The notes under the pieces: model-generated
Databases searched by the model: none
Told to the model about the DNA's origin: nothing
The model's input: only the letters and a program-made list of their open reading frames with translations
Assembly: GCA_041664625.1 (NCBI GenBank)
Contig: JBAYKK010000004.1
Location: 2,343 to 66,342 of the forward strand
Length of the DNA: 64,000 nucleotides
Direction: 5' to 3'
From: Minisyncoccota bacterium
GTDB lineage: Bacteria > Patescibacteriota > Minisyncoccia > Phycocordibacterales > WO2-35-19
Part shown: positions 1-64,000 of the stretch, one piece after another
Layout of the letters: each line of letters begins with the position of its first letter
How positions within the stretch are numbered: position 1 is the stretch's first letter
Position numbers and translations under genes: made by a program

Positions 1-383
1 AACAAATTCATCACTCATGTCGCTCGCTACTTTGGCCGAGTGTTCGATGATATGAGCAAGTTCGGGAGTCAAAAAAATCTGATAAGAAGGAGAAACCGTG
101 TTGCTGGAAGTGACTCCCTCCATGGCTTCAAAAAGTGAATCAGTAAGCAAGATTGTATCTACTTCCATTTTATCCAAAATCGAAGCCACCATACTGTCTT
201 CTTGCAAAATCAAAGCAGCCAAAAGATGCAGAGGGCCAACATGATTTTGGCCACGTTCAATTACCAGCTCGTGAGCTTTCCTGATGACTTCTTTGGCTTT
301 GGTTGTGAAATTGTTAAATGGAGTCATATTAGCGCTATTATAGCAGAAAAACAGCTTAAATCAAGCCTTTCTGCTTGTATAAA

Positions 384-1223
384 TTATTTAGAAAGTTCAG
401 CTAAAGCTTTGGTGGTAGATGTTTTGACAAAGTTTATAGGTAAAAAGGAATACTCGGTTTCTGCCTCGCCTACTGGTGCTTCTAGACCAATGACTTCACC
501 CGTTAAATTCAAAATTGGACTACCAAAATGACTTTTGGAAACCTTTATGTCAGAAAGAATATTGGTAACGGTTTTTTTGTCGGTAGCAAACGAGAGCTGA
601 AATACTCTACCGATAGAAGCTGCATTGGAATCACGTCCACTTATTGCCACCAAAGTTTGGCCGATTTTTAAACTGTCGGAATCACCAAAAGTAGTTGGGT
701 AAAAAGTATACTTGGCATCACTCTGAGGAACATTGGTTTTTATAAATACCAAACCATTGACGTTATCGACAAAAACCTTACCTGATGGATAAGATTTGCC
801 GTCAAAAAATAAAATAGTAAAAGCAGATGCGGCATTGTAGCTCCTCAAATCAGCAACGATCACACCTTCAGCAGAAACCACCAAACCCAGACCAGAAAAG
901 ATTTCTGAGCCGTCAGAGCCGATAGTTTTCAATCTTACGATAGACTTTTCGTTTTTGGCTATGGATTCAAGGACTCGGTCTTCTTCGCTCACCACAACCG
1001 TAGTAGTGACTTTATCGGGTTTGCCTGGCTCGGTCACTACTCGCTCGATAGTACGTTCCACTACTCGACTGATATTTTGAGTGACTTCAACGGGCGCTTC
1101 GGAAAGTAAAGTGAAAGTAATAATACCGGTAGCAATAGAGGTCACAAAAGTTATAAGTAACACAATAAGTATGAGTTGATGTTTGGTGAGATCTTCCATT
1201 TGTTTTAATAATACCAAAATCAA
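384..1223 (-). CDS. Trypsin-like (S1/HtrA-type) serine protease, membrane-anchored, no obvious PDZ
   Basis: 279 aa; N-terminal TM helix; trypsin-fold motifs including 'GSPILN' near the C-terminus (GNSGGP-type serine region). Confidence 0.55.
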   Translation of the reverse strand: MILVLLKQMEDLTKHQLILIVLLITFVTSIATGIITFTLLSEAPVEVTQNISRVVERTIERVVTEPGKPDKVTTTVVVSEEDRVLESIAKNEKSIVRLKTIGSDGSEIFSGLGLVVSAEGVIVADLRSYNAASAFTILFFDGKSYPSGKVFVDNVNGLVFIKTNVPQSDAKYTFYPTTFGDSDSLKIGQTLVAISGRDSNAASIGRVFQLSFATDKKTVTNILSDIKVSKSHFGSPILNLTGEVIGLEAPVGEAETEYSFLPINFVKTSTTKALAELSK

Positions 1224-1328
1224 AAAGTAAAAACAAATAAAATTTATAAGTGGATAATTATTATCTTATATTATTTCTTATTGACAATGTTTTTATTTCT
1301 AGCATAATATTTTAGGGAGTGTGAAGCC

Positions 1329-1721
1329 ATGATTTATCTTTTTGTAATACTCTTCTTCGCTGTTTTTTCCACTTCTGCCCTAGGGCAGGCAGTGAAAATC
1401 GGTGAAAAACAGGTCGTTACAAACTGGAAATGGGTAGAAGTAAGAAACCCTGAACCAGTAAAAAACAGCACAAACACTTTTGACGCAGACGATCTCTGCG
1501 CTATAAAGCACGGCGGAGTGGTAACCATCGCCGGCATAGACAGAAAGCTCCTACTGGCCCATTATTCAATCAGTGGGATCCAGCACGGTCCGTCTTGTCC
1601 GACCGGAGTCCTCTTTTTTACCTCAAAAAAAGGATTTTCAAAGATGGCGATGGAATACCAAGAGGTAAACCGAGAGGAGCAGAAAAAGAAAAACCTGCTC
1701 AAAAGATTCCTGAGATACTGA
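1329..1721 (+). CDS. Hypothetical secreted protein
   Basis: 130 aa ORF with N-terminal signal-peptide-like hydrophobic segment; RBS-like GGGAG upstream. Confidence 0.35.
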   Translation: MIYLFVILFFAVFSTSALGQAVKIGEKQVVTNWKWVEVRNPEPVKNSTNTFDADDLCAIKHGGVVTIAGIDRKLLLAHYSISGIQHGPSCPTGVLFFTSKKGFSKMAMEYQEVNREEQKKKNLLKRFLRY

Positions 1722-1730
1722 CGAGTATAC

Positions 1731-1770
1731 GCCTCGTGTCACCCCAGATGTGACACGAGGCATCGTTTTT
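1731..1770. terminator. Bidirectional intrinsic terminator (GC-rich palindrome gcctcgtgtcac...gtgacacgaggc + T-run)
   Basis: Perfect 12-bp inverted repeat between convergent genes, followed by TTTTT. Confidence 0.6.
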
Positions 1771-1778
1771 AATAAAAT

Positions 1779-3029
1779 TTATTTAATTATTTTTTTAAGG
1801 GTAGAAATGAATTTATCTACATCAGATTTTTTGGTAGCGCGACCAAGAGTGATGCGGAGAGAAGAACTGCCACAATCTTCACGGCCCAAACTTTCAATAA
1901 CATAAGAACCATTTTCGAGCGAGAGCGTATGACAAGCCGAAGCAGCTGATACTGCAAAACCCAAAGTATCGAGTTTGATGACTAGAAATTCAGAATCAAT
2001 TTTAGGCAAACCCGCCTTCGCCAAAGGCTTCGGCGAGGCAAGGCAAATATTAATATTATTAGGCAAACGATTTTTCAAATCACCATTCAAAAAAGAATTT
2101 GGAATTTCTTTTAAGATTTTAGTAACCGCATAATTGCGCAAAGTAGTGAGACGCTTGGTTTCTTTTTCTCTCATATCACTCGCGATCGCCAAAGCTTTGG
2201 TTAAACCAACAGCCCCTGCCACGTTTTCGGTACCTGAACGCAAACCTCTTTCTTGTCCCCCGCCAAAGATTATGGGCGATATTTTGACATCTCGTTTAAC
2301 AACCAAAACCCCTACCCCTCTTGGGCCATACATTTTGATACCGTCCAAAACCAAAATATCTGCCCCCAATCTTTCTAAAGAAACATTTTCAAAACAAACA
2401 CTCTGACAAGCATCTACAAGTAAAAAAGGAAATGAATTATGAATTATGGGATATGAATTATGGAGCTCAGGAGAAGAACTTTTTTTGCTTAATTCATGAT
2501 TCTTAATTCTTAATTCTCGAAAATTTCTTACAATTTTAGAAATTTTAGATACGGGTTGGATAGTGCCGATTTCGTTGTTGGCATGTTGTACCACAATTAA
2601 AACCGTATTTGCTTTTAATTCTTTTTTTATAGACTCTGGATTTATGAGACCTTTTTCGTTTGGCGAAATAAAAGAAATTTCCACTTTTTGTTCTTTAATT
2701 AAATTTTTGATGGGTTCCAAAACTGCCGGGTGTTCTATGCTAGAAACGATAATATGCGGTATTCCGTTTTCAAAATTTTTGACCACACCCGCAATAGCCA
2801 AATTTAAAGATTCAGTACCGCCACTGGTGAAAAACACCTCGTTACTACGGCAATGCAAAAATCGAGCGATATTTATTCTCGCCTCTTCCAAAATGTTTTT
2901 GGCCATTTCTCCCTCGTTGTGTAAAGAAGAAGGATTGGCCCAAAACTTCTTTTGCACTCTACTCATCTCCGCCTCGACTTTGGGGTCAAGAGGAGTAATA
3001 GAAGCATAATCCAAAAATATCCTAGGCAT
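1779..3029 (-). CDS. Cysteine desulfurase (class V aminotransferase, IscS/NifS-like) with an internal low-complexity insertion
   Basis: 416 aa; 'SGGTESLNLAI', 'HANNEIGTIQP', 'VDACQSV' motifs typical of IscS/NifS; ~25-aa insertion encoded by short tandem repeats at ~2400-2530. Confidence 0.85.
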   Translation of the reverse strand: MPRIFLDYASITPLDPKVEAEMSRVQKKFWANPSSLHNEGEMAKNILEEARINIARFLHCRSNEVFFTSGGTESLNLAIAGVVKNFENGIPHIIVSSIEHPAVLEPIKNLIKEQKVEISFISPNEKGLINPESIKKELKANTVLIVVQHANNEIGTIQPVSKISKIVRNFRELRIKNHELSKKSSSPELHNSYPIIHNSFPFLLVDACQSVCFENVSLERLGADILVLDGIKMYGPRGVGVLVVKRDVKISPIIFGGGQERGLRSGTENVAGAVGLTKALAIASDMREKETKRLTTLRNYAVTKILKEIPNSFLNGDLKNRLPNNINICLASPKPLAKAGLPKIDSEFLVIKLDTLGFAVSAASACHTLSLENGSYVIESLGREDCGSSSLRITLGRATKKSDVDKFISTLKKIIK

Positions 3030-3052
3030 ATTTTGTATAATATCATACTTTA

Positions 3053-3538
3053 GTGTATAATATTATTATGTTAATCAACTGGGACTTAGCGGTTTTTTTT
3101 ATTCCTTTTATATCATTAGGGGTGGCTTTGATTTCTCTGATTTTAGCCCTGATAATACATGTGAGGATTAAAAGGATTTTTAGGAGTGCGACCTCATCTG
3201 ACATCGAAAAGCTTCTAAAATTACACTCCAAAACTCTTGAAGATTTCATAAGATTCAAAGCCGAATCAGAAATCTACACCAAAGCTTTGAACGAAAGAAT
3301 AAAGAAAAAAATAATTAACGCTTCAACCATAAGATTCAACCCATTTCAAGGCGAAGGTATCGGTGGCAACCAAAGCTTTTCAGTGAGCCTGGCAGATGAA
3401 GAAGGCAACGGTGTAGTCATCACCAGTATGCACACCAGAGAGCGGACCAACGTCTTTGCCAAGCCTATTCAAAACTGGAAAAGCGAATACGAACTGAGCG
3501 AAGAAGAAAAACAAGCCATAAAAAACCAACAAAAATAA
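3053..3538 (+). CDS. DUF4446-like small membrane-anchored protein
   Basis: 161 aa; N-terminal TM; 'RFNPFQGEGIGGNQSFSVSLADEEGNGVVITSMHTRERT' resembles DUF4446 family. Confidence 0.4.
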   Translation: MYNIIMLINWDLAVFFIPFISLGVALISLILALIIHVRIKRIFRSATSSDIEKLLKLHSKTLEDFIRFKAESEIYTKALNERIKKKIINASTIRFNPFQGEGIGGNQSFSVSLADEEGNGVVITSMHTRERTNVFAKPIQNWKSEYELSEEEKQAIKNQQK

Positions 3539-5047
3539 ATGACTCAAAACAAAAATACAGAGAAATCAAATTTGGAAGCTCGACCACCAGTAGTGGTTAT
3601 CATGGGTCATATCGACCACGGCAAATCCACTTTACTTGATTACATAAGGAAAACCAACACTACCGAAAAAGAAGCTGGTGGTATCACTCAACATATTTCT
3701 GCCTACGAAGCCGAATGCAAAATCGGTGATCAAACTAGGAAAATAACTTTTTTGGACACCCCTGGGCACGAAGCTTTTTGCTCAATCAGAGCTCGAGGTG
3801 CTGACATCGCCGACATAGCAGTGCTCATAGTTTCTGCCGAAGATGGTGTCAAACCTCAGACTCTTGAAGCATTGAACTGTATCAATAAAGACGCTATGCC
3901 GTTTATAATCGCCCTAAACAAAATAGACCGCCCAGGTGCCGATATTGATAAAGTCAAAACCGCACTGGCCGAAGCTGGAGTTTTGGTAGAAGGTTGGGGT
4001 GGCAAGATACCAGTAGTCGCTATCTCTGGCAAAACCGGCGAAGGTGTGCCCGATCTTTTGGAAATAATCGCTCTGCAATCTGATATCGAAGAATTAAATG
4101 GTGACACTTCTCTCTTGGCAGAAGGTTTCGTCATCGAAAGTGATCTCAACCCCAAACAAGGTATTTCTGCCACTCTCATAATCAAAAACGGATCTTTAAA
4201 AACTGGGCTTTTTGTTTCGACTGCTGGCGCTTACGCTCCAGTCAGAGCTATCAGCAATTATAAAAACGAGAGCATCACTGAGGCAACTTTTTCGAGCCCT
4301 ATCAAAATAGTAGGCTGGAACGCTCAACCCATGGCCGGTTTCGAATTCAAAACTTTTGCAAAAAAAGAAGAGGCTATAGAATTCGCTGCAAAAAACTTAG
4401 ATTTGAAAGAAAAAGTTACCTCGAGAAACATACCCGAGGGTTCTGCTTTTTTGGAAGTGATCGTCAAAGCGGATACTTTTGGATCATTAAACGCTGTAGA
4501 AAATGAATTACAAAAATTGGGTAATGAAAAAATGTCAGTCAAAATAATTTCCAAAGGTATCGGCGCAATAACCGAAAAAGATCTCAAGACCGCGACTATC
4601 AAAAACACTTTGGTTTTAGGTTTCAATATAGAAGCAGACAAGAGTGCCGAGATACTAGCTCTCCGCAACAACACCGAAATAAAAACTTACAAAATAATTT
4701 ATGAACTTATTGACTACGTCAAAGAAAAGATCAAACAAAATACTCCAGTAGAAACCGTCAAAACCGTCACCGGCCTAGTCAAAATAATCAGGATTTTTGG
4801 CAAAAACAAAGACAAGCAAGTGATCGGTGGCAAAATAGAAGATGGCGAAATTAAACTAGGAAGCCCAGTGGAAATAATAAGAAGAGAGGCCCTGATCGGT
4901 ACCGGCAAAATCAAAGAACTGCAAGTGCAAAAAATAAAAACCGATATCGTCAAAGCTGGTAGTGAATTTGGCATGATGTTAGATTCAAAGATAGAAATCG
5001 CTCCTGGTGACATGCTCCAAGCCACTTCTTTAATCAAACAAGAATAA
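3539..5047 (+). CDS. infB: Translation initiation factor IF-2 (short form)
   Basis: 502 aa; GTPase G1 'GHIDHGKST', G3 'DTPGHEAF', G4 'NKID'; IF-2 C-terminal domains. Confidence 0.9.
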
Positions 5048-5048
5048 A

Positions 5049-5095
5049 ATAACTCACCCCAAACCCCTCTCTTACATTAAGAGAGGGGAAAAATA
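5049..5095 (+). terminator. Intrinsic terminator after infB; also a copy of a palindromic repeat element
   Basis: Palindrome cccctctcttacattaagagagggg followed by A/T-rich run; same 40-nt element occurs inverted at 47158-47197. Confidence 0.6.
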
Positions 5096-5101
5096 AAAAA
5101 T

Positions 5102-5452
5102 ATGAAAACTCCGATCAGATTTAAAGACGAAAAAAGAAGTTCCTTACTCAACAAATTTGCAGCCGAATACTTCAGTCTAGAATCAAACAAGGATTCTTTG
5201 ATGACTGTCACCAAAATAGAACTTTTGGACAAAGGCCGGAGAGCTATCGTTTATTTCACTACCCTACCAAGAGAAAAAGAAAACGAGGCTTTAGAATTTG
5301 CCAAACGTCGAGCCAGAGATTTCAGACAATTCGTGATGTCTAAAAAGTCTTTTGGTTTTGTACCAAAAATAGATTTTTGTATTGATCTTGGTGAGCTCAA
5401 CCGACAAAGAATAGACGAACTTTCTAACCAATCCAACTCATCACTTAATTGA
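5102..5452 (+). CDS. rbfA: Ribosome-binding factor A-like
   Basis: 116 aa immediately downstream of infB (conserved infB-rbfA synteny); sequence pattern consistent with RbfA KH-like protein. Confidence 0.5.
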   Translation: MKTPIRFKDEKRSSLLNKFAAEYFSLESNKDSLMTVTKIELLDKGRRAIVYFTTLPREKENEALEFAKRRARDFRQFVMSKKSFGFVPKIDFCIDLGELNRQRIDELSNQSNSSLN

Positions 5453-5487
5453 AAATTTGATTAAAAATTGTTAGTCTTAAAACGTTC

Positions 5488-5559
5488 GGCCTGGTAGCCA
5501 AGTAGTAAGGCATTCCTCTGCAAAAGGAATATACGCGGGTGCAATTCCCACCCAGGCCT
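5488..5559 (+). tRNA. tRNA-Cys (GCA)
   Basis: Acceptor GGCCTGG/CCAGGCC; anticodon stem TTCCT/AGGAA with loop CTGCAAA; T-arm GGGTG-CAATTCC-CACCC; no encoded CCA. Confidence 0.7.
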
Positions 5560-5633
5560 CCGCGAAATTTTAAGGAGCAAAGTGACTATAAAATTTCAGC
5601 GCCCCGCCGAAGCTTTAGCGAAGGCGGACAAAA

Positions 5634-5716
5634 GCTCGGGTGGTGGAATGGTATACACGAAGGACTTAAAATCCTTTGGCCGCAAGGCCTTGCGAGTTCG
5701 AGTCTCGCCCCGAGCA
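5634..5716 (+). tRNA. tRNA-Leu (TAA), type II with long variable arm
   Basis: Acceptor GCTCGGG/CCCGAGC; anticodon loop CTTAAAA; variable arm GGCCGCAAGGCC; T-arm GCGAG-TTCGAGT-CTCGC. Confidence 0.8.
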
Positions 5717-5719
5717 CCG

Positions 5720-6478
5720 ATGAAATGGCTTAATAAAAAAATATTATTTCTTTTGGGTTATGTGATTTTGGCAGGGATAGTAGTTTTAATATTTAAACCC
5801 ACTTACCTTTTATCTATCATTTTAGTTTTAGTACCGCCTAGTATCGCAAACTTCTATTGGCTCAAAAAATCAAAACTCAAAGTTTTTGTTTTTGCTTTTA
5901 TAACTGGCGTAGTCATCGCTCCAGCCATCGAACTCTGTGCCAGACTCGCCAACGTCTGGGATGTGCAGTCTGTGATCTTAAGACCTTTTGGACTCATACC
6001 GATAGAAAACATGCTTTTTGCTTTCTTAAATTTCTTGTGGGTTTTGAGTTTTTATGAATATTTTGTAGATCGCGATTACAACAAAAAAATATCATGCAAA
6101 TTTAAAATACTAGTGACTATCTACGTCGTGGCCGCTATCGCTATTTATGCTTTATTTTTTATAAATAAAGCATTGGTAACTTTAAACTACATCACCATTT
6201 CTATACCACTTTTGGTTTTACCGGCTATTTTGATTTTTAGCAAAAAACCAGCTCTACTCAAAAAAGTCATTTTGCCAACCATATTTTTTGCTTTGATTTT
6301 TTTCTATTACGAAATAATCTCCCTCATCATCGGCAGTTGGTGGTGGCCAGGTGAATATATTTTCAACACCACCATTTTTGGCAAAGTTTTCCCACTTGAT
6401 GATGTCATCATCTGGTACCTCCTATCTACCCCAGTCCTTATCGGCGGTTATGAATTTTTCACTGACGATTGGCATTAA
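5720..6478 (+). CDS. Polytopic membrane protein, possibly lycopene-cyclase-domain family
   Basis: 252 aa from ATG at 5720 (the longer six-frame ORF from 5582 overlaps tRNA-Leu); ~7 TM helices; 'IPIEN'/'FPLDD' motifs. Confidence 0.4.
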
Positions 6479-6566
6479 AATTATTTAAATTAACAATTGA
6501 ATTTGATAGTTATTAACCATATTACAGTTTGGTTCTATTTCTATATAGGATATAATTGGTAGTACA

Positions 6567-7286
6567 ATGATAATTAACTCAATCCTAAAACAAAAATCAA
6601 GGGCTCTCAGGAAAAAAGGTTTTAGTTATGGAGAAATAGCGTCCAAAATAAAAATTTCAAAAAGCACAGTAAAATATTGGTGTACTGATATAATTCTTAA
6701 TCAAAAAGACCAAAAAAGACTTTACACTAAACAAATAAAGGCACTTTCAGGTGGGCCAAGAAGTAGCCACAATCGAAGACAAAAAGAAATAGAAAAAATT
6801 ACTAAAAATTCCGAAAAGGAAATATCCTTACCCATCAATTTAGATACATACAAACTTTTTGGTGCTGCCCTTTACTGGGCAGAAGGAAATAAGATCAGTG
6901 ATTTTACAATTACTAATTCCGATCCATTATTAATACAATTTATGTGTCAATGGTTTTGTAAAATATTTAATGTCACACCTAATGATCTAAAAGCTCATCT
7001 TAATATATATCCACAACAAAACGATTTAGAAATAAAAAAATTTTGGTCAAATATAACAGGAATACCATTAAATAGATTTGGGAAAACTTTTATCAAACCA
7101 GTGAGTAAAAATTACAAAAAAAATAATCTTTATTATGGAACAATTAAAGTCAGGGTTAGCAAAGGTACAGATTTTAGACATCGTGTATTTAGTTGGATTA
7201 ATGCAATATTAAAAAATAATAAAATTAATGTTGGAATTACTGAAAGAAAATGGTATAAATTAAAGGGTGACTATATGCGCCCATAG
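6567..7286 (+). CDS. HTH-containing protein with LAGLIDADG-like motif (possible homing-endonuclease-like)
   Basis: 239 aa; N-terminal resolvase-type HTH 'GFSYGEIASKIKISKSTVKYW'; 'LFGAALYWAEGNK' resembles LAGLIDADG; stop overlaps tRNA-Lys 5' end. Confidence 0.3.
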   Translation: MIINSILKQKSRALRKKGFSYGEIASKIKISKSTVKYWCTDIILNQKDQKRLYTKQIKALSGGPRSSHNRRQKEIEKITKNSEKEISLPINLDTYKLFGAALYWAEGNKISDFTITNSDPLLIQFMCQWFCKIFNVTPNDLKAHLNIYPQQNDLEIKKFWSNITGIPLNRFGKTFIKPVSKNYKKNNLYYGTIKVRVSKGTDFRHRVFSWINAILKNNKINVGITERKWYKLKGDYMRP

Positions 7287-7349
7287 CTCAGTCGGTAGAG
7301 CAGTCGCCTCTTAAGCGAACGGTCCTTGGTTCGAATCCAAGTGGGCGCA
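7277..7349 (+). tRNA. tRNA-Lys (CTT)
   Basis: Acceptor GCGCCCA/TGGGCGC; D-arm GCTC..GAGC; anticodon loop CTCTTAA; T-arm CTTGG-TTCGAAT-CCAAG. Confidence 0.8.
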
Positions 7350-7452
7350 CAAACCGACAACAGGAAGGTTTGTGCGAGTCGGAGCACGACGGTGCGAGCC
7401 GGGGTCGCGGAATTTTTTAGCAAAAAATTATCTGTGACCACTCGTAAAGTAT

Positions 7453-7533
7453 GCCGGGGTGGTGAAATGGTATACACGCCAGTTTTAGGAACTGGTGCCG
7501 CAAGGCATGGAGGTTCAAGTCCTCTCCCCGGCA
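7453..7533 (+). tRNA. tRNA-Leu (TAG), type II
   Basis: Acceptor GCCGGGG/CCCCGGC; anticodon stem CCAGT/ACTGG loop TTTAGGA; variable arm TGCCGCAAGGCA; T-loop TTCAAGT. Confidence 0.8.
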
Positions 7534-7536
7534 CAA
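7515..7536 (+). repeat. attL-like: tRNA-Leu(TAG) 3' end, duplicated at 31241-31264
   Basis: 'tcaag-tcctctccccggcacaa' here vs 'tcaagattcctctccccggcacaa' at 31241-31264 (17-nt exact core + 5 nt). Confidence 0.55.
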
Positions 7537-7595
7537 CGCAGTGAGACCGACCGAGACCGCCCAACAGAGCGACATTTCGGTCGAGTCAAGTTTGA

Positions 7596-7625
7596 GACGG
7601 GTTCAGGAATGGAACCTTGTTTTTT
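7596..7625 (+). terminator. Intrinsic terminator downstream of tRNA-Leu
   Basis: gggttc-aggaatg-gaacc hairpin followed by TTGTTTTTT. Confidence 0.55.
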
Positions 7626-7663
7626 ATGATTGACTTTTCATTTAACTGGCTCATAATGCATTC

Positions 7664-8260
7664 ATGAATGAATATGGTTTTCAAACTCAGCCCAAGGAAA
7701 AACACAATGTTTTTGTGAGTTTTCATAATAAAGATCAATATTATAGAGATCAATTTGATACTCTGTTCGGGCATCTATTCAATAGCAGATCTGTTGACGT
7801 AGGAGATATAGACCCCGAGAATGAAGACGAGTATATAAAAAAACTAATCCAAGAGAAGCACATAGAACCCTCAAGTGTCGTCTTTGCTTTGTATGGCAAA
7901 GAAACTCACCAACGCAAGCATGTTGATTGGGAAGTTTCTGCGGCTCTAAATAAAAAAGTGGGAGGCCATAAAGGTCTCGTAATTATGTTGATTCCAGGTT
8001 TCCCCATTGCTCCGTATAATGCGTTTAACCAATATGACGAAAGTGTAATATTCCCATATCTACACCCTCGCACTGCTGCAAATCTTAAAAGTGGTTATGC
8101 TGATCTTTACTATTGGCCAGGCCTCTTTACAAATTTTCCCGGAGTTCAAACATTCCCAATGGAAGATATTATCAAGAAAGCTTTCCTCAAGAGAGATAGC
8201 CACGAGCATTTGATTGATAATGGCGATATCCAATATAAAAGAAATCTATCATGGAACTAG
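7664..8260 (+). CDS. TIR-like domain protein (ThsB/DUF1863-type)
   Basis: 198 aa; 'NVFVSFHNKDQ' N-terminal TIR strand motif, 'SSVVFALYGKETHQRKHVDWEVSAAL' matches ThsB-type TIR core (cf. ThsB 'VFFSFHYQD', 'VTCVLIGSQTFNRRWVRYEI'). Confidence 0.6.
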   Translation: MNEYGFQTQPKEKHNVFVSFHNKDQYYRDQFDTLFGHLFNSRSVDVGDIDPENEDEYIKKLIQEKHIEPSSVVFALYGKETHQRKHVDWEVSAALNKKVGGHKGLVIMLIPGFPIAPYNAFNQYDESVIFPYLHPRTAANLKSGYADLYYWPGLFTNFPGVQTFPMEDIIKKAFLKRDSHEHLIDNGDIQYKRNLSWN

Positions 8261-8943
8261 CGAGTACAACTCTAATTAATTTATTTTCCGTATCTCTAAA
8301 TAAGTATCATTTACTATTTGATGTGAACCCTTGGTTAGTAGTAGGGGTGGTTTTATTAGCGCTACTTTTTATATTTGTTCGATGGCGTTTCGGGAAAATG
8401 CGTGGCCCTAATTTTGAAATTGATGCAGCTGAGATGGGAATCGGCCCTGGTAAAATTTCCTTCAAGCCAAATCTCAAAGATCAGGAAATCGCCTACAAAA
8501 TCTGGGTTGAGTTGAGTACAAGAAAGATTGGCCTTGATATTGATCTAAAACATGATGTCATTGCTGAAGTCTACGATTCATGGCACAGCTTCTTCTTGAT
8601 AACTCGAGAATTGATAAAAGATATTCCAGTAAATAAGGTGAAGAATAAAAGCACAAGAGAGATTATTGCTCTGTCTATTAATGTGCTTAACAAGGGTCTC
8701 CGCCCTCACCTCACAACTTGGCAGGCACGCTTCAGGCATTGGTATGAAAGACAGATTGAAAAGAAAGAGGATAGTGATATCGATCCGCAATTTATTCAAG
8801 CAAAGTATCCGCAATTTGAAGAGTTAAAAACTGATTTATTAGAGGTAAACAAGAGGCTTATTGCTTATAGAAAAAAGATGCATGAACTTGTCCTTGGTAA
8901 ATCAAAAGATGGAGAGGAGTTGTCAGAAAAAATTGTCTCCTAA
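8251..8943 (+). CDS. Membrane-anchored protein of unknown fold, translationally coupled to the TIR gene
   Basis: 230 aa; start overlaps TIR stop by 10 nt; one N-terminal TM helix (PWLVVGVVLLALLFIFV), ~180-aa soluble C-terminal domain with no family assignable by eye. Confidence 0.45.
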   Translation: MELASTTLINLFSVSLNKYHLLFDVNPWLVVGVVLLALLFIFVRWRFGKMRGPNFEIDAAEMGIGPGKISFKPNLKDQEIAYKIWVELSTRKIGLDIDLKHDVIAEVYDSWHSFFLITRELIKDIPVNKVKNKSTREIIALSINVLNKGLRPHLTTWQARFRHWYERQIEKKEDSDIDPQFIQAKYPQFEELKTDLLEVNKRLIAYRKKMHELVLGKSKDGEELSEKIVS

Positions 8944-10259
8944 ATTATCTTTACCTCCCTCCCACTCACTTGAATCCTGCTCTTGAGGCAATCCAGTAGC
9001 TCTCTTTTCTCCCACATAGTACCCTCTTGGAGAAGATACTTGGCATAGTTACGAATATCTATATCGACTACCTTTATTTTCTCCACTTTTTGTCCAAGAA
9101 GACTGGATTGGAATTTTTTATATCGCCCTACTTCAACTTTAATCTTTTCCTTCATTCCAATCTCGTCCAGATCAATTTTGTCCATTAGTTTGGAGAATTG
9201 CTGAATTAAATCTTTCTCTTCTATATATTTCGCCTTGCAGTGCTTATTCTTGGATCTGGAGCATCCATAGTATATGTATTTGTGAACATTGCCATTTTGC
9301 TGATGCTTATATTTTTCGCAAGCGGTTATGCCAGAACCGCACAAGGAGCAAGTCATGAGTTTGGTAAAAGCGTACTCTTTACCGTAATCTTTCATCACAT
9401 GCTCCGAAATATTTTCCTGGGTTTTGTCGAAAAGCTCTTTGGTGATAATTGGCTCATGCTTGCCTTGATACCATTTACCGCTTCCTGCCGGATATTCAAA
9501 TGTACCGTAGTAGAAGTGGCAGCGAAGTGTTAAGTATATGTTACCGAGAGCCAAAAATTTGTTGTTTTTAGTTTTAAACTTGATCTCATCTTTTAGCCAT
9601 TTATGCACTCGTCTGCCAGACCAGTTTTCATAAGCCACTTTTTCAAACATTTTCCTGACTATAGGTGCTCTGTAATGATCAACTTTAACCTGACATTTCT
9701 CATCTTTATTTTTGCTGTTTAGGTATCCAACTGGAGCCGGAGCTGGCCAAAGTCCCATCTCGCATCTAGCTCTCAAACCTCTTTTAACATTTTCAACCTT
9801 GTTGTCATTCTCGAGTTTGGCCTGACTTCCTAAAATCATGAGAAGAAATTTCTCGTTAGGATTGTTTGTAAATTTCTGACCTCCATTGGTTCGGATTTCT
9901 CTGAGTAATCCTTGATCCATTAGGTCCACGATTCTGCCAAGGTCTCCGGCATTTCTTGAAATCCTGTCCGGTGCCCAAGTTAAAATTCCGTCAAATTTTC
10001 CTTGTTTTATTTCCTCCACAATCTCGTTAAAAACAGGTCTCTGTCCCGCTTCTTTAGCAGAATGAGATTCTCTCTTTGTAACCACGATATCCAAACCATT
10101 TTCAGCTGCCATTCTTTCCATTTCTTTAACTTGGCTTTCTATGCTCAAAATTTGTTTATCCTCTTCCTCGGTGCTTTTACGAGAATATAAACAATATTTG
10201 ATCTTTGTTGGGACTACCACTTTCGTTTGAGTTCCCAAAGGACTTTGCGTTGTTTGCAT
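8940..10259 (-). CDS. Large serine recombinase (resolvase/invertase N-domain + recombinase + zinc ribbon)
   Basis: Catalytic 'YCLYSRKSTEEED...SIESQ' resolvase motif, recombinase domain, C-terminal Cys-rich ribbon; start at M10 supported by AAGGAA RBS (six-frame ORF extends to 10286). Confidence 0.85.
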   Translation of the reverse strand: MQTTQSPLGTQTKVVVPTKIKYCLYSRKSTEEEDKQILSIESQVKEMERMAAENGLDIVVTKRESHSAKEAGQRPVFNEIVEEIKQGKFDGILTWAPDRISRNAGDLGRIVDLMDQGLLREIRTNGGQKFTNNPNEKFLLMILGSQAKLENDNKVENVKRGLRARCEMGLWPAPAPVGYLNSKNKDEKCQVKVDHYRAPIVRKMFEKVAYENWSGRRVHKWLKDEIKFKTKNNKFLALGNIYLTLRCHFYYGTFEYPAGSGKWYQGKHEPIITKELFDKTQENISEHVMKDYGKEYAFTKLMTCSLCGSGITACEKYKHQQNGNVHKYIYYGCSRSKNKHCKAKYIEEKDLIQQFSKLMDKIDLDEIGMKEKIKVEVGRYKKFQSSLLGQKVEKIKVVDIDIRNYAKYLLQEGTMWEKRELLDCLKSRIQVSGREVKII

Positions 10260-10397
10260 ATTCCTTAAATTAGCTTGTATACCCAAGGAATGACGCTAAT
10301 CTCTATAAGAGTCTAGAGCATCTCGAGTTGGTAAGGTGTTTATACTCGCTCTTCAAAATGCTTTAAAATTGTGGCTTAAAGTGATAGTATTTCAATA

Positions 10398-13300
10398 ATG
10401 GAAATTGACCAAGATACATCTAAAAAAGTATTGGTTTTTATAAAAGAAAATCCTGGCAGTAAGGCACGGAAGATTTCATCTGTTCTTGATTTGGATAAAA
10501 AGGAAGTCAATAAATTACTCTATGGACCCCTCAAAGGCCAATGTAGACAAGATTCTGCGTACAACTGGTATCTAAAAGAAGATCTAAAAACAGAAGCGAT
10601 TACATCTATCAAACAAACGGTAAATACGCCTTTAGCTAGGCTATGCAATTATTATTCATCCTGTATTGCTGAGGATACCGGAGCAAAAGTTAGAGTGTTT
10701 GCTCAAAGTAAGTATGGGTTGGATTACAAGGAACTGGAAACAATTCCATCTTCTGAAGATACAAGCGAAATTTTTGAGTCATCAGAAGTACAAAATTTTT
10801 TAAATGAATCCCGAAAAGATAAATCCCAAATGTTATATTTTGGATATCCAGTATTAATGTCCCATGCACGTTCTAGCAAATCAGATTGGGAAGGATATTT
10901 TGTCAGTCCAATATTTCTATTTCCGATAAAAGTTGAAAACGACGGAGTAAATCTGGATCTAAATTTTCCGACTATAAATCGAGAAGTCTTGGAGCGATAT
11001 ACAGATGCAAAAGGCGAGGAGTTGATGAAAGAACTTGTTACCCTAGAAGAGGAACTCGGTATTTCAGGAGAAGGAGAACAACCTGAACTAGATGAGTTGA
11101 TTCAACGACTAAAGGTTTTACGTCCTGAATGGCAATGGGTTGAAGATCCTGATCCATACAACCTCGTGAAAGACCCTCCATTACGGGAATGTACTTCGGA
11201 AGGAATTTTTAATCGTGCAGTTGTAGTTAAAGTTCAGGAAGCTCCAAATAATTTTACGCAAGGTCTAGAATACGAATTAAGTCAATTGGCAAGGTTGTCT
11301 GAAAATGACTACAAAGACACAGCGTTGGGTCAATGGATATATAGAAATATCGGAGACGCAGGCGAGAAAAATTTAAACTCTTTGCTTGAGGTGTTCCCTA
11401 TGAATCTAGAGCAACGCGAAGCTGTTCAGAATGCACTAGTAAATGATCTGACCATTATTACCGGACCACCAGGTACCGGAAAATCACAAGTAGTTACTAA
11501 CTTACTTATCAATGCCGCTTGGCAAAAAAAGCGAGTGTTATTTGCAAGTAAAAATAACAAAGCTGTTGATGTAGTTGAAAGTCGTGTGAATAATATCGGA
11601 ACACGTCCAATTCTTTTACGTCTTGGTGGCAAGGGTGATTATCAAGATCAATTAGTTTCCCATCTTTCAAACTTGCTTGCTACAACCGTGGATCAGCAAG
11701 ATGAGCGGGAATTTGCAGAACGAAAACAAGAATTTGAAGATGTGCATGCCGAGCTGTTAAATATTGACTCGCAAATTAATGATTTAGTAATTCTTAGGAA
11801 TAAAGTCGATGAATTAGATAGAGATATTAATGATGCCAGAAATGATCTATCAGAGGATATTTTTGCTCTTATAAAAAATAAAAGATTTTTAAGTGTTAAA
11901 CCTGAAATTGAAATTTTGCTTAATAAATTAGAGTATGCGCTAAAGCCCAAAATTTCGTTTTTTGAAAAAATTGGAGAATTTCTTTTTGGTAGCAAAATAA
12001 GTAACGATATTATTGCAAGAACTACAGAGTTACAAGGTACTCTATCTGAACTTGATATTAGTATTCCAACACAGCCATTAAATAAGTACTCGCAGCAAGT
12101 TTGGGTTGTATTTAAAGATGAGTTACAGCATCGCTGGAATCAAACAGAGCGAGTAAGAAAATATTTTTATTCTCTAGAAGAACTGCAAAAATCTGATTCG
12201 TTGGAGACATTAACTAAACAAAGACTGAATCTTTTAAATAGGATGTCCGATAAATCTTCAGTACTTTGGAAGTTGTGGCTCAAGTTGCAAATTGGGCGAT
12301 TGTCACACGATGACAGATCTCTCCTTAGCCAATATAGATCTACTTTGCAAATGGCCTCTGGCTCTAATCCTACACAAAGTGTCTGGAGAAATTACTATAG
12401 CCAATCACAAAAAATTTCTCATATTCTATCCACTTGGGCTGTAACGTCACTATCAGCAAAAGGTAGAATTCCGCTTAGTAAAAATATATTTGATCTGGTA
12501 GTTTTCGACGAATCAAGCCAGTGTGATATTGCTTCTGCACTCCCACTTCTATATAGGGCAAAGCAAGCTGTAGTTATTGGAGATCCTAAACAGCTGTCTC
12601 ATATTAGTTCAATCTCTAAAAAACAAGACGAGCGTCTTTTGGAAAAATATGGTTTATTAGATACCCATAGCGATTGGGCATATTCATATAATTCTCTATT
12701 TGATCTTGCGGCTGGTCTTTCGCGCGGTACTGGTATTATTGATTTACGAGATCACTATAGGTCTCATGCAGATATTATTAATTTTTCAAATCAATTCTTT
12801 TATAAAGGCCGCCTTAGAATCGCAACTCGATACGATTCACTTAAACGGCCAAAGGACGAAAATGCAGGTATTAGGTGGATAAATGTCGAAGGTCGTGCAG
12901 AAAAAGCACCACTGGGTAGTGGATCACAAAATAAACAAGAAGCTGAGGTGGTAGTTACAGAGCTACGAAGACTTTTTGAGCAAGGATATAAAGGAACTAT
13001 TGGTGTTGTTAGTCCATTTAGGGCACAAGCCAATTTGATACGTAAATTAATCAACGAGGATAGTGAACTCCTTGGATGGTTATCTACATGCGAATTTATA
13101 AGTGAGACTGTTCATAAATTCCAAGGGGATGAGCGAGATATCATTATATTTTCACCTGTCATTTCTAAAGGCATGCCTAATGGTTCAACGCTATTTCTAC
13201 AGAAAACGGGGAACCTGTTTAATGTGGCTATTACTCGCGCGCGAGCAATGTTAATCGTTATTGGCGACCACGAAGCCGTACTTCACTCTGATATTTTGTA

Positions 13301-13727
13301 CATGGAAAAGTTTGCCCAACACGTCAATGAAATTGGTAAACAAAAAGAATATAAAATAATACAAAGTACCAGTCTCGGTCCAGAGTATCCGACAGTTAAA
13401 AATCCAGAGTTAGTTTCAGATTGGGAACATATTTTTTATAAAGCTTTATACGATGCTGGGATATGTCCAATTCCTCAGTATCAGGAAGAAATGTATATTC
13501 TAGATTTTGCAATTTTTGACGGAGACAAAAAACTTAATATAGAAATAGACGGAGAACATTATCATAAAGATTGGACTGGAGAATTATGCTACAGAGATCA
13601 AATGAGAAACCAGAGAATGTATGAATTGGGTTGGGATGTGATGAGATTCTGGGTGTATGAAGTCAGGGATGATCTAGACGGTTGTATCAAAAAAATTAAT
13701 GATTGGATAAGTCCAAGTAATAAGTAA
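10398..13727 (+). CDS. Superfamily-1 (Upf1/DNA2-like, AAA_11/AAA_12) helicase fused to C-terminal DUF559 (Vsr-like) endonuclease; N-terminal winged-helix-like region
   Basis: 1109 aa; Walker A 'GPPGTGKS', 'VVFDESSQ', 'VHKFQGDERD', motif VI 'VAITRAR'; C-terminus 'LDFAIFDGDKKLNIEIDGEHYH...GWDVMRFW' = DUF559. Confidence 0.8.
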   Translation: MEIDQDTSKKVLVFIKENPGSKARKISSVLDLDKKEVNKLLYGPLKGQCRQDSAYNWYLKEDLKTEAITSIKQTVNTPLARLCNYYSSCIAEDTGAKVRVFAQSKYGLDYKELETIPSSEDTSEIFESSEVQNFLNESRKDKSQMLYFGYPVLMSHARSSKSDWEGYFVSPIFLFPIKVENDGVNLDLNFPTINREVLERYTDAKGEELMKELVTLEEELGISGEGEQPELDELIQRLKVLRPEWQWVEDPDPYNLVKDPPLRECTSEGIFNRAVVVKVQEAPNNFTQGLEYELSQLARLSENDYKDTALGQWIYRNIGDAGEKNLNSLLEVFPMNLEQREAVQNALVNDLTIITGPPGTGKSQVVTNLLINAAWQKKRVLFASKNNKAVDVVESRVNNIGTRPILLRLGGKGDYQDQLVSHLSNLLATTVDQQDEREFAERKQEFEDVHAELLNIDSQINDLVILRNKVDELDRDINDARNDLSEDIFALIKNKRFLSVKPEIEILLNKLEYALKPKISFFEKIGEFLFGSKISNDIIARTTELQGTLSELDISIPTQPLNKYSQQVWVVFKDELQHRWNQTERVRKYFYSLEELQKSDSLETLTKQRLNLLNRMSDKSSVLWKLWLKLQIGRLSHDDRSLLSQYRSTLQMASGSNPTQSVWRNYYSQSQKISHILSTWAVTSLSAKGRIPLSKNIFDLVVFDESSQCDIASALPLLYRAKQAVVIGDPKQLSHISSISKKQDERLLEKYGLLDTHSDWAYSYNSLFDLAAGLSRGTGIIDLRDHYRSHADIINFSNQFFYKGRLRIATRYDSLKRPKDENAGIRWINVEGRAEKAPLGSGSQNKQEAEVVVTELRRLFEQGYKGTIGVVSPFRAQANLIRKLINEDSELLGWLSTCEFISETVHKFQGDERDIIIFSPVISKGMPNGSTLFLQKTGNLFNVAITRARAMLIVIGDHEAVLHSDILYMEKFAQHVNEIGKQKEYKIIQSTSLGPEYPTVKNPELVSDWEHIFYKALYDAGICPIPQYQEEMYILDFAIFDGDKKLNIEIDGEHYHKDWTGELCYRDQMRNQRMYELGWDVMRFWVYEVRDDLDGCIKKINDWISPSNK

Positions 13728-13778
13728 TCAAACACTAAATAAAAATATATTATTTAGAATTTTTATTTAAAAAAATTT

Positions 13779-14579
13779 ATGTTCATACCAAAAAAAATTC
13801 TTTGTGCTGTCGGCGGGGTTGTAGTGTTAGTCGCTGTTTTCTTAATTGGGGTCTCGTCTGGAAATAAAAGTGAAAATTTAATATCAGAACAAACTGCGAC
13901 AGTGGTAGATTCAGATACGGCTAATACCAGTATTACTCCCAAATCTGGTGAGTTGGTCAAAGTGGTCAGAGTAGTAGATGGCGATACCATTAATGTTGAA
14001 ATAAATGGCAAAGTAGAGCCGGTGCGATATATAGGTATTGATACTCCAGAGACAGTTGATCCACGCAAGCCGGTACAATGCTTCGGAGTTGAAGCGTCAA
14101 AGAAAAATAAAGAATTAGTGGATGGTAAAATGGTGAGATTGGAAACTGATATCACTGATCGCGATAAATACAATCGACTACTTCGTTATGTTTGGCTTGA
14201 TGACAAGCTAATAAATCAGGCGTTAGTAGAACAAGGTTACGCTAAGTCATACTCATACCCTCCAGATATTAAATACCAAGATAAATTTGTGGTAGCCGAA
14301 AAACAGGCCAGAGAAAATAAACTGGGTCTTTGGACCGCTTGTGCTTCAGAAACAACTACGACGACAGTTCCAACTCCAACACAAACATCTTCATCTACTT
14401 CCGATCCTTCCTGTACCATTAAGGGTAATATAAGTTCGTCAGGAGAGAAGATTTATCACATGCAAGGTTGTGGTTCGTATTCAAAAGCCACCATAGATGA
14501 AAGTCGTGGTGAAAAATGGTTTTGTACAGAAACAGAGGCCCAATCTGCAGGTTGGAGAAAAGCTTTAAATTGTAATTAA
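13779..14579 (+). CDS. Secreted/membrane-anchored thermonuclease (SNase-like) with Cys-containing C-terminal domain; paralog of 54154-54954
   Basis: 266 aa; N-terminal TM; SNase motifs 'VVDGDTINV', 'RYIGIDTPE', 'NRLLRYVWLD', 'KLGLW'; ~88% nt identity to second copy. Confidence 0.8.
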   Translation: MFIPKKILCAVGGVVVLVAVFLIGVSSGNKSENLISEQTATVVDSDTANTSITPKSGELVKVVRVVDGDTINVEINGKVEPVRYIGIDTPETVDPRKPVQCFGVEASKKNKELVDGKMVRLETDITDRDKYNRLLRYVWLDDKLINQALVEQGYAKSYSYPPDIKYQDKFVVAEKQARENKLGLWTACASETTTTTVPTPTQTSSSTSDPSCTIKGNISSSGEKIYHMQGCGSYSKATIDESRGEKWFCTETEAQSAGWRKALNCN

Positions 14580-14587
14580 AATATAAA

Positions 14588-15577
14588 ATGGATCAAGAAA
14601 ACAATAAAAACAAAAAACGTCTTTGGGCTACGATTACAGGTATTGTCATTACCATATTAGCCGCATTCTTGTATTTAATATTTTTTCAAACAGCTGAATC
14701 ACAAGCAGAACCGGAGAGGTTTGTAATGCCTCTAAAATCGGATCAAACTGCTTTCGGTTTACTAAAATCTCAAGAATTTATAAAAAATAATTTTGGTTTT
14801 GGGATAGCAAGCTTGCTAAGAGGCCTGGGAGGTGTTGATCCTGGTGGTTACAAAATTTCCAAATCAATGACCGCGTGGCAAATTGCTGGAATTTTGAATC
14901 AGGAACCGTATATGAAATGGGTGGTGATACCGGAGGGATTAAGAAAAGAAGAAATTGCTGATTTGCTTACCACTACTCTCGGTTGGTCAGAAAAAGAAAA
15001 GAGTGATTGGATAAACACTTACACTGCTATGGATTTTGATCACACAGAGGGTGTATATTTCCCCGACACTTACCTCATTCCGGTAGACGAATCTCCGCTT
15101 GATGTAGCTAAAAGATTAAGAGCGAAGTTTGAAGAAAAATTCGCTCCGTATGCAAAAGAAGCGCTAGCCGAAGATATTAAATGGACGACCCTTATAAAAC
15201 TTGCTTCTATCATTCAACGAGAGGCAAACGGACATGACGATATGCCACTAATAGCAGGTATTCTATGGAATAGATTGCTCAAAAATATGAAGCTTGAGGT
15301 TGATGCCACCTTGCAGTATGCAAGGGGTGACAAAGGAGATGGTTGGTGGGCGCCAATTACACCTGCCGAAAAACAAATCGACTCACCTTACAACACTTAC
15401 AAGAACACCGGCTTGCCGTTTCATCCAATCTCCAATCCCGGTCTTTCCGCGATAGAAGCAGCCCTGCATCCTACCTCCACGAATTGTTTATATTATCTCC
15501 ACGACAGTTCCGGAGAAATCCATTGTTCAGATACGTTTGAGGGCCACAAGCAAAATATTACTAATTATTTAAAATAA
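14588..15577 (+). CDS. mltG: MltG/YceG-like endolytic murein transglycosylase; paralog of 54963-55952
   Basis: 329 aa; N-terminal TM; 'YNTYKNTGLPFHPISNPGLSAIEAALHP...LYYLHD' YceG-type motifs. Confidence 0.7.
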   Translation: MDQENNKNKKRLWATITGIVITILAAFLYLIFFQTAESQAEPERFVMPLKSDQTAFGLLKSQEFIKNNFGFGIASLLRGLGGVDPGGYKISKSMTAWQIAGILNQEPYMKWVVIPEGLRKEEIADLLTTTLGWSEKEKSDWINTYTAMDFDHTEGVYFPDTYLIPVDESPLDVAKRLRAKFEEKFAPYAKEALAEDIKWTTLIKLASIIQREANGHDDMPLIAGILWNRLLKNMKLEVDATLQYARGDKGDGWWAPITPAEKQIDSPYNTYKNTGLPFHPISNPGLSAIEAALHPTSTNCLYYLHDSSGEIHCSDTFEGHKQNITNYLK

Positions 15578-15581
15578 AAAT

Positions 15582-15737
15582 ATGAAAAAACCGAAATTCA
15601 TAAATCTTACAGTATTTATAATCTTTTTTGGAACAGCGCTTTTTGGAGCATTTCAGAAACAAAATTGGATAGAGGTAACACTCTATTTGGCTTTGGGCGT
15701 TCTGTTTCTTTGGGCAGATAGCCAAAGAAAAACTTGA
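15582..15737 (+). CDS. Small hydrophobic protein (51 aa)
   Basis: Two predicted TM segments; located between mltG paralog and acidic peptide gene. Confidence 0.25.
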   Translation: MKKPKFINLTVFIIFFGTALFGAFQKQNWIEVTLYLALGVLFLWADSQRKT

Positions 15738-15861
15738 AATAGTTCTTGGGGTTTCTTATCATGCTCGCAATTATATTCTATTTCGGATATAAGAAAGGCG
15801 AAAAACCGCGTTGGCAGTGGGGACCGTCTAAAGATAAGAAATAAACATAACAATATAAAAT

Positions 15862-16005
15862 ATGGACTCTGATGAAATTTTAGAGCTGGTAAAAGAAGGT
15901 ATTATTGAACCAGACCAGGTCGAGGATTTTGAAAACCTTGACCCCGAAATTCAAGAATTGGTAGCCAATAGCGATTTAGATATAGATGAAGCTTTGGGTT
16001 TGTAG
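15862..16005 (+). CDS. Small, highly acidic protein (47 aa)
   Basis: MDSDEILELVKEGIIEPDQVEDFENLDPEIQELVANSDLDIDEALGL; paralogous copy at 61652-61796 is interrupted by a stop codon. Confidence 0.4.
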   Translation: MDSDEILELVKEGIIEPDQVEDFENLDPEIQELVANSDLDIDEALGL

Positions 16006-16279
16006 CAAAAAACTCCCGTCTCCGGAAGTTCTTTGCGGGAATAGCAAGCTACTTTGAAGGGAGAAAAGATTTCGTCGCTTGTCTCACACTTTGTTCGCTT
16101 CCCGACTCTCAATTATGCTCCTGTTATGCTCAGCCGAGCTCTTGGTACATCCGTAAACCAGTCCGTTGCTTTTTACCGCACCCTCTGTCTTTAGACAAAT
16201 CCACCGCACAAGGCGAATGACGGTCTTATTACAACCCCCGTTCCAAGCTAAGCTTGAAAATACCAATTCTCGCTATTCC
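16005..16279 (-). ncRNA. Unclassified structured ncRNA (~275 nt), copy 1; not RNase P, not tmRNA
   Basis: Reverse-strand -10 box (TAGAAT at 16286-16291), TSS ~16279; 5'/3' closing helix GGAAUAGCGAG/CUUGCUAUUCC; terminator hairpin UCCCG...CGGGA + U6 at 16005-16040; ~95% identical copy at 61320-61595. Confidence 0.55.
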
Positions 16280-16297
16280 GCTGTAATTCTATCAAAT

Positions 16298-16930
16298 TCA
16301 TTGCCATGGCACCACTTTCAGCATGGGCCAGATATGGATCCATTTTTCTACTTTCTTCATGTATATGTCCTCGGTTATTTTCTTTTTGTTTGGTCTAACC
16401 ACTAATTGCATTAGATCGTTTAATCTATAAGGAGCGTAAATTTTAAGTTCGTCATTCTCCAATCTAACTCCTACGGCAGTAGCAGTGGTTGGGTATTGAG
16501 ATATTGCATCTTCGATTGAAAGAAACGGGTCAATCGGAAATCCAAAATGCTTTTCATACCACAAATGGACCCTGGCTTGATTTCGTATTTCAATAGAAAT
16601 ATCTCCGAATATTTTCTTGCTTTTCTTTATGAACTTATCCTCCGCCTCATATGAAAGGTCAGAGTCGTCAAAATACACTAAATCATAATCGCCAATTCCA
16701 TAATTCAAATCGTATCTATGTTTATGGTTCCAAATCGTCTGAGCCAAGCAACCAGCCGTCAAATACCAGTTTTTCATTTCCAAAGAAGGCGCTCTATAAA
16801 GTATCTCTTTTATTACCTCATTTTGGAGCAAAATTTCCTTGAAATATTCCATTGACCAGAATATATCAGTTTGGGAGTGGGTAGACAAGAATCCAGCCAT
16901 TGGTAATTTTTTCATACTTGCATACCACAT
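16298..16930 (-). CDS. Putative nucleotidyltransferase-family protein
   Basis: 210 aa; 'GIGDYDLVYFDDSDL' resembles the Gly/Asp-rich NTase-fold active site; weak assignment. Confidence 0.3.
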   Translation of the reverse strand: MWYASMKKLPMAGFLSTHSQTDIFWSMEYFKEILLQNEVIKEILYRAPSLEMKNWYLTAGCLAQTIWNHKHRYDLNYGIGDYDLVYFDDSDLSYEAEDKFIKKSKKIFGDISIEIRNQARVHLWYEKHFGFPIDPFLSIEDAISQYPTTATAVGVRLENDELKIYAPYRLNDLMQLVVRPNKKKITEDIYMKKVEKWIHIWPMLKVVPWQ

Positions 16931-17253
16931 AAGTCATTGTTTTATATTTCTGATTTTGATATTCTGATATGGACAATTGAATAAGAATGGCCTAAACCAG
17001 TGCTAAAACATTGGCATGGCAAAAAGTCCTTGGAAGATAAAGAACCCATCATGGGGTCGTCTTCCAAGGCCATATCGGGAAACCGGTATGAGAGGCTTCG
17101 ATCCTCTATCCGTGGTGGGCTTTTTGTTGTTCAGATTATTAAAATATGGGAAACTTACAAAGTAAAAGAATTTGATTAATATGTACACTCTCTTTGACAA
17201 TTTCAAAGAATAATGTATTATTAAATTATTCAATAATCATTAGCATTATTACC

Positions 17254-20115
17254 ATGAAAAAGTTTAGTTTGTTTTTCTCGATTTGCCTTAGTATCTTTAT
17301 GGTATTTGGCAGTTTTAGTATTCCAACTCTAGCTTACGAAAACAAGAGTGTTAATCTTGAGCAGGTCAAGACAGAAACCACACTTAACAATGATGCAAAT
17401 ACTCTTAATAAAATAAATTTAATATCTAGACCAGCCAACGATTTCTCACAAAATCTATTAGTGACCCAAAAAGGAAAAACTGGATTGGAAAAATCTCAAC
17501 AAATAGAAGTAAAAACCAAAGATTATGTAGACGGAGAAATTTTGGTCAAGTATAAAAATAATAAAATAAATCTACAAACTATTTCAGGCAAAGCAGCCGC
17601 TCTAAATTTTATTAATTCTAAATCGTTAGAGAAAAAAGAAGATTTGATAAAAAATAATATTTCAGTTTTGAGAATTAAAGATACAAAGACAGTAGAACAG
17701 AAGATAGCCGAATTGAAAAATGATCCAAATGTAGAATATGTTGAGCCCAATTATAGGCGTTATCCAGCGGTAATAAATACAAATGATACAAACAAAAGTA
17801 TTCTCTGGGGGTTAGATAATACGGGACAAACGATCAATGGAAGTTATGGAAATATTACAGGTACCAATGATGCCGACATTGACGCCCCTGAGGCCTGGGC
17901 GATAAGTGGGGCAACAACTTCTGTCCCAGTTATAGTAGCCGTGATAGACAGTGGCGTAGCCTATAACCATCCTGATTTAGTCGCAAATATGTGGGATGGA
18001 TCAAATTGTAAAGATGAAAATGGTAATGCTTTAGGTGGTTGCAATTATGGGTATGATTATGAAGATAATGACAAAACTCCACTTCCATCTTTTTCTTCTC
18101 ACGGAACTCATATTGCCGGAACAATAGCTGCGGCAATAAATAATGGCAAGGGTATAATCGGGGTGGCCCCAAATGCCAAAATAATGGCAATCAAATATGG
18201 TTTTAATGTTGCTTCAGAAATAAAGTCCATTGATTTTGCTATTCAAAATGGGGCGAAAGTAATCAATGCCAGTTTTGATGGTACCGAGTTTTCACAATCA
18301 GAATATGATGCTATTAACCGTTTTAAAACTGCGGGAGGAATTTTAATTGCTGCTGCTGGTAACGAGTCGACTAATAATGAAAGCGTTCATCTTTATCCTT
18401 CGGATTACAATTTGGATAATATTATTTCAACTGCGGCTACAGACCAAAATGATGCTTTGGCCACCTTTTCTAATTATGGAATAACATCTGTTGATGTTGG
18501 TGCTCCTGGAACAAATATTTATAGTACTGTTCCTTCGGAAACGGCTGTAGTATCTGAAAGTTTTGAAAGTCTAACACCACCAAATATTCCTAGTGGTTGG
18601 ATTAAAGGTGGAGCCAATAATAATTGGGGAACATATTCGCTAGATAGTGGCACTTTTTGGGGTAAAGTATTGTACGGAGATCTTGCATACCCATACGCTG
18701 ATAACAGAAATACTACTATTACATCTCCAGTATATAATTTAAGTATCGGGGGGGCCAATATCGATTTTTGGACTAAATGTGATACGGAATATATCACTGA
18801 TGGCTGGGCTGATTATATGCAATTAGAATATAGTGCTGATGGAGTTAATTTTTCTCCAGCGGTTGACCCGTTCTTTGGGGGAGAGTTTAGATGGGATGAA
18901 CCAACTCTCGATATTCTGAATGAGGAAAATCCTCTGAATAGTGCTAATGGGGCGTTATTTCATTATTCAAACATATCAATACCGGCTCAATATTTAACCA
19001 GTAATTTCAAGTTCCGTTTTCGCTGGGTGACTAATGCTTCAAATAATAATTATGACGGTTGTCTTGTTGATGATGTAAAAATTACTAAATTTAGTGATGG
19101 TTCTGATGAAAAATATGATTATAGTGACGGTACTTCAATGGCTACACCACATGTCGCCGGTCTCACCGCATTAGTTGAAGGATATAATCCTGGCCTTTCA
19201 CTAATACAGGTGAAAAATATTATATTAACAATGGGTGATAGTTTATCATCTTTATCTGGTAAAACAGTTTCTGGCAAAAGAATAAATGTGCAAAAAACGC
19301 TACAAGCTGCTAATCCTGCAAAAGCTATTACCGCATTTAGTTTTGCAACCCCAGTAGCCACTGGTGTTATTGATGAAATTACCCACACAATTACATTAAC
19401 CGTTCCATTTGGAACCGATGTTACTGCTCTTATTCCAACTATTGCAACTTCTACCGGATCGTCAGTTAGCCCAGCTAGTGGTGTGGTTAACAATTTTACA
19501 GCTACATCAACTTATACAGTCACGGCTGCTGATGGGTCCACTCAAGCTTATGCTGTGGCAGTAACTGTTGCACCTGCCGCAAGTCATACAATTTCTGGAA
19601 TAATAAAATATTATGACGGGATAAAAGTAATTCCAAATGCTACTGTGATTTTAGAAAATAGTATTGGCACCCAAATAGCCACTACTACAACAAATACAAG
19701 TGGAGCTTATCAATTTACAGAAGTTGCGAATGGGGGTAATTATGTTGTTAGAGTTTCCAAAGATGACAATTTTTCTTCTACCGGAGTTACTGTCTCAGAT
19801 TTGATAGTTATTAAAAAACATACCCTAGGAACGGAATTGACGGATATTTATGAAAAAATTGCTGCTGATTTTAATTCTAGTCAATCAATAACAGTATCCG
19901 ATTTAATAATGCTTAAAAAATTTACCTTAGAACGAATAGACGGGAGACCTGCTTCTTCTTGGAGATTTTATTCATCTAATGTTACGCCAGATGCAACAAA
20001 TTATTTGACCGTTGGCCAGACTAGAACTTACAGTAATTTAACGGCCAATACTCCCAACCAAGATTTTGTTGGTATAAAAATGGGAGATGTAAATAATTCG
20101 TGGGTTAGCAATTAA
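17254..20115 (+). CDS. Secreted subtilisin-like (S8) serine protease with C-terminal Ig-like and other domains
   Basis: Signal peptide; catalytic triad motifs 'VIDSGVAYNHPDL' (D), 'HGTHIAGTIAA' (H), 'GTSMATPHVAG' (S); C-terminal repeat shared with the next gene. Confidence 0.85.
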   Translation: MKKFSLFFSICLSIFMVFGSFSIPTLAYENKSVNLEQVKTETTLNNDANTLNKINLISRPANDFSQNLLVTQKGKTGLEKSQQIEVKTKDYVDGEILVKYKNNKINLQTISGKAAALNFINSKSLEKKEDLIKNNISVLRIKDTKTVEQKIAELKNDPNVEYVEPNYRRYPAVINTNDTNKSILWGLDNTGQTINGSYGNITGTNDADIDAPEAWAISGATTSVPVIVAVIDSGVAYNHPDLVANMWDGSNCKDENGNALGGCNYGYDYEDNDKTPLPSFSSHGTHIAGTIAAAINNGKGIIGVAPNAKIMAIKYGFNVASEIKSIDFAIQNGAKVINASFDGTEFSQSEYDAINRFKTAGGILIAAAGNESTNNESVHLYPSDYNLDNIISTAATDQNDALATFSNYGITSVDVGAPGTNIYSTVPSETAVVSESFESLTPPNIPSGWIKGGANNNWGTYSLDSGTFWGKVLYGDLAYPYADNRNTTITSPVYNLSIGGANIDFWTKCDTEYITDGWADYMQLEYSADGVNFSPAVDPFFGGEFRWDEPTLDILNEENPLNSANGALFHYSNISIPAQYLTSNFKFRFRWVTNASNNNYDGCLVDDVKITKFSDGSDEKYDYSDGTSMATPHVAGLTALVEGYNPGLSLIQVKNIILTMGDSLSSLSGKTVSGKRINVQKTLQAANPAKAITAFSFATPVATGVIDEITHTITLTVPFGTDVTALIPTIATSTGSSVSPASGVVNNFTATSTYTVTAADGSTQAYAVAVTVAPAASHTISGIIKYYDGIKVIPNATVILENSIGTQIATTTTNTSGAYQFTEVANGGNYVVRVSKDDNFSSTGVTVSDLIVIKKHTLGTELTDIYEKIAADFNSSQSITVSDLIMLKKFTLERIDGRPASSWRFYSSNVTPDATNYLTVGQTRTYSNLTANTPNQDFVGIKMGDVNNSWVSN

Positions 20116-20145
20116 AAAATTAATAATAATTAGTATAAAAATAAT

Positions 20146-23100
20146 ATGAAAAACAAATTATCGAAAAATATTAAAACAATTTCAAGCTATGTGCTTGCTT
20201 TATCAATCGTCGTTTCGAGTTTTGGTTTTGTCCCGATAGCACAAGCGGACATAACATCAACATTAACGATTGGCTCTCAGACGGCTGCATATAACGATAT
20301 TATAACTGTTCCCGTAACAGCAAATATTGTAAATATTCAAGGAATTCAACTTAGCATAAATTATCCTGAGTCAATGTTGAGATATGTTGGGTGTTCTTCT
20401 ACTCATATTGTCTGTTCTACTGATGTGGCTTCTTCCACTAATAAAATCAATCTTACCTGGTATGATGTGTTAAATTTTTTGACTTTAAATAATGAAGATT
20501 TGTTGTCGTTACAGTTTCAAGTAGTAAGTTCTGGTGTTACCGATACAGTTTTATCTTTTACACCTGTAGAGGTAATAAATAATATTGGTACTGACATTAC
20601 TGGGAACATTACCTTTAATTCAGGTACACTCACTTTAAATCCTGTCGCAACGCTCTCTAGTGTAGCCATTACTCATCCGGCGAATAAATTAACTTATACC
20701 GTCGGTGATGCATTAGACATTACGGGCTTAGTAGTTACCGGAACCTATAGTGATGCATCTACTGAAGTTGAGACTATTACAACAGCAAACGTAACCGGTT
20801 TTGACAGCTCGGTTCCAGCGACTGGTCAGGTTTTGACCATTACTGTTGAGGGGCAGACTGTGACTTATACAATTGATGTAGTTGATGCCCCCGACACCAC
20901 ACCGCCAACAATATCACTTTTTTATCCAGCTGATAATGCAACCAATGTATCAGTGGATGTCCAACCCACTTTGACTTTTTCTGAAGCCATTGATACCTCT
21001 ACAATGAATGGAGAAAACATTGAATTGCGTGAGTATGCCACACTTTCATCTGATGCAGAAAAAGTACCTGCGGCACTAACTTATTCTATAGGAAACAAAG
21101 TGACTTTTATTTTGTCTTCTCCTCTGGAACACAACAAACAGTATTACTTTTTCGTTGGGACGGGAGTTAAAGATATTGCCGGAAACAGTTTTGCCGCTGA
21201 CACATGGTACCATGCTCAAAGAGCAAATCATGAATTTACCACTGAAGCCCTGCCAGTCACACTGTCAAGTCTTACAATTACACATTTAGCAAACAAACTT
21301 TCTTATTTCGTGGGTGAACCATTAGATATCACAGGATTAGAAATTACTGGACATTATAGCGATGGCTCTACTGAGATTGTGACACCAGTTGTTGTGACAG
21401 GCTTTGATAGTTCAGCACCTGTTACTGGTCAGGTTTTGACTGCCACATTTGGAGGGAAAAGCACGACTTACATGGTTGATATTATTGTTGATGTTGGATC
21501 AATTGGTTCAACCAAAACAATCACTGCTTTTACTATTCCCGGTCAAATAGGCGAAACAATAATTAATGAGGAAGATCATACTGTTAATTTAACGATGCCT
21601 TATGGAACCGATAAGACTAATCTTATTCCGAATATTGTTATTGACGGTTCATCTATTGATCCTAATACCGGCGTTGCTCAAGACTTCACAAATCCGATTA
21701 TTTACAAAGTTACTGCAGCAGATACTACAACCCAAGATTATATAGTAACGATAAATGTGGCGGCCAATTCTGCCAAAGATATTGTTTCTTTCAGTTTTCC
21801 AGAGGGTAATGGTGTTATTACTGGAACCAATATTGCAGTAACCGTTCCATTTGGTACCGATATTACTGATCTCGTGCCGACCATTGTACTTTCCGGAGGA
21901 ACAATTAGCCCATTAAGCGAAGTGGCTCAAAATTTCACAAACTCGGTAACCTATACAGTTACGGCATCTGATGGTTTAACCAAAACGTATACAGTAACTG
22001 TCACTGTGGCTCCTAATAGTGCAGCAAATATTCTCTCCTTCAATTCTACCTTTCCCGTTGCAGTGGGTGTTATCAGCGGGGCCAATATTAATTTAACTTT
22101 ACCTTTCGGGACAAGTTTGGTTGATCTTCCGATAACTATTTCACTTTCTACTGGTGCTTCTGTCCTTCCAGCCACCAGCAATACAACTTTTACTGATGGA
22201 GTTGCAACAATTTATACGGTTACAGCCCAAGATGGTGTAACGACACAAAATTACTCAGTGACAGTAAATGTCGCTCCTAACACCGCCAAAGAAATTACCT
22301 CATTTAATTTTGAGGGCTTAACCCCGAGTGTCACTGGTATTATTAATGGGACCAATATTACTCTGAATGTGCCTTATGGTACTGATATAACCAATCTCGT
22401 CCCTACTATAGGAATTACTGGATCATCAGTAAATCCGGTAAGTGGTATAACTCAAGATTTTACTAACCCATCAACCTATACTGTTACTGCGGCTGATGGT
22501 ACAACTCAAAATTATACAGTAACGGTAGTTATCGCAGCACCATCTGACCTAACATTACTGGCTGCCGCTATTACCTCAGCACAGGCACTACACGATGCTG
22601 CCGTAGAAGGAAATTCTGTTGGTGAATATCCAGCACCTCTTAAAGCTAACTTACAAACAGCCATTAATACTGCCTCTACCATAACTCCTGCCTCTGCTCA
22701 GTCTGTCGTAGATGCTGCAGTTACCACCCTAAACGCCGCTGTTGCTACATTTGAAGCCGGTGTAGTTCTACCTGATACCACAGCACCAGTCATTACTCTT
22801 AATGGATCTTCACCTATGAATATGACCATTGGTCAAACCTATACGGAGCCGGGTGCTACTGCAACTGATAATGTAGACGCCTCTGTGTCAGTCACCGTTG
22901 GAGGAGACAATGTTGATACTTCTGTTGTTGGTACTTATGAAGTGACTTATAATGCCGTTGATGCCGCTGGCAATCATGCAACTCAAGTAGTTCGCACAGT
23001 AGTTATTTCTGATCTGGTTGTTTCTACAGAAGAAACAGCGAGTCCAACTACTGACAGCATTACTATCACTTGGACTACAAGCCACCCATCAACAAGCAGA

Positions 23101-23766
23101 GTAATTTATGACATCGTTTCTCATAATCCAATAATTGATCCTGCTCCAAATTACGGATATTCCAATTCTACCATTGAAGATGCAACACTTGTTACCGCAC
23201 ATTCAGTAACAGTAAATGGACTTTCATCTGGCACCACCTATTACTTCAGACCGGTATCTCATGGTTCGCCTGAAATTGTCGGGGATGAGGTCAGTGTTAC
23301 TACAACGACACCTACTCCGGTTTCCAGCTCTTCTGGTAGTAGAAGTGGTGGAAGCAGCAGTTCATCTGGTAGCCGACATTTAGTAGTTACAACTCCGGTC
23401 GTTGCCCCAACTGTTGGAATTGTTCTTGGATCAAGTGCTTATAACTTCACTCGTAATCTTTCTGTCGGTTCTTTTGGAAATGATGTCACAGAATTACAAA
23501 ACAGGTTAATTTCAGCTGGAGTTTATTCGGGTCCTATAACAGGATACTTTGGATCGCTGACTCAAGCTGCGGTTCAAGCTTTCCAAGCTAAATACGGAAT
23601 CAGTTCGACCGGTTTTGTTGGACCACTCACTCTTGCTCAGCTCAACCAAGGAACTCAGGCTGTTCTCGGAGTTCAGACTACTAACTTTTCTGCCATACTT
23701 GCCCAACTTGATTTCATAAGAACTCAAGCTATGCAAATTTTGCAGACTCTCCAAAATATGCAATAA
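20146..23766 (+). CDS. Large cell-surface protein with ~5 tandem Ig-like repeats, Ser/Gly linker and C-terminal peptidoglycan-binding (PG_binding_1-like) domain
   Basis: 1206 aa; signal peptide; repeated ~85-aa module 'ITAF..P...G.I....HT..LTVPFGTD.T.L.PTI..S.G..V.P.SG...FTNP..YTVTA.DG.TQ.Y.VTV'; C-terminus 'YNFTRNLSVGSFGNDVTELQNRL...GPITGYFGSLT'. Confidence 0.7.
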   Translation: MKNKLSKNIKTISSYVLALSIVVSSFGFVPIAQADITSTLTIGSQTAAYNDIITVPVTANIVNIQGIQLSINYPESMLRYVGCSSTHIVCSTDVASSTNKINLTWYDVLNFLTLNNEDLLSLQFQVVSSGVTDTVLSFTPVEVINNIGTDITGNITFNSGTLTLNPVATLSSVAITHPANKLTYTVGDALDITGLVVTGTYSDASTEVETITTANVTGFDSSVPATGQVLTITVEGQTVTYTIDVVDAPDTTPPTISLFYPADNATNVSVDVQPTLTFSEAIDTSTMNGENIELREYATLSSDAEKVPAALTYSIGNKVTFILSSPLEHNKQYYFFVGTGVKDIAGNSFAADTWYHAQRANHEFTTEALPVTLSSLTITHLANKLSYFVGEPLDITGLEITGHYSDGSTEIVTPVVVTGFDSSAPVTGQVLTATFGGKSTTYMVDIIVDVGSIGSTKTITAFTIPGQIGETIINEEDHTVNLTMPYGTDKTNLIPNIVIDGSSIDPNTGVAQDFTNPIIYKVTAADTTTQDYIVTINVAANSAKDIVSFSFPEGNGVITGTNIAVTVPFGTDITDLVPTIVLSGGTISPLSEVAQNFTNSVTYTVTASDGLTKTYTVTVTVAPNSAANILSFNSTFPVAVGVISGANINLTLPFGTSLVDLPITISLSTGASVLPATSNTTFTDGVATIYTVTAQDGVTTQNYSVTVNVAPNTAKEITSFNFEGLTPSVTGIINGTNITLNVPYGTDITNLVPTIGITGSSVNPVSGITQDFTNPSTYTVTAADGTTQNYTVTVVIAAPSDLTLLAAAITSAQALHDAAVEGNSVGEYPAPLKANLQTAINTASTITPASAQSVVDAAVTTLNAAVATFEAGVVLPDTTAPVITLNGSSPMNMTIGQTYTEPGATATDNVDASVSVTVGGDNVDTSVVGTYEVTYNAVDAAGNHATQVVRTVVISDLVVSTEETASPTTDSITITWTTSHPSTSRVIYDIVSHNPIIDPAPNYGYSNSTIEDATLVTAHSVTVNGLSSGTTYYFRPVSHGSPEIVGDEVSVTTTTPTPVSSSSGSRSGGSSSSSGSRHLVVTTPVVAPTVGIVLGSSAYNFTRNLSVGSFGNDVTELQNRLISAGVYSGPITGYFGSLTQAAVQAFQAKYGISSTGFVGPLTLAQLNQGTQAVLGVQTTNFSAILAQLDFIRTQAMQILQTLQNMQ

Positions 23767-23838
23767 GTCAATCCAATAATAAGGGTAAAGTGCGAACCAA
23801 AAAACAACAGCAAACGCCGTTGTTTTTTGGTTCAATAA

Positions 23839-24342
23839 TTATTTCTCCGGCTTGCCAAAAAGCTGAACTACAAAAATAGCCTCTCTCCCCTTATATATAC
23901 CTGTCGAAGTTGCGATTCCAATCTCGATAAATTTGTTATTCATAATATTGGTAAAATGTTTCGGTGAATTCATCCAAGCGGTTTCTATATCATCACTATC
24001 TTCAAAATTTACAGCCAAATTTTCTCCCGCGTATTCATATTTATAACCAGCTTGCTCAAACCAATACCAAGGTGTTTTGCCATCAGGCGTATTATGTGAA
24101 AAATAACCTTTAGCTGCCATATCGTCAGCTTTCATTTGTGCCGCTTTTTCTAAAACAGGATTGACTTTGAGTTCAGAAAGATTGGCAGACGCACGATTTT
24201 TATTGGTAAGGTTGACCAAGACTGAAGCATAGACGCTTGAAAGAGCTTCAAAAACTGAGGATCTGAAATTCAATAAAAAAGAAAACCCAATTACAACCAC
24301 GATCATGGTGATTGTAAGTTTTTTGTAGTTTCGCTTTGACAT
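23839..24342 (-). CDS. CAP/SCP (PR-1-like, YkwD-type) domain secreted protein
   Basis: 167 aa; N-terminal TM/signal; 'NKNRASANLSEL...GYFSHNTPDG...GENLA...WMNSPKHFTNIM' CAP motifs. Confidence 0.6.
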   Translation of the reverse strand: MSKRNYKKLTITMIVVVIGFSFLLNFRSSVFEALSSVYASVLVNLTNKNRASANLSELKVNPVLEKAAQMKADDMAAKGYFSHNTPDGKTPWYWFEQAGYKYEYAGENLAVNFEDSDDIETAWMNSPKHFTNIMNNKFIEIGIATSTGIYKGREAIFVVQLFGKPEK

Positions 24343-24384
24343 TATAAGTTAACTATATAGAAAAAAGGTGATTTTTCAAGTTAA

Positions 24385-25083
24385 TTATAGAAATCCCATA
24401 CTTTTCAAAATACCGATTCTATATTCGGAAGCTGGCATATCAAAATTTATCGTCTTGATTTTATTTTTCAATAATTTACGGAAATACAAAGATACGGAAA
24501 AAATATGTAATTTTTCAAATTCAGTTTTTATAGCAGAGTTATTGAAAGACTTTATAGAAACATTGAAAAATGGATCGAGCCTGTCCGACTTGGATATTGG
24601 CATCCAGTATATAAGCAGTGGCTGTGTCTTTGAATATTCTTTCGGTAATTTCATTTTGCCAAAAACTTTTGTTACTCCACTAGGGTATTTTTCATTTGAA
24701 AATTCTGTTTTCATCTGATGAGACCAATAATTATTCGTAACTTTTTTAGTTTCTTCTTCATCGGCATTTACAGCCAAGAACTTACCACCTATGGCAGTAG
24801 CCGACCAGTTTTTTATCTCGCATTGGAATAATGTCTTATTACCACCCTTATCTACTTCTATCCATCTATCCAATCTTTTCCCTTTTGAAGTCCCCGGGGT
24901 AACACAAAGAGGTTTTGAATTATCATCACAAAGGATTTTTGCCTTGCCGCCATTATTGTCTATGTAATGTTTGAAAGCACATGCATTGAGTTCCTCGCCG
25001 ATCATACCAACTATTGCACTTGCGTGTCCACGCACTGAAGGATTGTCCAAAAATTCCAAACATTTTATTATATTTATTTTCAT
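24385..25083 (-). CDS. Hypothetical protein, possible PD-(D/E)xK nuclease
   Basis: 232 aa; 'LDRWIEVD...QCEIKNW' fits a D...ExK pattern; otherwise unassigned. Confidence 0.25.
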   Translation of the reverse strand: MKINIIKCLEFLDNPSVRGHASAIVGMIGEELNACAFKHYIDNNGGKAKILCDDNSKPLCVTPGTSKGKRLDRWIEVDKGGNKTLFQCEIKNWSATAIGGKFLAVNADEEETKKVTNNYWSHQMKTEFSNEKYPSGVTKVFGKMKLPKEYSKTQPLLIYWMPISKSDRLDPFFNVSIKSFNNSAIKTEFEKLHIFSVSLYFRKLLKNKIKTINFDMPASEYRIGILKSMGFL

Positions 25084-25255
25084 GCCTTTAATAATGCCAC
25101 AATGTCTCCAATTATCCAGATGTTGGTAACTCCTCTTCGCAACCTTCTATATCTAAGCTAAGATACCCAACGATAGCAAAAAGTGCTATCATAACTTTGA
25201 CAACTTAATAGCAAGAGGAAGCCTAAACCATCCAGTCGATGGCATGGCATCCGAA

Positions 25256-25391
25256 GCAAGAACAACGCACGACACAAGAAAACCCGTTATTAGGGCGTGT
25301 CGTGCGTTACCAGGGGAAACTCTGGTAGAGGTTACCGCAAGGTACCTTCCTAGTAGCGGGCTTTGTTGTTCTTGTTTTAATCGCACGACAA
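25256..25391 (+). promoter_or_regulatory. Structured 5' leader (riboswitch-like) with alternative pairing that can sequester the translation-start region of 25392-26048
   Basis: CGCACGACA occurs at 25267-25275 and again at 25382-25390 (abutting the ATG); complementary GUGUCGUGCG at 25297-25306; enclosing helix CAAGAACAAC/GUUGUUCUUG; internal hairpins with GNRA-type loops (GCAA; GGGAAAC). Confidence 0.3.
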
Positions 25392-26048
25392 ATGGAAAAT
25401 GAATTAAAGTCTTCCGAGGTTAAGACTAAAAATATAACCTTAGGTTCGATTATTGGTTGGATATTTGGAGTGGTAATCGGAATCACTGGAATAATTAATA
25501 TATTCAGTAATCCGCTTTCAGGTTTGTTATTTATATTAGCTACAGTCATAACTCTGCCTCCTGCAAATAAATATTTGAAGGAGAAGATGCACATCTCTCT
25601 TTCAAAAGGAGTAAAGATAGTTTTGGTACTGATACTTCTTGGGGTCGCTGGAAGTCAGGTTGGAGAAAAAGCCAAAACGGAAGCAGTTCAAACTGTCAGT
25701 CAGACAACGGAAAAAGTTGAGGAAGTGGCAGAGCTGCCAAAAATAACAGCAAAGCAGATAGTTGATGACTATAAAGCTAACGAGGTATCTGCTGATGCTA
25801 AGTACAAGGGCAAAGAATTTGAGATTTCTGGCGTAGTGGAAACTATTGGCAAAGATATTATGGATACTCCATATATAGCTCTTGAGAGTTACGAATACGC
25901 TATCATCGACAAAGTGCAGTGTATGTTCAGTAAAGGATCTGAAGCTGAATTGGCTGCAGTTTCCAAGGAGCAGAAGATAACTCTAAAAGGTGAGATATCC
26001 GGCAAGCTTGGAAATATTCTTGTGAAGAGGTGTGAGATAGTGGATTAA
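25392..26048 (+). CDS. Membrane protein of unknown function
   Basis: 218 aa; two N-terminal TM helices, Lys/Glu-rich linker, C-terminal ~100-aa domain. Confidence 0.4.
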   Translation: MENELKSSEVKTKNITLGSIIGWIFGVVIGITGIINIFSNPLSGLLFILATVITLPPANKYLKEKMHISLSKGVKIVLVLILLGVAGSQVGEKAKTEAVQTVSQTTEKVEEVAELPKITAKQIVDDYKANEVSADAKYKGKEFEISGVVETIGKDIMDTPYIALESYEYAIIDKVQCMFSKGSEAELAAVSKEQKITLKGEISGKLGNILVKRCEIVD

Positions 26049-27559
26049 TTCAAGTAATATATCCTTGGCACTACCGGCGGCGCTTCAATGACACTCAGAA
26101 CCATATTGGCAAAAGCATCGGCCAAGTCGTCGTGTTTTTCCACTCCAAAGTGAACGATCTGTTGGATCAACTGCTCCGCTCCTTCTTTTGGAAAAAGTAC
26201 TTTACCGCTTTTGATCATATTGGCTGTTAGCACCAAACGACTTCGCTTGTCTTGATTACCGGGTCGAGTCGTCATCACCTCTCTCACACCCTCGGTTTGC
26301 ATTTGTTGAGGCAGAGCTTTTTGATAGCCGACATCTTCAACAACAAACGTCGGTTCCATGCCACCATGCTCATAACTTTTATCAAACAATTTACACATTT
26401 CAACCGTCTCCGGAAAATTCATTCTTTTGTTTATAATCTTGGGCAGAATATATATCCTGTAATAGTCTTCAAGTTCATAGAGCATAGCAGGTACTATGGC
26501 TGTGTAATCAGCGGCATCGTTTTTTGAAATAGCAGGGTCAACACCAATGCGTACTTCCATGTGAGAAGAATATCCACTTCTGAATTTCATAGGTTTAGGA
26601 ATGGCATCATAGTACTGAATCCATTCCTTATGTATCGCCTGATCTTCCGCCGGAACGATATTTAAGAGATACTCTCTTTGCCACGCAAATTCATTAGCTG
26701 CTTTACTTTTTTCTTCATCAATTGTCGCCATGTCAGGATACTTACCCAACCAAAGTATCTCCCCATTTTGTATCAAAGGATACGACTTGAAGATTCCATT
26801 TATTTTCCCATTATCAATATCTTCTTTAAGACGCATGAGGAGAGAGTCTTCGTGCAAGAGGTTACCGATGATCACGAGTCTTGTGTTGCGATCTCCGGCA
26901 GGAATGACTTCACCAGTTAGCCACTGATACGTTTTATTCCTACCTTCTCTAGTCTTAGTAGAAGCAATATCTTCCAAGTCGTCGCCAATAATAAGGTCTG
27001 GTCGGTGCTGATCGTGACGTAGACCTCTGATACTTTGCTCAGAAGATACTGCCGTGATCCTGGCATTCAGTTTGGAGAAGACCAGAGATGATGAACCCCA
27101 CTCATTGTGTTCTTCTTGGAATGGTCCAAGGTCGTTTTTGAGAAGAGTGTTACTCTCCAATTCTCGACGCAAGTTCATCATATGCTGTTTAGCTTGAGCT
27201 TGGGTTTGGCACAAAATTAGCACGAACTTCTTCTGCTGTTCTCCAAGAATTGCCCAGACAGGATATGAGGTAGTAAAGATGGTCGACTTGGCCGAGCCTC
27301 TAAAGGCAACAACGAAAAGATTCTTCACGTCCTCTCTTTCACTCAAATGGAACAACTCTTTTTGGAATGGCGCTGTCGCATATTTTACGTAGTGAGCGAA
27401 GTAGAAGTGAAAGAAGAGGAAATGGCTATGTTTAGCTATTTCGCTTCTCACCTGTCTATCTGAGAACATTTTATCCGCAAGTTCTGGAGTGAGGCCGCTG
27501 TTAGGTTTGTAATTTGAACTATCATTATTTATTTTCTTCATGATTATTTTGATTAACAT
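26045..27559 (-). CDS. Phage terminase large subunit
   Basis: 504 aa; Walker-A-like 'FRGSAKST'; C-terminal nuclease motif 'IGVDPAISKNDAADYTAIV' and 'DDLADAF' typical of TerL RNaseH-like domain. Confidence 0.7.
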   Translation of the reverse strand: MLIKIIMKKINNDSSNYKPNSGLTPELADKMFSDRQVRSEIAKHSHFLFFHFYFAHYVKYATAPFQKELFHLSEREDVKNLFVVAFRGSAKSTIFTTSYPVWAILGEQQKKFVLILCQTQAQAKQHMMNLRRELESNTLLKNDLGPFQEEHNEWGSSSLVFSKLNARITAVSSEQSIRGLRHDQHRPDLIIGDDLEDIASTKTREGRNKTYQWLTGEVIPAGDRNTRLVIIGNLLHEDSLLMRLKEDIDNGKINGIFKSYPLIQNGEILWLGKYPDMATIDEEKSKAANEFAWQREYLLNIVPAEDQAIHKEWIQYYDAIPKPMKFRSGYSSHMEVRIGVDPAISKNDAADYTAIVPAMLYELEDYYRIYILPKIINKRMNFPETVEMCKLFDKSYEHGGMEPTFVVEDVGYQKALPQQMQTEGVREVMTTRPGNQDKRSRLVLTANMIKSGKVLFPKEGAEQLIQQIVHFGVEKHDDLADAFANMVLSVIEAPPVVPRIYYLN

Positions 27560-27995
27560 TATTAATTTCTTCTAATACTGCAGTCGGCTCCTCTTCTGGA
27601 GGAGATTCCTGTGGATTTTGCGGGGCAAGAGAAGCCAGACGAAGAGCTTCTCTCACTGTTGCTTCTTGCTCTGGAGTCAGAGCGTCTTCTTTATCAAGGT
27701 GAGCCGTAATATCAATGCGATTTTTATAAGTCGCATGATTGTTTCGAAGCCAGAACATAATTCCGGACATGTTGCCTTCCTTAATGGCAGAGATGAGCTG
27801 AGATTCAGCTAGATCATTTACCAGAAGCGAGCCGTCACGCAGAGCCTCATCCGCCTTGTCCACAAACTCCTTGTCCTCCTTTCGCCAGAAGTAATATGTG
27901 GATCGACCAATGCCTAGCTTTTGGCAAGCGGTTTCCACGATGGGAGTTTTCTTTAACTGCTCTAAAAGCAATTCTTTGTTTGCATTAGTTTTCAT
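27525..27995 (-). CDS. HTH protein, putative terminase small subunit
   Basis: 156 aa; HTH 'VETACQKLGIGRSTYYFWRK'; directly upstream of and overlapping TerL; acidic C-terminus. Confidence 0.45.
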   Translation of the reverse strand: MKTNANKELLLEQLKKTPIVETACQKLGIGRSTYYFWRKEDKEFVDKADEALRDGSLLVNDLAESQLISAIKEGNMSGIMFWLRNNHATYKNRIDITAHLDKEDALTPEQEATVREALRLASLAPQNPQESPPEEEPTAVLEEINNVNQNNHEENK

Positions 27996-28765
27996 ATCTT
28001 TTTGGATTTAAAACCTGTTAATTTTTCAAAGCGGTCAATGATTGTTTGGCAGTATTCAGAATCCAACTCGACCATAAAGCACCTTCTCTTCGTCTGTTCG
28101 CAAGCGATTAAATCGGTTCCTGAACCTCCAAAACCGGAATACACCAAGTCTCCAATATCGGTACTATTTAGAATTAGATGCCTCACGAGGCCAACCGGCT
28201 TCATAGTCGGATGCAGACTGCTTTTATTCGGCTTGGGGAAACAGAGTACCGATTTGTCCTTCGACTTCTTGAAGTCATGGGTGCCATACCAACCGAAAGC
28301 AATGAGTTCGTGCATTGGAAGATAATCTTTCCTGCCGATAACCGAGTGATTTTTGACCCAGATGAGGAGTTGAGAGAATGTGATTCCAGCTTCGGCCATA
28401 CCCTCCCTTAGAGCAAAAATCATTTTGTCCGAGTTGAAGATGTAGAAGCTATTTTTTCTTTCGAGATATGGCTTCACCGCTTCTATCCAGTCGTGAGTGA
28501 ATCTCCTATACTCGGCATCGCTCTGGATGTGGTCATTGACGATCACTTTATTTTTCAAAAGTGTTTTGAAATTCTGTTTGCTCTCCGCGACTGCTACGCC
28601 ATATGGCACATCGGTAATGACCGCTTTAATTTTCTCTTTGCCGATAAGTTTCTTTACCAATTCTTTGTCTCTTGCATCACCGCATGCAAGAAAGTGGGAT
28701 CCGAGTTGGAAAATATCGTCAACTTTAATTGAGCTTTTTGGCTTTGTTGCCGCTGATTTTTTCAT
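27992..28765 (-). CDS. DNA methyltransferase (N4/N6, PF01555-like)
   Basis: 257 aa; motif IV-like 'VITDVPYG'; AdoMet motif 'VYSGFGGSGTDLIACE'. Confidence 0.75.
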   Translation of the reverse strand: MKKSAATKPKSSIKVDDIFQLGSHFLACGDARDKELVKKLIGKEKIKAVITDVPYGVAVAESKQNFKTLLKNKVIVNDHIQSDAEYRRFTHDWIEAVKPYLERKNSFYIFNSDKMIFALREGMAEAGITFSQLLIWVKNHSVIGRKDYLPMHELIAFGWYGTHDFKKSKDKSVLCFPKPNKSSLHPTMKPVGLVRHLILNSTDIGDLVYSGFGGSGTDLIACEQTKRRCFMVELDSEYCQTIIDRFEKLTGFKSKKI

Positions 28766-29996
28766 ATCGATTGATTATTACTTGAGTAAATACTGGTTCT
28801 ACTTCTGCAAGGAAAGCTTGACGCTTCAATCCTTCGCAGGCGACCATAAGACTTCCTGATCCAGCGCAGAGATCCAAAATTACGTCTCCAACTTTGCTAC
28901 ACCTTCGGAAGGACTTCTCATACAAACTCGGTGGCTTCATGGTCGGATGTTCGTACTGATTTCCAGGCAATCTTTTGACCAACCATATTTGGAGCATGTC
29001 CAAAACATCGTCTATCAGACGATTACCGCTACCGATTTCTCGATTCATCACTTCGTTCAGATTTTTTACATTCTCAGAAAGGAATGGCTTGCCTTTGGTG
29101 CCGTACATACACAGCTCGACCGTTCGGTTAAAAGCCACCTGAGGAGTGGGGTTGTGCGATCCTTTAATCCACATGCAGAGCCTTTTGAAATTCACTCCTG
29201 ATTCTTTGAAGATGGTCTGGAAATTCCCAACATATTTTTCATCGAGCCAAGTGAAGACATGACAATTGTCCTTGCTAACCGATAGAGCGTTTAGGAGAAT
29301 GCTTTTAACAAAATGTTCGTATTCTGCCTCGGATTTTTTATCATTAGTCTTACCACCATAATTCTGCCTGCCTCCAAGCCCAGCCGAATAGTCGACCCCT
29401 ATGTTGTAAGGAAAATCTATATTTATAAGATCCACCTTTTCTTTACCAAGAAGCTTCTCGATATTTTTTGATTCAGTACTGTCTCCACAAAGAAGTCGGT
29501 GATGTCCAAGCTGAAAAAGATCCCCAGATTTTATAGAGGTCTTTTTTGCTTTTTCTATCTCCTCCTCAACATCTAGCTCGTCATCCTCGATTGAGAGATT
29601 CTCGTCCCAGATGTGGCTCAAATCTTCGTTTTCAAAACCGACATCAAGCAACATGTTTATATCGAAGGATTTAAGGAGATCAAAATCCCAAGCCCCCTGA
29701 TTGGCATTCATGCGGAGCAGAAGCTCACGCTCTTTTTCCTCACTTGGGATATTAAGGTATATGACAGGCACGGTCTCGTATTCAAGCTCTTTCGCCATCT
29801 CTAAGCGAAAGTGGCCAGAGATCAGGCAACCCTTTCTTTTTGGAGATGAATTGACCAGAAGTGGCTCCGTTAAACCGTGCCGTTTTATACTTTCCTTTAG
29901 ATCACTTCTGGCCTTTTCGCTCCAGTATCGCGGATTATTTGGAGATGGTATAATGCAACTAACAGACACATATTCTACTTTCAATTTTTGATTCAT
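28725..29996 (-). CDS. ParB-like nuclease domain fused to DNA methyltransferase (N4/N6)
   Basis: 423 aa; N-terminal ParB/Srx 'IIPSPNNPRYWSEKARSDLKESIKRHGLTEPLLV'; 'NIDFPYNIG' motif IV; 'ILDLCAGSGSLMVACE' AdoMet site. Confidence 0.8.
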   Translation of the reverse strand: MNQKLKVEYVSVSCIIPSPNNPRYWSEKARSDLKESIKRHGLTEPLLVNSSPKRKGCLISGHFRLEMAKELEYETVPVIYLNIPSEEKERELLLRMNANQGAWDFDLLKSFDINMLLDVGFENEDLSHIWDENLSIEDDELDVEEEIEKAKKTSIKSGDLFQLGHHRLLCGDSTESKNIEKLLGKEKVDLINIDFPYNIGVDYSAGLGGRQNYGGKTNDKKSEAEYEHFVKSILLNALSVSKDNCHVFTWLDEKYVGNFQTIFKESGVNFKRLCMWIKGSHNPTPQVAFNRTVELCMYGTKGKPFLSENVKNLNEVMNREIGSGNRLIDDVLDMLQIWLVKRLPGNQYEHPTMKPPSLYEKSFRRCSKVGDVILDLCAGSGSLMVACEGLKRQAFLAEVEPVFTQVIINRYEKISGNKAKKLN

Positions 29997-30077
29997 AAAT
30001 TTCCTGATAAAACTAATAAAGTCGTAACGAAGTGTTACGACTTTATTGAATCAAACTCAAAAATATGTTCTGGGATT

Positions 30078-30932
30078 TTATTCGGTACTTTTCCCCAGAT
30101 CTTTTTTGTATCTTTTTTGTCTTAGCTCTCGAAGTTCTCTTGGTACCTCGTAAACCTGATCCGATCTAATCCTTTTGCCAGTATCGCACTTAACATTTTC
30201 CGCAATTTCTTTAGCGCTTAACTTGTAATATTCCTGATCACCCTCGTTAAATACCTCTCTATTTTGGTGATAGCGATCAATCACTATTTTCGTATCAATA
30301 TCTTTAAGAGGACTAAAGGACGGTAGATCTTTCCCCACTAAATCATTGATGTAATATTTAAGGTGCTTAAGATCGGCGTCGGTCAGCTTCATATAAAATT
30401 TGATGGTTACAGATTTTTCTCCCTTCCTTCTGTTTTCGTCGCGTATCTCCACAAATGGAATGATGGGCGTATTTGATATCTCGTTATATAAAATGTAGTG
30501 ATAGATTGGGTTGTGATAACTTGATGGCACATTAAAATCTTTTATAATGAAATCAATTTGGCGAGTGAAATAATTGACTGGCAATGGATCATGTAATTTA
30601 TATGTCATCTCGTCGTGTTGTTTTTGGTTGATTTCTCCGGCGTTAAGCTGTTGCCTCAGATTTTTTAATTTTTTCCAAAAATCATTGTCCGCCATACTTT
30701 CTGAACGGCTACACATTTCTCTATACCATTTTGCACATTTATCATCTCTATCTGGTGTTTCTTTATCAAATCCACCCAGCGGTAATTTCAAATATTCCCG
30801 TATCTTTTTGATACGGCTCTGGAACTCAAGATCCGAAAAAAGAAGCTTGATATCATCCAAGATTCTTCTTTTGGCTGGAAAGTGCATGTCCTTGTTAGAT
30901 CTTTTCTTTAGCATATTTCCATTATACCGCAT
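30078..30932 (-). CDS. Hypothetical protein (prophage-associated)
   Basis: 284 aa, Lys/Asp-rich, no recognisable family. Confidence 0.35.
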   Translation of the reverse strand: MRYNGNMLKKRSNKDMHFPAKRRILDDIKLLFSDLEFQSRIKKIREYLKLPLGGFDKETPDRDDKCAKWYREMCSRSESMADNDFWKKLKNLRQQLNAGEINQKQHDEMTYKLHDPLPVNYFTRQIDFIIKDFNVPSSYHNPIYHYILYNEISNTPIIPFVEIRDENRRKGEKSVTIKFYMKLTDADLKHLKYYINDLVGKDLPSFSPLKDIDTKIVIDRYHQNREVFNEGDQEYYKLSAKEIAENVKCDTGKRIRSDQVYEVPRELRELRQKRYKKDLGKSTE

Positions 30933-31240
30933 ACAAAATTAGACACTGCACCTGATCCTTAAGGAGTGTCTAATCTGTCTAATTCTAAAATTTAGAGCTG
31001 ACTGAGACCCTTAAACGTGTTATATTGAAATTACCTCAAAGGTCTTTACGGTGCCCCACCTATGGAGGTACCAGACTGGAGAGGGGCACAAATTAAATGA
31101 CTGGATTTTTCCAGTCTTTTTAATTTGTGCTGGGAGAAAGCAAACTGCTTTGCTTTCGTGAGAGGACGCGAAAACCTTGAGTATATTTTCGAGAAGCTTT
31201 GCTTTGAGAAAATACGAAAGGTGTACAGATTCTGTAAGAA

Positions 31241-31264
31241 TCAAGATTCCTCTCCCCGGCACAA
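31241..31264 (+). repeat. attR-like partial copy of tRNA-Leu(TAG) 3' end
   Basis: 'tcaagattcctctccccggcacaa' matches 7515-7536; GC-rich 17-mer in AT-rich DNA, direct orientation, 23.7 kb from the tRNA. Confidence 0.55.
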
Positions 31265-31300
31265 AATTGTTTTTTAAAATCAAATGTGATATAATACATT

Positions 31301-31738
31301 TAGGTTTTCATTTCGACAACTACTATCGGGTCGCCTTCGCTCTTACAGAGCTTTGGCGGACTAATAGAGGAAAGTCCGAACACATACCAATTCTGTCTAC
31401 TTATTGTAAACAAAATTGGAATAGTAGCGGGTAACACCCGTCGTCCGCGAGGATAGAGATGCGAACAGTGACGCCAAAGCCGAAAGGCAGAGGGTTCCCT
31501 GTCTGCCGACAAGGCAGGCCTAGTGGAATAATCCAATGGCAACATTGGGGTGCAACGGCTAAATTCTTACTTGTGTGCAAGGCCGTGTCGCCTACTCTTT
31601 ATTTTAAAGGATAGGTGAAGTGCCGCTTGATCCGTCTGGTAACAGACGAGACAGATAAATTGTTGTTAAACCTGCCTTCGCTAAAAGCTTCGGCGTGGTA
31701 AACCAGAATTCGGCTTATGAGAATGAAAACCTGAAATA
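31301..31738 (+). ncRNA. rnpB: RNase P RNA
   Basis: P4 strands 'AGAGGAAAGUCCGAAC' and 'ACCAGAAUUCGGCUUAU' (consensus GGAAAGUCCGGGC / ACAGAACCCGGCUUA); 'GCGGGUAACACCCG' and 'GGUGAAGUGCCGC' conserved blocks; P1 pairing GGUUUUCAUUUC/GAAUGAAAACC; TG-extended -10 'TGTGATATAAT' at 31286-31296; terminator 31741-31775. Confidence 0.75.
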
Positions 31739-31740
31739 TG

Positions 31741-31775
31741 CAAAAACCGTCCGCAAGGTCGGTTTTTGCATTTCA
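31741..31775 (+). terminator. Intrinsic terminator of rnpB
   Basis: AAACCGUCC-GCAA-GGUCGGUUUUUG hairpin (GNRA loop) followed by U-run. Confidence 0.6.
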
Positions 31776-31806
31776 TTAAATATCTTAGCTTGCATTTTTT
31801 TCTATA

Positions 31807-31853
31807 TGTGATATAATTATGGACGAATTTAGATCTTTGAAAGGAACGGCAAC
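31807..31853 (+). promoter_or_regulatory. Conserved promoter/leader motif (copy 1) TGTGATATAATT-N-ACGAATTTAGATCTTTGAAAGGA
   Basis: Near-identical 45-nt element recurs at 33136-33181 upstream of the next gene; TG-extended -10 and AAAGGA SD. Confidence 0.5.
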
Positions 31854-33068
31854 ATGATTGTAGTAACCTTCTTGTTGGTCTTTTTGGGATTTGCAGCGTT
31901 GTTTTCTCTACTCTTTTACTGGGCTGGCGCCGCCATCAAACGGCAGGCCAACAAACCCATCAAACGGTTTTTTGCTCCTGTCCCCCGTCCTGGTAGTTTC
32001 AGTTTTGTAACTAACGAGGGCAGAGTGGAAGACGTCTTCGAAAACGTCGTAGGTTGGAGCTTGGAAACGATCAAGGACAGACGCCTGTTTACGTTAGGTA
32101 AAAATAACAACGCAGGCTTTTTGGAAAAAAATCTTGGAGTGAAGTGGATAGGCCCGTATCCAACCATCAAATCATTCAGTGATTGGGAATGGTCGGAATT
32201 GCAGGAGAGAGAAGTAGAGGAAGACGGAAAGAAAGTTATAAAATACGAAATAACAACTCGTAAAGCAAACGTTTCTGATTTCTTCTTCCAGTTCTCTCAC
32301 CCAATCAGGACAGAAGCCATCGAGATACTCGGCAACACTCAAGTTGCCCTGACCATGCTCATCACTGTTCTCAACTTGGATCCGGAACGGGCTCAGTTCT
32401 TGAATAAAGACCCTGCCATTCTTTTAGCTGGCATGATCCAGTCAACCATCAAGTCGTACATCTGCGACATGAGTTTTGATGAGATAAAGAGGATGACAGG
32501 AACAGCAACCAGAGGACAACAACAAGACCAAGACCAGAAACTCTGGGACAAATTGAAAGCCCTCAATGGTCTCGAGATGGGTGAAAAAGGCAACCCGATG
32601 TATGAAACTGAGGACCCACTTGGGGTCTTTGGTAAACTTGGTAAGTTCATTGTTCGTGGTGAAATTATCCAAGTCGAAGCAGTCGGGGCAGCCGCGGCCG
32701 CAATCGAGGCAGAAAAGATCGCCGAACTCAAAGGTAACGCCGACATCAAAGCGGCTGAAAAAACCGGCGACGCTTTGATAATGAGCGCTAAAAAAAGGAA
32801 GGAGGCTGCAGTGCTCGATGCTGCAGCTCAACGGACTCTGAACGAGCAGAATGCCGGATATTTTGCTTCGCTCCCTGGCGGTGACAGGATGTTTGTGGCT
32901 GCCCAACTGGCAGGCAAAGATTCTGACGTCACCACTTGGGTAGAAGGGGGGAACGACACAAAGGTGACAATACCTTTGCCTATGGCTCCACCCAAACCAA
33001 AGGAACCGGAAGGAGTTCCACCTGCAACAACGACAGAACCCCAAAACAAAAAGCCCAAAAAAGCTTGA
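31854..33068 (+). CDS. Membrane-anchored protein, possibly SPFH/band-7 (flotillin-like), with Ala/Glu-rich coiled-coil and Pro-rich C-terminus
   Basis: 404 aa; N-terminal TM; central region and 'AAAAAIEAEKIAELKGNADIKAAEK' resemble flotillin-type SPFH proteins; assignment tentative. Confidence 0.4.
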   Translation: MIVVTFLLVFLGFAALFSLLFYWAGAAIKRQANKPIKRFFAPVPRPGSFSFVTNEGRVEDVFENVVGWSLETIKDRRLFTLGKNNNAGFLEKNLGVKWIGPYPTIKSFSDWEWSELQEREVEEDGKKVIKYEITTRKANVSDFFFQFSHPIRTEAIEILGNTQVALTMLITVLNLDPERAQFLNKDPAILLAGMIQSTIKSYICDMSFDEIKRMTGTATRGQQQDQDQKLWDKLKALNGLEMGEKGNPMYETEDPLGVFGKLGKFIVRGEIIQVEAVGAAAAAIEAEKIAELKGNADIKAAEKTGDALIMSAKKRKEAAVLDAAAQRTLNEQNAGYFASLPGGDRMFVAAQLAGKDSDVTTWVEGGNDTKVTIPLPMAPPKPKEPEGVPPATTTEPQNKKPKKA

Positions 33069-33135
33069 CTCATGCTGTCTATATTCGCACCCCCACTGGA
33101 TTCGTCCTTTGGGGGTTGCTTTTTTATATTGAATA

Positions 33136-33181
33136 TGATATAATTGTAAACGAATTTAGATCTTTGAAAGGAGACAACCGT
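33136..33181 (+). promoter_or_regulatory. Conserved promoter/leader motif (copy 2)
   Basis: TGATATAATT ... ACGAATTTAGATCTTTGAAAGGAG ... ATG. Confidence 0.5.
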
Positions 33182-34411
33182 ATGAAGAGAGTAGCAGGTA
33201 TAATCATACTACTTGCGCTAATCGGAGCGTTCGTTTTTTCTCCCTCAATCAACGACTCAATCAAAGAGAGTCAAAAAACTGAGGAAGTTCAAAAATCCGC
33301 TCAAAAAACAAATGGAACGACCACAGACACTCAGACAGAAAAAACCCCTTCGACTTTTGGTTGGGCGTTCTCCTTCTTGGTTTTGGTAGGGATACTGATC
33401 ACGATCATCGTGATGACCTACAGAGACAAGCGCGGAACTGGCGCTAGTGTCCCGTGGGGCGACATTTTGTCGCAACCAGTCTTCATTGCCGTATTGGGGG
33501 TGGTGATACTCAACGCTTTGGCGAGTCTTTTCATCTACCCTACTTGGCGGTGGTTTTGGGATCATCAGACTTTGTTTTGGGGCACAAATATCGCACTTGT
33601 GATTTTTGTGCACTTCACGACGAAGAAAGAGCCCTACGCCAAATTTGTCTCTGGTGGGATTGGCTTGCTCATCCTCATGGGATTTGCGACCACTCTCTAC
33701 AGAGAACACATCGATGTTTGGTGGACAAAAAAGACTCAAAAAAACACCCAGACCAAAAGTCTGGCCTCTAGCTTGACCTACAGGGTGCCGGTGGAGGTGG
33801 CCAAGAAGGTGATTTGTGAATGTGAATCTGGGTGCCGACAGTTTGAGGTCGATAAAGACGGCAAATTTATCACCGACACTAACGGCAATAAGATCCCCTA
33901 CAAAAACCGGGGTATTCCTCAAAAGAATATCCCCCCATCGAGTGCGTTTGGTAAGTACCAGTTTTTGGAGGTTCATCGTGAACCAGCCAAGAAATTGGAT
34001 TGGGATCTAAACACCGAAGAGGGCCAGGAACAATACTTCGAGTACCTGTACGGGAAAGAAGGTTTTGGCCCTTGGGACTTCGACGAAGAGTACGGTGGAG
34101 GCCGGGCCTGCTGGGGGCCAAAGCTCGCGGCGCTGGGGTACGGAGCTCAAGAAAGTCCCGAATTGCTCGGTGTCGTGGATGTCCCGTCCAGCGAATGGAG
34201 CGATGTGGTGGTGAACACCTATCTCTCCAAGATCGGCTGGGGCAGACTCGACACGAGCAAAGGTGGGGTCTGCGAAGTGATGATGGATGGAGACTCCCAA
34301 AAAGTCTTCGATATCAAAGGTAACCACCCAGAGATCACTCCCCGATCGGTGCAGTTCAAATGCACCGAAAAAGGAGCCATAGTTCGAGTTCGGAGAGTTC
34401 CGAACACCTAA
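33182..34411 (+). CDS. Membrane protein with GC-rich C-terminal extracellular domain (possible cell-wall hydrolase-like)
   Basis: 409 aa from ATG at 33182 (ORF finder start 32936 lies upstream of the conserved promoter); 4-5 TM helices; C-terminal Cys/Trp-rich domain; local GC clearly above window average. Confidence 0.4.
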   Translation: MKRVAGIIILLALIGAFVFSPSINDSIKESQKTEEVQKSAQKTNGTTTDTQTEKTPSTFGWAFSFLVLVGILITIIVMTYRDKRGTGASVPWGDILSQPVFIAVLGVVILNALASLFIYPTWRWFWDHQTLFWGTNIALVIFVHFTTKKEPYAKFVSGGIGLLILMGFATTLYREHIDVWWTKKTQKNTQTKSLASSLTYRVPVEVAKKVICECESGCRQFEVDKDGKFITDTNGNKIPYKNRGIPQKNIPPSSAFGKYQFLEVHREPAKKLDWDLNTEEGQEQYFEYLYGKEGFGPWDFDEEYGGGRACWGPKLAALGYGAQESPELLGVVDVPSSEWSDVVVNTYLSKIGWGRLDTSKGGVCEVMMDGDSQKVFDIKGNHPEITPRSVQFKCTEKGAIVRVRRVPNT

Positions 34412-34439
34412 CGGGGGAGCGCAAGCTCCCCTATATTTT

Positions 34440-34778
34440 TTAACAGAAAAATCGGCCGTCACACGATATATCAAAAGTAGCCAAAACTAAACGCAAAATA
34501 CCGTAGACACTAAACATTATGAAAAGACCGATCACTCCCCACTTCACATTGTCTCTGTTTTTGGTCAAGTCACTACTGTCGGCTTTATAAATCATCTCAG
34601 CTATACCATAAAACAAAAAAACTGTAGCAATTGTAAAACCTAAAATAATAAGTGGATTTAAAATGAGAGTAGCTATTTTTCCCAAAAGCTCGGTGATTGA
34701 AAGCATAGATATATTATAACACCCCGTAGTAGATTTTTGCATAGCACTTTGTGTGCAAAACACAATGCAAAAATTCAC
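34440..34778 (-). CDS. Small two-TM protein, VirB2/TrbC-pilin-like topology (paralog 1 of 7)
   Basis: Hydrophobic N-segment, charged loop, conserved C-terminal TM 'KWGVIGLFIMFSVYGILRLV'. Confidence 0.4.
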   Translation of the reverse strand: MNFCIVFCTQSAMQKSTTGCYNISMLSITELLGKIATLILNPLIILGFTIATVFLFYGIAEMIYKADSSDLTKNRDNVKWGVIGLFIMFSVYGILRLVLATFDISCDGRFFC

Positions 34779-34880
34779 TACGGGGTAACAAACTCCCCCA
34801 AAGCAAGCAAACTAAAGTGTGGCACAACTAAACAAAAACCCCGAGAACATCGGGGTTTTTGTTATTCAGATTTAACTAAA

Positions 34881-35219
34881 TTAATTAGGTATAAGAGGAC
34901 TTACTGAAGGCGCAGCCTCTTCGTCGATACCGACAGCTGTACCGATAAATCTCACCAAACCCCAAACTGAAGCCATGACGAATAGAGCCACAACTCCCCA
35001 AATCATAGTTTTCTTAGCAGCATCTTTGTCGTCTTCTTTGCCAAAAATGTATTTGACCAAACCGTAGAAGAAACCAAGAAGGGCCAAAGCAAACATAATC
35101 GGAATGATTTTGTTTATGATATTGCCGATATCAGTGATCAAACCATCAATGTTGCCCAAAGCGGCAAAAGAAGTAAGAGGTAAAGCCAAAGCTAAACCAG
35201 TCCACATTAATTTTTTCAT
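34881..35219 (-). CDS. Small two-TM protein, VirB2/TrbC-pilin-like (paralog 2)
   Basis: Signal peptide; 'MIWGVVALFVMASVWGLVRFI' conserved C-terminal TM. Confidence 0.4.
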   Translation of the reverse strand: MKKLMWTGLALALPLTSFAALGNIDGLITDIGNIINKIIPIMFALALLGFFYGLVKYIFGKEDDKDAAKKTMIWGVVALFVMASVWGLVRFIGTAVGIDEEAAPSVSPLIPN

Positions 35220-35330
35220 CTTTTTTTTGTAATTAATAATTAATAAATTTTAATAATTAAATAAACGACCTATTTTAATTTATTTCATAATACAACTTTT
35301 TACACACAAACTCAATGAAGTAATCCACAG

Positions 35331-35693
35331 CTAAATATTACTACTACCACCACTACCTATAGTTGGTATTGGTATACTAGAGTTATTGGTAATATTAAAT
35401 TCCTCCTGAATAAATCTTACTAAACCCCAAACTGAAGCCATGACGAAGAGAGCAACAACTCCCCAAATCATTATCTGTCTACCCTCAGCTTTGGCTGTAC
35501 CTTCAGACCATATGTATTTGGCCACACCCCAGAAAAAGAAAAACAAAGCCAAAGTAAAAACGAGAGGGATGAGCACATCGGTAACCATAGTTTTTAAATT
35601 TGTAAAAAATGTGCTGGTTTCCCCTAGAGCTTCAGCAGAAGCCAAGACTGGTAAAACTGTTAAGGTTAAAACAAAATAAAACTTTTTTAACAT
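35331..35693 (-). CDS. Small two-TM protein, VirB2/TrbC-pilin-like (paralog 3)
   Basis: Signal peptide; 'IMIWGVVALFVMASVWGLVRFI' identical C-terminal TM to paralog 2. Confidence 0.4.
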   Translation of the reverse strand: MLKKFYFVLTLTVLPVLASAEALGETSTFFTNLKTMVTDVLIPLVFTLALFFFFWGVAKYIWSEGTAKAEGRQIMIWGVVALFVMASVWGLVRFIQEEFNITNNSSIPIPTIGSGGSSNI

Positions 35694-35722
35694 AAATTTT
35701 AAATACTAATAATTATAATTTG

Positions 35723-35995
35723 TTACTGTTTGCTTACACTTCCTATACCTGGTATACCCAGCTCGACTTGTATAAATTTAATTATACCCCAGATAGAAAA
35801 AGCTACAAACAACCCGACGATGCCCCAGACCATGACTTTTTTGCCTTCTTCGGCTGCTTTGTCGCCTGCCGCCCCGCTTCTTATATATTTGGCTACGCCC
35901 CAGAAAAAATAAAACAAACACAAGGCAAAAGCCAAGGGTATTAGCACATTTTTCACTATCCCAAACGCTGCGTCTATTATATCTATAATTCCCAT
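35723..35995 (-). CDS. Small two-TM protein, VirB2/TrbC-pilin-like (paralog 4)
   Basis: 'VMVWGIVGLFVAFSIWGIIKFI' C-terminal TM. Confidence 0.4.
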   Translation of the reverse strand: MGIIDIIDAAFGIVKNVLIPLAFALCLFYFFWGVAKYIRSGAAGDKAAEEGKKVMVWGIVGLFVAFSIWGIIKFIQVELGIPGIGSVSKQ

Positions 35996-36009
35996 ATTTT
36001 ATTTTTTAA

Positions 36010-36312
36010 TTATTTTTTTAAATCTTTTGGTATTTGAGGAATAAGTGGAGTGGTGCCATTTCTAAAACCAAATTCTCCTTGTAAAAAGTAAACAATCCCC
36101 CAAATCGTAACCATGACAAACATCCCTACCACCCCCCAAATAAGCAGATTTTTGCTGTCTTTGATTTCCTTTTCACTACCAGCCGAATTGATATATCTGG
36201 CCACTCCATAGACGAATGCCAAAAATGCCACCGCTCCCAAAAATGGTACGAGTTTGAGCCCGATACTGGTAAATAAATTTATGATACCTGCTAAACCATC
36301 GTTTGGATTCAT
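36010..36312 (-). CDS. Small two-TM protein, VirB2/TrbC-pilin-like (paralog 5)
   Basis: 'LLIWGVVGMFVMVTIWGIVYFL' C-terminal TM. Confidence 0.4.
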   Translation of the reverse strand: MNPNDGLAGIINLFTSIGLKLVPFLGAVAFLAFVYGVARYINSAGSEKEIKDSKNLLIWGVVGMFVMVTIWGIVYFLQGEFGFRNGTTPLIPQIPKDLKK

Positions 36313-36318
36313 TTTGTT

Positions 36319-36738
36319 TTATGTTTTTAATTGATCAATCGTGGTACCAATAGCTTTAGAAATAACCGAAGCCCCGAGAAGTATAGCCGCCCCGACCACT
36401 GCCCACGTCAAAGCATCAGTGGCTTTTTTGATTTGACTAGTATCGCCTCTGGCGGTCACATACATAAATCCGGCATACATGATCATCACGACCGCTACTA
36501 CCCCACCCACCGGCATCAAAATATCGTTTATTATGGTCTCTATCAGGCCTTGGATACTATCAAGCTTGAAAGGATTTTTGATTATTATATTCATAGCCGG
36601 AGGTTTGCCCGCACCACCTTCATCACCACCTCCACCACCCTCTTGACCATTCACAAACAAAGGTGTAATCAAAATAGCTAGCATCAAGAAGCTTACGAAA
36701 TAACTTAAAATATTTTTGGCTTTATGAGATTTAAACAT
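36319..36738 (-). CDS. Small two-TM protein with Gly-rich linker, VirB2/TrbC-pilin-like (paralog 6)
   Basis: 139 aa; signal peptide, GGGGGDEGGAG linker, two hydrophobic helices. Confidence 0.35.
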   Translation of the reverse strand: MFKSHKAKNILSYFVSFLMLAILITPLFVNGQEGGGGGDEGGAGKPPAMNIIIKNPFKLDSIQGLIETIINDILMPVGGVVAVVMIMYAGFMYVTARGDTSQIKKATDALTWAVVGAAILLGASVISKAIGTTIDQLKT

Positions 36739-36758
36739 ATTTATATTATTTATTAATT

Positions 36759-37154
36759 TTATTTGACTCCTTCTACTGATGGGTTGGCCTTGAAATTTTC
36801 CCCACCATTATTACTTCCATCACTTAAAAGACTGTTGGTAATAGTGGTTACGATAATCCAAGCGGCCAAAATAGCCACGAAACCTATAAAAACTTTTTGC
36901 ATCATCGCTTTGGCAGCTGATTTTTGATCCGAAATACCAGTCGTCATATAAGTGAAGCCAGCCCAAGCAAATACTCCGGCTGCCACCGGCACCGATATCA
37001 TTATAATCCAATTTATAATGTTGTTTACCAATTGCATCAGATCATTATACCCACAATTTGGACTACAATTTGGTACAAAAGCTCCTTGAGCAAAAACAAA
37101 GATAGGTAGAATGATTAATGAAAAAACTAAAATATTTTTAATTAAAAACTTCAT
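36759..37154 (-). CDS. Small two-TM protein with Cys pair, VirB2/TrbC-pilin-like (paralog 7)
   Basis: 131 aa; signal peptide; 'CSPNCGY' motif; two hydrophobic helices. Confidence 0.35.
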   Translation of the reverse strand: MKFLIKNILVFSLIILPIFVFAQGAFVPNCSPNCGYNDLMQLVNNIINWIIMISVPVAAGVFAWAGFTYMTTGISDQKSAAKAMMQKVFIGFVAILAAWIIVTTITNSLLSDGSNNGGENFKANPSVEGVK

Positions 37155-38438
37155 TTATTTATTTAACAGAGCAGAGATTTCTCGGCTCGTTTTAAATACC
37201 GCTTCACTGGTCCTAACCCTACCGCTTGTGATTGATTCTATCATGCTCTTAAATATAACATCGGTTTCGATTGGGGATGGGTCAAGCCAAGCTTTACTTT
37301 TGATCGCACTATCATAGAAAACACTTTGATATGCATCTACCGGTTTTTTGTTTAAAAGATCATGTCTGACCGGAGGCAAATTCAAGGTTTTGCTGAAAGC
37401 CGATACTCCCGCCGTCCCCGAAAGGACCGAGACTACAGCAAAGGCAGCCGACGGCACTTTGGAAGATTTGGTGATGGCCAAAGCATTGAAATTAGCAAAA
37501 GAAACATTGACTCCCCCTTCACGCGAAACCGGTACAGTAGTCACATCAAAATTTAAATTAGGATTTTTTAATTGTAGATTTGCTATTTCACTAGCAAAAC
37601 CAAAGTACAAAGCCAAATCTCCACTCAAAAAGTAATTGGTAGAATTTGATAAGGAACGATTCCAAGAATAAGAAGGTTTGGACGGGTTGCCAAATTCGGT
37701 ATAAAAATTGACAGCAGCTTCAGCTGGCACAGTGGGTTGACCGAATGTATCAGCAAAAACACTTTGTATTTTGGTACCGTTCCAAGTAGTGACCGGAGTA
37801 CCCGCCTGCATAGCCAAATTTATGATGATATCTTTGGCGTGAGAGATGTTGGCATACTCACCCAAAGCTACGGCACTTTTTGAAATATTCAAAGAACCAT
37901 CTTTTTTGGATATAACATTGGCTAGATTATAAAATTCATCCCAATATTTTGGTGGTTGCGTCATTTTGGCCTGAGTGAACAAAGCTCGGTTCCAATACAT
38001 GACTAGTGGATCAACAGACACAGGTAAAGCCATGATACCTTCTGGAGTCATATAAATTTCAGAGCCTTCTATAAAAGCATCTTTAAATTGTCTTTGAGTA
38101 AAAACATTGTAAGGAATGACAAATATTTTGTTGCGATGTTTCAAAATCTTTTGAGATGGTAGCATAAAAATATCTGGACCAACTCCCGAAGCTAAACTTT
38201 CAACAAAACTTGAGTCAAATTCGTCTGCAGTTTTTTGAACATACTGCACAGTAAACTCCTTGCTTTGATACAAAGAAGTTTCTTTGACTACGTTATTGAA
38301 ATCATTTGCAGACATGGTACCCCAGATCACCACCGTCGTTGCGTCTTGAGAATTGCCTCTGTAAGCGGAAAAAATAATAACTCCGCCGATCAAAAATAAC
38401 CCAAAAACACCCATCAAAATAATTTGAAATTTATTCAT
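37155..38438 (-). CDS. Extracellular solute-binding protein (ABC transporter SBP, family 1, sugar-type)
   Basis: 427 aa; N-terminal anchor; 'PDIFMLPSQ', 'VDPLVMYWNRALF' family-1 SBP signatures; first gene of the operon containing the seven two-TM proteins. Confidence 0.65.
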   Translation of the reverse strand: MNKFQIILMGVFGLFLIGGVIIFSAYRGNSQDATTVVIWGTMSANDFNNVVKETSLYQSKEFTVQYVQKTADEFDSSFVESLASGVGPDIFMLPSQKILKHRNKIFVIPYNVFTQRQFKDAFIEGSEIYMTPEGIMALPVSVDPLVMYWNRALFTQAKMTQPPKYWDEFYNLANVISKKDGSLNISKSAVALGEYANISHAKDIIINLAMQAGTPVTTWNGTKIQSVFADTFGQPTVPAEAAVNFYTEFGNPSKPSYSWNRSLSNSTNYFLSGDLALYFGFASEIANLQLKNPNLNFDVTTVPVSREGGVNVSFANFNALAITKSSKVPSAAFAVVSVLSGTAGVSAFSKTLNLPPVRHDLLNKKPVDAYQSVFYDSAIKSKAWLDPSPIETDVIFKSMIESITSGRVRTSEAVFKTSREISALLNK

Positions 38439-38493
38439 AGATTTATTATACCCAAACCTTCAAACATCTGCATCTCCAAAAGTGGATGGCAAA

Positions 38494-41004
38494 TTAGAGG
38501 CAGATGAACGAGGCGATGGAGTCACCAGGGTGAAGCTTCATGATGCGGACTCCTTGAGTAGAACGGCCAAGAGAAGGGATTTCAGAAAGACCGAGACGGA
38601 TAACTTGGCTCTTTTTGGACATTGCCACAGCCTCTTCTTCTTCGCCGGTCACCACACTAGAAGCAATGATTTCGCCAGTTTTGGCGGTTACGTTGCTGGT
38701 CTTGATACCAGAACCACCGCGATTTTGAATCTTGTATTCTTTGATTGAGGTCTTTTTGCCGTAGCCATTGGCACCCATAGTAAGCAAGGCCGCATCCTTC
38801 TCGGTCTCTTTGGCAACAGGATGAGCTCCGACTACTCTGTCCCCTTTTTTGAGTTTGATAATCCTGACACCACCAGCGGTACGGCCCATTTCTCGGACGT
38901 CGTTTTCTTTGAATCTGATGGACTGACCTTGAGTAGTGACCACGATACAAGAATCGCCTTTGTTTACTCCAGAAACCGAAACTAATTTGTCACCCTCAGA
39001 AAGTTTGATCGCAATAATGCCACTAGATCTCACGTCTGTGAAGCTCGAAGCTGAAACTTTTTTGCCAGTACCATCTCCGGTCACCATCATGAGAGAAAAA
39101 TCTTTATTGTCTTTCAAATCTTTGGGCCCGCCTGCATCGCGTTGCGAAGCATTGCGGGCAGGCATAGGCAAAATAGAAGTGACGCGTTCACCTTCAGAAA
39201 GAGAAATGAAGTTCATAATAGACTTGCCACGAGTAGCTCGTTTACCTTCTGGCAATTCATACATTTTTATTTGATAAGCTTTGCCTCGATCAGTGAAGAA
39301 CAGCAAATCGGCATGAGTGCTGGCTGTCAAAAAATTGGTCACGAAATCTTCTTCTTTGGTATCCAAATCCACTACTCCCACTCCCCCTCTTTTTTGTTTT
39401 TTGTATTCATCAGGAGAGGTGCGTTTGACGTAACCACCTGAAGTCAAAATCAAAGTATTTTCTTCATCAGCGATCAAATCTTCCATCGACAAGACTTTGA
39501 CTCCACCTTTGACTACTTTGGTACGACGCTCATCACCATATTTTTCGGAAATATCAGAAAGATCTTTTTTGATAATCGAAAGGATTTTTTTAGGATTAGC
39601 TAAAATACTTAGCAATTCGGCTATCAGTTTTTGGATTTCGATTAATTCGTCTTCTATTTTCTTTCTTTCCAAACCGGCCAACTTTTGCAAACGCATTTCC
39701 AAAATAGCGTTGGCTTGCAATTCAGAAAATCTAAAAGTTTTCATGAGGCTGGCTCGAGCATCATCTACATCTTTGGATTTTTTGATGAGTTTAATAATCT
39801 CGTCGATATGATCAAGAGCTTTTTTGAGACCAATCAAGATATGTTCACGAGCCTCTGCTTCACGCAAATCAAATTCGGTCCTTCTCTTTATGACGATTTG
39901 TCGATGTTTTATAAACTCTTCCAAGATACCCTTCATGGAAATAGTCTGGGGTACGCCCCCAACCAAAGCCACGATGTTCAAGTGGAAAGTGTCTTCCAAT
40001 TGAGTATGTTTGTACAAAAAATTCAAAACTTTTTGCGGATAACTGCCATTTTTCAAATCAATCACTACACGTATATCTTTGGTTGATTCATCGCGCAAAC
40101 CTTTGATACCTTCAATTTTTTTCTCTCGTACCAAATTAGCGATGGCCTCAACCAAAGTTTGTTTGTTTACTCGATAAGGTATAGAAGTGATGATTATTTG
40201 CGAAATATTTTTGTCTTCTATTATTTCAGCAACTCCACGGCAAACGATCCCACCACGACCAGTCGTATAAGCATGCAAAATATCTTTGCTATTGAAAATC
40301 ACGCCCCCAAGAGGGAAATCTGGACCTTGCACAAACTGCATCAAATCTTCAGTAGTCGCGTCTTTGTTATCAATGAGGTAGGCGGTAGCGTCAATCACTT
40401 CACGGAGGTTGTGTGGAGGAATGTTGGTAGCCATACCGACAGCAATGCCCAAAGTCCCATTCAACAAAAGCTGTGGAGCGGCGGCCGGCAAAACTGCTGG
40501 TTCCTTTTTGGTAGCGTCATAGTTTGGAACCCAATCTACCGTTTCTTTGTTGATATCACGCAAAAGCTCACTCGTTACTTTACCCATCTTGGCTTCGGTA
40601 TAACGCATAGCGGCAGCTGGGTCGCCATCGACTGAACCAAAGTTTCCTTGGCCGATAATCAGAGGATATCTGATGCTGAATTCTTGGGCCATTTTGACCA
40701 TAGAATCATAAACCGCCACATCACCGTGTGGATGGTAATTTCCTAAAACCTCTCCCACCACAGTAGCTGATTTACGAGTTTTGGCAGCAGCCGAAAGACC
40801 CAAAGTGTGCATGGCATAAAGAATACGGCGATGCACTGGCTTCAAACCATCGCGAACGTCAGGCAAAGCACGATCAGTGATGACCGACATAGCATAATCA
40901 ATGAAAGATTTCTTCATTTCACTGACAATTGAACGAGAAATAACGCTCACATGAGCGCTATTTTCTTCACTATTTGCCTGATTTTTATCTTCCTTTTTAG
41001 CCAT
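38494..41004 (-). CDS. gyrA: DNA gyrase subunit A
   Basis: 836 aa; '[20 protein letters not shown]' active-site region with catalytic Tyr; C-terminal beta-pinwheel repeats. Confidence 0.95.
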
Positions 41005-41056
41005 TTATACCCCTATTATAGCAAAATTAAGCCTTATATACAAGCCAAAAAGTTTA

Positions 41057-41389
41057 TCATCTTTGATAGACCTCAATACTAGAAATGAAAGGCACAAAAA
41101 CTGTCGCCACCGAATCTGTAAGTTCTTGGTATTTTTTGCCAATTTCACCAAAAGCCGCTTCAAAAGTTTTTTTGGTATTTTGTATTGGCGAAGGGACCAA
41201 ATCTGCTGATACGACGCTAGCTACTTGTTTGGGTGGAGCTACATAAATTTCTCCAAAATTCAAAAAACCGCGATAAAAAGCAAAGCTTGTGAATATAAAA
41301 ATAGAACACCCGACCGAAAGACCCAGAGCCCATCCATTACGATGTTTTTCTGATTTTTCCATTATTGAATTATATTTTTTTAATAACAT
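41057..41389 (-). CDS. Hypothetical membrane protein
   Basis: 110 aa with one TM helix. Confidence 0.3.
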   Translation of the reverse strand: MLLKKYNSIMEKSEKHRNGWALGLSVGCSIFIFTSFAFYRGFLNFGEIYVAPPKQVASVVSADLVPSPIQNTKKTFEAAFGEIGKKYQELTDSVATVFVPFISSIEVYQR

Positions 41390-41397
41390 GATTCAAA

Positions 41398-42021
41398 TTA
41401 TTGTTCTGAAATAACAATGATTTCTCCGGCTTTATTTTCTAAATCTTTTTTCTTGATTGTGAGTTTATCCACAGGCTTCAGACCTTCAGCTCCGCCTTCT
41501 TTCAAAAAAGCTTTCAAAGAAGCACTATCAAAATGCATAGGCACGATGACTGAAGGTTCAAGAGAAACGGCAAATTTATAAGCCTCTTGAGGACTTAAAA
41601 CTCCGTCGCCACCGATAGGGACAAAAAGTATATCTACTCCGTCAATGCCCTCTTTGGTTTCTTTGGGAATATCAGTATCGGCCAAAGCCCCCAAAAAACA
41701 AATATTCATATTTTCGAAATTGACTGTATATATAGTATTGATTTTTTCTTCATTATCATATTTGGAAATTGAAGAGAGGCCTTTTATAAAAACCCCTTGA
41801 ATTTCGTATTCGCCAGGAGACTTGATGATAAAAGCTTGTTTATCGCCCCGGTTGACCTGATCAACCCCATTCATATCAGGATGATTCAAAGAAATCAGCG
41901 CGATATCAGCGCCAAAATTGTTGGCCTTAAATTTGGACTTTTTGGATACTGGATCAAACGCCAAAACCGTATCCCCAAATTGGACTTTGAAAGACTGCGC
42001 TCCTTGATATGAAATAATCAT
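41398..42021 (-). CDS. MBL-fold metal-dependent hydrolase (UPF0173-like)
   Basis: 207 aa; beta-lactamase-fold His/Asp pattern ('ISLNHPDM', 'HFD'). Confidence 0.5.
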   Translation of the reverse strand: MIISYQGAQSFKVQFGDTVLAFDPVSKKSKFKANNFGADIALISLNHPDMNGVDQVNRGDKQAFIIKSPGEYEIQGVFIKGLSSISKYDNEEKINTIYTVNFENMNICFLGALADTDIPKETKEGIDGVDILFVPIGGDGVLSPQEAYKFAVSLEPSVIVPMHFDSASLKAFLKEGGAEGLKPVDKLTIKKKDLENKAGEIIVISEQ

Positions 42022-43397
42022 GCAAGCATTTTAGCACGACGGAGCTGTTTGTGGAACCCCAATGCAAACCGGTGAGTTTCGGCATTGGCCAAAAGTATTT
42101 GCTTTTCTAAATTTTCAATTTTTAAATTTTTCAATCTTGTGATTCCCAAAATCTCCTTTGGCTTATGATGCTCATCTTTGACTACTGAAACCACTGGGAT
42201 TTTGGTGTTATTTGCATTCAATATTTTTTCTACTGCTCGTTTTTGGGCCAGCCCACCATCTACCACAATCAGATCTGCTTTGGGCCATTCGATATGAGCC
42301 AAACGTCGCAACAAAACTTCAGAAAGAGCTCTGGTGTCATCTACTATTTTATTATTTCCTGTGGTGAGTTTATCGAACCATTTAATTTTAAATTTTCTAT
42401 AATCGGATTTTTTGATCTCTCCGTTTTCTAGCACCGTCATCGCTCCTACCATATTAGTCCCCGAAAGATGGGCAATATCATAACTTTCTATCCTGAAATT
42501 AGTGTCAAAGGTCCCCTTTGACACTTGATCTTTGATTAAAGATACATCTTGGATGTGGCCGAGAGTGAAGATAGTTTTTTTAATTTTTTGAGCTTTTTCA
42601 AATTGACGAGCTTTGGCAAAATCTCGCATTTGTTTTTCTAATTTTTTAATTAAAACTTGTTTTTTGCTCTCAAAAAACAAAATTATATTTTTGATATTTT
42701 GAGCATATTCTTTTTGAGAAATTTCGCCCATACAAACTCCGGGGCAAAGACCAATCTGACGATTGAAACAAGGTCGGCCAACCATCGGAATACACTTATC
42801 CCTAAATGGGAACATTTTGCGCACGATTTTCAAAGCTTCTTTGAGTTGTGAGCCATTGGGGAAGGGGCCAAAAGTTTTAAATATCCTTATTTTTTCTTTT
42901 TTCCCAACAAATGAAATAGATTCTGAAGCCGTATTTTTCGAAGAAAAATCAGGAACGTCGGCGAAAGAATCTATTTCAGTTGTTGGGATCTGTTCCAATT
43001 CCCTGCCTCTCATAATCAAAACTCTTGGAAAATCTTCATCAGTAATAACCACATAATTAAAACTGCGATTATCTTTTTCTTTGATATTGGCCTCGGGTTG
43101 ATATTTTTTAATTAAATTGGCTTCCAAAACCAAAGCCTCCAAAACCGAATCAGTTTTTATAAATTGAATATCATCAAATTGCGAGAGCATTTTGGAGATC
43201 AGTGGACTGCGAGTGTTCACGATATCTTGATTGAAATAACTCCTGACTCGATCTTTGAGTGATGTGGCTTTACCTACATACAAAATCTTGCCCCCACGCC
43301 AGTCGCCTCCACTACGTTTCGGCGTACCAAGAAACAAATACACCCCCGGCGCATCTGGCAACTTTTTTATTATTTCTGATGCTTTCTGTTTTTCCAT
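42018..43397 (-). CDS. uvrC: Excinuclease ABC subunit C (short form)
   Basis: N-terminal GIY-YIG 'GVYLFLG...ILYVGKATSLKDRVRSYF'; UvrC homology region; part of uvrCAB cluster. Confidence 0.8.
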   Translation of the reverse strand: MEKQKASEIIKKLPDAPGVYLFLGTPKRSGGDWRGGKILYVGKATSLKDRVRSYFNQDIVNTRSPLISKMLSQFDDIQFIKTDSVLEALVLEANLIKKYQPEANIKEKDNRSFNYVVITDEDFPRVLIMRGRELEQIPTTEIDSFADVPDFSSKNTASESISFVGKKEKIRIFKTFGPFPNGSQLKEALKIVRKMFPFRDKCIPMVGRPCFNRQIGLCPGVCMGEISQKEYAQNIKNIILFFESKKQVLIKKLEKQMRDFAKARQFEKAQKIKKTIFTLGHIQDVSLIKDQVSKGTFDTNFRIESYDIAHLSGTNMVGAMTVLENGEIKKSDYRKFKIKWFDKLTTGNNKIVDDTRALSEVLLRRLAHIEWPKADLIVVDGGLAQKRAVEKILNANNTKIPVVSVVKDEHHKPKEILGITRLKNLKIENLEKQILLANAETHRFALGFHKQLRRAKMLA

Positions 43398-43413
43398 TTT
43401 TACAAATATGTCG

Positions 43414-46161
43414 CTAAGCTCTGTGTTTTTTTAAGACTTTTTTCAAATACTGACCGGTGTAAGATTTGGTATTATTGGCCACTTCTTCTGGAGTACCTTT
43501 GGCTACCAATTGCCCACCCCCAACACCTCCATCTGGCCCGATATCAAGCACATAATCACAAGACTTCACGATATCCATATTGTGTTCGATCACCAAAACC
43601 GTATTGCCTTTATTGACCAATTTTTGCAAAATTTCTATCAATTTTTTGACATCTTCATAATGCAGACCGATGGTTGGCTCATCCAAGAGATATATGGTTT
43701 TTTGCAAGTGTGGTCGGTAAAGTTCACTTGAAATTTTGACTCTTTGAGCCTCCCCACCAGAAAGCGTAGTGGCCGATTGACCCAATTCCAAATAACCCAA
43801 ACCCACTTCGTCCAAAGTTTTTAACCTGTCATATATAGCCGGGATATCTTCAAAAAATTTCAAAGCTTCCTCTACTGTCATTTTCAAAATATCGTAAATA
43901 TTTTTCTTTTTATATTTCACATCCAGAGTTTCTTTCATAAATCTTTTGCCGTGACAAACATCGCAAGGCACATAAACCGTCGGCAAAAAATGCATCTCCA
44001 CCTCTATCATGCCGTTCCCTTGGCAGACTTCGCATCGCCCACCTTTGACATTGAAGGAAAACCGATTGGCTTGCCAACCCCGAGCTCGCGCTTCGGCAGT
44101 TTCAGCAAACAAATCTCGCACAAATGTCCACGCCCCGGTATAAGTAGCCGGATTGGACCTCGGCGTACGCCCGATGGCTGACTGATCAATCAAAATAGCT
44201 CGGCCCAAATATTCGGTCCCAGCAAATGAACCACAATTGAAAGTTTCGGCTGTGCGATATTTCTTTTCAAAACGCGCTTGTAAGTTTTTGTACAAAATTT
44301 CATAAACAAAAGAAGATTTACCAGAACCAGAAACTCCGGTCACAGCTACGAATTTACCCAAGGGCACATCGACATTTAAATTTTTGATGTTGAAAACTTT
44401 ACCGCCTCTGATTTGCAAAGCGCCTTTTTCTTTTTCTCTTCTCTTTTCGGGTAATTCAACAATTTTATCACCTCGTAAATAATCCAAAGTGACCGAGTCC
44501 GAATCGTTCTTTTTGGCAGTCAGGAGTTCATTCAAATCTCCAGCGACCACCACTTCCCCGCCGTGCACTCCCGCTCCCGGACCGATATCAACTATATAAT
44601 CAGAAGCATAAATAGTATCTTCATCATGTTCTACCACTATTATAGTGTTGCCTAAATCGCGCAGATCAAGCAAAGTTTGGATCAAGCGATCATTGTCTCG
44701 CGCGTGCAGTCCTATGGTTGGCTCATCGAGTACATACAAAGCTCCCACCAAACCCGAACCAAGTTGAGATGCTAGACGGATGCGTTGAGCCTCCCCGCCT
44801 GAAAGTGTATGAGCTCTGCGATTGAGCGAGAGGTATTCAATACCGACGTTGATCATGAAAATCAGTCTTGATTCGATTTCTCGCAAAACCACTTTAGAAA
44901 TATTTTTTTCGCGCTCAGTCAATTTGAGTTTTTCAAAAAAATCATAAGAATCTTTGATAGACATCTCTACCAACTCTACGATATTTTTGCCTCCTATTTT
45001 CACATGCAGTGCCTCAGGCCTTAGTCTCGCACCCAAACAGACCGGACAAACCTCATTGCCGAAGAAGTGCCGAGTACCCAAACCATTACATTCTGGGCAA
45101 GCACCATATGGGGAGTTGAATGAAAAAAGACGGGGTTCAACTTCAGGATATGAATAACCGTCTTTGGGGCAAGAAAGTTTGTTGGACATTATGAAATTAT
45201 CCCCCGATTCTGAAACCAAAGATTCTGAAGCTGTATTTTTCGAAGAAAAATTAGCGGAGCCAGCGGAAGAATTTTTGGTTTTAGAATTCAATCCTTTAAA
45301 CATAATTTTCACTTGACCTTCAGATTCCGTCAGAGCCTTTTCCAGATCTTCAAAAAGTCGCTCTTCGGCACTTTTGGGATCATTCACAAAATCCGCCATA
45401 CTTATACTATCTACTAAAACATCAATAGTATGTCTTTTGGTTTTTGAAAGTATTATCTGTTCACGCAAAGATTTACGTACTCCATCTACCAAAACGTGCG
45501 AATAACCCTTACCCAACAAATCATAAAGCAGTTGGTAGTACTCGCCCTTTCTGCCTTTGACTACCGGCGCAAAAATTTCAACAAAAACTTGCTGTTCCGC
45601 TGTCGAAGTCGCCAGCTCTACCGCATTTCCCAATTTACTTTTTTTCTTTTTATTTATATCAGACACTGTCTTGGACATATTCTTTTTGAATTCTGTTTTA
45701 TGTACTGCCACTTTTTCCAAAACAAAATTTTTGATTTCTTCGTTTGAAAGTTTTTTGATTTCATCGCCACAGACCAAACAATATGGGTGGCCAACGCGAG
45801 CATACAAAATACGCAAATAATCATAAATTTCTGTGATGGTCGCCACCGTTGAACGTGGATTGTTGGAACGAGATTTTTGGTCAATAGAAATAGCCGGACT
45901 TAATCCTACAATCTCATCAACATCCGGTTTCTGAAGCTGGCGCAAAAATTGCCGAGCATAAGACGAAAGTGATTCTATATATCTGCGCTGGCCTTCGGCA
46001 AAAATAGTATCAAAAGCTAGCGATGATTTGCCAGAACCTGAAAGACCAGTGAAAACTACCATCTTGTTGCGTGGCATTTCTACGGTGATATTTTTGAGAT
46101 TATGAGTCCTCGCCCCTTTGACGATGATCTTATCTCCTTGTTTTTGTTCTTTTTTAATCAT
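43414..46161 (-). CDS. uvrA: Excinuclease ABC subunit A
   Basis: 915 aa; two ABC ATPase modules (Walker A 'GLSGSGKSS' and 'GVSGSGKSS', signatures 'LSGGEAQR'), zinc fingers. Confidence 0.95.
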
Positions 46162-46263
46162 TTTAATGAATGTAAATACAGAAACTCACCCAAGGTTTGC
46201 CCATAGGGTGTATATATAATCTGCATTAGCAATAATAACACAAGAGCTTATAAAAGTATACAA

Positions 46264-48498
46264 CTACGCCAAAAGTTCCCAGGCGTTTTTGGGGTTTTTG
46301 TGTTTTTTGACTTTGGGCACAATATTTAGTTTTTCGAGTTCAAAAATTTCATCACGAAGCAGTGCCGCGGTTTCGAAGTCCAAAATTTTCACTGCCCCAT
46401 CCATCTGCTTTTCTTTTTGAGCGATAAGTTTTTTAAGTTTCTTTGGATCTTTAAGCAAAATGTTTTTATCTATTTTAATTAATTCATCCACAGCTTTGCC
46501 ATGTTCACTACGCAGTTGATCTGTAATATCTTGAATTTTTTTGATAATAGTTTTGGGTATGATTCCATGTTTAGTATTGTATGCGATCTGTATCGCCCTT
46601 CGACGATTGGTCTCACCTATCGCTCGCTCCATAGAACCTGTCATGGTGTCTGCATACAGGATAACTTTACCAAGTACATTGCGAGCGGCCCGACCGATAA
46701 TTTGGATGAGTGATGTGTCACTGCGCAAAAAACCTTCTTTGTCCGCATCCAAAATACCGATGAGCGTCACCTCTGGTAAATCCAAACCCTCTCGAAGCAA
46801 GTTCACTCCAACCAGACAATCAAACCCACCAAGCTTCGGGCCTTTGCGTAAGTTGGTCAAAATTTCGATTCGATCAATCGTCTTGATGTCACTGTGCAAA
46901 TACTCTGCCTTGATACCCTTTTCTTTCAAATACTCTGACAAATCTTCGGCCATTTTTTTGGTGAGTGTGGTGGCGATAACCCGGCCACCAGCTTTTATAT
47001 TTTTTTCCGCCTCGGCTATGAAATCGGCTATCTGACCAGGGTAGTTCTCTTCTTTTTTCATAACCCCCTCTTGCTTCGCCTTGCGGATGCTTGAAATCGC
47101 ATCCTCACCCCTTACCTTAAGGGGGGAATCAGAAAAACTAGACTCTATATTCTCGCGCCCCTCTCTTAATGTAAGAGAGGGGTTGGGGTGAGTTATTTTT
47201 TTTTCAGTAATCGGCCTGACTTCCACCACGGGATCAATAAGGCCGGTCGGACGGATCACTTGCTCTACCACCCGCTCACTGTGTTCACCTTCATAATGGC
47301 TAGGAGTAGCCGAAGTATAAATAACTTGACCGACTCGTTCTTCAAATTCTTTGAAAGTCAGCGGGCGATTGTCTTTGGCGCTAGGCAATCTAAAACCAAA
47401 ATCTACCAGCGATTGCTTACGCGAAGCATCTCCCGCATACATCGCACCAATCTGAGGAACAGAAACATGTGATTCATCTATTATAGTCAAAAAATCTGGT
47501 TCACCATTTTCTTTATGTGGAAAATATGAAAGTAGTGTGTCTGGCGCTTCACCGGCCTTTTTACCAGAAAAATGCCTAGAATAATTTTCGATGCCGTTGC
47601 AATAACCCATTTCGCGTATCAAAGCCAGGTCGTAAGTGGTGCGTCTTTTGAGTCTCTCGGCTTCCAAAAGTTTGCCAGCCTTTTCTAATTCTTTGAGTCT
47701 AGAAGCCAACTCAGCTTTGATGGTTTTGAAAGCTTTGGCGCTTTGCTCTTTGGTAGAAATGAAATGTTTGGCCGGAAAAAGGAAAAATACTGAAACTTCT
47801 TCAATGATAGCTCGCGTGATCGCTTCTATTTTTAAAATATTTTTTATTACCCCTTCATTGATCTCGATTCTGAAAATAATTTTTTCTGAAACCGGCATGA
47901 TTTCTATCATATTACCAATGACTCTGAATTGACCCGGATTCAAATCGGCGTTGGTGCGTTCAAAATGAATATCAATGAGCTTACGCAAAAAATCGCTTCG
48001 AGAAATTTTTTGGCCTTTTTCTACTTTCAAATTTACTTTTTCATATTCAACTGGAGACCCCAAACCATAAATACAAGAAACCGAGGCCACGATAATCACG
48101 TCTTTACGAGTGAGCAAAGCTTGAGTAGAAGCATGACGCAATCTTTCTATTTCTTCATTTATCATTGCCTCCTTTTCTATATATGTATCAGAGACCGGCA
48201 TATAGGCTTCCGGTTGATAGTAATCATAATATGAGACGAAATAATGCACCGCGTTTTCGGGGAAAAATTCACGATATTCTTGAGCTAGTTGAGCCGCCAA
48301 AGTTTTGTTATGAGCGATGACCAAAGTTGGTTTGTTTATTTTTTCAATAACATTGGCCACTGTGAAAGTTTTGCCACTACCTGTCACGCCCAAAAGAGTC
48401 TGATGCTTCAGACCTTGTTTGATACCGTCTACCAACTTATTTATGGCCTGCGGTTGATCCCCCGCCGGCTCAAAATCTTTTTTAATCTTAAAATTCAT
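46264..48498 (-). CDS. uvrB: Excinuclease ABC subunit B, with ~50-aa in-frame insertion derived from palindromic repeat elements
   Basis: Helicase motifs 'GVTGSGKT', 'DESH', UvrB beta-hairpin region; start at M29 (48498) because the longer ORF overlaps tRNA-Ser; insertion at 47107-47197. Confidence 0.9.
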   Translation of the reverse strand: MNFKIKKDFEPAGDQPQAINKLVDGIKQGLKHQTLLGVTGSGKTFTVANVIEKINKPTLVIAHNKTLAAQLAQEYREFFPENAVHYFVSYYDYYQPEAYMPVSDTYIEKEAMINEEIERLRHASTQALLTRKDVIIVASVSCIYGLGSPVEYEKVNLKVEKGQKISRSDFLRKLIDIHFERTNADLNPGQFRVIGNMIEIMPVSEKIIFRIEINEGVIKNILKIEAITRAIIEEVSVFFLFPAKHFISTKEQSAKAFKTIKAELASRLKELEKAGKLLEAERLKRRTTYDLALIREMGYCNGIENYSRHFSGKKAGEAPDTLLSYFPHKENGEPDFLTIIDESHVSVPQIGAMYAGDASRKQSLVDFGFRLPSAKDNRPLTFKEFEERVGQVIYTSATPSHYEGEHSERVVEQVIRPTGLIDPVVEVRPITEKKITHPNPSLTLREGRENIESSFSDSPLKVRGEDAISSIRKAKQEGVMKKEENYPGQIADFIAEAEKNIKAGGRVIATTLTKKMAEDLSEYLKEKGIKAEYLHSDIKTIDRIEILTNLRKGPKLGGFDCLVGVNLLREGLDLPEVTLIGILDADKEGFLRSDTSLIQIIGRAARNVLGKVILYADTMTGSMERAIGETNRRRAIQIAYNTKHGIIPKTIIKKIQDITDQLRSEHGKAVDELIKIDKNILLKDPKKLKKLIAQKEKQMDGAVKILDFETAALLRDEIFELEKLNIVPKVKKHKNPKNAWELLA
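47158..47197 (+). repeat. Palindromic repeat element (copy 2, inverted relative to 5049-5088) inside uvrB coding sequence
   Basis: cccctctcttaatgtaagagaggggttggggtgagttatt = reverse complement of 5049-5088 (one T indel). Confidence 0.7.
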
Positions 48499-48501
48499 AT
48501 G

Positions 48502-48588
48502 CGGAAGTGGGAGGATTCGAACCCCCGATCCGCTTTCACGGATGCCGGTTTTCGAAACCGGTGCCTTCAACCACTCAGCCACACTTCC
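48502..48588 (-). tRNA. tRNA-Ser (CGA), type II
   Basis: Acceptor GGAAGTG/CACTTCC; anticodon stem CCGGT/ACCGG loop TTCGAAA; long variable arm; T-loop TTCGAAT. Confidence 0.8.
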
Positions 48589-48705
48589 ATAAATCTACTC
48601 CGCCAGTCTAACATTTTTTGCATTATTATCAAAAAATGTTATATTAATTTTGGCCTAAATCAACTTCGTTGATCGGCCGAACATTTTGCTTTGCAAAACG
48701 TTTTA

Positions 48706-48777
48706 GGCCCCATCGTCTAACGGTTAGGACACTGCCTTTTCAAGGCAGGAATCAGAGTTCGATTCTCTGTGGGGTCA
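48706..48777 (+). tRNA. tRNA-Glu (TTC)
   Basis: Acceptor GGCCCCA/TGGGGTC; anticodon stem CTGCC/GGCAG loop TTTTCAA; T-arm CAGAG-TTCGATT-CTCTG. Confidence 0.8.
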
Positions 48778-48895
48778 CATTCAAGGCCGACGCGGAGACA
48801 TCGTTGTTTTGCAACGTATTTCGTCGACCAACATCAAAATCTAAGCCGACCCGAAGTGTCAGTTTTGCATCATTGATTTTTTATTTTAAGATTAT

Positions 48896-50197
48896 TTAAG
48901 AATCTTTTTCTATCAACTTCTTCCCTTTCAATACTAGGTTGCTTTTTACACACGAGAGGATTTCTCTCTGCTCGTAGACATTGCCTTCCTTAAGCAGATA
49001 TTTGGCGTAATTTCGAATATCAATGTCTCGCTTTTTGGTGATCACTTCTTTTTCAATCCCCAATACTCCATTTTGAAACCTTGCATACCTTTCAATTTCT
49101 TTGGACATCTTTTCCTTAAGTCCGATTTTATCCATATCCACTTTGTCTATAATTTCTAGAGCTTGCGATACTAAGATTGTCTCGCTAACAGGCTCATTTT
49201 TACAGTCAATGTTTTTGGATTTTGTACACCTATAATATACATGTCGATTCATGCCCCCATCTTTTAACTTTTTCCACTTTTCTTCGGCAGTTATACCCGA
49301 ACCGCATACCCCACAATGAATGATTTTGGTAAAGGCGAATTCTTTACCTTTGTATCCGGTTTTATATGTTTCTTCGTTTAGCTTTTCCTGCGTTTTTTCA
49401 AAAAGTTCTTTGCTAATTATGGGGGTATGTTTCCCGGTATACCAACTCCCGCTTCCTTTTGGATACTCAAATACTCCATAGTAGAAGCTGAGCCGAAGTA
49501 ATCGGTATATGTTTCCTACGGTCAATCCTTTGCCATATCTCGTGGTAAAATGGACATCTTCTTTTAGCCATTTAAATATTCTTCTGCCACTCAATCCTTC
49601 ATTGGCTACTTTTTCAAACATTTGCTTGATTATAGGAGCTCGGCTCGGATCTACGATAATCTCACATTTTCTGTCGGTTCTTTTTTCATTTGAATATCCT
49701 GTAGGTGCTATGCACGGCCAGAGTCCCATCTCAACTCTGGTCCGCAGACCTCTTTTTACATTTTGACTTTTGTTGTCGTTTTCAAGTTTTGCCTGACTAC
49801 CCAAAATCATTAGGAGGAATTTTTCATTCGGATTGTTTGTAAATTTCTGTCCGTAAGTCCGAATTTCAACTAGCACTTTTTGATCCATAAGATCAACTAA
49901 TGCACCTAAGTCCCCGGCATTTCTGCTCAATCTATCCGGTGCCCAAGTGAGTATGCAATTGAAAAGTCCAGATTTAAGGTCGGCTAAAATTGTATTAAAC
50001 ACAGGCCTCTGGCCGTTAGCTTTAGCAGAGTGGCTTTCTTTTCGAACCTCTGTGATATTTAGTCCATCTTTCTCCGCAATCCTCATCATTTCTTTTATCT
50101 GAGAATCTATTGAAAGAGCTTGCATTTCATCTTGCTCGGTACTTTTCCTCGCATAGAGGCAGTACCGTAGAGTCTCTTGTGGTTTGCTATTTTCCAT
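48896..50197 (-). CDS. Large serine recombinase (paralog of 8940-10259)
   Basis: 433 aa; 'YCLYARKSTEQDE...SIDSQ' catalytic motif, recombinase domain, zinc ribbon; conserved upstream motif AGCGTCATTCCTTAAGG. Confidence 0.85.
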   Translation of the reverse strand: MENSKPQETLRYCLYARKSTEQDEMQALSIDSQIKEMMRIAEKDGLNITEVRKESHSAKANGQRPVFNTILADLKSGLFNCILTWAPDRLSRNAGDLGALVDLMDQKVLVEIRTYGQKFTNNPNEKFLLMILGSQAKLENDNKSQNVKRGLRTRVEMGLWPCIAPTGYSNEKRTDRKCEIIVDPSRAPIIKQMFEKVANEGLSGRRIFKWLKEDVHFTTRYGKGLTVGNIYRLLRLSFYYGVFEYPKGSGSWYTGKHTPIISKELFEKTQEKLNEETYKTGYKGKEFAFTKIIHCGVCGSGITAEEKWKKLKDGGMNRHVYYRCTKSKNIDCKNEPVSETILVSQALEIIDKVDMDKIGLKEKMSKEIERYARFQNGVLGIEKEVITKKRDIDIRNYAKYLLKEGNVYEQREILSCVKSNLVLKGKKLIEKDS

Positions 50198-50317
50198 ACC
50201 TTAAGGAATGACGCTTAAAGGTTTTAAGTCCAGCCCGAAGGAGACAAGCTGTTGGTAAATCGACTTCTTTAAATCTTCCAAAATCTAGCTAAAAGTGGTA
50301 TGGTTTATTAATAAATT

Positions 50318-51478
50318 ATGGCAAACAAAAATCTTACGAATGCAAAACGGGCAAAAAATGACGAGTTTTATACTCAGTATAGTGATATTCAAAAAGAGAT
50401 TGGAGCGTATTTGGAATACAACCCAGTTGTATTTCGAGATAAGGTGGTATATTGCAATTGTGATGATCCGTTCGAGAGTAATTTTTTTCGCTACTTTGTT
50501 CTCAATTTCAATAAGCTTAACTTGAAACAACTTATCACTACCAGTTATAAACCATCACCGATTGCTAATACAGAACTTGTATTGCAACCATCCCTTCTTC
50601 CTGATTATAAAGATATGGTTGTGAAAAAACTAACAGTACCAAAGGGTAGACCGAAGGTAACTGCTAACAAATTTATTATCAACGAAGTGCGCGACATAGA
50701 CGGCAACGGTGAGTTCAACTTGAAAGACGTTGCTAAGCAGTTAAAAGCAAACAAACATAATGAATGGGCACCTCTTGAAGGTGACGGTGATTTTCGTAGT
50801 GATGAATCTATAAATTTATTAAAACAATCCGACATCGTAGTGACTAATCCACCGTTCAGTTTGTTTCGCGAATATATAAAACAGCTTGTTGAACACAACA
50901 AAAAGTTTTTAATTATCGGTAATATGAATGCTATCACCTATAAAGAAGTGTTCCCATTGCTCAAAGATAATAAAGTTTGGTTGGGCAACAATTACAAAGT
51001 TAATGCTGGTGCCATGTTTTTTGAAATTCCAGAGGCAATTGCTAACTTGGAGCAAGTTCGTGAAATTAAAACAAATGAAAGTGGCAAGAAAGTTTATATT
51101 ACCAGAGTTCAAGGGGTTCGCTGGTTCACCAACCTTGATCATGGTCGCCGTCATCAGCCATTACCTCTTATGACCGAAGCAGAAGTTATAAAATTTGTAA
51201 CAAAAAAACCTTTTGAAAAATATGACAATTATAATGCGATAGATGTATCTCTAGTTAAAAATATTCCGAGTGATTATAGTGGTGTAATGGGAGTGCCGAT
51301 GAGTGTATTTGATAAACATTCCCCTGAACAGTTCGAGATTTTAGGAAGTGATTATAATGTTAAAGAAGGATTGCTTCCAAAATTAGTTAATCCAAAATGG
51401 AAAGGCAAGTTAGATAGAGGATATGTAAATGGCAAAAGATTTTATACTCGAATATTTATTAAACATAATAAGGAATAA
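50318..51478 (+). CDS. N6-adenine DNA methyltransferase, EcoRI-methylase-like family
   Basis: 386 aa; N-terminal '[10 protein letters not shown]...[16 protein letters not shown]' and catalytic 'NPPFS' (motif IV). Confidence 0.55.
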
Positions 51479-51479
51479 C

Positions 51480-52646
51480 ATGAAGACAGTTTTAAAAACT
51501 AATATAACTATTCAAGAAATTTGCAACGGATTTGTCTATAACGAACTTGAGGGTAAGGGTTTGTTTGGTCTCTCGGGCAAACTCACGATTCAGCCAGAAT
51601 ATCAGCGCAACTATATCTATTCATCCGATGGCGGCAAAAGAGAAATCGCTGTAATTGAATCAGTCCTAAAAGGCTATCCAATAGGTTTGATTTATTTCAA
51701 TAAGATTTCCGATGATAGTTTAGAGGTTTTGGACGGACAGCAACGCATCACAAGTCTCGGACGATTTATTACCGATAAATTTGCTATCAAAGATGAAAAC
51801 GGGATGCAATATTTTGGCACAATGGCAAAAGATAAGAAAGATAAAATTTTGGAAACAAAACTTCTTATTTATGAATGTGAAGGGACAGAAAGCCAAATAA
51901 AAGAGTGGTTTAAGACTATAAATATTGCCGGGGTTCCGCTTGTTCCTCAAGAATTACTAAACGCGATCTATTCCGGACCATTTGTTACATTGAGCAAAGA
52001 GGAGTTTAGCAACAGCCAAAATGCCAATATTCAAAAATGGGGTGCCTACATAAAAGGAAGCGCAAACAGACAAGCGTTTTTTGAGAGAGCGTTAGATTGG
52101 GTGAGTAAAGGAAATATTGATGATTATATGAGCAGTCATCGCAATGATAAAAATATTAATGAGTTAAAAAAATATTTTAATAATGTGATTGATTGGGTTT
52201 CTAGTGTATTCACTGATGTAGAAGATGAAATGTGTGGGCTTGAATGGGGACGATTTTATGAGCAGTATAACAAGAAATCCTATGACCCTAAGAAGGTCTC
52301 AGCTGAAATGCGTAAACTCTATGGCGATCCATACATCAAAAACCGCAAAGGTATTTTTGAATTTATTTTAGGTGGTTCTATTGATACGAAATTACTTGAA
52401 GTTCGTGTTTTTGATGATGCAATTAAAAAATCGGTTTATGCAACACAAACCGCTAAAGCAGAAAAAAGTGGTATATCAAATTGTTCTTATTGCGCCATTG
52501 GACATGACGTAAATAAAGCGAAAATTTGGAGTTTGAGCGATATGGACGCCGACCATGTTTCAGCTTGGAGTAAGGGCGGGGCTACTTCAGCGAAGAATTG
52601 TGAGATGTTGTGTAAAACCCACAATCGGGCAAAAGGTAATCGATAA
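51480..52646 (+). CDS. DUF262 (ParB-like, GmrS-type) domain fused to C-terminal HNH nuclease
   Basis: 388 aa; '[10 protein letters not shown]', 'DGQQRITSL' DUF262 signatures; C-terminal 'CSYC...[12 protein letters not shown]...[15 protein letters not shown]' HNH; start immediately after MTase stop with AAGGA RBS. Confidence 0.7.
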
Positions 52647-52679
52647 GAAGCCATACTAATCGGAAAAATAAATATTAAA

Positions 52680-53399
52680 ATGACTACCACCGAAGAATTA
52701 CAAAAACAAATAAATGAGCTTCTGAGTCAAATTAATTCTTTACAAAAACAATTCGGATTTCCTGTATCTTCTGGCTTGGGAATAGATACAGAAAAAGAAT
52801 TATTAGAGAAAAAAGCTGAATTTTTATCTAATGAGTTGGAAAAAATAGGCGAAATTCTTTCTAATCTTACTGCTGGAACAGGGATTTTGTTAACCATTGC
52901 AGGCATATTATCCTTCCTTCCCCAATTTATGATAAATAATGGAGAATACCTTGCAAACTTTTTGTTTTGGACGTTCTGGCTTCTTCCTTTATCCATTATC
53001 ACTTACTACCCGTCTTCTCTAAGAATTTCTTCGATAATTAAAGGCCAGCCCTTTGCTTCTACTGGTTCTAGTATGGAATTGGAAATTTTAAAAAATAGAG
53101 CTCAATATCTTGAATTAATATGGAAGAGATCTGTAGAAAATCATGATTCGGTAATATTCTGGAACAGACTAACTAAAAGTTTTATATATACATATATTGT
53201 ATCTCTAGTTTTGAATTTTTATGTTTTTGTTTTTTATGGAAAACCGAGTTTGTTGGTTTCAATAGTATTACTCTTCATATCCTGCTTAACAGCAACAATG
53301 CTACTTGTTTCTCAAAAAGCTAAATCTGAAAAGAATAGGGTCATCGGCGATACAAAAATCGATATAAACGCTGTTGGTGGCGCACCATCAGATACATAA
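52680..53399 (+). CDS. Membrane protein with N-terminal coiled coil
   Basis: 239 aa; coiled-coil ~aa 5-60, then 4 TM helices. Confidence 0.35.
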   Translation: MTTTEELQKQINELLSQINSLQKQFGFPVSSGLGIDTEKELLEKKAEFLSNELEKIGEILSNLTAGTGILLTIAGILSFLPQFMINNGEYLANFLFWTFWLLPLSIITYYPSSLRISSIIKGQPFASTGSSMELEILKNRAQYLELIWKRSVENHDSVIFWNRLTKSFIYTYIVSLVLNFYVFVFYGKPSLLVSIVLLFISCLTATMLLVSQKAKSEKNRVIGDTKIDINAVGGAPSDT

Positions 53400-53453
53400 C
53401 ATGCCCAAAAGATATCAGAAAATAATATATGAATTTAATAAAAAATATATAAG

Positions 53454-54143
53454 ATGAGCTACTATCGTAAACCATATTATCATCATCGTTATTACAAAAA
53501 CAAAAGCAAAGGGCCTGATTTGTTTGATATGTTAGCTGATATTATTTTTTTCCTCGGCGTAATTTTTGGAAAGTTTATCTTTTGGATTTTTAAAAAGATT
53601 TTTAGCAATAAAAATAAAACCAAAGGGTTATTCAAATTAAATGCAGAGCCAACAGAAAATTCAGAGGAGGACGTACAAATTCAAGAGAAACTTAATAAAT
53701 TCGTTCAATCTCCTTATGCCAAAAATGAACAAGAATCACCAAAAGAAAATGCTAGAAAATACTCTTTAAAAGAAAGTCAGATCACAGAAGCGGAAAAATG
53801 TTTTTTTGAAATTTTAAAAGAAGTGGTCGGCAATAATTATAGGATTGAACCCCAAGTTCAACTGTCCAGTATAGTGAGGCCAATAGATTCTAATAATAGA
53901 TATACTAATTATACAGACTTCAATAGGATAAAGGCTAAGTCTATTGATTTTGTTTTGTTTGATGATAAAAATAAGCCTTGGTTGGCAATTGAGCTTGATG
54001 ACCGCTCTCATTTTAAATGGGAGAGGATGAGGCGAGACCAATTTGTTAATGATTTGATGACTGAGGTTGGTTTGCGTATTATTCATGTACCGTTCTCATA
54101 TTCATATGATAGTGAAAAATTAAGAAAACAAATTTTTGTTTAA
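53454..54143 (+). CDS. Membrane-anchored DUF2726 (restriction-endonuclease-like fold) protein
   Basis: 229 aa; N-terminal TM; C-terminal 'SIDFVLFDDKNKPWLAIELDDRSH...RMRRDQFVNDLMTEVGLRIIHV' typical DUF2726. Confidence 0.5.
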   Translation: MSYYRKPYYHHRYYKNKSKGPDLFDMLADIIFFLGVIFGKFIFWIFKKIFSNKNKTKGLFKLNAEPTENSEEDVQIQEKLNKFVQSPYAKNEQESPKENARKYSLKESQITEAEKCFFEILKEVVGNNYRIEPQVQLSSIVRPIDSNNRYTNYTDFNRIKAKSIDFVLFDDKNKPWLAIELDDRSHFKWERMRRDQFVNDLMTEVGLRIIHVPFSYSYDSEKLRKQIFV

Positions 54144-54153
54144 TAAAAAAGTT

Positions 54154-54954
54154 ATGTTCATACCAAAAAAAATTCTTTATGCTATCGGCGGGGTCGTGAT
54201 ATTAATTGTCGTTTTCTTAATTGGAGTCTCGTCTGGAAATAAAAGTGAAAATTTAATATCAGAGCAAACTGCAGCAGTGGTAAAGTCAGATACAGTTAAC
54301 ACCAATATTGCTCCCAAATCGGGCGAGTTGGTCAAAGTGGTCAGAGTAGTAGATGGCGACACCATTAATGTTGAAATAAACGGTAAAATTGAGCCAGTGC
54401 GTTATATCGGCATTGATACTCCGGAAACAGTTGATCCGAGGAAGCCAGTGCAATGCTTTGGGGTGGAAGCATCAAAGAAAAATAAAGAATTAGTAGAAGG
54501 TAAAATGGTGAGATTAGAAACTGATATCACTGATCGCGATAAATACAATCGACTACTTCGTTATATTTGGCTTGATGACACTCTTATAAATCAGGTGTTG
54601 GTTGAACAAGGATATGCCAAATCATACTCATACCCTCCAGATGTTAAGTACCAAGATAAATTTGTGGCAGCCGAAAAACAAGCTAGAGAAAATAAATTGG
54701 GTCTTTGGACAGCTTGTACTTCAGAAACAACCACAACAACAGTTCCATCAACAACACAAACATCTTCATCTGCTTCCGATCCTTCCTGCACCATTAAAGG
54801 TAATATAAGCTCTTCGGGAGAAAAAATTTACCACATGCAAGGATGTGGTTCGTATGCAAAGACTGTCATTGACGAAAGTCGTGGAGAAAAATGGTTCTGT
54901 ACCGAAGCCGAGGCTCAATCTGCCGGTTGGAGAAAAGCTTTAAATTGTAATTAA
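54154..54954 (+). CDS. Secreted/membrane-anchored thermonuclease (SNase-like), paralog of 13779-14579
   Basis: Same motifs as copy 1; ~88% nt identity, mostly synonymous differences. Confidence 0.8.
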   Translation: MFIPKKILYAIGGVVILIVVFLIGVSSGNKSENLISEQTAAVVKSDTVNTNIAPKSGELVKVVRVVDGDTINVEINGKIEPVRYIGIDTPETVDPRKPVQCFGVEASKKNKELVEGKMVRLETDITDRDKYNRLLRYIWLDDTLINQVLVEQGYAKSYSYPPDVKYQDKFVAAEKQARENKLGLWTACTSETTTTTVPSTTQTSSSASDPSCTIKGNISSSGEKIYHMQGCGSYAKTVIDESRGEKWFCTEAEAQSAGWRKALNCN

Positions 54955-54962
54955 AATATAAA

Positions 54963-55952
54963 ATGGAACGAGAAAACAACAAAAACAAAGAACGTCTCTG
55001 GGCTACGATTGCTGGTATCGTCATTGCCGTATTGGCTGCGTTTTCGTATTTAATATTTTTCCAATCATCTGAATCGCAAGCGGAATCAGAGAGATTTGTG
55101 ATGCCTCTAAAATCGGATCAAACTGCTTCCGGTTTACTCAAATCCCAAGAATTTATAAAAAATAATTTTGGTTTTTGGATAGCAAGTTTACTGAGAGGTC
55201 TGGGAGGTGTTGAACCTGGCGGTTATAAAATTTCAAAATCAATGACCGCTTGGCAAATCGCCGAAGTTTTGAAGCAAGAGCCATATATGAAATGGGTAGT
55301 AATTCCCGAAGGATTGAGAAAAGAAGAAATTGCCGATTTGCTTACCACCACTCTCGGTTGGTCAGAAAAAGAAAAGAGCGATTGGATAAATACGTACACT
55401 GCTATGGATTTTGATCATACAGAGGGTGTATATTTCCCTGATACATATCTCATTCCTGTGGACGAAGATCCGCTTGATGTTGCAAAAAGACTACGAGCCA
55501 AGTTTGAAGAAAAATTTGCACCATACGCCAAAGAGGCCGTAGCCCAAAACATCAAATGGACCACGCTTCTCAAAATCGCTTCCATTATTCAAAGAGAAGC
55601 TAACGGACACGAAGACATGCCTTTAGTTGCAGGTATTCTTTGGAATAGATTGCTTAAAGATATGAGATTGGAGGTAGATGCAACTTTGCAATATGCCAGG
55701 GGTGATAAGGGAGATGGTTGGTGGGCATCCATTACAACGGCTGAAAAGCAAATTGAATCACCTTACAATACTTACAAAAATACAGGTCTGCCTCTACACC
55801 CGATCTCCAACCCTGGACTTTCGGCCATTGAAGCCGCTCTACATCCGGCTTCTACTACTTGCCTATATTACCTCCATGACAACTCTGGAGAAATTCATTG
55901 CTCTGATAGTTATGAAGGACATGAGACTAATATTGATAAATACTTAAAATAA
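54963..55952 (+). CDS. mltG: MltG/YceG-like murein transglycosylase, paralog of 14588-15577
   Basis: 329 aa, same length and motifs as copy 1. Confidence 0.7.
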   Translation: MERENNKNKERLWATIAGIVIAVLAAFSYLIFFQSSESQAESERFVMPLKSDQTASGLLKSQEFIKNNFGFWIASLLRGLGGVEPGGYKISKSMTAWQIAEVLKQEPYMKWVVIPEGLRKEEIADLLTTTLGWSEKEKSDWINTYTAMDFDHTEGVYFPDTYLIPVDEDPLDVAKRLRAKFEEKFAPYAKEAVAQNIKWTTLLKIASIIQREANGHEDMPLVAGILWNRLLKDMRLEVDATLQYARGDKGDGWWASITTAEKQIESPYNTYKNTGLPLHPISNPGLSAIEAALHPASTTCLYYLHDNSGEIHCSDSYEGHETNIDKYLK

Positions 55953-55955
55953 AAA

Positions 55956-56501
55956 ATGATAACGGAAGAATTTAAAATAGGGTTTTGGCACCCATTTGGT
56001 CCACATGGAGGAGAAACACCGGAAGAAATTATAAAAAGGAAACAAAATGAAATAGATAAAAATGGTTGGACATTATGGTCATTTCAGTCAAGAAATACAT
56101 TAAAAAAATGGTTTGAAAAAATTGAAGAGATGAAACCAGATAAAGTGTTTGTTTTTTGTTCCGAAGGAAAAGGTTCTAAAGAGCCTGTAGGTGAAATAAA
56201 AAATTGTAGTTTGTATACTCCAATAAATGGACTCAAGTCAAAAGAAATTCCTCATGAAATTAAGATTCCTCATCCTATGGGTAAAAAATTAAAAGGTTCT
56301 GCTTTTATTGTAAAAAATATAATATATCCAGCAAGTTATGAGGATTCAATTTATGCGGAATGGTTAAAGGATGACAAATGGCAAGCAACAAAAGTTCCAA
56401 CGAGACCGGAATATTTAATAAAATCAGGGTCTGGCAATAAAATTAGAAAATTCCGTGCGGTTTTAGAATTAAAATATCCATATCTTGCAGAGATTTCATA
56501 A
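55956..56501 (+). CDS. Hypothetical protein
   Basis: 181 aa, Lys/Glu-rich, no family recognised. Confidence 0.3.
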   Translation: MITEEFKIGFWHPFGPHGGETPEEIIKRKQNEIDKNGWTLWSFQSRNTLKKWFEKIEEMKPDKVFVFCSEGKGSKEPVGEIKNCSLYTPINGLKSKEIPHEIKIPHPMGKKLKGSAFIVKNIIYPASYEDSIYAEWLKDDKWQATKVPTRPEYLIKSGSGNKIRKFRAVLELKYPYLAEIS

Positions 56502-56504
56502 ATT

Positions 56505-57932
56505 ATGATTTTTGAACATTATTCCAAAAACAAAAAGATACTGATTCCTGTTGTCGCAGTACTTCTTGCTATAGGTGTTTTTTTGGTTTTAGAAAGACAA
56601 TATGTAGTAGAGAATGATTGGGTACAAATTTCAGCCGAACTTCAGGAATGTCTGTCGAAAAGCGATACAGAAAGTCACGAGAGGTGTCAGGAACTGATAT
56701 CCTTGATACAAGATTACGAAGATTGCATCGCAGCCGGTTTTCTCATAATGAAATCAAATCCATCGCAATGTGGCACACCAGACGGTAGGGTTTTTGTGGA
56801 GGGTGTGGAAGTGGAAACCGACCCTAACCTTCTTTTGGAAGCATGGAACATTCCCGATCCAAACAATAAACCAGAAGTCATCGATATTGGTTGGCAGTGG
56901 ATGGTTGCCGAAAAGGTTGCTGGCGGTCTTGTTGTCAGAGGAACTTGGGATAAAAATGATCAAGGTATTTTTGTAAGTTTGGCAGACGCGGACAAATTCA
57001 TCCGCATCAAAAATTCAGAAGGTGCACCAACGCCATATTTTACGACTGGAAAAAATATCTATATATTCAAGACTGATAAAAATTCAAAGAAAGCCGTTGC
57101 TACCAATACTCCGATCCCGACTCCGCTTCAAATTCAGGAAGCCGACATAAATACATTTGTTCCGGGCATAAGTCACGATCTCTCGTATATTTCGAAAGAC
57201 AAGAATCGTGTCTACATACACGGCATTCCAGATGCTTCCATTGACGCTCAAACTCTTATAGCTCTGGATGGAATGGACTATTTCTTTCAGTATTTTTTCA
57301 AAGACAGAAACCATGTGTACGATGCCAGACCGGAACAAGGTTCGGATCTTAAGTATAAGATCACCTCGTATGATCCACAGACCTTTGAAATCTTAAAGAG
57401 TGTCTATGGCTACACCAAAGACAAAAATGGGGTGTATTACGAAGACAAGAAGATAGCCGGTGCCGATCCGAATACCTTCCAAGTTTTGACGACTCCAAAA
57501 CTCTCGGCTGGCAAAGCGGACCATGCCACCTATTCATACTCCAAAGACATAAAAAATGTATATTACCTTGGTCAGGTTATTCCAAACGCAGACCCCAAAA
57601 CATTTACTCCCATCGACACAGGTGGTACATATGCCCATTATTACGGAAAAGATGGTGTGTCCGTTTACGAAGGCACTACTACCATCCCTTTTGCCGATCC
57701 TAAAACTTTCAGACCTTTATGGTATCCGATCTATGAGGGTTGCGGTCCGTCCAGATATTCTGTTGACGCAACGCATGTATTTTTTGAAAAGCAAATAGTT
57801 ACCGGTGCTGATCCGGCAACATTCGAAGCTCTGATTTTGCAGTATGGTAGAGACAAAAACGGACTTTGGTTTAAAGACAAGCTTGAGAAACAAATGCCTC
57901 CCAATTTTGAGCCAGTATGTAATTATGGGTAG
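56505..57932 (+). CDS. DKNYY-repeat family secreted protein
   Basis: 475 aa; N-terminal TM; seven 'KDKNxVYY...ADP.TF' repeats. Confidence 0.5.
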   Translation: MIFEHYSKNKKILIPVVAVLLAIGVFLVLERQYVVENDWVQISAELQECLSKSDTESHERCQELISLIQDYEDCIAAGFLIMKSNPSQCGTPDGRVFVEGVEVETDPNLLLEAWNIPDPNNKPEVIDIGWQWMVAEKVAGGLVVRGTWDKNDQGIFVSLADADKFIRIKNSEGAPTPYFTTGKNIYIFKTDKNSKKAVATNTPIPTPLQIQEADINTFVPGISHDLSYISKDKNRVYIHGIPDASIDAQTLIALDGMDYFFQYFFKDRNHVYDARPEQGSDLKYKITSYDPQTFEILKSVYGYTKDKNGVYYEDKKIAGADPNTFQVLTTPKLSAGKADHATYSYSKDIKNVYYLGQVIPNADPKTFTPIDTGGTYAHYYGKDGVSVYEGTTTIPFADPKTFRPLWYPIYEGCGPSRYSVDATHVFFEKQIVTGADPATFEALILQYGRDKNGLWFKDKLEKQMPPNFEPVCNYG

Positions 57933-58012
57933 GGTGGTTGCTTTTTGGTGTTTTTAATGTACAATACAAGTATAAATTTTAGTGTAAATTATTGGATTTT
58001 AATTATAAAAAT

Positions 58013-59788
58013 ATGAGAAGTAGACTATATTTGTTGGCGTTTTTTGTCTTTTTAGGTCTCATCCCGTTTTCACAAGCTGATGCTGAAATTGCCTTCAGTC
58101 AAAATATAACTCTATCTCCTGGGTGGAATATAGTTTCTACTCCGAGAATTTTGGAAAGCCATTCTTTTTCGGTTCCAGAGACAAACGAAAATTTTGATAT
58201 ATTCGCATTAGACGCCTCCAAAACAAGTGGGTGGGCAACACTGGCAGATTTGGGACAGACAGAATTCACTCCTCTTTATGGATATTTCGTAAATAATAAG
58301 ACTGTAAGTAACCAGATTCTTACCTTCAATTATAAAGCCGATGTCTCTCCATCCCAAAGATTTTTTGACAGAACTTTTCCATCCACAGGTTGGTATTCTT
58401 TCGGTATAGCAAATCCAACTTATTCTAAAACTGTTAGTAGCGATAATACTGATACAAACAATCCCGACCATATTTTAAACTCCCTGCTCGGATCTCAAGC
58501 CAAATACAGTACGGTTATAGATTTTACTGACGCAAATCCAAACTCGGTTGCCCTTAGCGATCCTTGGGGTTCGCGAATACGTTCGATTACTCCCGCTGAT
58601 GCGACAGAGATAAATAAACTTAATGACTTCAGAGAGACAAAGGCATATGCAATCTATATCAGAGAAGCCGATACTCTGTACAACGGATTTCAAAATAACG
58701 ATATTCCGCCTGTGCCAGCTTGTTCTAATGGAGAAGATAATGACGGAGATCTTCTGGTTGACCTAGATGACCCCGGATGTATAAACGCGCTAGATAACGA
58801 CGAGACAGATGTCATTCTTGAGCCAGCCGTTTTAATACTTTCTCTCAATAATTCTTCTCCTAGTAAGCAGGATGTTGTGGCATCAGCGGGTTCTCAGGAT
58901 AACGAGATGGATAAACTTACTTTGCTTGTTTTTGATATTAAGGCCGAAAAAGATGACATTGCCGTAACGGACCTACAAGTTAACATTGAGAAAACTGGTT
59001 CTGGATCAGCCATGGCACAGACGGTTTACTTATTTGATGGTTCGCAGGAAAAATCAAGCATTACATTAAATGGCAATACCGCAGTATTTAGCGATCTTAA
59101 TTTGGCAGTCGCAAAAGACTCTACTAAAACTTACACAGTTAAGATAGACATTAGAAACGCAAACGCCACAGAAGCTCGTTTTTCAGCCACAGCTTCATCC
59201 ACTGGCTTTATGGCAAAAAATTCTATCGGTGACTCTGTATCGGATGAAAACAAAAATGGATCTGCCACAGGGTATAGTATTGGAGTAAGGAATGTGGGAC
59301 CCGAAATAACCTTAGTTTCAAAAAGTATTAGCACCTCAGGTGTTCCACAGGGTAATACACTGAATAATATGAGCACATCCACAGTGACAGCTACCTTCAA
59401 TGTCAGATTGAAAGCGGTTGGAGGAGATATAATGTTGGGCACAGTTGCTTCTGGAACCCCTGCGTTTTCTAAATCAACCGGATTTAAAATATATAGAAAC
59501 GGCAGCGAAGTTAATACGGATTCTGTCAGCACCAAATCAATTTCATTCACCATTCCTTCCGTATGTACTTCTACGGGCACAAATTCTTGTATGCTCGCCG
59601 AAGGAAACGAAATAAATATACCAGTATCATTCCAAATTACAGGCCGAAATATCGACGGGTCGTCTTTGTCTTCAGGGCTGTATTCAGTAGCACTAGAAGC
59701 CGTCAATTGGGTTTCAGGCGCTATGAATACTTCAGATTTTATGTCAGGCGAGGTTGATTGGAAAACCGCCGATGTAAGCTTCCCTTAA
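58013..59788 (+). CDS. Secreted protein of unknown function
   Basis: Signal peptide 'MRSRLYLLAFFVFLGLIPFSQA'; Ser/Thr/Asn-rich beta-type composition. Confidence 0.4.
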   Translation: MRSRLYLLAFFVFLGLIPFSQADAEIAFSQNITLSPGWNIVSTPRILESHSFSVPETNENFDIFALDASKTSGWATLADLGQTEFTPLYGYFVNNKTVSNQILTFNYKADVSPSQRFFDRTFPSTGWYSFGIANPTYSKTVSSDNTDTNNPDHILNSLLGSQAKYSTVIDFTDANPNSVALSDPWGSRIRSITPADATEINKLNDFRETKAYAIYIREADTLYNGFQNNDIPPVPACSNGEDNDGDLLVDLDDPGCINALDNDETDVILEPAVLILSLNNSSPSKQDVVASAGSQDNEMDKLTLLVFDIKAEKDDIAVTDLQVNIEKTGSGSAMAQTVYLFDGSQEKSSITLNGNTAVFSDLNLAVAKDSTKTYTVKIDIRNANATEARFSATASSTGFMAKNSIGDSVSDENKNGSATGYSIGVRNVGPEITLVSKSISTSGVPQGNTLNNMSTSTVTATFNVRLKAVGGDIMLGTVASGTPAFSKSTGFKIYRNGSEVNTDSVSTKSISFTIPSVCTSTGTNSCMLAEGNEINIPVSFQITGRNIDGSSLSSGLYSVALEAVNWVSGAMNTSDFMSGEVDWKTADVSFP

Positions 59789-59792
59789 AAAT

Positions 59793-60644
59793 ATGAAAAA
59801 AATAATTTTAGCCACATTTCTTCTTTTCCCAACTTTTGCATTTGCTCAGATACCGGATTTTCCCATGGCATTTTATGGATCTGTGACAATAAACAGCAAT
59901 CCGGCACCCTCAGGCTCAGTTGTAAAAGCATATTACGGAAGTATCGCCTTAGAAAATATTGCTGGTGAAATTGTTGTAAAAGCGAATGGCATTTATGGAG
60001 ACGATACTCCAATTGGCCCAAAACTTCTTGTCACTAAAGATGACGGGGAAATAGTCTTTACGATCCAATCTCCATCTATATCTAACAATCAAGAAACCGG
60101 CGGCTCTTCCGAAGTTTCTTATCCAAATTTTGAGAGTGGAAGTGTGCATTTTAATTTAGCTTTTACTTATGAATCTCCCGTGCCACCATCAACACAAACT
60201 AGTTCAAACGGTTCCTCTGGATCAAGAAGTGGCGGCGGAGGCGGAGGAGGCGGCTCAAGCAGAATTGCTCCTGCAACTTCATTGCCAAGCGGACAGGTTT
60301 TAGGAGCTAGTACATACAATTTTTCTCGCAATTTGTCTGTAGGTTCTTCTGGCGAAGATGTTACAGAATTACAAAAAATATTGACCTCCGAGGGTGTATA
60401 TACGGGTCCCATAACTGGATATTTCGGTTCATTAACAAAATTGGGAGTAATAACTTTTCAGAAAAAATATAGTATTGATCCAGTTGGGATCGTTGGTCCT
60501 GCCACTCGCGCAAAACTCAATTCAAGCGCTACTCAAACCACTACAACCGGAACGATGACAATAGATCAAATGAAAACTCTACTCGCCCAGCTTCAGGCTC
60601 AACTCACTACTCTCATTGCCAAACTGAACGCTTCGGTACAATAA
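59793..60644 (+). CDS. Secreted protein with Gly/Ser linker and C-terminal peptidoglycan-binding domain
   Basis: Signal peptide; 'SGSRSGGGGGGGGSS' linker; 'YNFSRNLSVGSSGEDVTELQKIL...GPITGYFGSLT' shared with 20146-23766. Confidence 0.55.
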   Translation: MKKIILATFLLFPTFAFAQIPDFPMAFYGSVTINSNPAPSGSVVKAYYGSIALENIAGEIVVKANGIYGDDTPIGPKLLVTKDDGEIVFTIQSPSISNNQETGGSSEVSYPNFESGSVHFNLAFTYESPVPPSTQTSSNGSSGSRSGGGGGGGGSSRIAPATSLPSGQVLGASTYNFSRNLSVGSSGEDVTELQKILTSEGVYTGPITGYFGSLTKLGVITFQKKYSIDPVGIVGPATRAKLNSSATQTTTTGTMTIDQMKTLLAQLQAQLTTLIAKLNASVQ

Positions 60645-60709
60645 AAAAATATAAGTGTGCTTGTGAGTACCTTCACGAGTATGCGAATAAGATCAAAGAT
60701 GCAATAAAT

Positions 60710-61300
60710 ATGACCATCATCAAACAATGTTTCGAGACGATTATGAACGGCAGCAAGGAAGAGAGTCGCCAAGCAGCACGCAGAGTAGGCAAACTTGTGT
60801 ACAGCTCACCTGCAGAAGGCCAAGAAAAATACACGGAAATTGTAGCTTTGATTAAAACCGCACAGGAAGATTATGCTCGTATTTCAGAAGATTGGCGACA
60901 GGAGAATTTTGTGATGGCGATTTCAGTTATGTATTTTTTGCACGACAAAGAAGACCAGCCGGATTTTATTTTTCCTTGGCTTTTTCAGTTGTTACAGCAT
61001 CAAAATGGTTATATTCGTTACGCCGCAGTTAAAATGATTTCTCACGAAATTGGTCCATTAACGGTTCATATTCGTTTTCCCGGCGACAGACCTATTCTCG
61101 GAGATAAATTGAAACCAGATCAGGCTGACAAAATTTTACATTCGCTTTTTATGAGTTTAAACGGTTTGCTGTCTGTTTTATGGCAGCCGAAATATAAACG
61201 ATACAAATATATTGATTCCTTACCCGCAAGTCCTTATAAGTCAGTACAAATGGTTTTGACCGAGTTGAAGGAATCTTGTGATAGAAATCACTGGTATTAG
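60710..61300 (+). CDS. Hypothetical protein
   Basis: 196 aa, no family recognised. Confidence 0.3.
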   Translation: MTIIKQCFETIMNGSKEESRQAARRVGKLVYSSPAEGQEKYTEIVALIKTAQEDYARISEDWRQENFVMAISVMYFLHDKEDQPDFIFPWLFQLLQHQNGYIRYAAVKMISHEIGPLTVHIRFPGDRPILGDKLKPDQADKILHSLFMSLNGLLSVLWQPKYKRYKYIDSLPASPYKSVQMVLTELKESCDRNHWY

Positions 61301-61319
61301 AAATAGACAAAAACTGATA

Positions 61320-61595
61320 GCAAAAAACTCCCATCTCTGGAAGTTCTTTGCGGGAATAGCAAGCTACTTTGAAGGGAGAAAAGATTTCGTCGCTTGTCTC
61401 ACACTTCGTTCGCTTCCCGACTCTCAATTATGCTTCTGTTATGCTCAGCCGAGCTCTTGGTATATCCGTAAACCAGTATGTTGCTTTTTACCGCACCTTC
61501 TGTCTTTCGACAAATCCACCGCACAAGGCGGATGACGGTCTTATTACAACCTCCGTTCCAAGCAAAGCTTGAAAATACCAATTCTCGCTACTCCA
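61320..61595 (-). ncRNA. Unclassified structured ncRNA, copy 2
   Basis: Perfect reverse-strand -10 TATAAT (61601-61606); same closing helix and U-tract terminator as copy 1; 11 substitutions relative to copy 1, including UAAA->GAAA in a tetraloop and a G-C->G·U change in the terminator stem. Confidence 0.55.
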
Positions 61596-61651
61596 CTTGT
61601 ATTATAGCAAATCGAGTAGAACAGATGTATATTATGTAATAATATTTTGAT

Positions 61652-61796
61652 ATGGATCTAGACGAAATTTTAGAGTTGGTAAAATAAGGAGTTATTGAAC
61701 CCGAGCAGATTGAGGATTTTGAAAATTTGGATTCAGAAATTCAGGAACTTGTAGCCGAAGGTAATTTGGATATAAGCGAAGCTTTGGATTTATAAA
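61652..61796 (+). pseudogene. Disrupted paralog of the small acidic protein gene
   Basis: MDLDEILELVK-stop(TAA)-GVIEPEQIEDFENLDSEIQELVAEGNLDISEALDL; GAA->TAA at codon 12. Confidence 0.5.
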
Positions 61797-61818
61797 CTAT
61801 TTGTTTTACAATTAAACT

Positions 61819-62952
61819 ATGTCTCTCTTCAAAAAAATCTTTCTTTATTTTCCGACCCTTTTAGGAGTTTCCATGGTTTTGTCTATTCCTGTTGGAATAA
61901 TATTTACCAAAACTCAATACGGCTCTGGAGGATTAGAAATGTTGGGCAATCTGATTGATTACTTTTTTAGCGGAACAAAACTTACAGGTTTGTTTTTTAT
62001 GTGGCCCCTCGCAGTTTTACTAGAGCTTCCTATAATTCTATCCATAATTTTCCCTTTAGCTATCGTATTTGTTAAATTCAAGTTTGGGTATTTTACAACA
62101 ATGGAGACTATATTCTGTGTACTTGGTGCAATTTCTGCTCTGATGGTTTTTTACATGAAAAAACGAGGCCAGTTCAATTGGTTTAGGAAAAAAGACGAAC
62201 AAATAATCAACTCTCCAGTCGATAACAAAAACCACATACCCACAGTTGTAAGTAATTTTTCAATAGCAGCATGGGTGGTATTTTTAACTTTCTTTCTGTC
62301 ATACTACACAGGTCATTACATATTAATCCATCTTAATGACTATTTTGTTTACACCGGTGGTAGTTGGATAGGCCTGGACAAATCAACAATGGAATTTTTA
62401 ACAGGATTACCAGTAACCTACGCGTTTCTGATCGGTTTTCTTTTTACTCTATTTAGCAAAACAAAGTCGTGGAACTCACACCTTTTGGCACTCACTCCAT
62501 CTCTACTATTATCAGGCATAGGTGGAGTAATATGGCTTTTTTGGACCGTAACTTTTTTTGTTATTGGCTTTCTGACCGCAAAACTATTAAACAAAATATC
62601 AACAGCTGAAGGAAGAAGAAAGGTTATGGGTTATATCGCTATTGTAGCAATTTTAGCCTCTGGTATTTACGCTTTCAATTGGTATCTGAATAGAGACGTG
62701 TTGAAAGTCGTTAACTATCAGTGTGCTGCTACTGAAAAATTCAAAGTCAAATTTTATGATGATTATATAATGTTAGAAAAATTCAATAGCAATCCAGTAA
62801 GGTTGAACTATTCTTTGCAGTCTGGCTCTTGGACTAAATACATGACTAGCAACGAAGTAATGACATTGTGGATTAATGGAGATAAAGCTTATACAACTCA
62901 AAACGGTCAAAAAAATCCTACTCCCCATTATAGAGATTGTGTTGAAAATTAA
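61819..62952 (+). CDS. Polytopic membrane protein
   Basis: 377 aa, ~8 TM helices, soluble C-terminal ~90 aa. Confidence 0.4.
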   Translation: MSLFKKIFLYFPTLLGVSMVLSIPVGIIFTKTQYGSGGLEMLGNLIDYFFSGTKLTGLFFMWPLAVLLELPIILSIIFPLAIVFVKFKFGYFTTMETIFCVLGAISALMVFYMKKRGQFNWFRKKDEQIINSPVDNKNHIPTVVSNFSIAAWVVFLTFFLSYYTGHYILIHLNDYFVYTGGSWIGLDKSTMEFLTGLPVTYAFLIGFLFTLFSKTKSWNSHLLALTPSLLLSGIGGVIWLFWTVTFFVIGFLTAKLLNKISTAEGRRKVMGYIAIVAILASGIYAFNWYLNRDVLKVVNYQCAATEKFKVKFYDDYIMLEKFNSNPVRLNYSLQSGSWTKYMTSNEVMTLWINGDKAYTTQNGQKNPTPHYRDCVEN

Positions 62953-62955
62953 AAC

Positions 62956-63462
62956 ATGGAAATAAAATCACAATTAACAAACAGATCGGGTCAAAAATTG
63001 GACATCATTTATTACGAGGGTGTAGATCCAAATAAAAATTTAGAAGGTAAAATATTATCCGGAGTACATGGCTTTTGTTTTTATAATGGGAAATTGGTTA
63101 TAGTCTATGCGGAAAATAAGAAATACTGGACTCCACCAGGAGGCGCCATTGAGCCAGGAGAAACATACGAGCAAGCTGTTATTCGAGAAGTGCTGGAAGA
63201 AACTAATATGAAAGTACTGCATCAAGAACTTATCGGCTACCAAGATATTTACGAACCAAACAGGACAATCAGACAGACACGCTCATTTTGTATAGTAGAA
63301 CCTTATGGAGAATTTACTGGTGATCCGGACGGTGATATTACGGAAATTAAACTCATCGATCCTAAAGATTTGAAACAGTATATTGATTGGAAAGAAATCG
63401 GAGACAGAATACTGGAAAGAGCCGTGGAAATGTTTAAAAAATATAACACTGAAAATTTATGA
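62956..63462 (+). CDS. NUDIX hydrolase
   Basis: Nudix box 'GGAIEPGETYEQAVIREVLEETNM'. Confidence 0.75.
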   Translation: MEIKSQLTNRSGQKLDIIYYEGVDPNKNLEGKILSGVHGFCFYNGKLVIVYAENKKYWTPPGGAIEPGETYEQAVIREVLEETNMKVLHQELIGYQDIYEPNRTIRQTRSFCIVEPYGEFTGDPDGDITEIKLIDPKDLKQYIDWKEIGDRILERAVEMFKKYNTENL

Positions 63463-64000
63463 AATTATTTTTGGGAGGTGGTGGAGGAAAAGAAGATTCA
63501 ATTGAGCTCGACAAGAGATTTGTCGCATCTTTAGATTTATTCAAACCGCTCTTATATATTCCAATAGCGACAAACACTGACAAATATTCATACTCTGGGT
63601 GTGTTGCATGGTTGTTGAGCATTCTCGGACCATTAGGTGTTACAAATATCGTGATGTGGGTTGAAGATGATTTAAAACAAAAGCAAGAAAAAGATTTTGA
63701 ACAATTTGGCGGAGTATATATCGGGGGTGGAAACACTTTTAAACTCCTAAAAGAGCTTAAGGAATTCGGGACATTTGAAATATTAAGAAAACTAGCGGAA
63801 AAAGATATTCCAATTTATGGCGGTAGTGCTGGATCCATCATACTTGCAAAAACGATTATTCCCGCGTTATCCGCAGATGAAAATCTTGTTGAATTAACCG
63901 ATTTTACTGCTTTGAATCTGGTTAATAATTATGAGATTTGGTGTCATTACGCCGAGACAATGGACTCGTTGATAAAAAGTTATATAGATAAATATTATTT
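63459..64000 (+). CDS. Peptidase E / S51-family peptidase (3' partial)
   Basis: 'GGGNTF...IYGGSAGSII' S51 motifs; ATGA start/stop overlap with NUDIX gene; runs off window end. Confidence 0.55.
   Translation, partial: MKLFLGGGGGKEDSIELDKRFVASLDLFKPLLYIPIATNTDKYSYSGCVAWLLSILGPLGVTNIVMWVEDDLKQKQEKDFEQFGGVYIGGGNTFKLLKELKEFGTFEILRKLAEKDIPIYGGSAGSIILAKTIIPALSADENLVELTDFTALNLVNNYEIWCHYAETMDSLIKSYIDKYY

Follow-up and report, generated by a model that had tools for sequence, protein, structure and literature searches.

In the window, i.e., the whole 64-kb stretch of DNA that was analysed, a membrane protein gene was recognized beside phage terminase and methylase genes. Its product (25392-26048) was assigned to PF12869 (tRNA_anti-like) with an E value of 5.4e-25 and to PHROG 8545, i.e., 'superinfection exclusion Sie-like', with an E value of 2.7e-14. 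The window also encodes T4SS-type pilins, and its gene starts are AU-rich and poor in Shine-Dalgarno (SD) sites. Over approximately 1.4 kb, it showed 79-81% nucleotide identity to L029, a MAG of the Patescibacteria group. The 24-30 kb region gave no match when searched against deposited phage genomes, and no relatives of the downstream protein were found in viral contigs. Contigs encoding an identical downstream protein had leaders that were 100% identical, and they added no comparative information.

Ahead of this gene, the first-pass annotation had described a riboswitch-like leader. The Rfam search that it suggested was run with cmscan and revealed a known family that had been missed. Positions 25220-25346 (+) match LOOT, RF03000, at 50.1 bits against a gathering score of 46.4, with E values of 1.8e-6 over the whole window and 1.1e-8 locally. 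The stretch that had been flagged makes up the greater part of one LOOT copy, and the finding is a new instance of an already known family, not a new riboswitch. A second copy, LOOT_A, was found at 16989-17107 of the window and matched more strongly, at 78.8 bits. LOOT is an orphan structured RNA family of candidate-phyla bacteria without an assigned function. It originates from the comparative-genomics alignments of Weinberg/Breaker, which were derived from metagenomes. In Rfam, the model comprises 121 positions and the type is 'Gene; sRNA'. In the searchable main texts, LOOT is named only in lists, apart from one remark on many 'cross-covariations'.

The hallmarks of LOOT are all present in this copy (Table 1). 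The letters at 25221-25248 are identical to the consensus of the P1 loop, CCUAAaC / GCAUGG, P2 is long, P3 carries a GAAA loop, and P4 has a 4-nt loop (GCAA) and is the GCAA-loop hairpin recognized in the first pass. The lower stem of P2 has 10-12 bp here, and the fit of upper P2 to the Rfam model is poor, with non-canonical marks. The low score of this copy (50 bits) is due to a 10-nt insertion in the P1-P2 linker, which has 15 nt here versus 6-8 nt in most of 158 LOOTs. The stretch originally delimited, 25256-25391, covers P2, P3, and P4, but misses P1 and the probable start near 25200. Further features of the family lie outside the Rfam model, i.e., a 5' motif with a promoter, a pseudoknot made by the tail, and competing copies downstream. 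These features argue for a cis leader rather than for the 'sRNA' type given by Rfam.

Table 1. Features of the LOOT copy and of the gene that follows it, in window coordinates.
Feature	Position	Strand	Basis or remark
Probable extended -10 element, TGcTATCAT	25184-25192	+	7 nt upstream of the 5' motif; from family conservation
Conserved 5' motif, ACAACTTAATAG	25200-25211	+	Probable transcription start at the first A; absent from the Rfam model
LOOT P1 hairpin with internal loop CCUAAAC / GCAUGG	25221-25248	+	Rfam alignment; GAAA-receptor-like
5' arm of the enclosing helix, within an unusually long P1-P2 linker	25254-25266	+	Inverted repeat I1
P2 5' strand 'a', CGCACGACAC	25266-25275	+	Rfam alignment and repeat search
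Pseudoknot 5' strand 'b' (P2 internal loop, apical 5' side and loop)	25279-25294	+	Core CCCGUUAUUAGG at 25283-25294
P2 3' strand 'a-prime', GUGUCGUGCG	25297-25306	+	Able to pair with 'a' or with the start-proximal copy
LOOT P3, 8-bp stem with GAAA tetraloop (25316-25319)	25308-25327	+	Rfam alignment and covariation
LOOT P4 hairpin with GCAA (GNRA) loop	25330-25346	+	Rfam alignment and covariation
Conserved 3' tail 'b-double-prime', CCUAGUAGCGGGCUUU	25349-25364	+	Predicted pseudoknot 3' strand; past the end of the Rfam model
3' arm of the enclosing helix, GUUGUUCUUGUUU	25365-25377	+	I1; duplex -16.0 kcal/mol
Start-proximal copy of the P2 5' strand, 'a-double-prime', CGCACGACA	25382-25390	+	Repeat search; recurs in approximately 14% of LOOT loci
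Downstream gene, 218-aa membrane protein with tRNA_anti-like OB domain, Sie-like	25392-26048	+	PF12869, PHROG 8545

The three-way repeat on which the first-pass annotation was built is real. Within the 64-kb window, CGCACGACA is confined to the element, where it is found three times, i.e., at 25266-25274 (+), at 25382-25390 (+), and as the complement at 25298-25306. The expectation from shuffling was 0.14 occurrences, and 0/100 shuffles reached 3. The copy furthest upstream exists as described, with its position corrected from 25267-25276 to 25266-25275. The P2 3' strand is 100% complementary both to the upstream partner over 12 nt (I2, 25264-25275 / 25297-25308) and to the alternative, downstream partner over 9 nt (I3, 25298-25306 / 25382-25390). 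The duplex energies are -22.4 kcal/mol with 'a' and -16.1 kcal/mol with the start-proximal copy. The latter lies near the start codon as claimed, and a single base separates 25390 from the ATG at 25392.

The enclosing helix of the first reading is present (I1, 25254-25266 / 25365-25377, 13 nt, 92% complementary), and it is formed by the linker insertion, by which the window copy differs from the rest of the family. As a family feature it was rejected, because pairing between linker and tail showed no cognate excess and the window linker is an outlier. The hairpin written as 'CCAG-GGGAAACU-CUGG' exists and is better described as an 8-bp stem, 25308-25315 / 25320-25327, closed by the GAAA tetraloop. 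As had been observed, the element is GC-rich for this genome, with a peak of 0.525 (25220-25339) versus approximately 0.28-0.43 in the flanks. Folding of 25256-25391 gave an MFE of -54.3 kcal/mol versus -35.1 +/- 4.0 kcal/mol for shuffled controls (z = -4.8), and 0/200 shuffles were as good. For 25215-25400, a z of -5.6 was obtained.

To gather LOOT copies, GTDB species genomes and viral contigs were searched with an exact P1 pattern. For metagenome copies, the tail pattern GRGCTTT was required in addition to the P1 pattern. The resulting comparative set holds 164 distinct copies, almost all from Patescibacteria/CPR MAGs, and Rfam re-testing of comparison loci returned LOOT in 14/14 at 66-97 bits. 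Conservation of the P1 letters, and of the tail letters in the metagenome set, follows from how the copies were selected, whereas the covariation of the pseudoknot and the downstream copies do not. The start-proximal copy was equally frequent in both ascertainment sets, i.e., 13% and 14%. The lower stem of P2 has at least nine consecutive pairs in 155/164 LOOTs.

The 3' tail of LOOT (GGGCUUUUUGU; ...GYGGYGGGCUUUUUGU) is complementary to the P2 internal loop and the apical 5' side of P2. Among 179 LOOT instances, the complementarity was 10/10 in 128 and 9/10 in 42. In the window, the predicted helix has 12 bp (25283-25294 / 25349-25360). Covariation was assessed on a MAFFT alignment of 116 non-redundant copies, i.e., an alignment that was not fitted to the structure. 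Family-wide, the helix comprises 13 pairs, is 93.9% paired, and has 9 pairs that changed on both sides; one of them occurs as GC35 / AU31 / CG28 / UG11 / UA7. A conserved A.C mismatch lies at its centre. The U-rich run of the tail belongs to this helix, e.g., AUAAAGA + UUUUUGU and AUACUGA + UUUGUGU. Because the 5' strand of the helix sits inside the P2 hairpin, the topology is that of a pseudoknot. The many G.U pairs make the structure strand-specific and hence a structure at the RNA level. The apical P2 stem of the Rfam model, which is the alternative to the pseudoknot, was 48% paired on the gappy MAFFT alignment. From comparative sequence evidence, the strongly covarying tail-P2 pseudoknot is counted among the established features of the family.

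A tertiary contact is likely between P1 and P3. Across the family, P3 is 97% paired, 8/8 pairs covary, and its GAAA loop is nearly invariant. The canonical 11-nt GAAA tetraloop receptor is CCUAAG / UAUGG (PMC11381326). The P1 loop of LOOT, CCUAAA / CAUGG, resembles this receptor, and the sole difference is that the receptor's G.U is replaced by A.C. Together with the GAAA loop of P3, this resemblance points to docking of the tetraloop-receptor type.

On the 5' side, the motif ACAAYYDAAW was found 11-29 nt upstream of P1 in 83/162 LOOT loci. A TAnnnT hexamer lies 4-8 nt upstream of the motif in 75/83 loci (control, 11.6%), and TGn accompanies it in 32 of the 75. A generic scan for sigma-70 promoters and terminators over 24900-25600 called nothing relevant. 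Judged from the conservation in the family, the LOOT here probably has its own promoter, with a transcription start at approximately 25200. Pairing of the 5' motif with a segment after the tail was also considered as a candidate; it showed only a weak cognate excess and was not general.

The position of LOOT relative to genes is that of a leader. The long open frame downstream is co-directional with LOOT in 130/142 loci and opposite in 5, while the genes upstream are of mixed orientation (68 to 44). The distance from the tail to the first in-frame ATG of the mechanically called ORFs has a median of 35-38 nt. In the class with a start-proximal copy, it is 8-44 nt, which leaves no room for a separate promoter. 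Past the tail, terminator-like hairpins were at background, i.e., in 16/150 loci versus 18/149 upstream controls. A terminator-type expression platform after the tail was rejected as it is not enriched in the family, and locus L246 is an isolated example. The best explanation is that LOOT forms a 192-nt 5' leader of the 25392-26048 gene and not a free-standing gene.

The start region of this gene is unusual within the window. An SD-like motif was found in only 5/43 window genes, and positions -14..-1 average 20% GC. The same region of the 25392 gene has 43% GC, owing to the start-proximal copy. A GC-rich start region fits shaping by the need to pair.

The start-proximal copy recurs in other LOOT loci. 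In 20/150 loci, the P2 3' strand and the 70 nt downstream of the same LOOT were able to form a duplex at <= -14 kcal/mol, while 0.9 was expected from non-cognate controls, which kinship among LOOTs inflates, and 0 was found in upstream flanks. At <= -12 kcal/mol, 21 loci were counted, with 20 different P2 sequences among them, which means that the three segments covary. Most of these 21 loci have a complementary site that stops no more than approximately 3 nt from the called ATG and forms a duplex with about the energy of P2. Expressed for the family, approximately 14% of LOOT loci repeat the P2 5' strand just ahead of the ATG, with 0-3 nt in between. The longest exact repeats between the LOOT body and the downstream 200 nt join the start of the P2 5' strand to a site 13-33 nt past the tail, with the ATG within a few bases.

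Upstream regions were compared among relatives of the 25392-26048 product, as had been proposed in the first pass. In L002 and L275, the gene for a relative of the Sie-like product is preceded by LOOT with a start-proximal copy of different sequence. In L246, which has the closest full-length homologue (49% identity), LOOT lacks the start copy and a terminator-like hairpin is found instead. Where the copy is present, 'a' and the start-proximal copy are almost always identical. Only 9 internal differences were found in 27 loci, and 3/9 were pair-preserving, without enrichment; selection for pairing is thus not separated from selection for identity. The family as a whole cannot have translational gating as its general role, since the start-proximal copy is limited to approximately 14% of LOOTs.

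A second downstream segment, b*, repeats the pseudoknot 5' strand. It is a local partner for the tail in 70/150 loci, versus 27 for the kinship-inflated non-cognate control and 6 upstream, and it is present in 17/21 start-copy loci. The order of b* followed by the start-proximal copy suits a nested alternative fold, and simple duplication would not yield such an order.

These competing segments define two mutually exclusive folds. In Fold 1, P2 and the pseudoknot would be formed and the start region would be free. In Fold 2, the start region would be closed, as the P2 3' strand would pair with the start-proximal copy; P3, P4, and a tail hairpin would be enclosed by this pairing. By a nested energy model, the two folds are within 3.5 kcal/mol of each other in 14/21 loci. 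The window copy is the extreme case. It has no b*, it has the extra enclosing helix, and its Fold 2 is 10.6-13 kcal/mol less stable than Fold 1 before the pseudoknot is counted, so that spontaneous switching is unlikely in this copy.

The genes downstream of LOOT are diverse. The 139 downstream proteins belong to 63 Pfam families and none is dominant; DUF4352, zinc ribbons, DNA methylases, tRNA_anti-like, Ltp lipoprotein, trypsin-like proteases, HsdR_N, and Mrr are among them. By PHROG and PADLOC scans of the loci, superinfection-exclusion families, methyltransferases, and endonucleases were recognized. Such heterogeneous accessory genes do not indicate a metabolite riboswitch. The claim of a riboswitch-like leader can thus be kept in part: a structured 5' leader with three-way pairing is backed by the comparison, while the riboswitch part is unsupported. 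Besides the missing ligand-type gene association, the most conserved unpaired nucleotides resemble a GAAA-tetraloop receptor rather than a binding pocket, and in the window copy the start-occluding fold is disfavoured by the energy given above.

The neighbourhood of LOOT is also that of mobile elements. A large serine recombinase gene was found within a few kb of 58/161 LOOT loci, and 50 of the 58 are upstream. Of these upstream genes, 43 are divergent, 12 of them merely 115-250 nt away, and 7 are co-directional, their stop codons lying 52-78 nt from P1. In all, 19 recombinase genes lie 52-250 nt from P1. Between related LOOTs (80-93% identical), homology is limited to approximately -55..+45 around the element and the flanks are unrelated. 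Because homology is confined in this way, LOOT behaves as a portable promoter-leader module, and it precedes accessory, moron-like genes on mobile islands. At L288, two LOOT-gene units are placed in tandem.

Taken together, it is plausible that the LOOT leader acts in cis as a structural gate on translation of the Sie-like 'moron' gene, and we give this reading slightly better than an even chance. With a folded LOOT core, the P2 3' strand would be held by the P2 5' strand, and the start region would be single-stranded and translatable. The GAAA loop of P3 is predicted to dock on the receptor-like loop of P1. When the core is unfolded, remodelled, or stripped of its 5' part, the freed strand would clamp the start region and translation would stop. 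Candidate triggers are an ion, a protein, a small ligand, and 5' decay. The extra enclosing helix of the window copy would bias the gate strongly to 'open'. An open start region would matter here because the organism is almost without SD sites. In this scheme, LOOT family membership, the leader position, and the recurrence and covariation of the competing segments are taken as established from sequence comparison, as is the pseudoknot. The transcription start, the tetraloop docking, the effect on translation, and any switching are what we infer from them.

The same observations could be read without any switching. LOOT would then be a constitutive 5' module of accessory-gene cassettes, i.e., a stabiliser against 5' decay, an insulator, or a processive antitermination RNA of the put/EAR type, and the start copy would be tolerated or weakly functional. 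It is reasonable to consider this reading, since LOOT is promoter-proximal ahead of very diverse genes, related LOOTs are portable between unrelated flanks, the LOOT fold is strongly favoured in the window copy, and 86% of LOOTs have no start-proximal copy. However, it leaves unexplained why a 9-14-nt complement of the P2 3' strand lies at the start codon in 20/150 loci versus 0.9 expected, why a second competitor, for the tail, is present in approximately half of the loci and in the order of a nested fold, and why the fold energies are nearly equal in 14/21 loci. We regard a purely constitutive module as unlikely, though worth keeping in view. A small molecule or ion, e.g., a second messenger or Mg2+, could instead stabilise the pseudoknotted fold and keep the start open, with the downstream copies as the expression platform. 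The conserved core with variable 3' platforms (start copy, tail copy, and occasional terminator-like hairpins) is like that of a riboswitch class, the architecture joins a pseudoknot with a tetraloop-receptor-like pair, and in many loci the two folds have nearly the same energy. Heterogeneous genes, including phage-borne ones, are likewise found downstream of second-messenger riboswitches such as c-di-GMP-I. Against ligand sensing, the downstream genes (63 Pfam families / 139 proteins) give no coherent clue to a ligand, and the receptor-like loop, the GAAA loop, and the pseudoknot use most of the conserved unpaired nucleotides, so that little is left for a pocket. In most copies, no platform can be recognised over the start codon, and terminator-like hairpins do not exceed background. 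A ligand-sensing riboswitch is judged improbable; the gene set and the lack of an obvious pocket speak against a metabolite, whereas a global signal is still conceivable.

The type given by Rfam, 'Gene; sRNA', would have LOOT as a stand-alone sRNA, set free at the U-rich tail and acting in trans or structurally, with the start copy as a target or incidental. The tail does end in a U-rich run, and a few loci, e.g., L246, have a canonical terminator-like hairpin past the tail. LOOT_A (16989-17132) is followed by a strong, independent promoter-like sequence, TTGACA-16-TATTAT (17194-17221), before the next gene, and this copy may be a released sRNA. The U run, however, lies in the covarying pseudoknot helix, no terminator was called in the scanned region here, and the terminator-like hairpins of the family do not exceed the upstream controls (16/150 versus 18/149). 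The co-directionality of 130 to 5 and the ATG spacing of 35 nt would be unexpected for free-standing sRNA genes, and a would-be seed would be sequestered in P2 of the folded RNA. We give a stand-alone sRNA a low probability. At the level of DNA, the repeats could be recombination or mobility sites (att-like, or a cassette junction) of the neighbouring large serine recombinases. The recombinase genes near 58/161 loci, with 50 upstream and 19 at 52-250 nt from P1, the LOOT modules in unrelated flanks, and the tandem units at L288 are in line with it. But the helices are G.U-rich and well formed on one strand only, the GAAA tetraloop and the receptor-like loop are an RNA tertiary motif, and homology spans the entire element without internal breakpoints. 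The att sites of serine recombinases are short imperfect palindromes around a 2-bp core and not 150-nt multi-hairpin elements. This DNA-level explanation is very improbable, and the cis-acting gate is the reading that we retain.

The proposed gate shares features with several known systems. In the pseudoknot riboswitches SAM-II, preQ1-II, and fluoride, as in LOOT, a structured domain lies in the 5'-UTR, the 3' tail forms a pseudoknot, and a strand pairs internally or with the start. LOOT differs in that its gene context suggests no ligand, its start region is outside the pseudoknot, its anti-start strand comes from the 3' side of an ordinary hairpin, and the platform is found in only approximately 14% of its members. 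In the c-di-GMP-I riboswitch (GEMM-I), a GNRA tetraloop and its receptor hold the helices together, and the downstream genes are heterogeneous and include phage-borne ones. LOOT shares the tetraloop-receptor-like pair, as predicted, and the heterogeneous downstream genes, whereas it consists of four hairpins and a pseudoknot and no c-di-GMP-I match was returned by cmscan here. In the rpoS leader with DsrA and in the tac/fbi refolding of hok mRNA, an internal strand can occlude the start, pairing of a competitor keeps translation on, and the state flips when a competitor is taken away or supplied. The competitor in LOOT would be the P2 5' strand of the same leader, not an sRNA acting in trans or an element of the 3' end. 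As far as can be told from the searchable main texts, there is apparently no earlier description of the LOOT pseudoknot, of LOOT as a leader, of the competing copies, or of the association with recombinase islands.

In a wider and more tentative reading, LOOT would be no sRNA but a new class of cis-acting bistable leader, i.e., a riboswitch-like sensor, which controls accessory, defence, and superinfection-exclusion genes on the mobile islands of Patescibacteria. P2 and the pseudoknot would hold the two start-closing strands, and the module would spread with large-serine-recombinase elements. We consider this generalization possible but doubtful.

In the candidate phyla radiation, whose gene regulation is very little known, LOOT is widespread as a structured RNA. 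The features found here suggest that the Rfam model of LOOT and its type annotation could be extended. With its promoter-proximal leader position, a pseudoknot that had not been modelled, and competitors in the start region, an orphan motif becomes a testable hypothesis of gene regulation in these bacteria.

The Rfam model of LOOT (RF03000), the structured RNA family of the main element, ends at hairpin P4. It leaves out the 3' tail, i.e., the conserved strand that pairs with the apical 5' side of P2, which was universal among the LOOT loci in alignment A2 of the LOOT copies. The tail and P2 form a pseudoknot with strong covariation in the same alignment (e.g., loci L110, L037, L102, L099, and L119). 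The model also lacks a conserved 5' motif, ACAAYYDAAW, sited behind the -10 box. At about half of the LOOT loci, a segment downstream pairs locally with the tail, so that the U-rich run falls in a hairpin loop.

Another LOOT RNA was found in the window at 16957-17132 (+), with 78.8 bits, a score above that of the main element. Its tail was the same as that of the main copy. The start-proximal copy, i.e., the repeat of the P2 5' strand just before the downstream ATG, was absent at this LOOT, and the duplex reached no more than -5.9 kcal/mol. Because a promoter-like site precedes the next gene, the second LOOT may be a separate transcript.

Coordinates of the features in the window
Feature	Position	Strand	Remark
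Large serine recombinase gene 1	8940-10286	-	paralogue of gene 2
Probable -10-type element TGaTATTCT	16957-16965	+	promoter layout as in main LOOT
5' motif ACAATTGAATAAG	16973-16985	+	layout as in main LOOT
Strong promoter-like site TTGACA-16-TATTAT	17194-17221		between second LOOT and S8 peptidase gene
S8 peptidase gene	ATG 17254		next gene after second LOOT
Two large surface proteins	19390-22418	+	five copies of 62-nt repeat
Terminase large subunit (Terminase_6C)	within 26045-29996	-	
Small HTH protein	within 26045-29996	-	
N6_N4 DNA methylase	within 26045-29996	-	
ParB-N-methylase fusion	within 26045-29996	-	
Three T4SS/TrbC-type pilin genes	35331-37154	-	tandem
Large serine recombinase gene 2	48896-50197	-	paralogue of gene 1

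The start-proximal copy was also absent at the L246 LOOT, 168-330 (+), whose locus encodes the nearest full-length homologue of the Sie-like protein of the window (49% identity). In place of the copy, a terminator-like hairpin comes after this LOOT (AAACTCT-CATGCC-AGAGTTT with TTTATTA), and the 5' arm of the hairpin could pair with the LOOT tail as well. The L246 LOOT may be an attenuator-type variant.

Among the start regions of 43 ORFs across the window, an SD-like motif was found in merely 5, and the mean GC of the 14 nt upstream of start codons was 20%. Several genes, e.g., those at 3053, 37155-38438, and 38494-41004, carried a TATAAT-like hexamer 8-15 nt upstream of ATG. Hexamers so near ATG suggest that the mRNAs are leaderless or have very short leaders.

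The 62-nt repeat of the surface proteins encodes Ig-like/DUF5018-type modules. Such repeat-bearing proteins and tandem T4SS/TrbC-type pilins are both typical of episymbiotic CPR bacteria.

Convergent with the LOOT-led gene, a phage-type block was located at 26045-29996 (-). Nucleotide search of this block against deposited phage genomes gave no match.

Two pairs of direct repeats, 13770-14069 with 54145-54444 (87% identity) and 16003-16297 with 61318-61612 (94% identity), had their partners spaced 40-45 kb apart. They are parts of paralogous blocks with SNase and YceG genes. Each recombinase gene has one of these blocks lying downstream of it, and the second block (54145-61612) holds approximately 5 kb of additional genes. 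Candidate origins of the blocks are a duplicated target region of an island and a segmental duplication.

A large serine recombinase gene lay within a few kb of LOOT in 58 of 161 fetched loci (including L037, L265, L112, L260, L312, L099, and L290). It was upstream of LOOT in 50 of the 58, many 52-250 nt off P1. LOOT-gene units have the appearance of cargo carried by recombinase-borne islands, or of modules at the island edges. At L288, two LOOT-gene units were placed in tandem on the same strand, 11389-11526 (-) and 12740-12877 (-), at a spacing of 1.3 kb and with 82% identity of the LOOT pair over about -55 to +60; this arrangement looks like a cassette array.

Follow-up and report, generated by a model that had tools for sequence, protein, structure and literature searches.

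A solute-binding protein gene strictly coupled to tandem VirB2/TrbC-family pilin genes in a Patescibacterium and its relatives

Introduction

Why does a gene for a solute-binding protein (SBP) stand at the head of seven tandem genes for small membrane proteins, and what might the eight products build together? This question is raised by a 64-kb stretch of DNA (referred to as the window) from a Paceibacteria (Zambryskibacteria-like) Patescibacterium, an organism that the initial annotation had correctly guessed to be a CPR bacterium. The same annotation compared the small proteins with VirB2/TrbC pilins and suggested a surface filament or a competence-like apparatus. Tandem VirB2-like arrays of 2-11 genes have been described in Patescibacteria (Wang, 2023; Quinonero-Coronel, 2025), and Quinonero-Coronel et al. 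(2025) list 441 of them from 383 assemblies. A distinct Patescibacteria clade of VirB4 is found in 2,417 of 3,035 assemblies, and all six genes of the array SEML1_0014-0019 of Southlakia epibionticum ML1 are essential. With such arrays already published, one of them essential in a cultivated Saccharibacterium, the core of the initial interpretation is right but not new, and its novelty was overestimated. What appears to be new is the strict coupling to the SBP, of which our literature search found no mention.

Results

The eight minus-strand open reading frames (ORFs), an SBP gene and seven tandem genes for small proteins with two transmembrane (TM) segments, were verified at the coordinates given by the initial annotation and span positions 34440-38438 of the window:

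37155-38438, minus strand: SBP, 427 aa, SBP_bac_1/8; opens the unit
36759-37154, minus strand: pilin paralogue P1, 131 aa, signal peptide and two hydrophobic helices; PF18895, 39.4 bits
36319-36738, minus strand: pilin paralogue P2, 139 aa, TrbC/VirB2-like; PF18895, 40.1 bits; PF04956, 34.3 bits
36010-36312, minus strand: pilin paralogue P3, 100 aa, without signal peptide; PF18895, 30.3 bits; position-3 orthogroup
35723-35995, minus strand: pilin paralogue P4, 90 aa, without signal peptide; PF18895, 33.7 bits; position-4 orthogroup
35331-35693, minus strand: pilin paralogue P5, 120 aa, signal peptide; PF18895, 25.6 bits
34881-35219, minus strand: pilin paralogue P6, 112 aa, signal peptide; PF18895, 39.8 bits
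34440-34706, minus strand: pilin paralogue P7, 88 aa, without signal peptide; PF18895, 27.1 bits; last-position orthogroup

The longest ORF of P7 (34440-34778) starts with GTG and encodes 112 residues. The ATG at 34706 is most likely the true start and the 112-residue form over-extended, as the orthologues comprise 84-92 residues and the public gene call for the contig gives 88. The start codon of P1 directly abuts the stop codon of the SBP gene (gap 0), and the gaps from the SBP gene through gene 5 are 0-29 bp, followed by 111 and 174 bp. Four signal-like elements accompany the genes:

38445-38450, minus strand: TATAAT -10 box read from the sequence, ending 6 nt ahead of the SBP ATG
34831-34863, minus strand: intrinsic-terminator-like hairpin with U-run after P6 (RNA fold, -29.9 kcal/mol, z -2.66)
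34713-34721, minus strand: extended -10 box TGTTATAAT read from the sequence, 6 nt ahead of the P7 ATG
34413-34432, no strand assigned: GC-rich hairpin between convergent genes (terminator scan; fold -26.2 kcal/mol, z -4.27)

Given the wide gaps, the terminator after P6 and the box before P7, the eight genes do not form the single uninterrupted operon initially proposed. The TATAAT box is a putative promoter whose mRNA would be leaderless or near-leaderless; in about 27 close relatives, the same box, mostly as TGTATAAT, lies at -12/-13 from the ATG of the SBP gene. A terminator-like hairpin at the P6/P7 junction is also present in 10 other seven-gene arrays among those listed. TAnAAT occurs 5-8 nt ahead of the last pilin start in 19 of 60 arrays, compared with 0-5% at most other positions, and TGTTATAAT is a candidate promoter box of P7. 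The hairpin at 34413-34432 is the predicted terminator of the plus-strand gene and possibly acts in both directions.

All seven small proteins match the Pfam family T4SS_pilin (PF18895) with E-values of 1e-5 to 4e-10, six of them above the gathering score; only P5 falls below it (25.6 vs 26.6 bits). P2, annotated as "pilin" by NCBI, also exceeds the gathering score of PF04956 (TrbC/VirB2). The Mycoplasma ICE pilin-like family NF045849 gave weak matches for all seven (best 30.9 bits, below the 40-bit cut-off), and no other Pfam or NCBIfam family matched them above threshold. Hydropathy and AlphaFold models revealed the expected helix-loop-helix hairpin, as in P2 (H62-95/H100-138, pLDDT above 90), which combines a signal peptide, a Gly-rich linker, an NPFK motif and the helical hairpin. 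The seven proteins are thus members of the VirB2/TrbC-type pilin family with a helical-hairpin architecture, in agreement with the topology initially proposed. By these E-values and by the position-specific orthologues described below, their paralogy is far beyond chance. The paralogues share only 16-31% identity.

Within this common architecture, two types can be distinguished. The motif IWGVVALFVMASVWGLVRFI had been described as strongly conserved in the second TM segment throughout the array. It holds exactly only in genes 5 and 6, with similar versions in genes 3 and 4 and a weaker one in gene 7; it is absent from P1 and P2, which form another, TrbC-like type. P5 is clearly homologous to P3-P6, and 58 of the 63 nucleotides encoding its second helix are the same in P6; the second helix of P3 carries WG...WG. 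According to hydropathy and sequence, P1, P2, P5 and P6 have signal peptides, whereas P3, P4 and P7 do not. An hhalign comparison aligned P2 in register with Agrobacterium VirB2 (35% identity over 54 columns, E=0.13), whereas a fold search did not discriminate, T-pilus VirB2 (8exh) standing at rank 4 but with E=4.9. No pilin was found by a profile search of the PDB sequences.

The SBP matches PF13416 (E=2.6e-16) and PF01547 (E=1.3e-14), i.e., SBP_bac_8 and SBP_bac_1 of the carbohydrate type, and its closest solved relatives bind oligosaccharides or maltose (4r9f, E=1e-7). It carries a hydrophobic N-terminal helix and has no cysteine, and therefore no lipobox. This anchor is conserved as much as the globular domain among 75 species. 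The predicted model of the SBP is of too low quality (pLDDT 50) to judge a binding cleft.

To what extent the SBP and the pilins belong together is told by the relatives. The SBP alignment comprised 468 relatives in species genomes, and the neighbourhood was surveyed within 10 kb for the best 80 of them. In all of these 80 with enough downstream DNA, the SBP gene is followed by 4-8 pilin ORFs on the same strand, and no pilin-like ORFs occur elsewhere within the 10 kb. The SBP gene stands directly ahead of the 4-8 gene array in 75-76 species-level genomes. It adjoins P1 in 76 of 76 species, even with the SBP down to 45% identity, and no other junction within the unit is as tight (median gap 1 bp, at most 30 bp in 95% of the species). 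The initial remark that the association is unusual therefore points to a real and strictly conserved feature.

For every pilin, dozens of genomes contain orthologues specific to its position. Window proteins scored 259-318 against arrays elsewhere at the same position and 37-209 off the diagonal, each position being a conserved orthogroup over at least 27 seven-gene arrays; P1 is the position-1 orthogroup in all arrays examined. P6 is one of the best-conserved pilins of the array, with database homologues 62-86% identical. These comparisons show that the seven genes represent ancient orthogroups, each tied to one position and predating the clade. Median identities are 52-65% for the pilins, 63% for the SBP and 84% for GyrA. 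As the pilins do not outpace the SBP in divergence and the orthogroups are fixed, the array is not a hypervariable cassette.

The array is flanked by gyrA on one side and by a lysozyme-like/SPFH pair on the other:

33182-34411, plus strand: lysozyme-like neighbour, a multi-pass membrane protein whose C-terminal domain is lysozyme-like and carries the motif ES...GKYQF
31854-33068, plus strand: SPFH/Band_7-like protein; orthologues match PF01145 (E=3.7e-12), position kept in relatives

A profile of 47 syntenic orthologues of the lysozyme-like protein matches C-type lysozymes in the PDB (2fbd, E=3.2e-6) and, more weakly, RpfB and EtgA. The gene follows the array directly and convergently in 58 loci, a synteny that suggests a possible association with the array.

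As the initial annotation had noted, the window holds no Pfam-recognisable VirB4 or VirD4; VirB6, ABC permease and ABC ATPase are likewise missing among its ORFs of at least 100 aa that are neither nested in nor overlapping a longer ORF. Nor was any of these five types encountered when the recurrent neighbour families within 10 kb in the 80 relatives were typed with Pfam. Published tables list VirB4 for five of eight relatives with exactly the same locus, so that secretion machinery is reported for bacteria carrying it; the three VirB4-negative assemblies, one of 761 kb, are draft scaffolds. As no T4SS core gene was thus found linked to the array in the window or within 10 kb in the 80 relatives, its connection to VirB4 rests on family membership and the published presence/absence table.

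Discussion

We consider it probable that the locus belongs to the core genome, is inherited vertically and serves as an operon providing an SBP together with VirB2/TrbC-family pilins for a T4SS pilus or conduit. The conserved -10 promoter just ahead of the start codon would drive the SBP gene and six tightly packed pilin genes, with P7 behind the terminator under its own promoter-like box. P1, P2, P5 and P6 would enter the membrane through Sec, followed by signal peptide cleavage, and P3, P4 and P7 would insert directly as hairpins, with both termini outside and the positively charged loop inside. A T4SS derived from MPF-FATA and powered by VirB4, with its genes elsewhere in the genome, could then extract the pilins from the membrane pool and build a heteromeric pilus or conduit of major and minor subunits for host-cell contact, which may parallel the essential array of S. 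epibionticum. The SBP, presumably made stoichiometrically with the first pilin, would be a co-expressed surface accessory. It most likely resides at the cell surface with the pilin structure, as a glycan-binding receptor/adhesin or an assembly partner and not as a classical ABC-importer receptor. We know of no pilus seen on any Paceibacteria cell. The competence-like apparatus is not supported, because the proteins are pilins of neither the type IV-pilus nor the Com type.

The SBP could instead be an ordinary importer receptor with its permease and ATPase elsewhere, sharing merely a promoter with the pilins. Its matches to standard SBP families and sugar-binding proteins would suit this, transporter genes are often scattered in reduced genomes, and in more distant relatives a seemingly unrelated gene, for a small SAM methyltransferase, overlaps the SBP start, so that housekeeping genes are able to join the transcription unit. 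Carbohydrate SBPs, however, normally adjoin their two permeases, and no permease is found among the recurrent, Pfam-typed neighbours within 10 kb in the 80 species; together with the strictly conserved SBP-P1 junction and the unusually conserved TM anchor, this makes the importer rather unlikely. The same anchor, the seven fixed and non-interchangeable subunits, the constant separation from T4SS genes and the relatives without a listed VirB4 could also speak for an envelope assembly independent of any T4SS, such as a bindosome-like scaffold or a new SBP-dependent uptake channel. We hold this to be quite improbable, as every known member of the VirB2 family requires a VirB4 machine, VirB4 is present in most relatives, its absences coincide with draft assemblies, and in another class such an array adjoins VirB6-like and VirB4-like genes, all essential.

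Antigenic or host-range variation by interchangeable major pilins used in turn has been suggested in the literature for Patescibacteria arrays, and the low identity between paralogues would fit. The position-specific orthogroups, the unaccelerated divergence, the differing architectures with or without signal peptide and the apparent co-transcription of six pilins at minimal spacing render it very improbable here. Small proteins with two TM segments beside a lysozyme-like gene, and terminase and methylase genes of a phage remnant at 26-30 kb of the window, might also recall holins, bacteriocin-immunity proteins or similar membrane peptides of a lysis cassette. None of the seven matches a PHROG or a Pfam/NCBIfam holin or immunity family, and the locus adjoins gyrA in the core genome of relatives lacking the phage-like segment. 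This identity, which the initial annotation had named as an example of a family that would overturn its reading, is effectively refuted.

The T4SS pilus or conduit can be compared with known systems. Like ML1 and other Patescibacteria arrays, the locus is a chromosomal tandem of genes for small PF18895/PF04956 proteins, in which the paralogues share little identity, in a monoderm, ultrasmall bacterium, with no relaxase. In ML1, the array lacks an SBP and its divergent neighbours are VirB6-like, VirB4-like, PrgI-like and lysozyme genes, whereas ours is led by an SBP and is apart from T4SS genes, both in the window and among the recurrent neighbours of the 80 relatives. Agrobacterium VirB2 (T-pilin), RP4 TrbC and F TraA share the Pfam family and the layout, in which a long signal peptide is removed just ahead of a Gln, the N-terminus is rich in Gly, and a basic loop accompanies two hydrophobic helices. 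In contrast to our seven distinct paralogues from a monoderm, three lacking a signal peptide, they are single-copy in diderm T4SS operons with VirB5, VirB7, VirB9 and VirB10. The small two-helix pilin-like protein Mbov_0395 (NF045849) also belongs to a system of the MPF-FATA type, that of the wall-less monoderm Mycoplasma, but is encoded together with conjugation genes on a mobile element, and as their matches all lie below the cut-off, we do not assign the window proteins to its family.

Binding proteins do cooperate with such machines: ChvE-VirA of Agrobacterium senses host sugars for the T4SS, PrgZ of pCF10 captures a mating signal, and the small pilin-like Bas proteins of the Sulfolobus bindosome position a binding protein. 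ChvE and PrgZ belong to other SBP families, Bas proteins are type IV-pilin-like, and to our knowledge none of these binding proteins is encoded by the first gene of a VirB2 operon. As in the window, several diverged virB2 copies stand in tandem in Bartonella, Anaplasma and Rickettsia, where antigenic variation has been proposed; the copies in the window, in contrast, represent fixed orthogroups that have evolved about as fast as the neighbouring SBP.

Predicted VirB2/TrbC-type pilins encoded behind a solute-binding protein gene

The locus at 34440-38438 comprises eight genes on the minus strand, downstream of gyrA (38494-41004). The leading gene encodes a solute-binding protein (SBP) and is followed by seven small open reading frames (ORFs), designated P1 to P7 in order of transcription:

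37155-38438, minus strand, SBP, 427 aa
36759-37154, minus strand, P1, ORF
36319-36738, minus strand, P2, ORF
36010-36312, minus strand, P3, ORF
35723-35995, minus strand, P4, ORF
35331-35693, minus strand, P5, ORF
34881-35219, minus strand, P6, ORF
34440-34706, minus strand, P7, 88 aa, from the ATG at 34706

The initial annotation had recognized P7 as a gene starting at a GTG codon at 34778. We retain the gene and place its start at the ATG at 34706, because the public gene call and the lengths of the orthologues favor the 88-residue product.

All seven small proteins match the Pfam family PF18895 (T4SS_pilin; T4SS, type IV secretion system). Six of them score above the gathering score of 26.6 bits (P1, 39.4; P2, 40.1; P3, 30.3; P4, 33.7; P6, 39.8; P7, 27.1 bits), and P5 lies one bit below it with 25.6 bits. 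P2 additionally passes the cut-off of PF04956 (TrbC/VirB2) with 34.3 bits vs. 27.9 bits, and all seven give weak, sub-threshold matches to the Mycoplasma ICE pilin-like family NF045849. According to hydropathy, every one of the seven consists of two hydrophobic helices connected by a Lys/Arg-rich loop of 10–17 residues. P1, P2, P5, and P6 carry an N-terminal hydrophobic signal-like segment with A-x-A-like sites at its end, and P3, P4, and P7 lack such a segment, their first helix being located at the very start of the protein. In the AlphaFold (AF2) model of P2, for which 42 database homologues were used, a signal helix leads through a disordered Gly-rich linker into a confidently modelled hairpin of two helices formed by residues 62-95 and 100-138 (pLDDT of 83–96). 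Such hairpins are too simple for fold tests, and a Foldseek search of the PDB with the P2 model gave no match at E<1; VirB2 (8exh_A) ranked fourth with E=4.9, a target TM-score of 0.53, and 25% identity, a non-significant similarity for a simple hairpin. The hhalign alignment of P2 with the VirB2 sequence is in register but weak (E=0.13), and a profile of 38 P2 orthologues, also describing a simple hairpin, found no pilin among the PDB sequences. The family matches, the two-helix hydropathy, and the P2 hairpin model confirm the VirB2/TrbC-pilin-like topology previously noticed in the sequence and support the core interpretation built upon it. At the level of family, the assignment of the seven proteins to the VirB2/TrbC-type pilins is firm.

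The paralogues fall into three types, namely P1 alone, the TrbC-like P2, and a group of P3–P6 to which P7 is more distantly related, and they share 16–31% identity with the first of the seven. P2 features a conserved NPFK motif preceding helix 1, and P3–P6 have a common second helix with the pattern M-x-W-G-V-V-A-L-F-V-M-x-S-x-W-G. The strongly conserved second-helix motif that had been attributed to the whole array is exact in P5 and P6 alone. The DNA encoding the second helix is identical between P5 and P6 at 58 of 63 nucleotides, as opposed to about 45% in the remainder of both genes, and P5 of the window bears the P6-type signature MASVWGLVRFI where the usual P5 signature reads MSS..., suggesting a short gene-conversion tract. 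Identical DNA is present on a JGI metagenome contig and in an NCBI MAG labelled Candidatus Paceibacterota, and the NCBI names are “pilin” for P2 and “hypothetical protein” for P6.

Conservation of the array as a set of distinct subunits

We scanned one genome per species with an alignment of the SBP, which identified 468 relatives, and examined the best 80 (SBP identity of 45–77%) with a profile iterated from the seven pilins of the window. Among these 80 of 468, pilin-like ORFs occur in every locus having DNA 3′ of the SBP gene, on the same strand and directly after it, numbering 4–8 where the downstream DNA suffices; no further pilin-like ORF was found within 10 kb. Homologues sharing 65–80% identity with the SBP bear the name Candidatus Zambryskibacteria. 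With P2 and P6 as queries, the protein database yielded matches from the same clade and the same locus only, and even the most distant database homologues of P2 reside in an SBP-pilin locus; thus, no relative of these pilins was seen beside virB4.

In other genomes, the best match of each window pilin occupies the corresponding position of the array. When aligned with 27 other seven-gene arrays, the pilins score on average 259–318 on the diagonal and 37–209 off the diagonal, and the duplications therefore predate the clade. Orthologues of the pilins share a median identity of 52–65%, compared with 63% among those of the SBP and 84% among those of GyrA; the two downstream neighbours reach 41% and 31%. 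The pilins show no hypervariability. Antigenic or host-range switching among the pilins, the explanation offered in the literature for such arrays, would make the locus a variation cassette, and the orthologue identities, close to that of the SBP, argue against it. They favor instead non-redundant roles, e.g., as major and minor subunits. A fixed set of seven different subunits throughout a large clade of Paceibacteria argues against interchangeable variants, and arrays of this kind should be interpreted as antigenic-variation cassettes only with caution.

Putative transcription signals

The intergenic gaps from the SBP gene to P5 are 0, 20, 6, 14, and 29 bp, followed by 111 bp between P5 and P6 and 174 bp between P6 and P7. 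The promoter-like boxes and terminators described here are putative, as they derive from consensus matches and RNA folds. A TATAAT box (38445-38450) ends 6 nt 5′ of the SBP start codon, and about 27 close relatives have TGTATAAT at the same position, pointing to an mRNA with little or no leader. A TGTTATAAT box (34713-34721) lies 6 nt 5′ of the ATG of P7, and a strong hairpin with a U-run follows P6 at 34831-34863 (−29.9 kcal/mol, z −2.66). In the relatives, terminator-like hairpins are nearly absent from the first four junctions, with one exception (junction 4) among about 60 arrays, and they recur at the P6/P7 junction or 3′ of the last gene. From this distribution, the unit would comprise SBP-P1-P2-P3-P4-P5-P6, a terminator, and then P7.

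TATAAT boxes situated just 6–9 nt 5′ of the ATG are shared by gyrA (41011-41016 region), SBP, and P7. No Shine-Dalgarno-like sequence precedes the pilin genes, and both observations suggest leaderless or Shine-Dalgarno-independent initiation in this organism. We also noticed the element CAGTCCAC(T/A)GTTTT at 38480-38495, some 45 nt 5′ of where the SBP gene starts and directly 3′ of the gyrA stop codon, which is kept at the same place in most close relatives (loci L004-L033). It is too distant from the -10 box for a standard -35 element and may be a regulator site.

The solute-binding protein and its coupling to P1

The SBP matches PF13416 (residues 62-370, E=2.6e-16) and PF01547 (residues 49-343, E=1.3e-14), and its nearest relatives of solved structure are oligosaccharide/maltose binders (PDB 4r9f, 8art, and 7eho). 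Its AF2 model from a 17-sequence alignment has a pLDDT of 50. It begins with a hydrophobic helix and contains no cysteine, and thus is probably membrane-anchored and not lipid-modified. Among 75 species compared, the anchor is as conserved as the globular domain, a degree of conservation that a simple export signal would not usually show. The ORF family scan of the 64-kb window detected no ABC permease, and no ABC ATPase except UvrA. Neither component was found among the recurrent Pfam-typed neighbour families of the 80 best of 468 loci.

The SBP/P1 junction is the tightest of the unit. Over 76 species, the median distance between the two genes is 1 bp (interquartile range −4 to +5), and 95% of the species have 30 bp or less. 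The SBP could be a passenger without any functional tie to the pilins. Because the coupling is so tight and so universal, we consider a functional link between SBP and P1 more likely than coincidence. The SBP may recognize a host glycan, capture a substrate, or assist in assembly. A stronger version of this link, which we regard as rather improbable, is that the SBP is an integral part of the apparatus, docking on or being positioned by a heteromeric T4SS-derived filament, with its anchor conserved and its production one-to-one with the first pilin. If so, it would turn a conjugation-type pilus into a host-glycan-recognizing or substrate-capturing organelle of this Paceibacteria clade, possibly working without a classical ABC permease.

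Neighbourhood of the array and linkage to the T4SS

As the initial annotation had stated, neither VirB4 nor VirD4 is encoded in the window; the ORF family scan of the 64 kb found no match to these, to VirB6, or to other T4SS parts. VirB4, VirB6, VirB3/PrgI, and VirB8 were also absent from the recurrent Pfam-typed neighbours within 10 kb in the best 80 of the 468 relatives. The families that do recur around the 80 loci are of the housekeeping kind, namely uvrABC, an MBL-fold protein, gyrA, a SAM methyltransferase, an S26 signal peptidase, Pth, S1, TsaD, YbeY, RbfA, IF-2, and IS200. Two further neighbours lie convergent to the array:

33182-34411, plus strand, multi-pass membrane protein with a C-terminal lysozyme-like domain containing an ES...GKYQF motif
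31854-33068, plus strand, SPFH/Band_7-like protein, beyond the lysozyme-like gene and kept in relatives

The lysozyme-like gene ends 29 bp from the pilin array, and its position is kept in 58 species loci. Through the C-terminal domain, a profile of 47 syntenic orthologues retrieved C-type lysozymes from the PDB (E=3.2e-6); RpfB and EtgA were weaker matches, and the similarity runs through an ES...G-x-x-Q motif. On the basis of synteny, this protein is a candidate cell-wall-remodelling partner in the role of VirB1. The window copy of the second gene has no Pfam match, and its orthologues match SPFH/Band_7 with E=3.7e-12; its tie to the array is one of synteny only.

In 48 of the 80 loci, belonging to more distant relatives, a class I SAM methyltransferase of 175–188 residues is located between gyrA and the SBP gene. 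It is absent from the window. The methyltransferase gene often overlaps the SBP start, and there the transcription unit begins with it. Examples are:

Locus L086, 7095-7661
Locus L088, 2735-3283
Locus L058, 9468-9995

Relation to published arrays and possible functions

Tandem VirB2-like arrays in Patescibacteria are already published. A series of predicted pilins was reported within the essential T4SS cluster of Southlakia epibionticum, where six PF18895 genes (SEML1_0014-0019) adjoin a VirB6-like gene (Wang et al., 2023). That array lies beside the VirB6-like gene without an SBP, whereas the array in the window is led by one. A survey of 3,035 assemblies found VirB4 in 2,417 and VirB2-like pilins in 1,948 of the VirB4-positive ones, near virB4 in 1,135 of these; in about 40% of assemblies, pilins are encoded away from virB4 (Quinonero-Coronel et al., 2025). 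The same survey lists 441 arrays of 2–11 pilin genes whose copies are about 25% identical to one another, an array being defined as 2–11 PF04956/PF18895 genes in tandem or one gene apart with low identity. With seven consecutive PF18895/PF04956 genes of low mutual identity, the locus described here is such an array. The survey's dataset includes Zambryskibacteria genomes with this exact locus, and it places them in the class Paceibacteria. Of eight such relatives looked up there, five are listed as VirB4-positive, with VirB4 encoded elsewhere in the genome, and the three VirB4-negative ones are assemblies of 440 and 510 kb (both small) and 761 kb. Neither a solute-binding protein nor ABC nor gyrA is mentioned in the text of the survey, and the examined part of its supplements contains no SBP family. 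A conserved SBP accessory gene and a fixed seven-subunit organization do not appear in the literature we searched. A 2025 review highlights that, among monoderm T4SSs, the Patescibacteria systems alone have potential conjugative pili.

The seven proteins are most likely pilus or conduit subunits of a Patescibacteria T4SS whose core genes lie at another place of the genome, the link to VirB4 being indirect. A less likely rival is an assembly of the SBP and the hairpin proteins that works independently of a T4SS; the lack of T4SS parts among the nearby genes speaks for it, and the pilin-family matches and the VirB4 entries of five relatives speak against it. A holin cassette would likewise consist of small hairpin membrane proteins. 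We rejected this reading, together with bacteriocin immunity and lysis functions: none of the seven matched a PHROG phage family, no holin or immunity family was found in Pfam or NCBIfam, and the array sits in a core-genome context. The competence-like apparatus proposed earlier did not hold either. The N_methyl family (PF07963) matched none of the seven, the G/FTLxE motif of class III signal peptides is absent from their sequences, and a type IV pilin or competence pseudopilin was rejected on these grounds.

Patescibacteria constitute a large part of bacterial diversity and rely on host cells. In the one species of this group tested, both the T4SS and the pilin array proved essential. Throughout a large clade of Paceibacteria, a carbohydrate-type SBP is firmly joined to the array, which also lies beside a membrane-bound lysozyme-like protein. 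Both proteins provide candidates for the contacts or requirements of the pilus, e.g., a host glycan ligand or cell-wall remodelling.

Other features of the window

A segment of about 26 kb (approximately 5500-31800) is missing from the relatives, in which about 6 kb separate the RbfA/IF-2 genes from the array. Four tRNA genes and a CAP protein gene are among its contents, and it has the appearance of mobile, defence, and prophage-remnant DNA stacked together.

Main genes of the variable segment
7664-8260, ThsB-like TIR protein
8940-10286, minus strand, large serine recombinase
10398-13727, SF1 helicase-nuclease
17194-20115, subtilase
20146-23766, 1206-aa Ig-domain/peptidoglycan-binding protein
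26045-27559, terminase large subunit
27992-29996, two DNA methylases, one ParB-fused

A second large serine recombinase (48896-50197, minus strand), 59% identical to that of the segment, adjoins tRNA-Ser/tRNA-Glu, an EcoRI-like methylase (50318-51478), and a GmrSD-type endonuclease (51429-52646). This recombinase/restriction island sits near 50 kb, where gene orientation switches and the cumulative GC skew reaches its minimum. A position of the array close to the replication origin was considered and discarded, because the island is located at the switch and DnaA boxes are not clustered (27 matches vs. 19.5 expected).

A staphylococcal-nuclease-like gene and a YceG/MltG gene are present twice as a pair (13779-15577 and 54136-55952), and the two YceG proteins are 88% identical. 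The doubling either reflects a genuine duplication connected with the islands or indicates strain mixing in the assembly. The Rfam LOOT RNA motif (RF03000, gathering score 46.4) matches at 16989-17107 (plus strand, 78.8 bits) and 25220-25346 (plus strand, 50.1 bits), directly upstream of the subtilase gene and of a tRNA_anti-like OB-fold protein (25392-26048), respectively, both putatively secreted or surface proteins.

Follow-up and report, generated by a model that had tools for sequence, protein, structure and literature searches.

An EcoRI-family methyltransferase with two variable cassettes is paired with a DUF262–HNH nuclease: a candidate restriction system with Type III-like logic

Four consecutive genes in a 64,000-nucleotide stretch of a Minisyncoccota bacterium genome (hereafter the window) encode an EcoRI-family DNA methyltransferase (MTase), a DUF262–HNH nuclease, a membrane protein and a membrane-anchored DUF2726 protein (Table 1). 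Which of them belong together, and how might an MTase operate with a nuclease that resembles modification-dependent GmrSD enzymes? An earlier note on this DNA had proposed a four-gene defence cluster carried by a mobile element. The four reading frames, the NPPF motif, the MTase–nuclease junction and the AAGGA ribosome-binding site (RBS) that it described are all in place, the junction being 1 nt.

Table 1. Features of the locus, in window coordinates
Feature	Position	Strand	Evidence or remark
tRNA-Glu(UUC)	48706..48778	+	ARAGORN; adjoins recombinase end of putative island
Large serine recombinase, 433 aa	48896..50197	-	Pfam Resolvase 7e-22, Recombinase 1e-13, Zn_ribbon_recom 1e-6
EcoRI-family N6-adenine DNA methyltransferase, 386 aa	50318..51478	+	Pfam PF13651, PADLOC MTase_II
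Catalytic motif IV NPPF, MTase aa 177-180	50846..50857	+	Sequence, alignment
MTase variable cassette 1, aa 224-264, type 3 of 9	50987..51109	+	Alignment of pairs
MTase variable cassette 2, aa 344-376, type 2 of 23	51347..51445	+	Alignment of pairs
AAGGA RBS of nuclease, within 3' end of MTase gene	51470..51474	+	Sequence
DUF262 (ParB/GmrS-like NTPase fold) + HNH nuclease, 388 aa	51480..52646	+	Pfam, PADLOC, AF2 model
DGQQR nucleotide-binding motif of DUF262 domain, aa 85-89	51732..51746	+	Conservation in relatives
Zinc-finger HNH motif (CSYC ... DADH ... N373 ... C374/C378 ... THN)	52482..52640	+	Conservation in relatives
Membrane protein, helical N-terminus + 3-4 TM, 239 aa	52680..53399	+	Hydrophobicity; no family match
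N-terminally membrane-anchored DUF2726 protein, 229 aa	53454..54143	+	Pfam DUF2726 E=6e-27

The MTase is a strong family member and not a chance reading frame, bearing out its description in the note as EcoRI-methylase-like: it matches Pfam PF13651 (EcoRI_methylase) at E = 5e-122 (407.9 bits against a gathering cutoff of 26.4) and the PADLOC MTase_II profile at 2e-104, and M.EcoRI of the E. coli EcoRI plasmid is 41.7% identical to it over 99% of length. A sequence search of the PDB gave no match for this protein. The MTase stop codon (TAA, 51476–51478) is followed by one spacer base and then the nuclease ATG at 51480; an alternative longer nuclease frame starts at 51429, and we take 51480 as the best start because this Met is where the PADLOC profile and every homologue start. 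Pfam identifies a GmrSD_N (DUF262) domain (E = 5e-20) in the nuclease and, at its carboxy terminus, HNH PF01844 alone (E = 1e-6), with no match to the GmrD-type DUF1524 domain. PADLOC REase_II (PDLC03418) covers the full length of the nuclease (3e-81), and the two neighbours are called by PADLOC as a Type II MTase and REase. The nuclease motifs are intact (QR 42–43, DGQQR 85–89, CxxC 335–338, D358–H359, N373, C374/C378 and H381–N382). Across 84 relatives at 31–61% identity, D85, G86 and R89 of the DGQQR motif and C335 and H359 of the HNH motif are invariant, with Q87, Q88, C338, D358, N373 and C378 at least 90% conserved. The AF2 model of the nuclease (pLDDT 94.5) has BrxU, ParB-CDP and the Gme HNH nickase as its best solved structural analogues, all weak matches (for BrxU, E = 0.01 and TM 0.23); a PDB sequence search returned TIM matches alone, which we dismissed as spurious. 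All homologues are named 'DUF262 domain-containing protein' in RefSeq, so none has a curated REase name. From these features we predict that the 388-aa protein is a restriction subunit.

The MTase and nuclease form a co-conserved, widespread and mobile two-gene unit. In 72 of 80 related genome loci the nuclease is preceded by the MTase on the same strand. Of the remaining eight, six are contigs that offer <1 kb upstream; intact nuclease genes without an adjacent MTase occur in L017 and L046. The same pair is carried by plasmids of Moraxella, E. faecium, Pediococcus, Arthrobacter, Rhodococcus, Ligilactobacillus, Macrococcoides, Variovorax and Sulfitobacter, Gram-positive and Gram-negative bacteria of several phyla among which the pairing holds down to 35% nuclease identity, and by Flavobacterium phage laban6-1. 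Close relatives of the pair occur in 424 species-level genomes (>8000 protein clusters retrieved), and in candidate-phyla-radiation bacteria the MTase/DUF262–HNH family runs to thousands of sequence clusters. The M–R junction measures 5–8 nt in 18 loci; about half of loci hold 0.6–3.5 kb of cargo between the two genes, so the two are not everywhere tightly coupled in translation. RhuM, Fic, T5orf172 and HEPN-AbiU2 genes are seen in this interval in related loci. In one locus (P0221/L123) an EcoRI-methylase domain and DUF262–HNH are naturally fused in frame, with degenerate MTase motifs (TFPSF replacing TNPPF); this single fusion could be a decaying gene. The tight coupling asserted in the note is upheld for the window: its pair is co-conserved elsewhere, and the MTase is no orphan beside an inactive HNH protein. 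We regard it as highly probable that the two constitute a functional restriction–modification (R–M) pair, in which the 386-aa MTase is probably the modification subunit and also the specificity subunit.

The downstream genes are lineage-specific passengers and not part of the R–M pair. The 239-aa membrane protein has a charged helical N terminus of ~55 aa, three strong hydrophobic segments and one weaker; it has no family match in Pfam, PADLOC, NCBIfam or PHROGs, and its homologues number only 27, each from a candidate-phyla-radiation bacterium or an unnamed metagenomic sequence. The DUF2726 protein combines one N-terminal hydrophobic segment with a PD-(D/E)xK-like motif (IDFVLFD...IELDD). The proposal that all four genes make up one integrated defence system draws on their shared strand, their spacers of 1, 33 and 54 nt, the same order in one relative (L095, ~80% identity) and a lack of terminators between the genes, although the promoter and terminator scan gave counts not above shuffled controls and is therefore silent on operon structure. 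Co-occurrence contradicts it: the membrane protein and DUF2726 protein are found in 0 of 80 related R–M loci and in none of the plasmid and phage regions of the pair whose annotation we read, and no conserved gene lies downstream of the nuclease in related loci, which leaves a four-gene system hardly credible. The note had also suggested that the two genes form a separate abortive-infection module; such a two-gene defence unit within the same island remains a guess, and we think it unlikely. The DUF2726 gene follows the membrane-protein gene in three related lineages (the window, L095 and L096/L097, the last with a different gene upstream of the two), both genes are low in GC (0.32 and 0.31 versus 0.39 for the window), and the D...ELD residues of the PD-(D/E)xK-like motif are retained. 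However, neither protein matches a defence model in PADLOC-DB v2, the adjacency is confined to close relatives, membrane-protein homologues at 53–62% identity lie among different genes, without DUF2726, and a metagenome scan with the DUF2726 protein gave no close relatives. A role in the envelope or in nucleic-acid scavenging suits the data just as well, since DUF2726, SNase and MltG each carry an N-terminal anchor and their genes follow closely on one another on a single strand; together with the neighbouring membrane-anchored SNase, the membrane protein and the DUF2726 protein may be envelope-associated.

That the four-gene block is cargo of an element, as the note held, is plausible given a serine recombinase at a tRNA gene and a GC below that of the flanking core genes in all four genes. 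The large serine recombinase, whose gene is divergent from that of the MTase, is probably the mobilising gene of the island; its NCBIfam match is CcrB-like, below cutoff. Recombinase homologues lie directly upstream of M–R in L045, L047 (53% identity), L051 and L060, and the order tRNA, serine recombinase, M, R recurs in L047, L051 and L060. The borders of such an element were not recovered: a search for flanking repeats, and for downstream copies of the tRNA 3' end in five loci, gave no credible pair of att sites, and no empty site was found among 21 MltG-relative loci (52–79% identity) because gene order is not conserved there. A 15-nt perfect inverted repeat at 48876 and 55943 was rejected as an island border, being AT-only and spanning an interval that would include the core gene mltG.

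Comparison of 63 complete MTase–nuclease pairs reveals a constant nuclease beside a variable MTase. Mean identity is 83.1% for the nuclease versus 68.7% for the MTase, and in 96% of pairwise comparisons conservation is higher in the nuclease, which has no indel-rich or hypervariable window. MTase divergence is limited to two segments (aa 224–264 and aa 344–376), both after the NPPF motif, which is invariant in the alignment of relatives. Cassette 1 occurs in 9 unrelated types and cassette 2 in 23, in 40 combinations. Nucleases that are 96.1% and 94.1% identical sit with MTases different in both cassettes, and covariation with cassette type does not exceed a permutation null at any nuclease column. 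The nuclease loses this lead in conservation over the MTase at 35–44% identity, so nuclease subfamilies may differ in properties. Cassette 1 is a putative target-recognition element: a conserved HGRRH motif starts ~10 residues past its end, and the His of this motif aligns with M.EcoRI H235, which affects DNA intercalation and specificity (PMC2396439). M.EcoRI has the scaffold common to the family, with cassette 1 of type 1 and cassette 2 of about type 11, unlike the types 3 and 2 of the window; cassette 2 of the window resembles its counterpart in a Campylobacter coli plasmid MTase, there paired with an unrelated ORF. The AlphaFold model of the MTase, built on a shallow alignment, has a mean pLDDT of 54.8 (<50 in the C-terminal half), at which the cassettes are not placeable relative to the DNA cleft. 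No silent cassettes or second copies, as in a shufflon, are present in the window or related loci. We infer from these alignments that the cassettes determine specificity.

How, then, would a constant nuclease find its sites? In a classical Type IIP or IIS system the HNH nuclease would itself recognise the MTase sequence, as in EcoRI, and the MTase would protect the host only. The Type II profile matches of both proteins, full length and in adjacent genes with a 1-nt spacer, point this way, as do the identity to M.EcoRI and an adjacency and small-plasmid carriage typical of Type II addiction modules; but a nuclease without a variable segment would then face all 40 cassette combinations, including 96%-identical nucleases beside MTases that differ in both, with no covarying residue to follow them. 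The intact orphan nucleases and the absence of a curated REase name also weigh against a classical pair. So does the weakness of palindrome avoidance in host DNA, assessed as observed over Markov-expected counts for all 4- and 6-bp palindromes in the window plus ~0.8 Mb of host loci: depletion is mild (ACGT 0.63, TCGA 0.68–0.74, GAATTC 0.65–0.75, the last 0.65 in the window alone), and these counts yield no site assignable to the pair. On sequence comparison the data argue against a nuclease that recognises its target independently of the MTase, and we consider the classical arrangement fairly unlikely. The GmrSD resemblance raised in the note suggests another reading, in which the DUF262–HNH protein is a modification-dependent Type IV enzyme directed against foreign modified DNA, with the MTase an independent or orphan neighbour. 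The resemblance itself holds, with an N-terminal DUF262 domain that matches GmrSD_N and carries DGQQR, BrxU as the best solved structural match and two loci that have the nuclease without an MTase. Modification dependence fares worse: such an enzyme would act without a cognate MTase, whereas this nuclease is almost never without one, an EcoRI-family MTase being adjacent from 90% down to 35% identity across phyla, plasmids and phage, with junctions of a few nucleotides and, once, a natural fusion; moreover, the C-terminal domain is HNH rather than DUF1524 and the BrxU match is weak. A Type IV enzyme is very unlikely here, and the 'unusual R–M arrangement' that the note gave as its other option is the better fit, the MTase being nearly always present.

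We favour a nuclease guided by the MTase, on the grounds of a constant nuclease facing 40 cassette combinations, the lack of covariation and the sharing of the M.EcoRI cassette-1 type. The cassettes would set the sequence that is methylated, and the nuclease, having no sequence specificity of its own, would be brought to unmethylated sites either by the MTase itself or by the methylation state that results from MTase activity; switching would fall to the ParB-like NTP-binding domain, and cutting or nicking to the HNH domain. The whole would amount to Type III-like logic from non-Type-III parts, with the EcoRI-family MTase as specificity component and the GmrSD-like NTPase–HNH protein as effector, a description to which we assign an even chance; that the nuclease borrows its specificity from the MTase is at or just under evenly balanced. 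The intact nucleases of L017 and L046, as tolerated orphans, count for a guided nuclease, and the P0221/L123 fusion counts for physical coupling of the two proteins. Against it stand the PADLOC class of the nuclease, that of an ordinary Type II REase, the possible decay of the sole fusion, the loss of the conservation difference at 35–44% identity and the cargo that parts M from R in about half of loci. Tentatively, the pair may represent a distinct R–M type, comprising a monomeric MTase with two exchangeable recognition cassettes and an NTP-gated ParB-fold HNH nuclease recruited to unmethylated sites. A full-text literature search, which did not extend to REBASE, found no paper on an EcoRI-family MTase paired with DUF262–HNH.

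Candidate-phyla-radiation bacteria are reported to be largely without CRISPR and to rely on R–M, and the MTase–nuclease pair is among their commonest modules. Guidance by the MTase would make this a new mechanistic class of restriction enzyme, in which a ParB-like nucleotide switch replaces the helicase motor. It would also account for the diversification of specificity without death of the host, and would offer a small scaffold of two proteins in which a short-cassette swap alone could change where the DNA is cut. Should the genes be a Type II pair of the ordinary kind, the locus is routine and the result is a correct R–M call plus two unrelated genes.

Set beside known systems, the pair shares with EcoRI (Type IIP) its MTase family (PF13651) and a scaffold that includes the NPPF and RH motifs, and some relatives of the window MTase carry the M.EcoRI cassette-1 type. 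R.EcoRI is an unrelated PD-(D/E)xK enzyme, whereas here the partner is a ParB-like DUF262–HNH protein; the gene order is M then R, as opposed to R then M on the EcoRI plasmid; and one nuclease serves many MTase cassette combinations. With the DUF262–DUF1524 proteins GmrSD, BrxU and SspE the nuclease has in common an N-terminal DUF262 domain with QR and DGQQR and a C-terminal His-Me nuclease. SspE, too, is reported to rely on a mark that partner genes place on the host DNA (PMC9646914). Those proteins, however, are ~560–770 aa with DUF1524 and are modification-dependent (Type IV) or phosphorothioate-sensing; here a protein of 388 aa with a zinc-finger PF01844 HNH domain is paired with an adenine MTase. 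Type I hsd operons host embedded cargo of the kind that occupies the M–R interval in related loci (RhuM, Fic, T5orf172 and HEPN-AbiU2 genes), and the two independently swappable cassettes recall the two target-recognition domains of HsdS; there is no HsdS or HsdR at this locus, and the putative recognition cassettes lie inside the MTase polypeptide. Type III systems (EcoP15I Mod/Res) join an MTase with a swappable target-recognition region to a conserved NTP-binding nuclease partner that has no recognition module, and an orphan nuclease subunit would be harmless in the absence of its MTase. Neither protein described here matches Pfam ResIII or the Type III methylase PF12564; Res is an SF2 helicase-like ATPase with PD-(D/E)xK, in contrast to the ParB/DUF262 fold with HNH, and we take M.EcoRI-like enzymes to be of gamma type by motif order and Type III Mod to be a beta-type dimer. 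The likeness to Type III would thus be one of logic alone, predicted here from sequence: a variable, swappable region within the MTase and a conserved nuclease partner without a recognition module.

The earlier note had proposed a four-gene defence cluster at 50318-54143, and every detail it gave of this block is correct. The methyltransferase (MTase), a member of the EcoRI family of adenine methyltransferases, carries its NPPF motif at residues 177-180. Its TAA stop codon (51476-51478) lies 1 base from the ATG of the nuclease gene at 51480, which is preceded by an AAGGA ribosome-binding site at 51470-51474, and the nuclease is indeed a DUF262-HNH protein (DUF262/GmrSD_N, E = 5e-20; HNH, E = 1e-6). 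MTase and nuclease are each 100% identical to a named NCBI protein of the source organism, a candidate-phyla-radiation bacterium (Candidatus Paceibacterota) represented by a metagenome-assembled genome. In the third protein, a charged, helical N terminus precedes 3-4 hydrophobic segments, and the DUF2726 protein has one membrane anchor, at its N terminus.

Gene order and features around the MTase-nuclease pair (window positions)
Feature	Position	Strand
uvrA	43414-46161	-
uvrB	46264-48582	-
tRNA-Ser	48501-48588	-
tRNA-Glu	48706-48778	+
Large serine recombinase	48896-50197	-
MTase	50318-51478	+
DUF262-HNH nuclease	51480-52646	+
Membrane protein	52680-53399	+
DUF2726 protein	53454-54143	+
Membrane-anchored SNase with 'sunset' domain	54154-54954	+
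MltG/YceG	54963-55952	+

Among genomes scanned at one per species, 424 encode a close relative of the nuclease, and we compared the best 80 loci (nuclease 81-90% identical, nearly all Patescibacteria). An EcoRI-family MTase gene lies upstream of the nuclease gene, on the same strand, in 72 of the 80; of the remaining 8, 6 contigs hold <1 kb of upstream sequence, leaving two loci (L017 and L046) from which the MTase is truly absent. No conserved gene follows the nuclease in these 80 loci. The gap between MTase and nuclease is <=48 nt in 26 loci and is filled with 0.6-3.5 kb of cargo in 36, the cargo genes encoding RhuM (15 loci), T5orf172/GIY-YIG-like (6), Fic (3) and HEPN-AbiU2 (3) proteins. 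Accessory genes of these kinds are known within Type I hsd operons. Across loci L007-L077 the interval is an insertion hot spot, with the cargo on the strand of the restriction-modification (R-M) genes (for example, L020 5929-6999, L038 5388-5996, L074 5817-7016 and L077 5450-6145).

The same gene order, MTase then nuclease, also occurs beyond the candidate phyla radiation, on plasmids both small and large from Moraxella, Enterococcus faecium, Pediococcus, Apilactobacillus, Arthrobacter, Rhodococcus, Gordonia, Ligilactobacillus, Macrococcoides, Variovorax and Sulfitobacter, with nuclease identity falling as low as 35%. Flavobacterium phage vB_FspS_laban6-1 carries a complete pair (L083 3781-6143) whose nuclease is 76% identical; the two genes form an insert next to the tape-measure gene and are transcribed in the opposite direction to their neighbours. 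Searching 1.8 billion cluster representatives returned 431 nuclease clusters at E<=1e-30, mostly of 365-420 aa. PADLOC matches both proteins over their full length (nuclease to REase_II, 3e-81; MTase to MTase_II, 2e-104); no NCBIfam model covers the nuclease homologues, whose sole RefSeq name is 'DUF262 domain-containing protein'. Co-conservation, spread on plasmids and phage, and the PADLOC matches together show that the MTase and nuclease form a genuine R-M pair that is mobile and already catalogued; the window holds one of its thousands of near-identical copies.

The two-gene R-M module within the earlier proposal thus stands; the single four-gene system does not, as the membrane protein and DUF2726 protein were found in 0 of the 80 related loci and are passengers. 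Only 27 homologues of the membrane protein were found, all from candidate-phyla-radiation or unnamed metagenomic sequences. In close relatives its gene is followed by a DUF2726 gene: locus L095 keeps the window's nuclease-membrane protein-DUF2726-SNase order at ~80% identity, and L096 and L097 have another gene upstream of the membrane protein and a DUF2726 protein that is 57% identical. At 53-62% identity the neighbour is an 817-aa protein, a Schlafen/AlbA_2 protein or FtsX, with no DUF2726 gene among the neighbours. No PADLOC model matches either passenger.

All four block genes have a GC content (0.31-0.37) below that of the flanking uvrAB, SNase and MltG genes (0.39-0.42), and may therefore all be foreign cargo; a search for island borders at the block fixed none. 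The layout of tRNA, serine recombinase, MTase and nuclease recurs in L047, L051 and L060 beside different tRNA genes, which supports a role for the large serine recombinase in moving the R-M pair. In a Giovannonibacteria locus (L053 8286-11694), genes for an OLD-family ATPase-TOPRIM nuclease and a DUF2130 protein come after the same pair; the whole group is 4.5 kb upstream of mltG/yceG, a layout that suggests a defence island at a similar position.

Several features of the surroundings are recorded here in their own right. The uvrB frame as mechanically called begins within tRNA-Ser, and the true start is probably a Met 28 codons downstream (MNFKIKK...); what we take to be an insertion of ~60 residues relative to a typical UvrB (ITHPNPSLTLREGRENIESS...) is also present. 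The SNase, whose C-terminal 'sunset' domain corresponds to NCBIfam NF051437, also matches PADLOC candidate C3a212; its gene lies 8-10 nt from both the DUF2726 and MltG genes, and all three proteins are N-terminally anchored. An open reading frame at 55956-56501 (181 aa, no family match, third-position GC of only 0.19) is tightly coupled (3 nt) to the upstream mltG and to a downstream gene for a DKNYY-repeat protein; in L103 an 81% identical copy follows MltG. Elsewhere in the window, at 5488-7534, a low-GC stretch (0.31 at 6001-7000) is flanked by four tRNA genes (Cys, Leu, Lys and Leu); this region may be the other 'element' to which the earlier note alluded.

The nuclease consists of a ParB/GmrS-type nucleotide-binding domain and a zinc-finger HNH domain, with a helical region between them. 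Q42, R43, D85, G86 and R89 are invariant among 84 relatives (31-61% identity), as are C335 and H359 of the HNH domain. No solved structure is a close relative of its AF2 model, which is confident (pLDDT 94.5); BrxU, CDP/CTP-bound ParB proteins and an HNH nickase match it best, all of them weakly.

Comparing 63 complete pairs, we observed that the nuclease is more conserved than its MTase in 96% of comparisons. Nucleases have a mean pairwise identity of 83.1% and a length of 386-391 aa, with every 20-residue window at or above 0.72 mean column conservation (the share of the commonest residue); the MTases average 68.7% identity and range from 360 to 413 aa. MTase divergence is concentrated in three segments, outside which windows of the same size score 0.71-0.95: an indel-prone region (residues 81-110) and, after the NPPF motif, two discrete cassettes (residues 224-264 and 344-376). 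Cassette 1 exists in 9 mutually unalignable types and cassette 2 in 23, mixed almost freely (40 combinations in 63 systems). Nucleases that are 96.1% (L051 and L060) or 94.1% (L056 and L072) identical neighbour MTases that differ in both cassettes, and mean nuclease identity is 86.4% with the same cassette combination versus 83.1% with both different. MTase scaffold columns covary with cassette type; nuclease columns show no covariation beyond a label-permutation null. Plasmid and phage copies reuse the same cassette types, though their nucleases are only 60-76% identical, indicating a shared pool. The greater conservation of the nuclease relative to the MTase is lost at 35-44% identity.

M.EcoRI, encoded beside R.EcoRI on an E. 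coli plasmid, aligns with the MTase over the whole scaffold (41.7% identity). It carries a 'type 1' cassette 1 and a cassette 2 similar to 'type 11'. Mutation of its His235 alters DNA intercalation and discrimination (PMC2396439). This residue maps onto a conserved RH motif ~10 residues past cassette 1, and is the sole experimental anchor for the cassettes as putative DNA-recognition elements.

A Type IIP nuclease that acts on its own has to recognise the same sequence as its MTase; if MTase specificity shifted and the nuclease did not follow, the host would die. Classical Type II behaviour, the class under which PADLOC files both proteins, is thus unlikely for a pair that changes cassettes beside a near-constant nuclease. 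Less probable still is a Type IV reading of the nuclease, its GmrS-type domain notwithstanding, given how regularly an MTase gene precedes it. The constant nuclease, the shuffled MTase cassettes and the nuclease domain make-up lead us instead to propose an MTase-recruited, NTP-switched nuclease: the cassettes would determine the site at which the MTase marks host DNA, the DUF262 domain would act as an NTP-dependent switch, and the HNH domain would cut unmarked DNA once the MTase recruits the nuclease. The intact nuclease genes of L017 and L046, with no neighbouring MTase, fit this MTase-recruited model. In L017 (Saganbacteria), the nuclease gene (85% identical) and a RhuM gene together occupy 3405-5623, between genes of a futalosine (menaquinone) operon, and the host tolerates this orphan nuclease.

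Also fitting recruitment by the MTase is P0221 (L123 4001-6067), a protein of 688 aa in which an EcoRI-methylase-like domain is fused in frame to DUF262-HNH; in its source organism (GC 0.33), TGA codes for Trp. The MTase motifs of the fusion are degenerate (motif IV is TFPSF), and the domain is probably inactive, as if kept for recognition only; no separate MTase is visible nearby in L123, where a flanking gene resembles a lipoprotein. Host DNA avoids palindromes only weakly, to a degree that is not diagnostic, and the searched literature, REBASE lying outside the search, yielded no methylation motif or cleavage datum for any family member. The comparative pattern suggests that this family may be a mechanistic R-M variant undescribed in that literature. 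It resembles Type I and Type III systems, whose nuclease subunit lacks a recognition module and depends on the methylase complex: here too the nuclease is constant, and the putative recognition cassettes are shuffled in the MTase.
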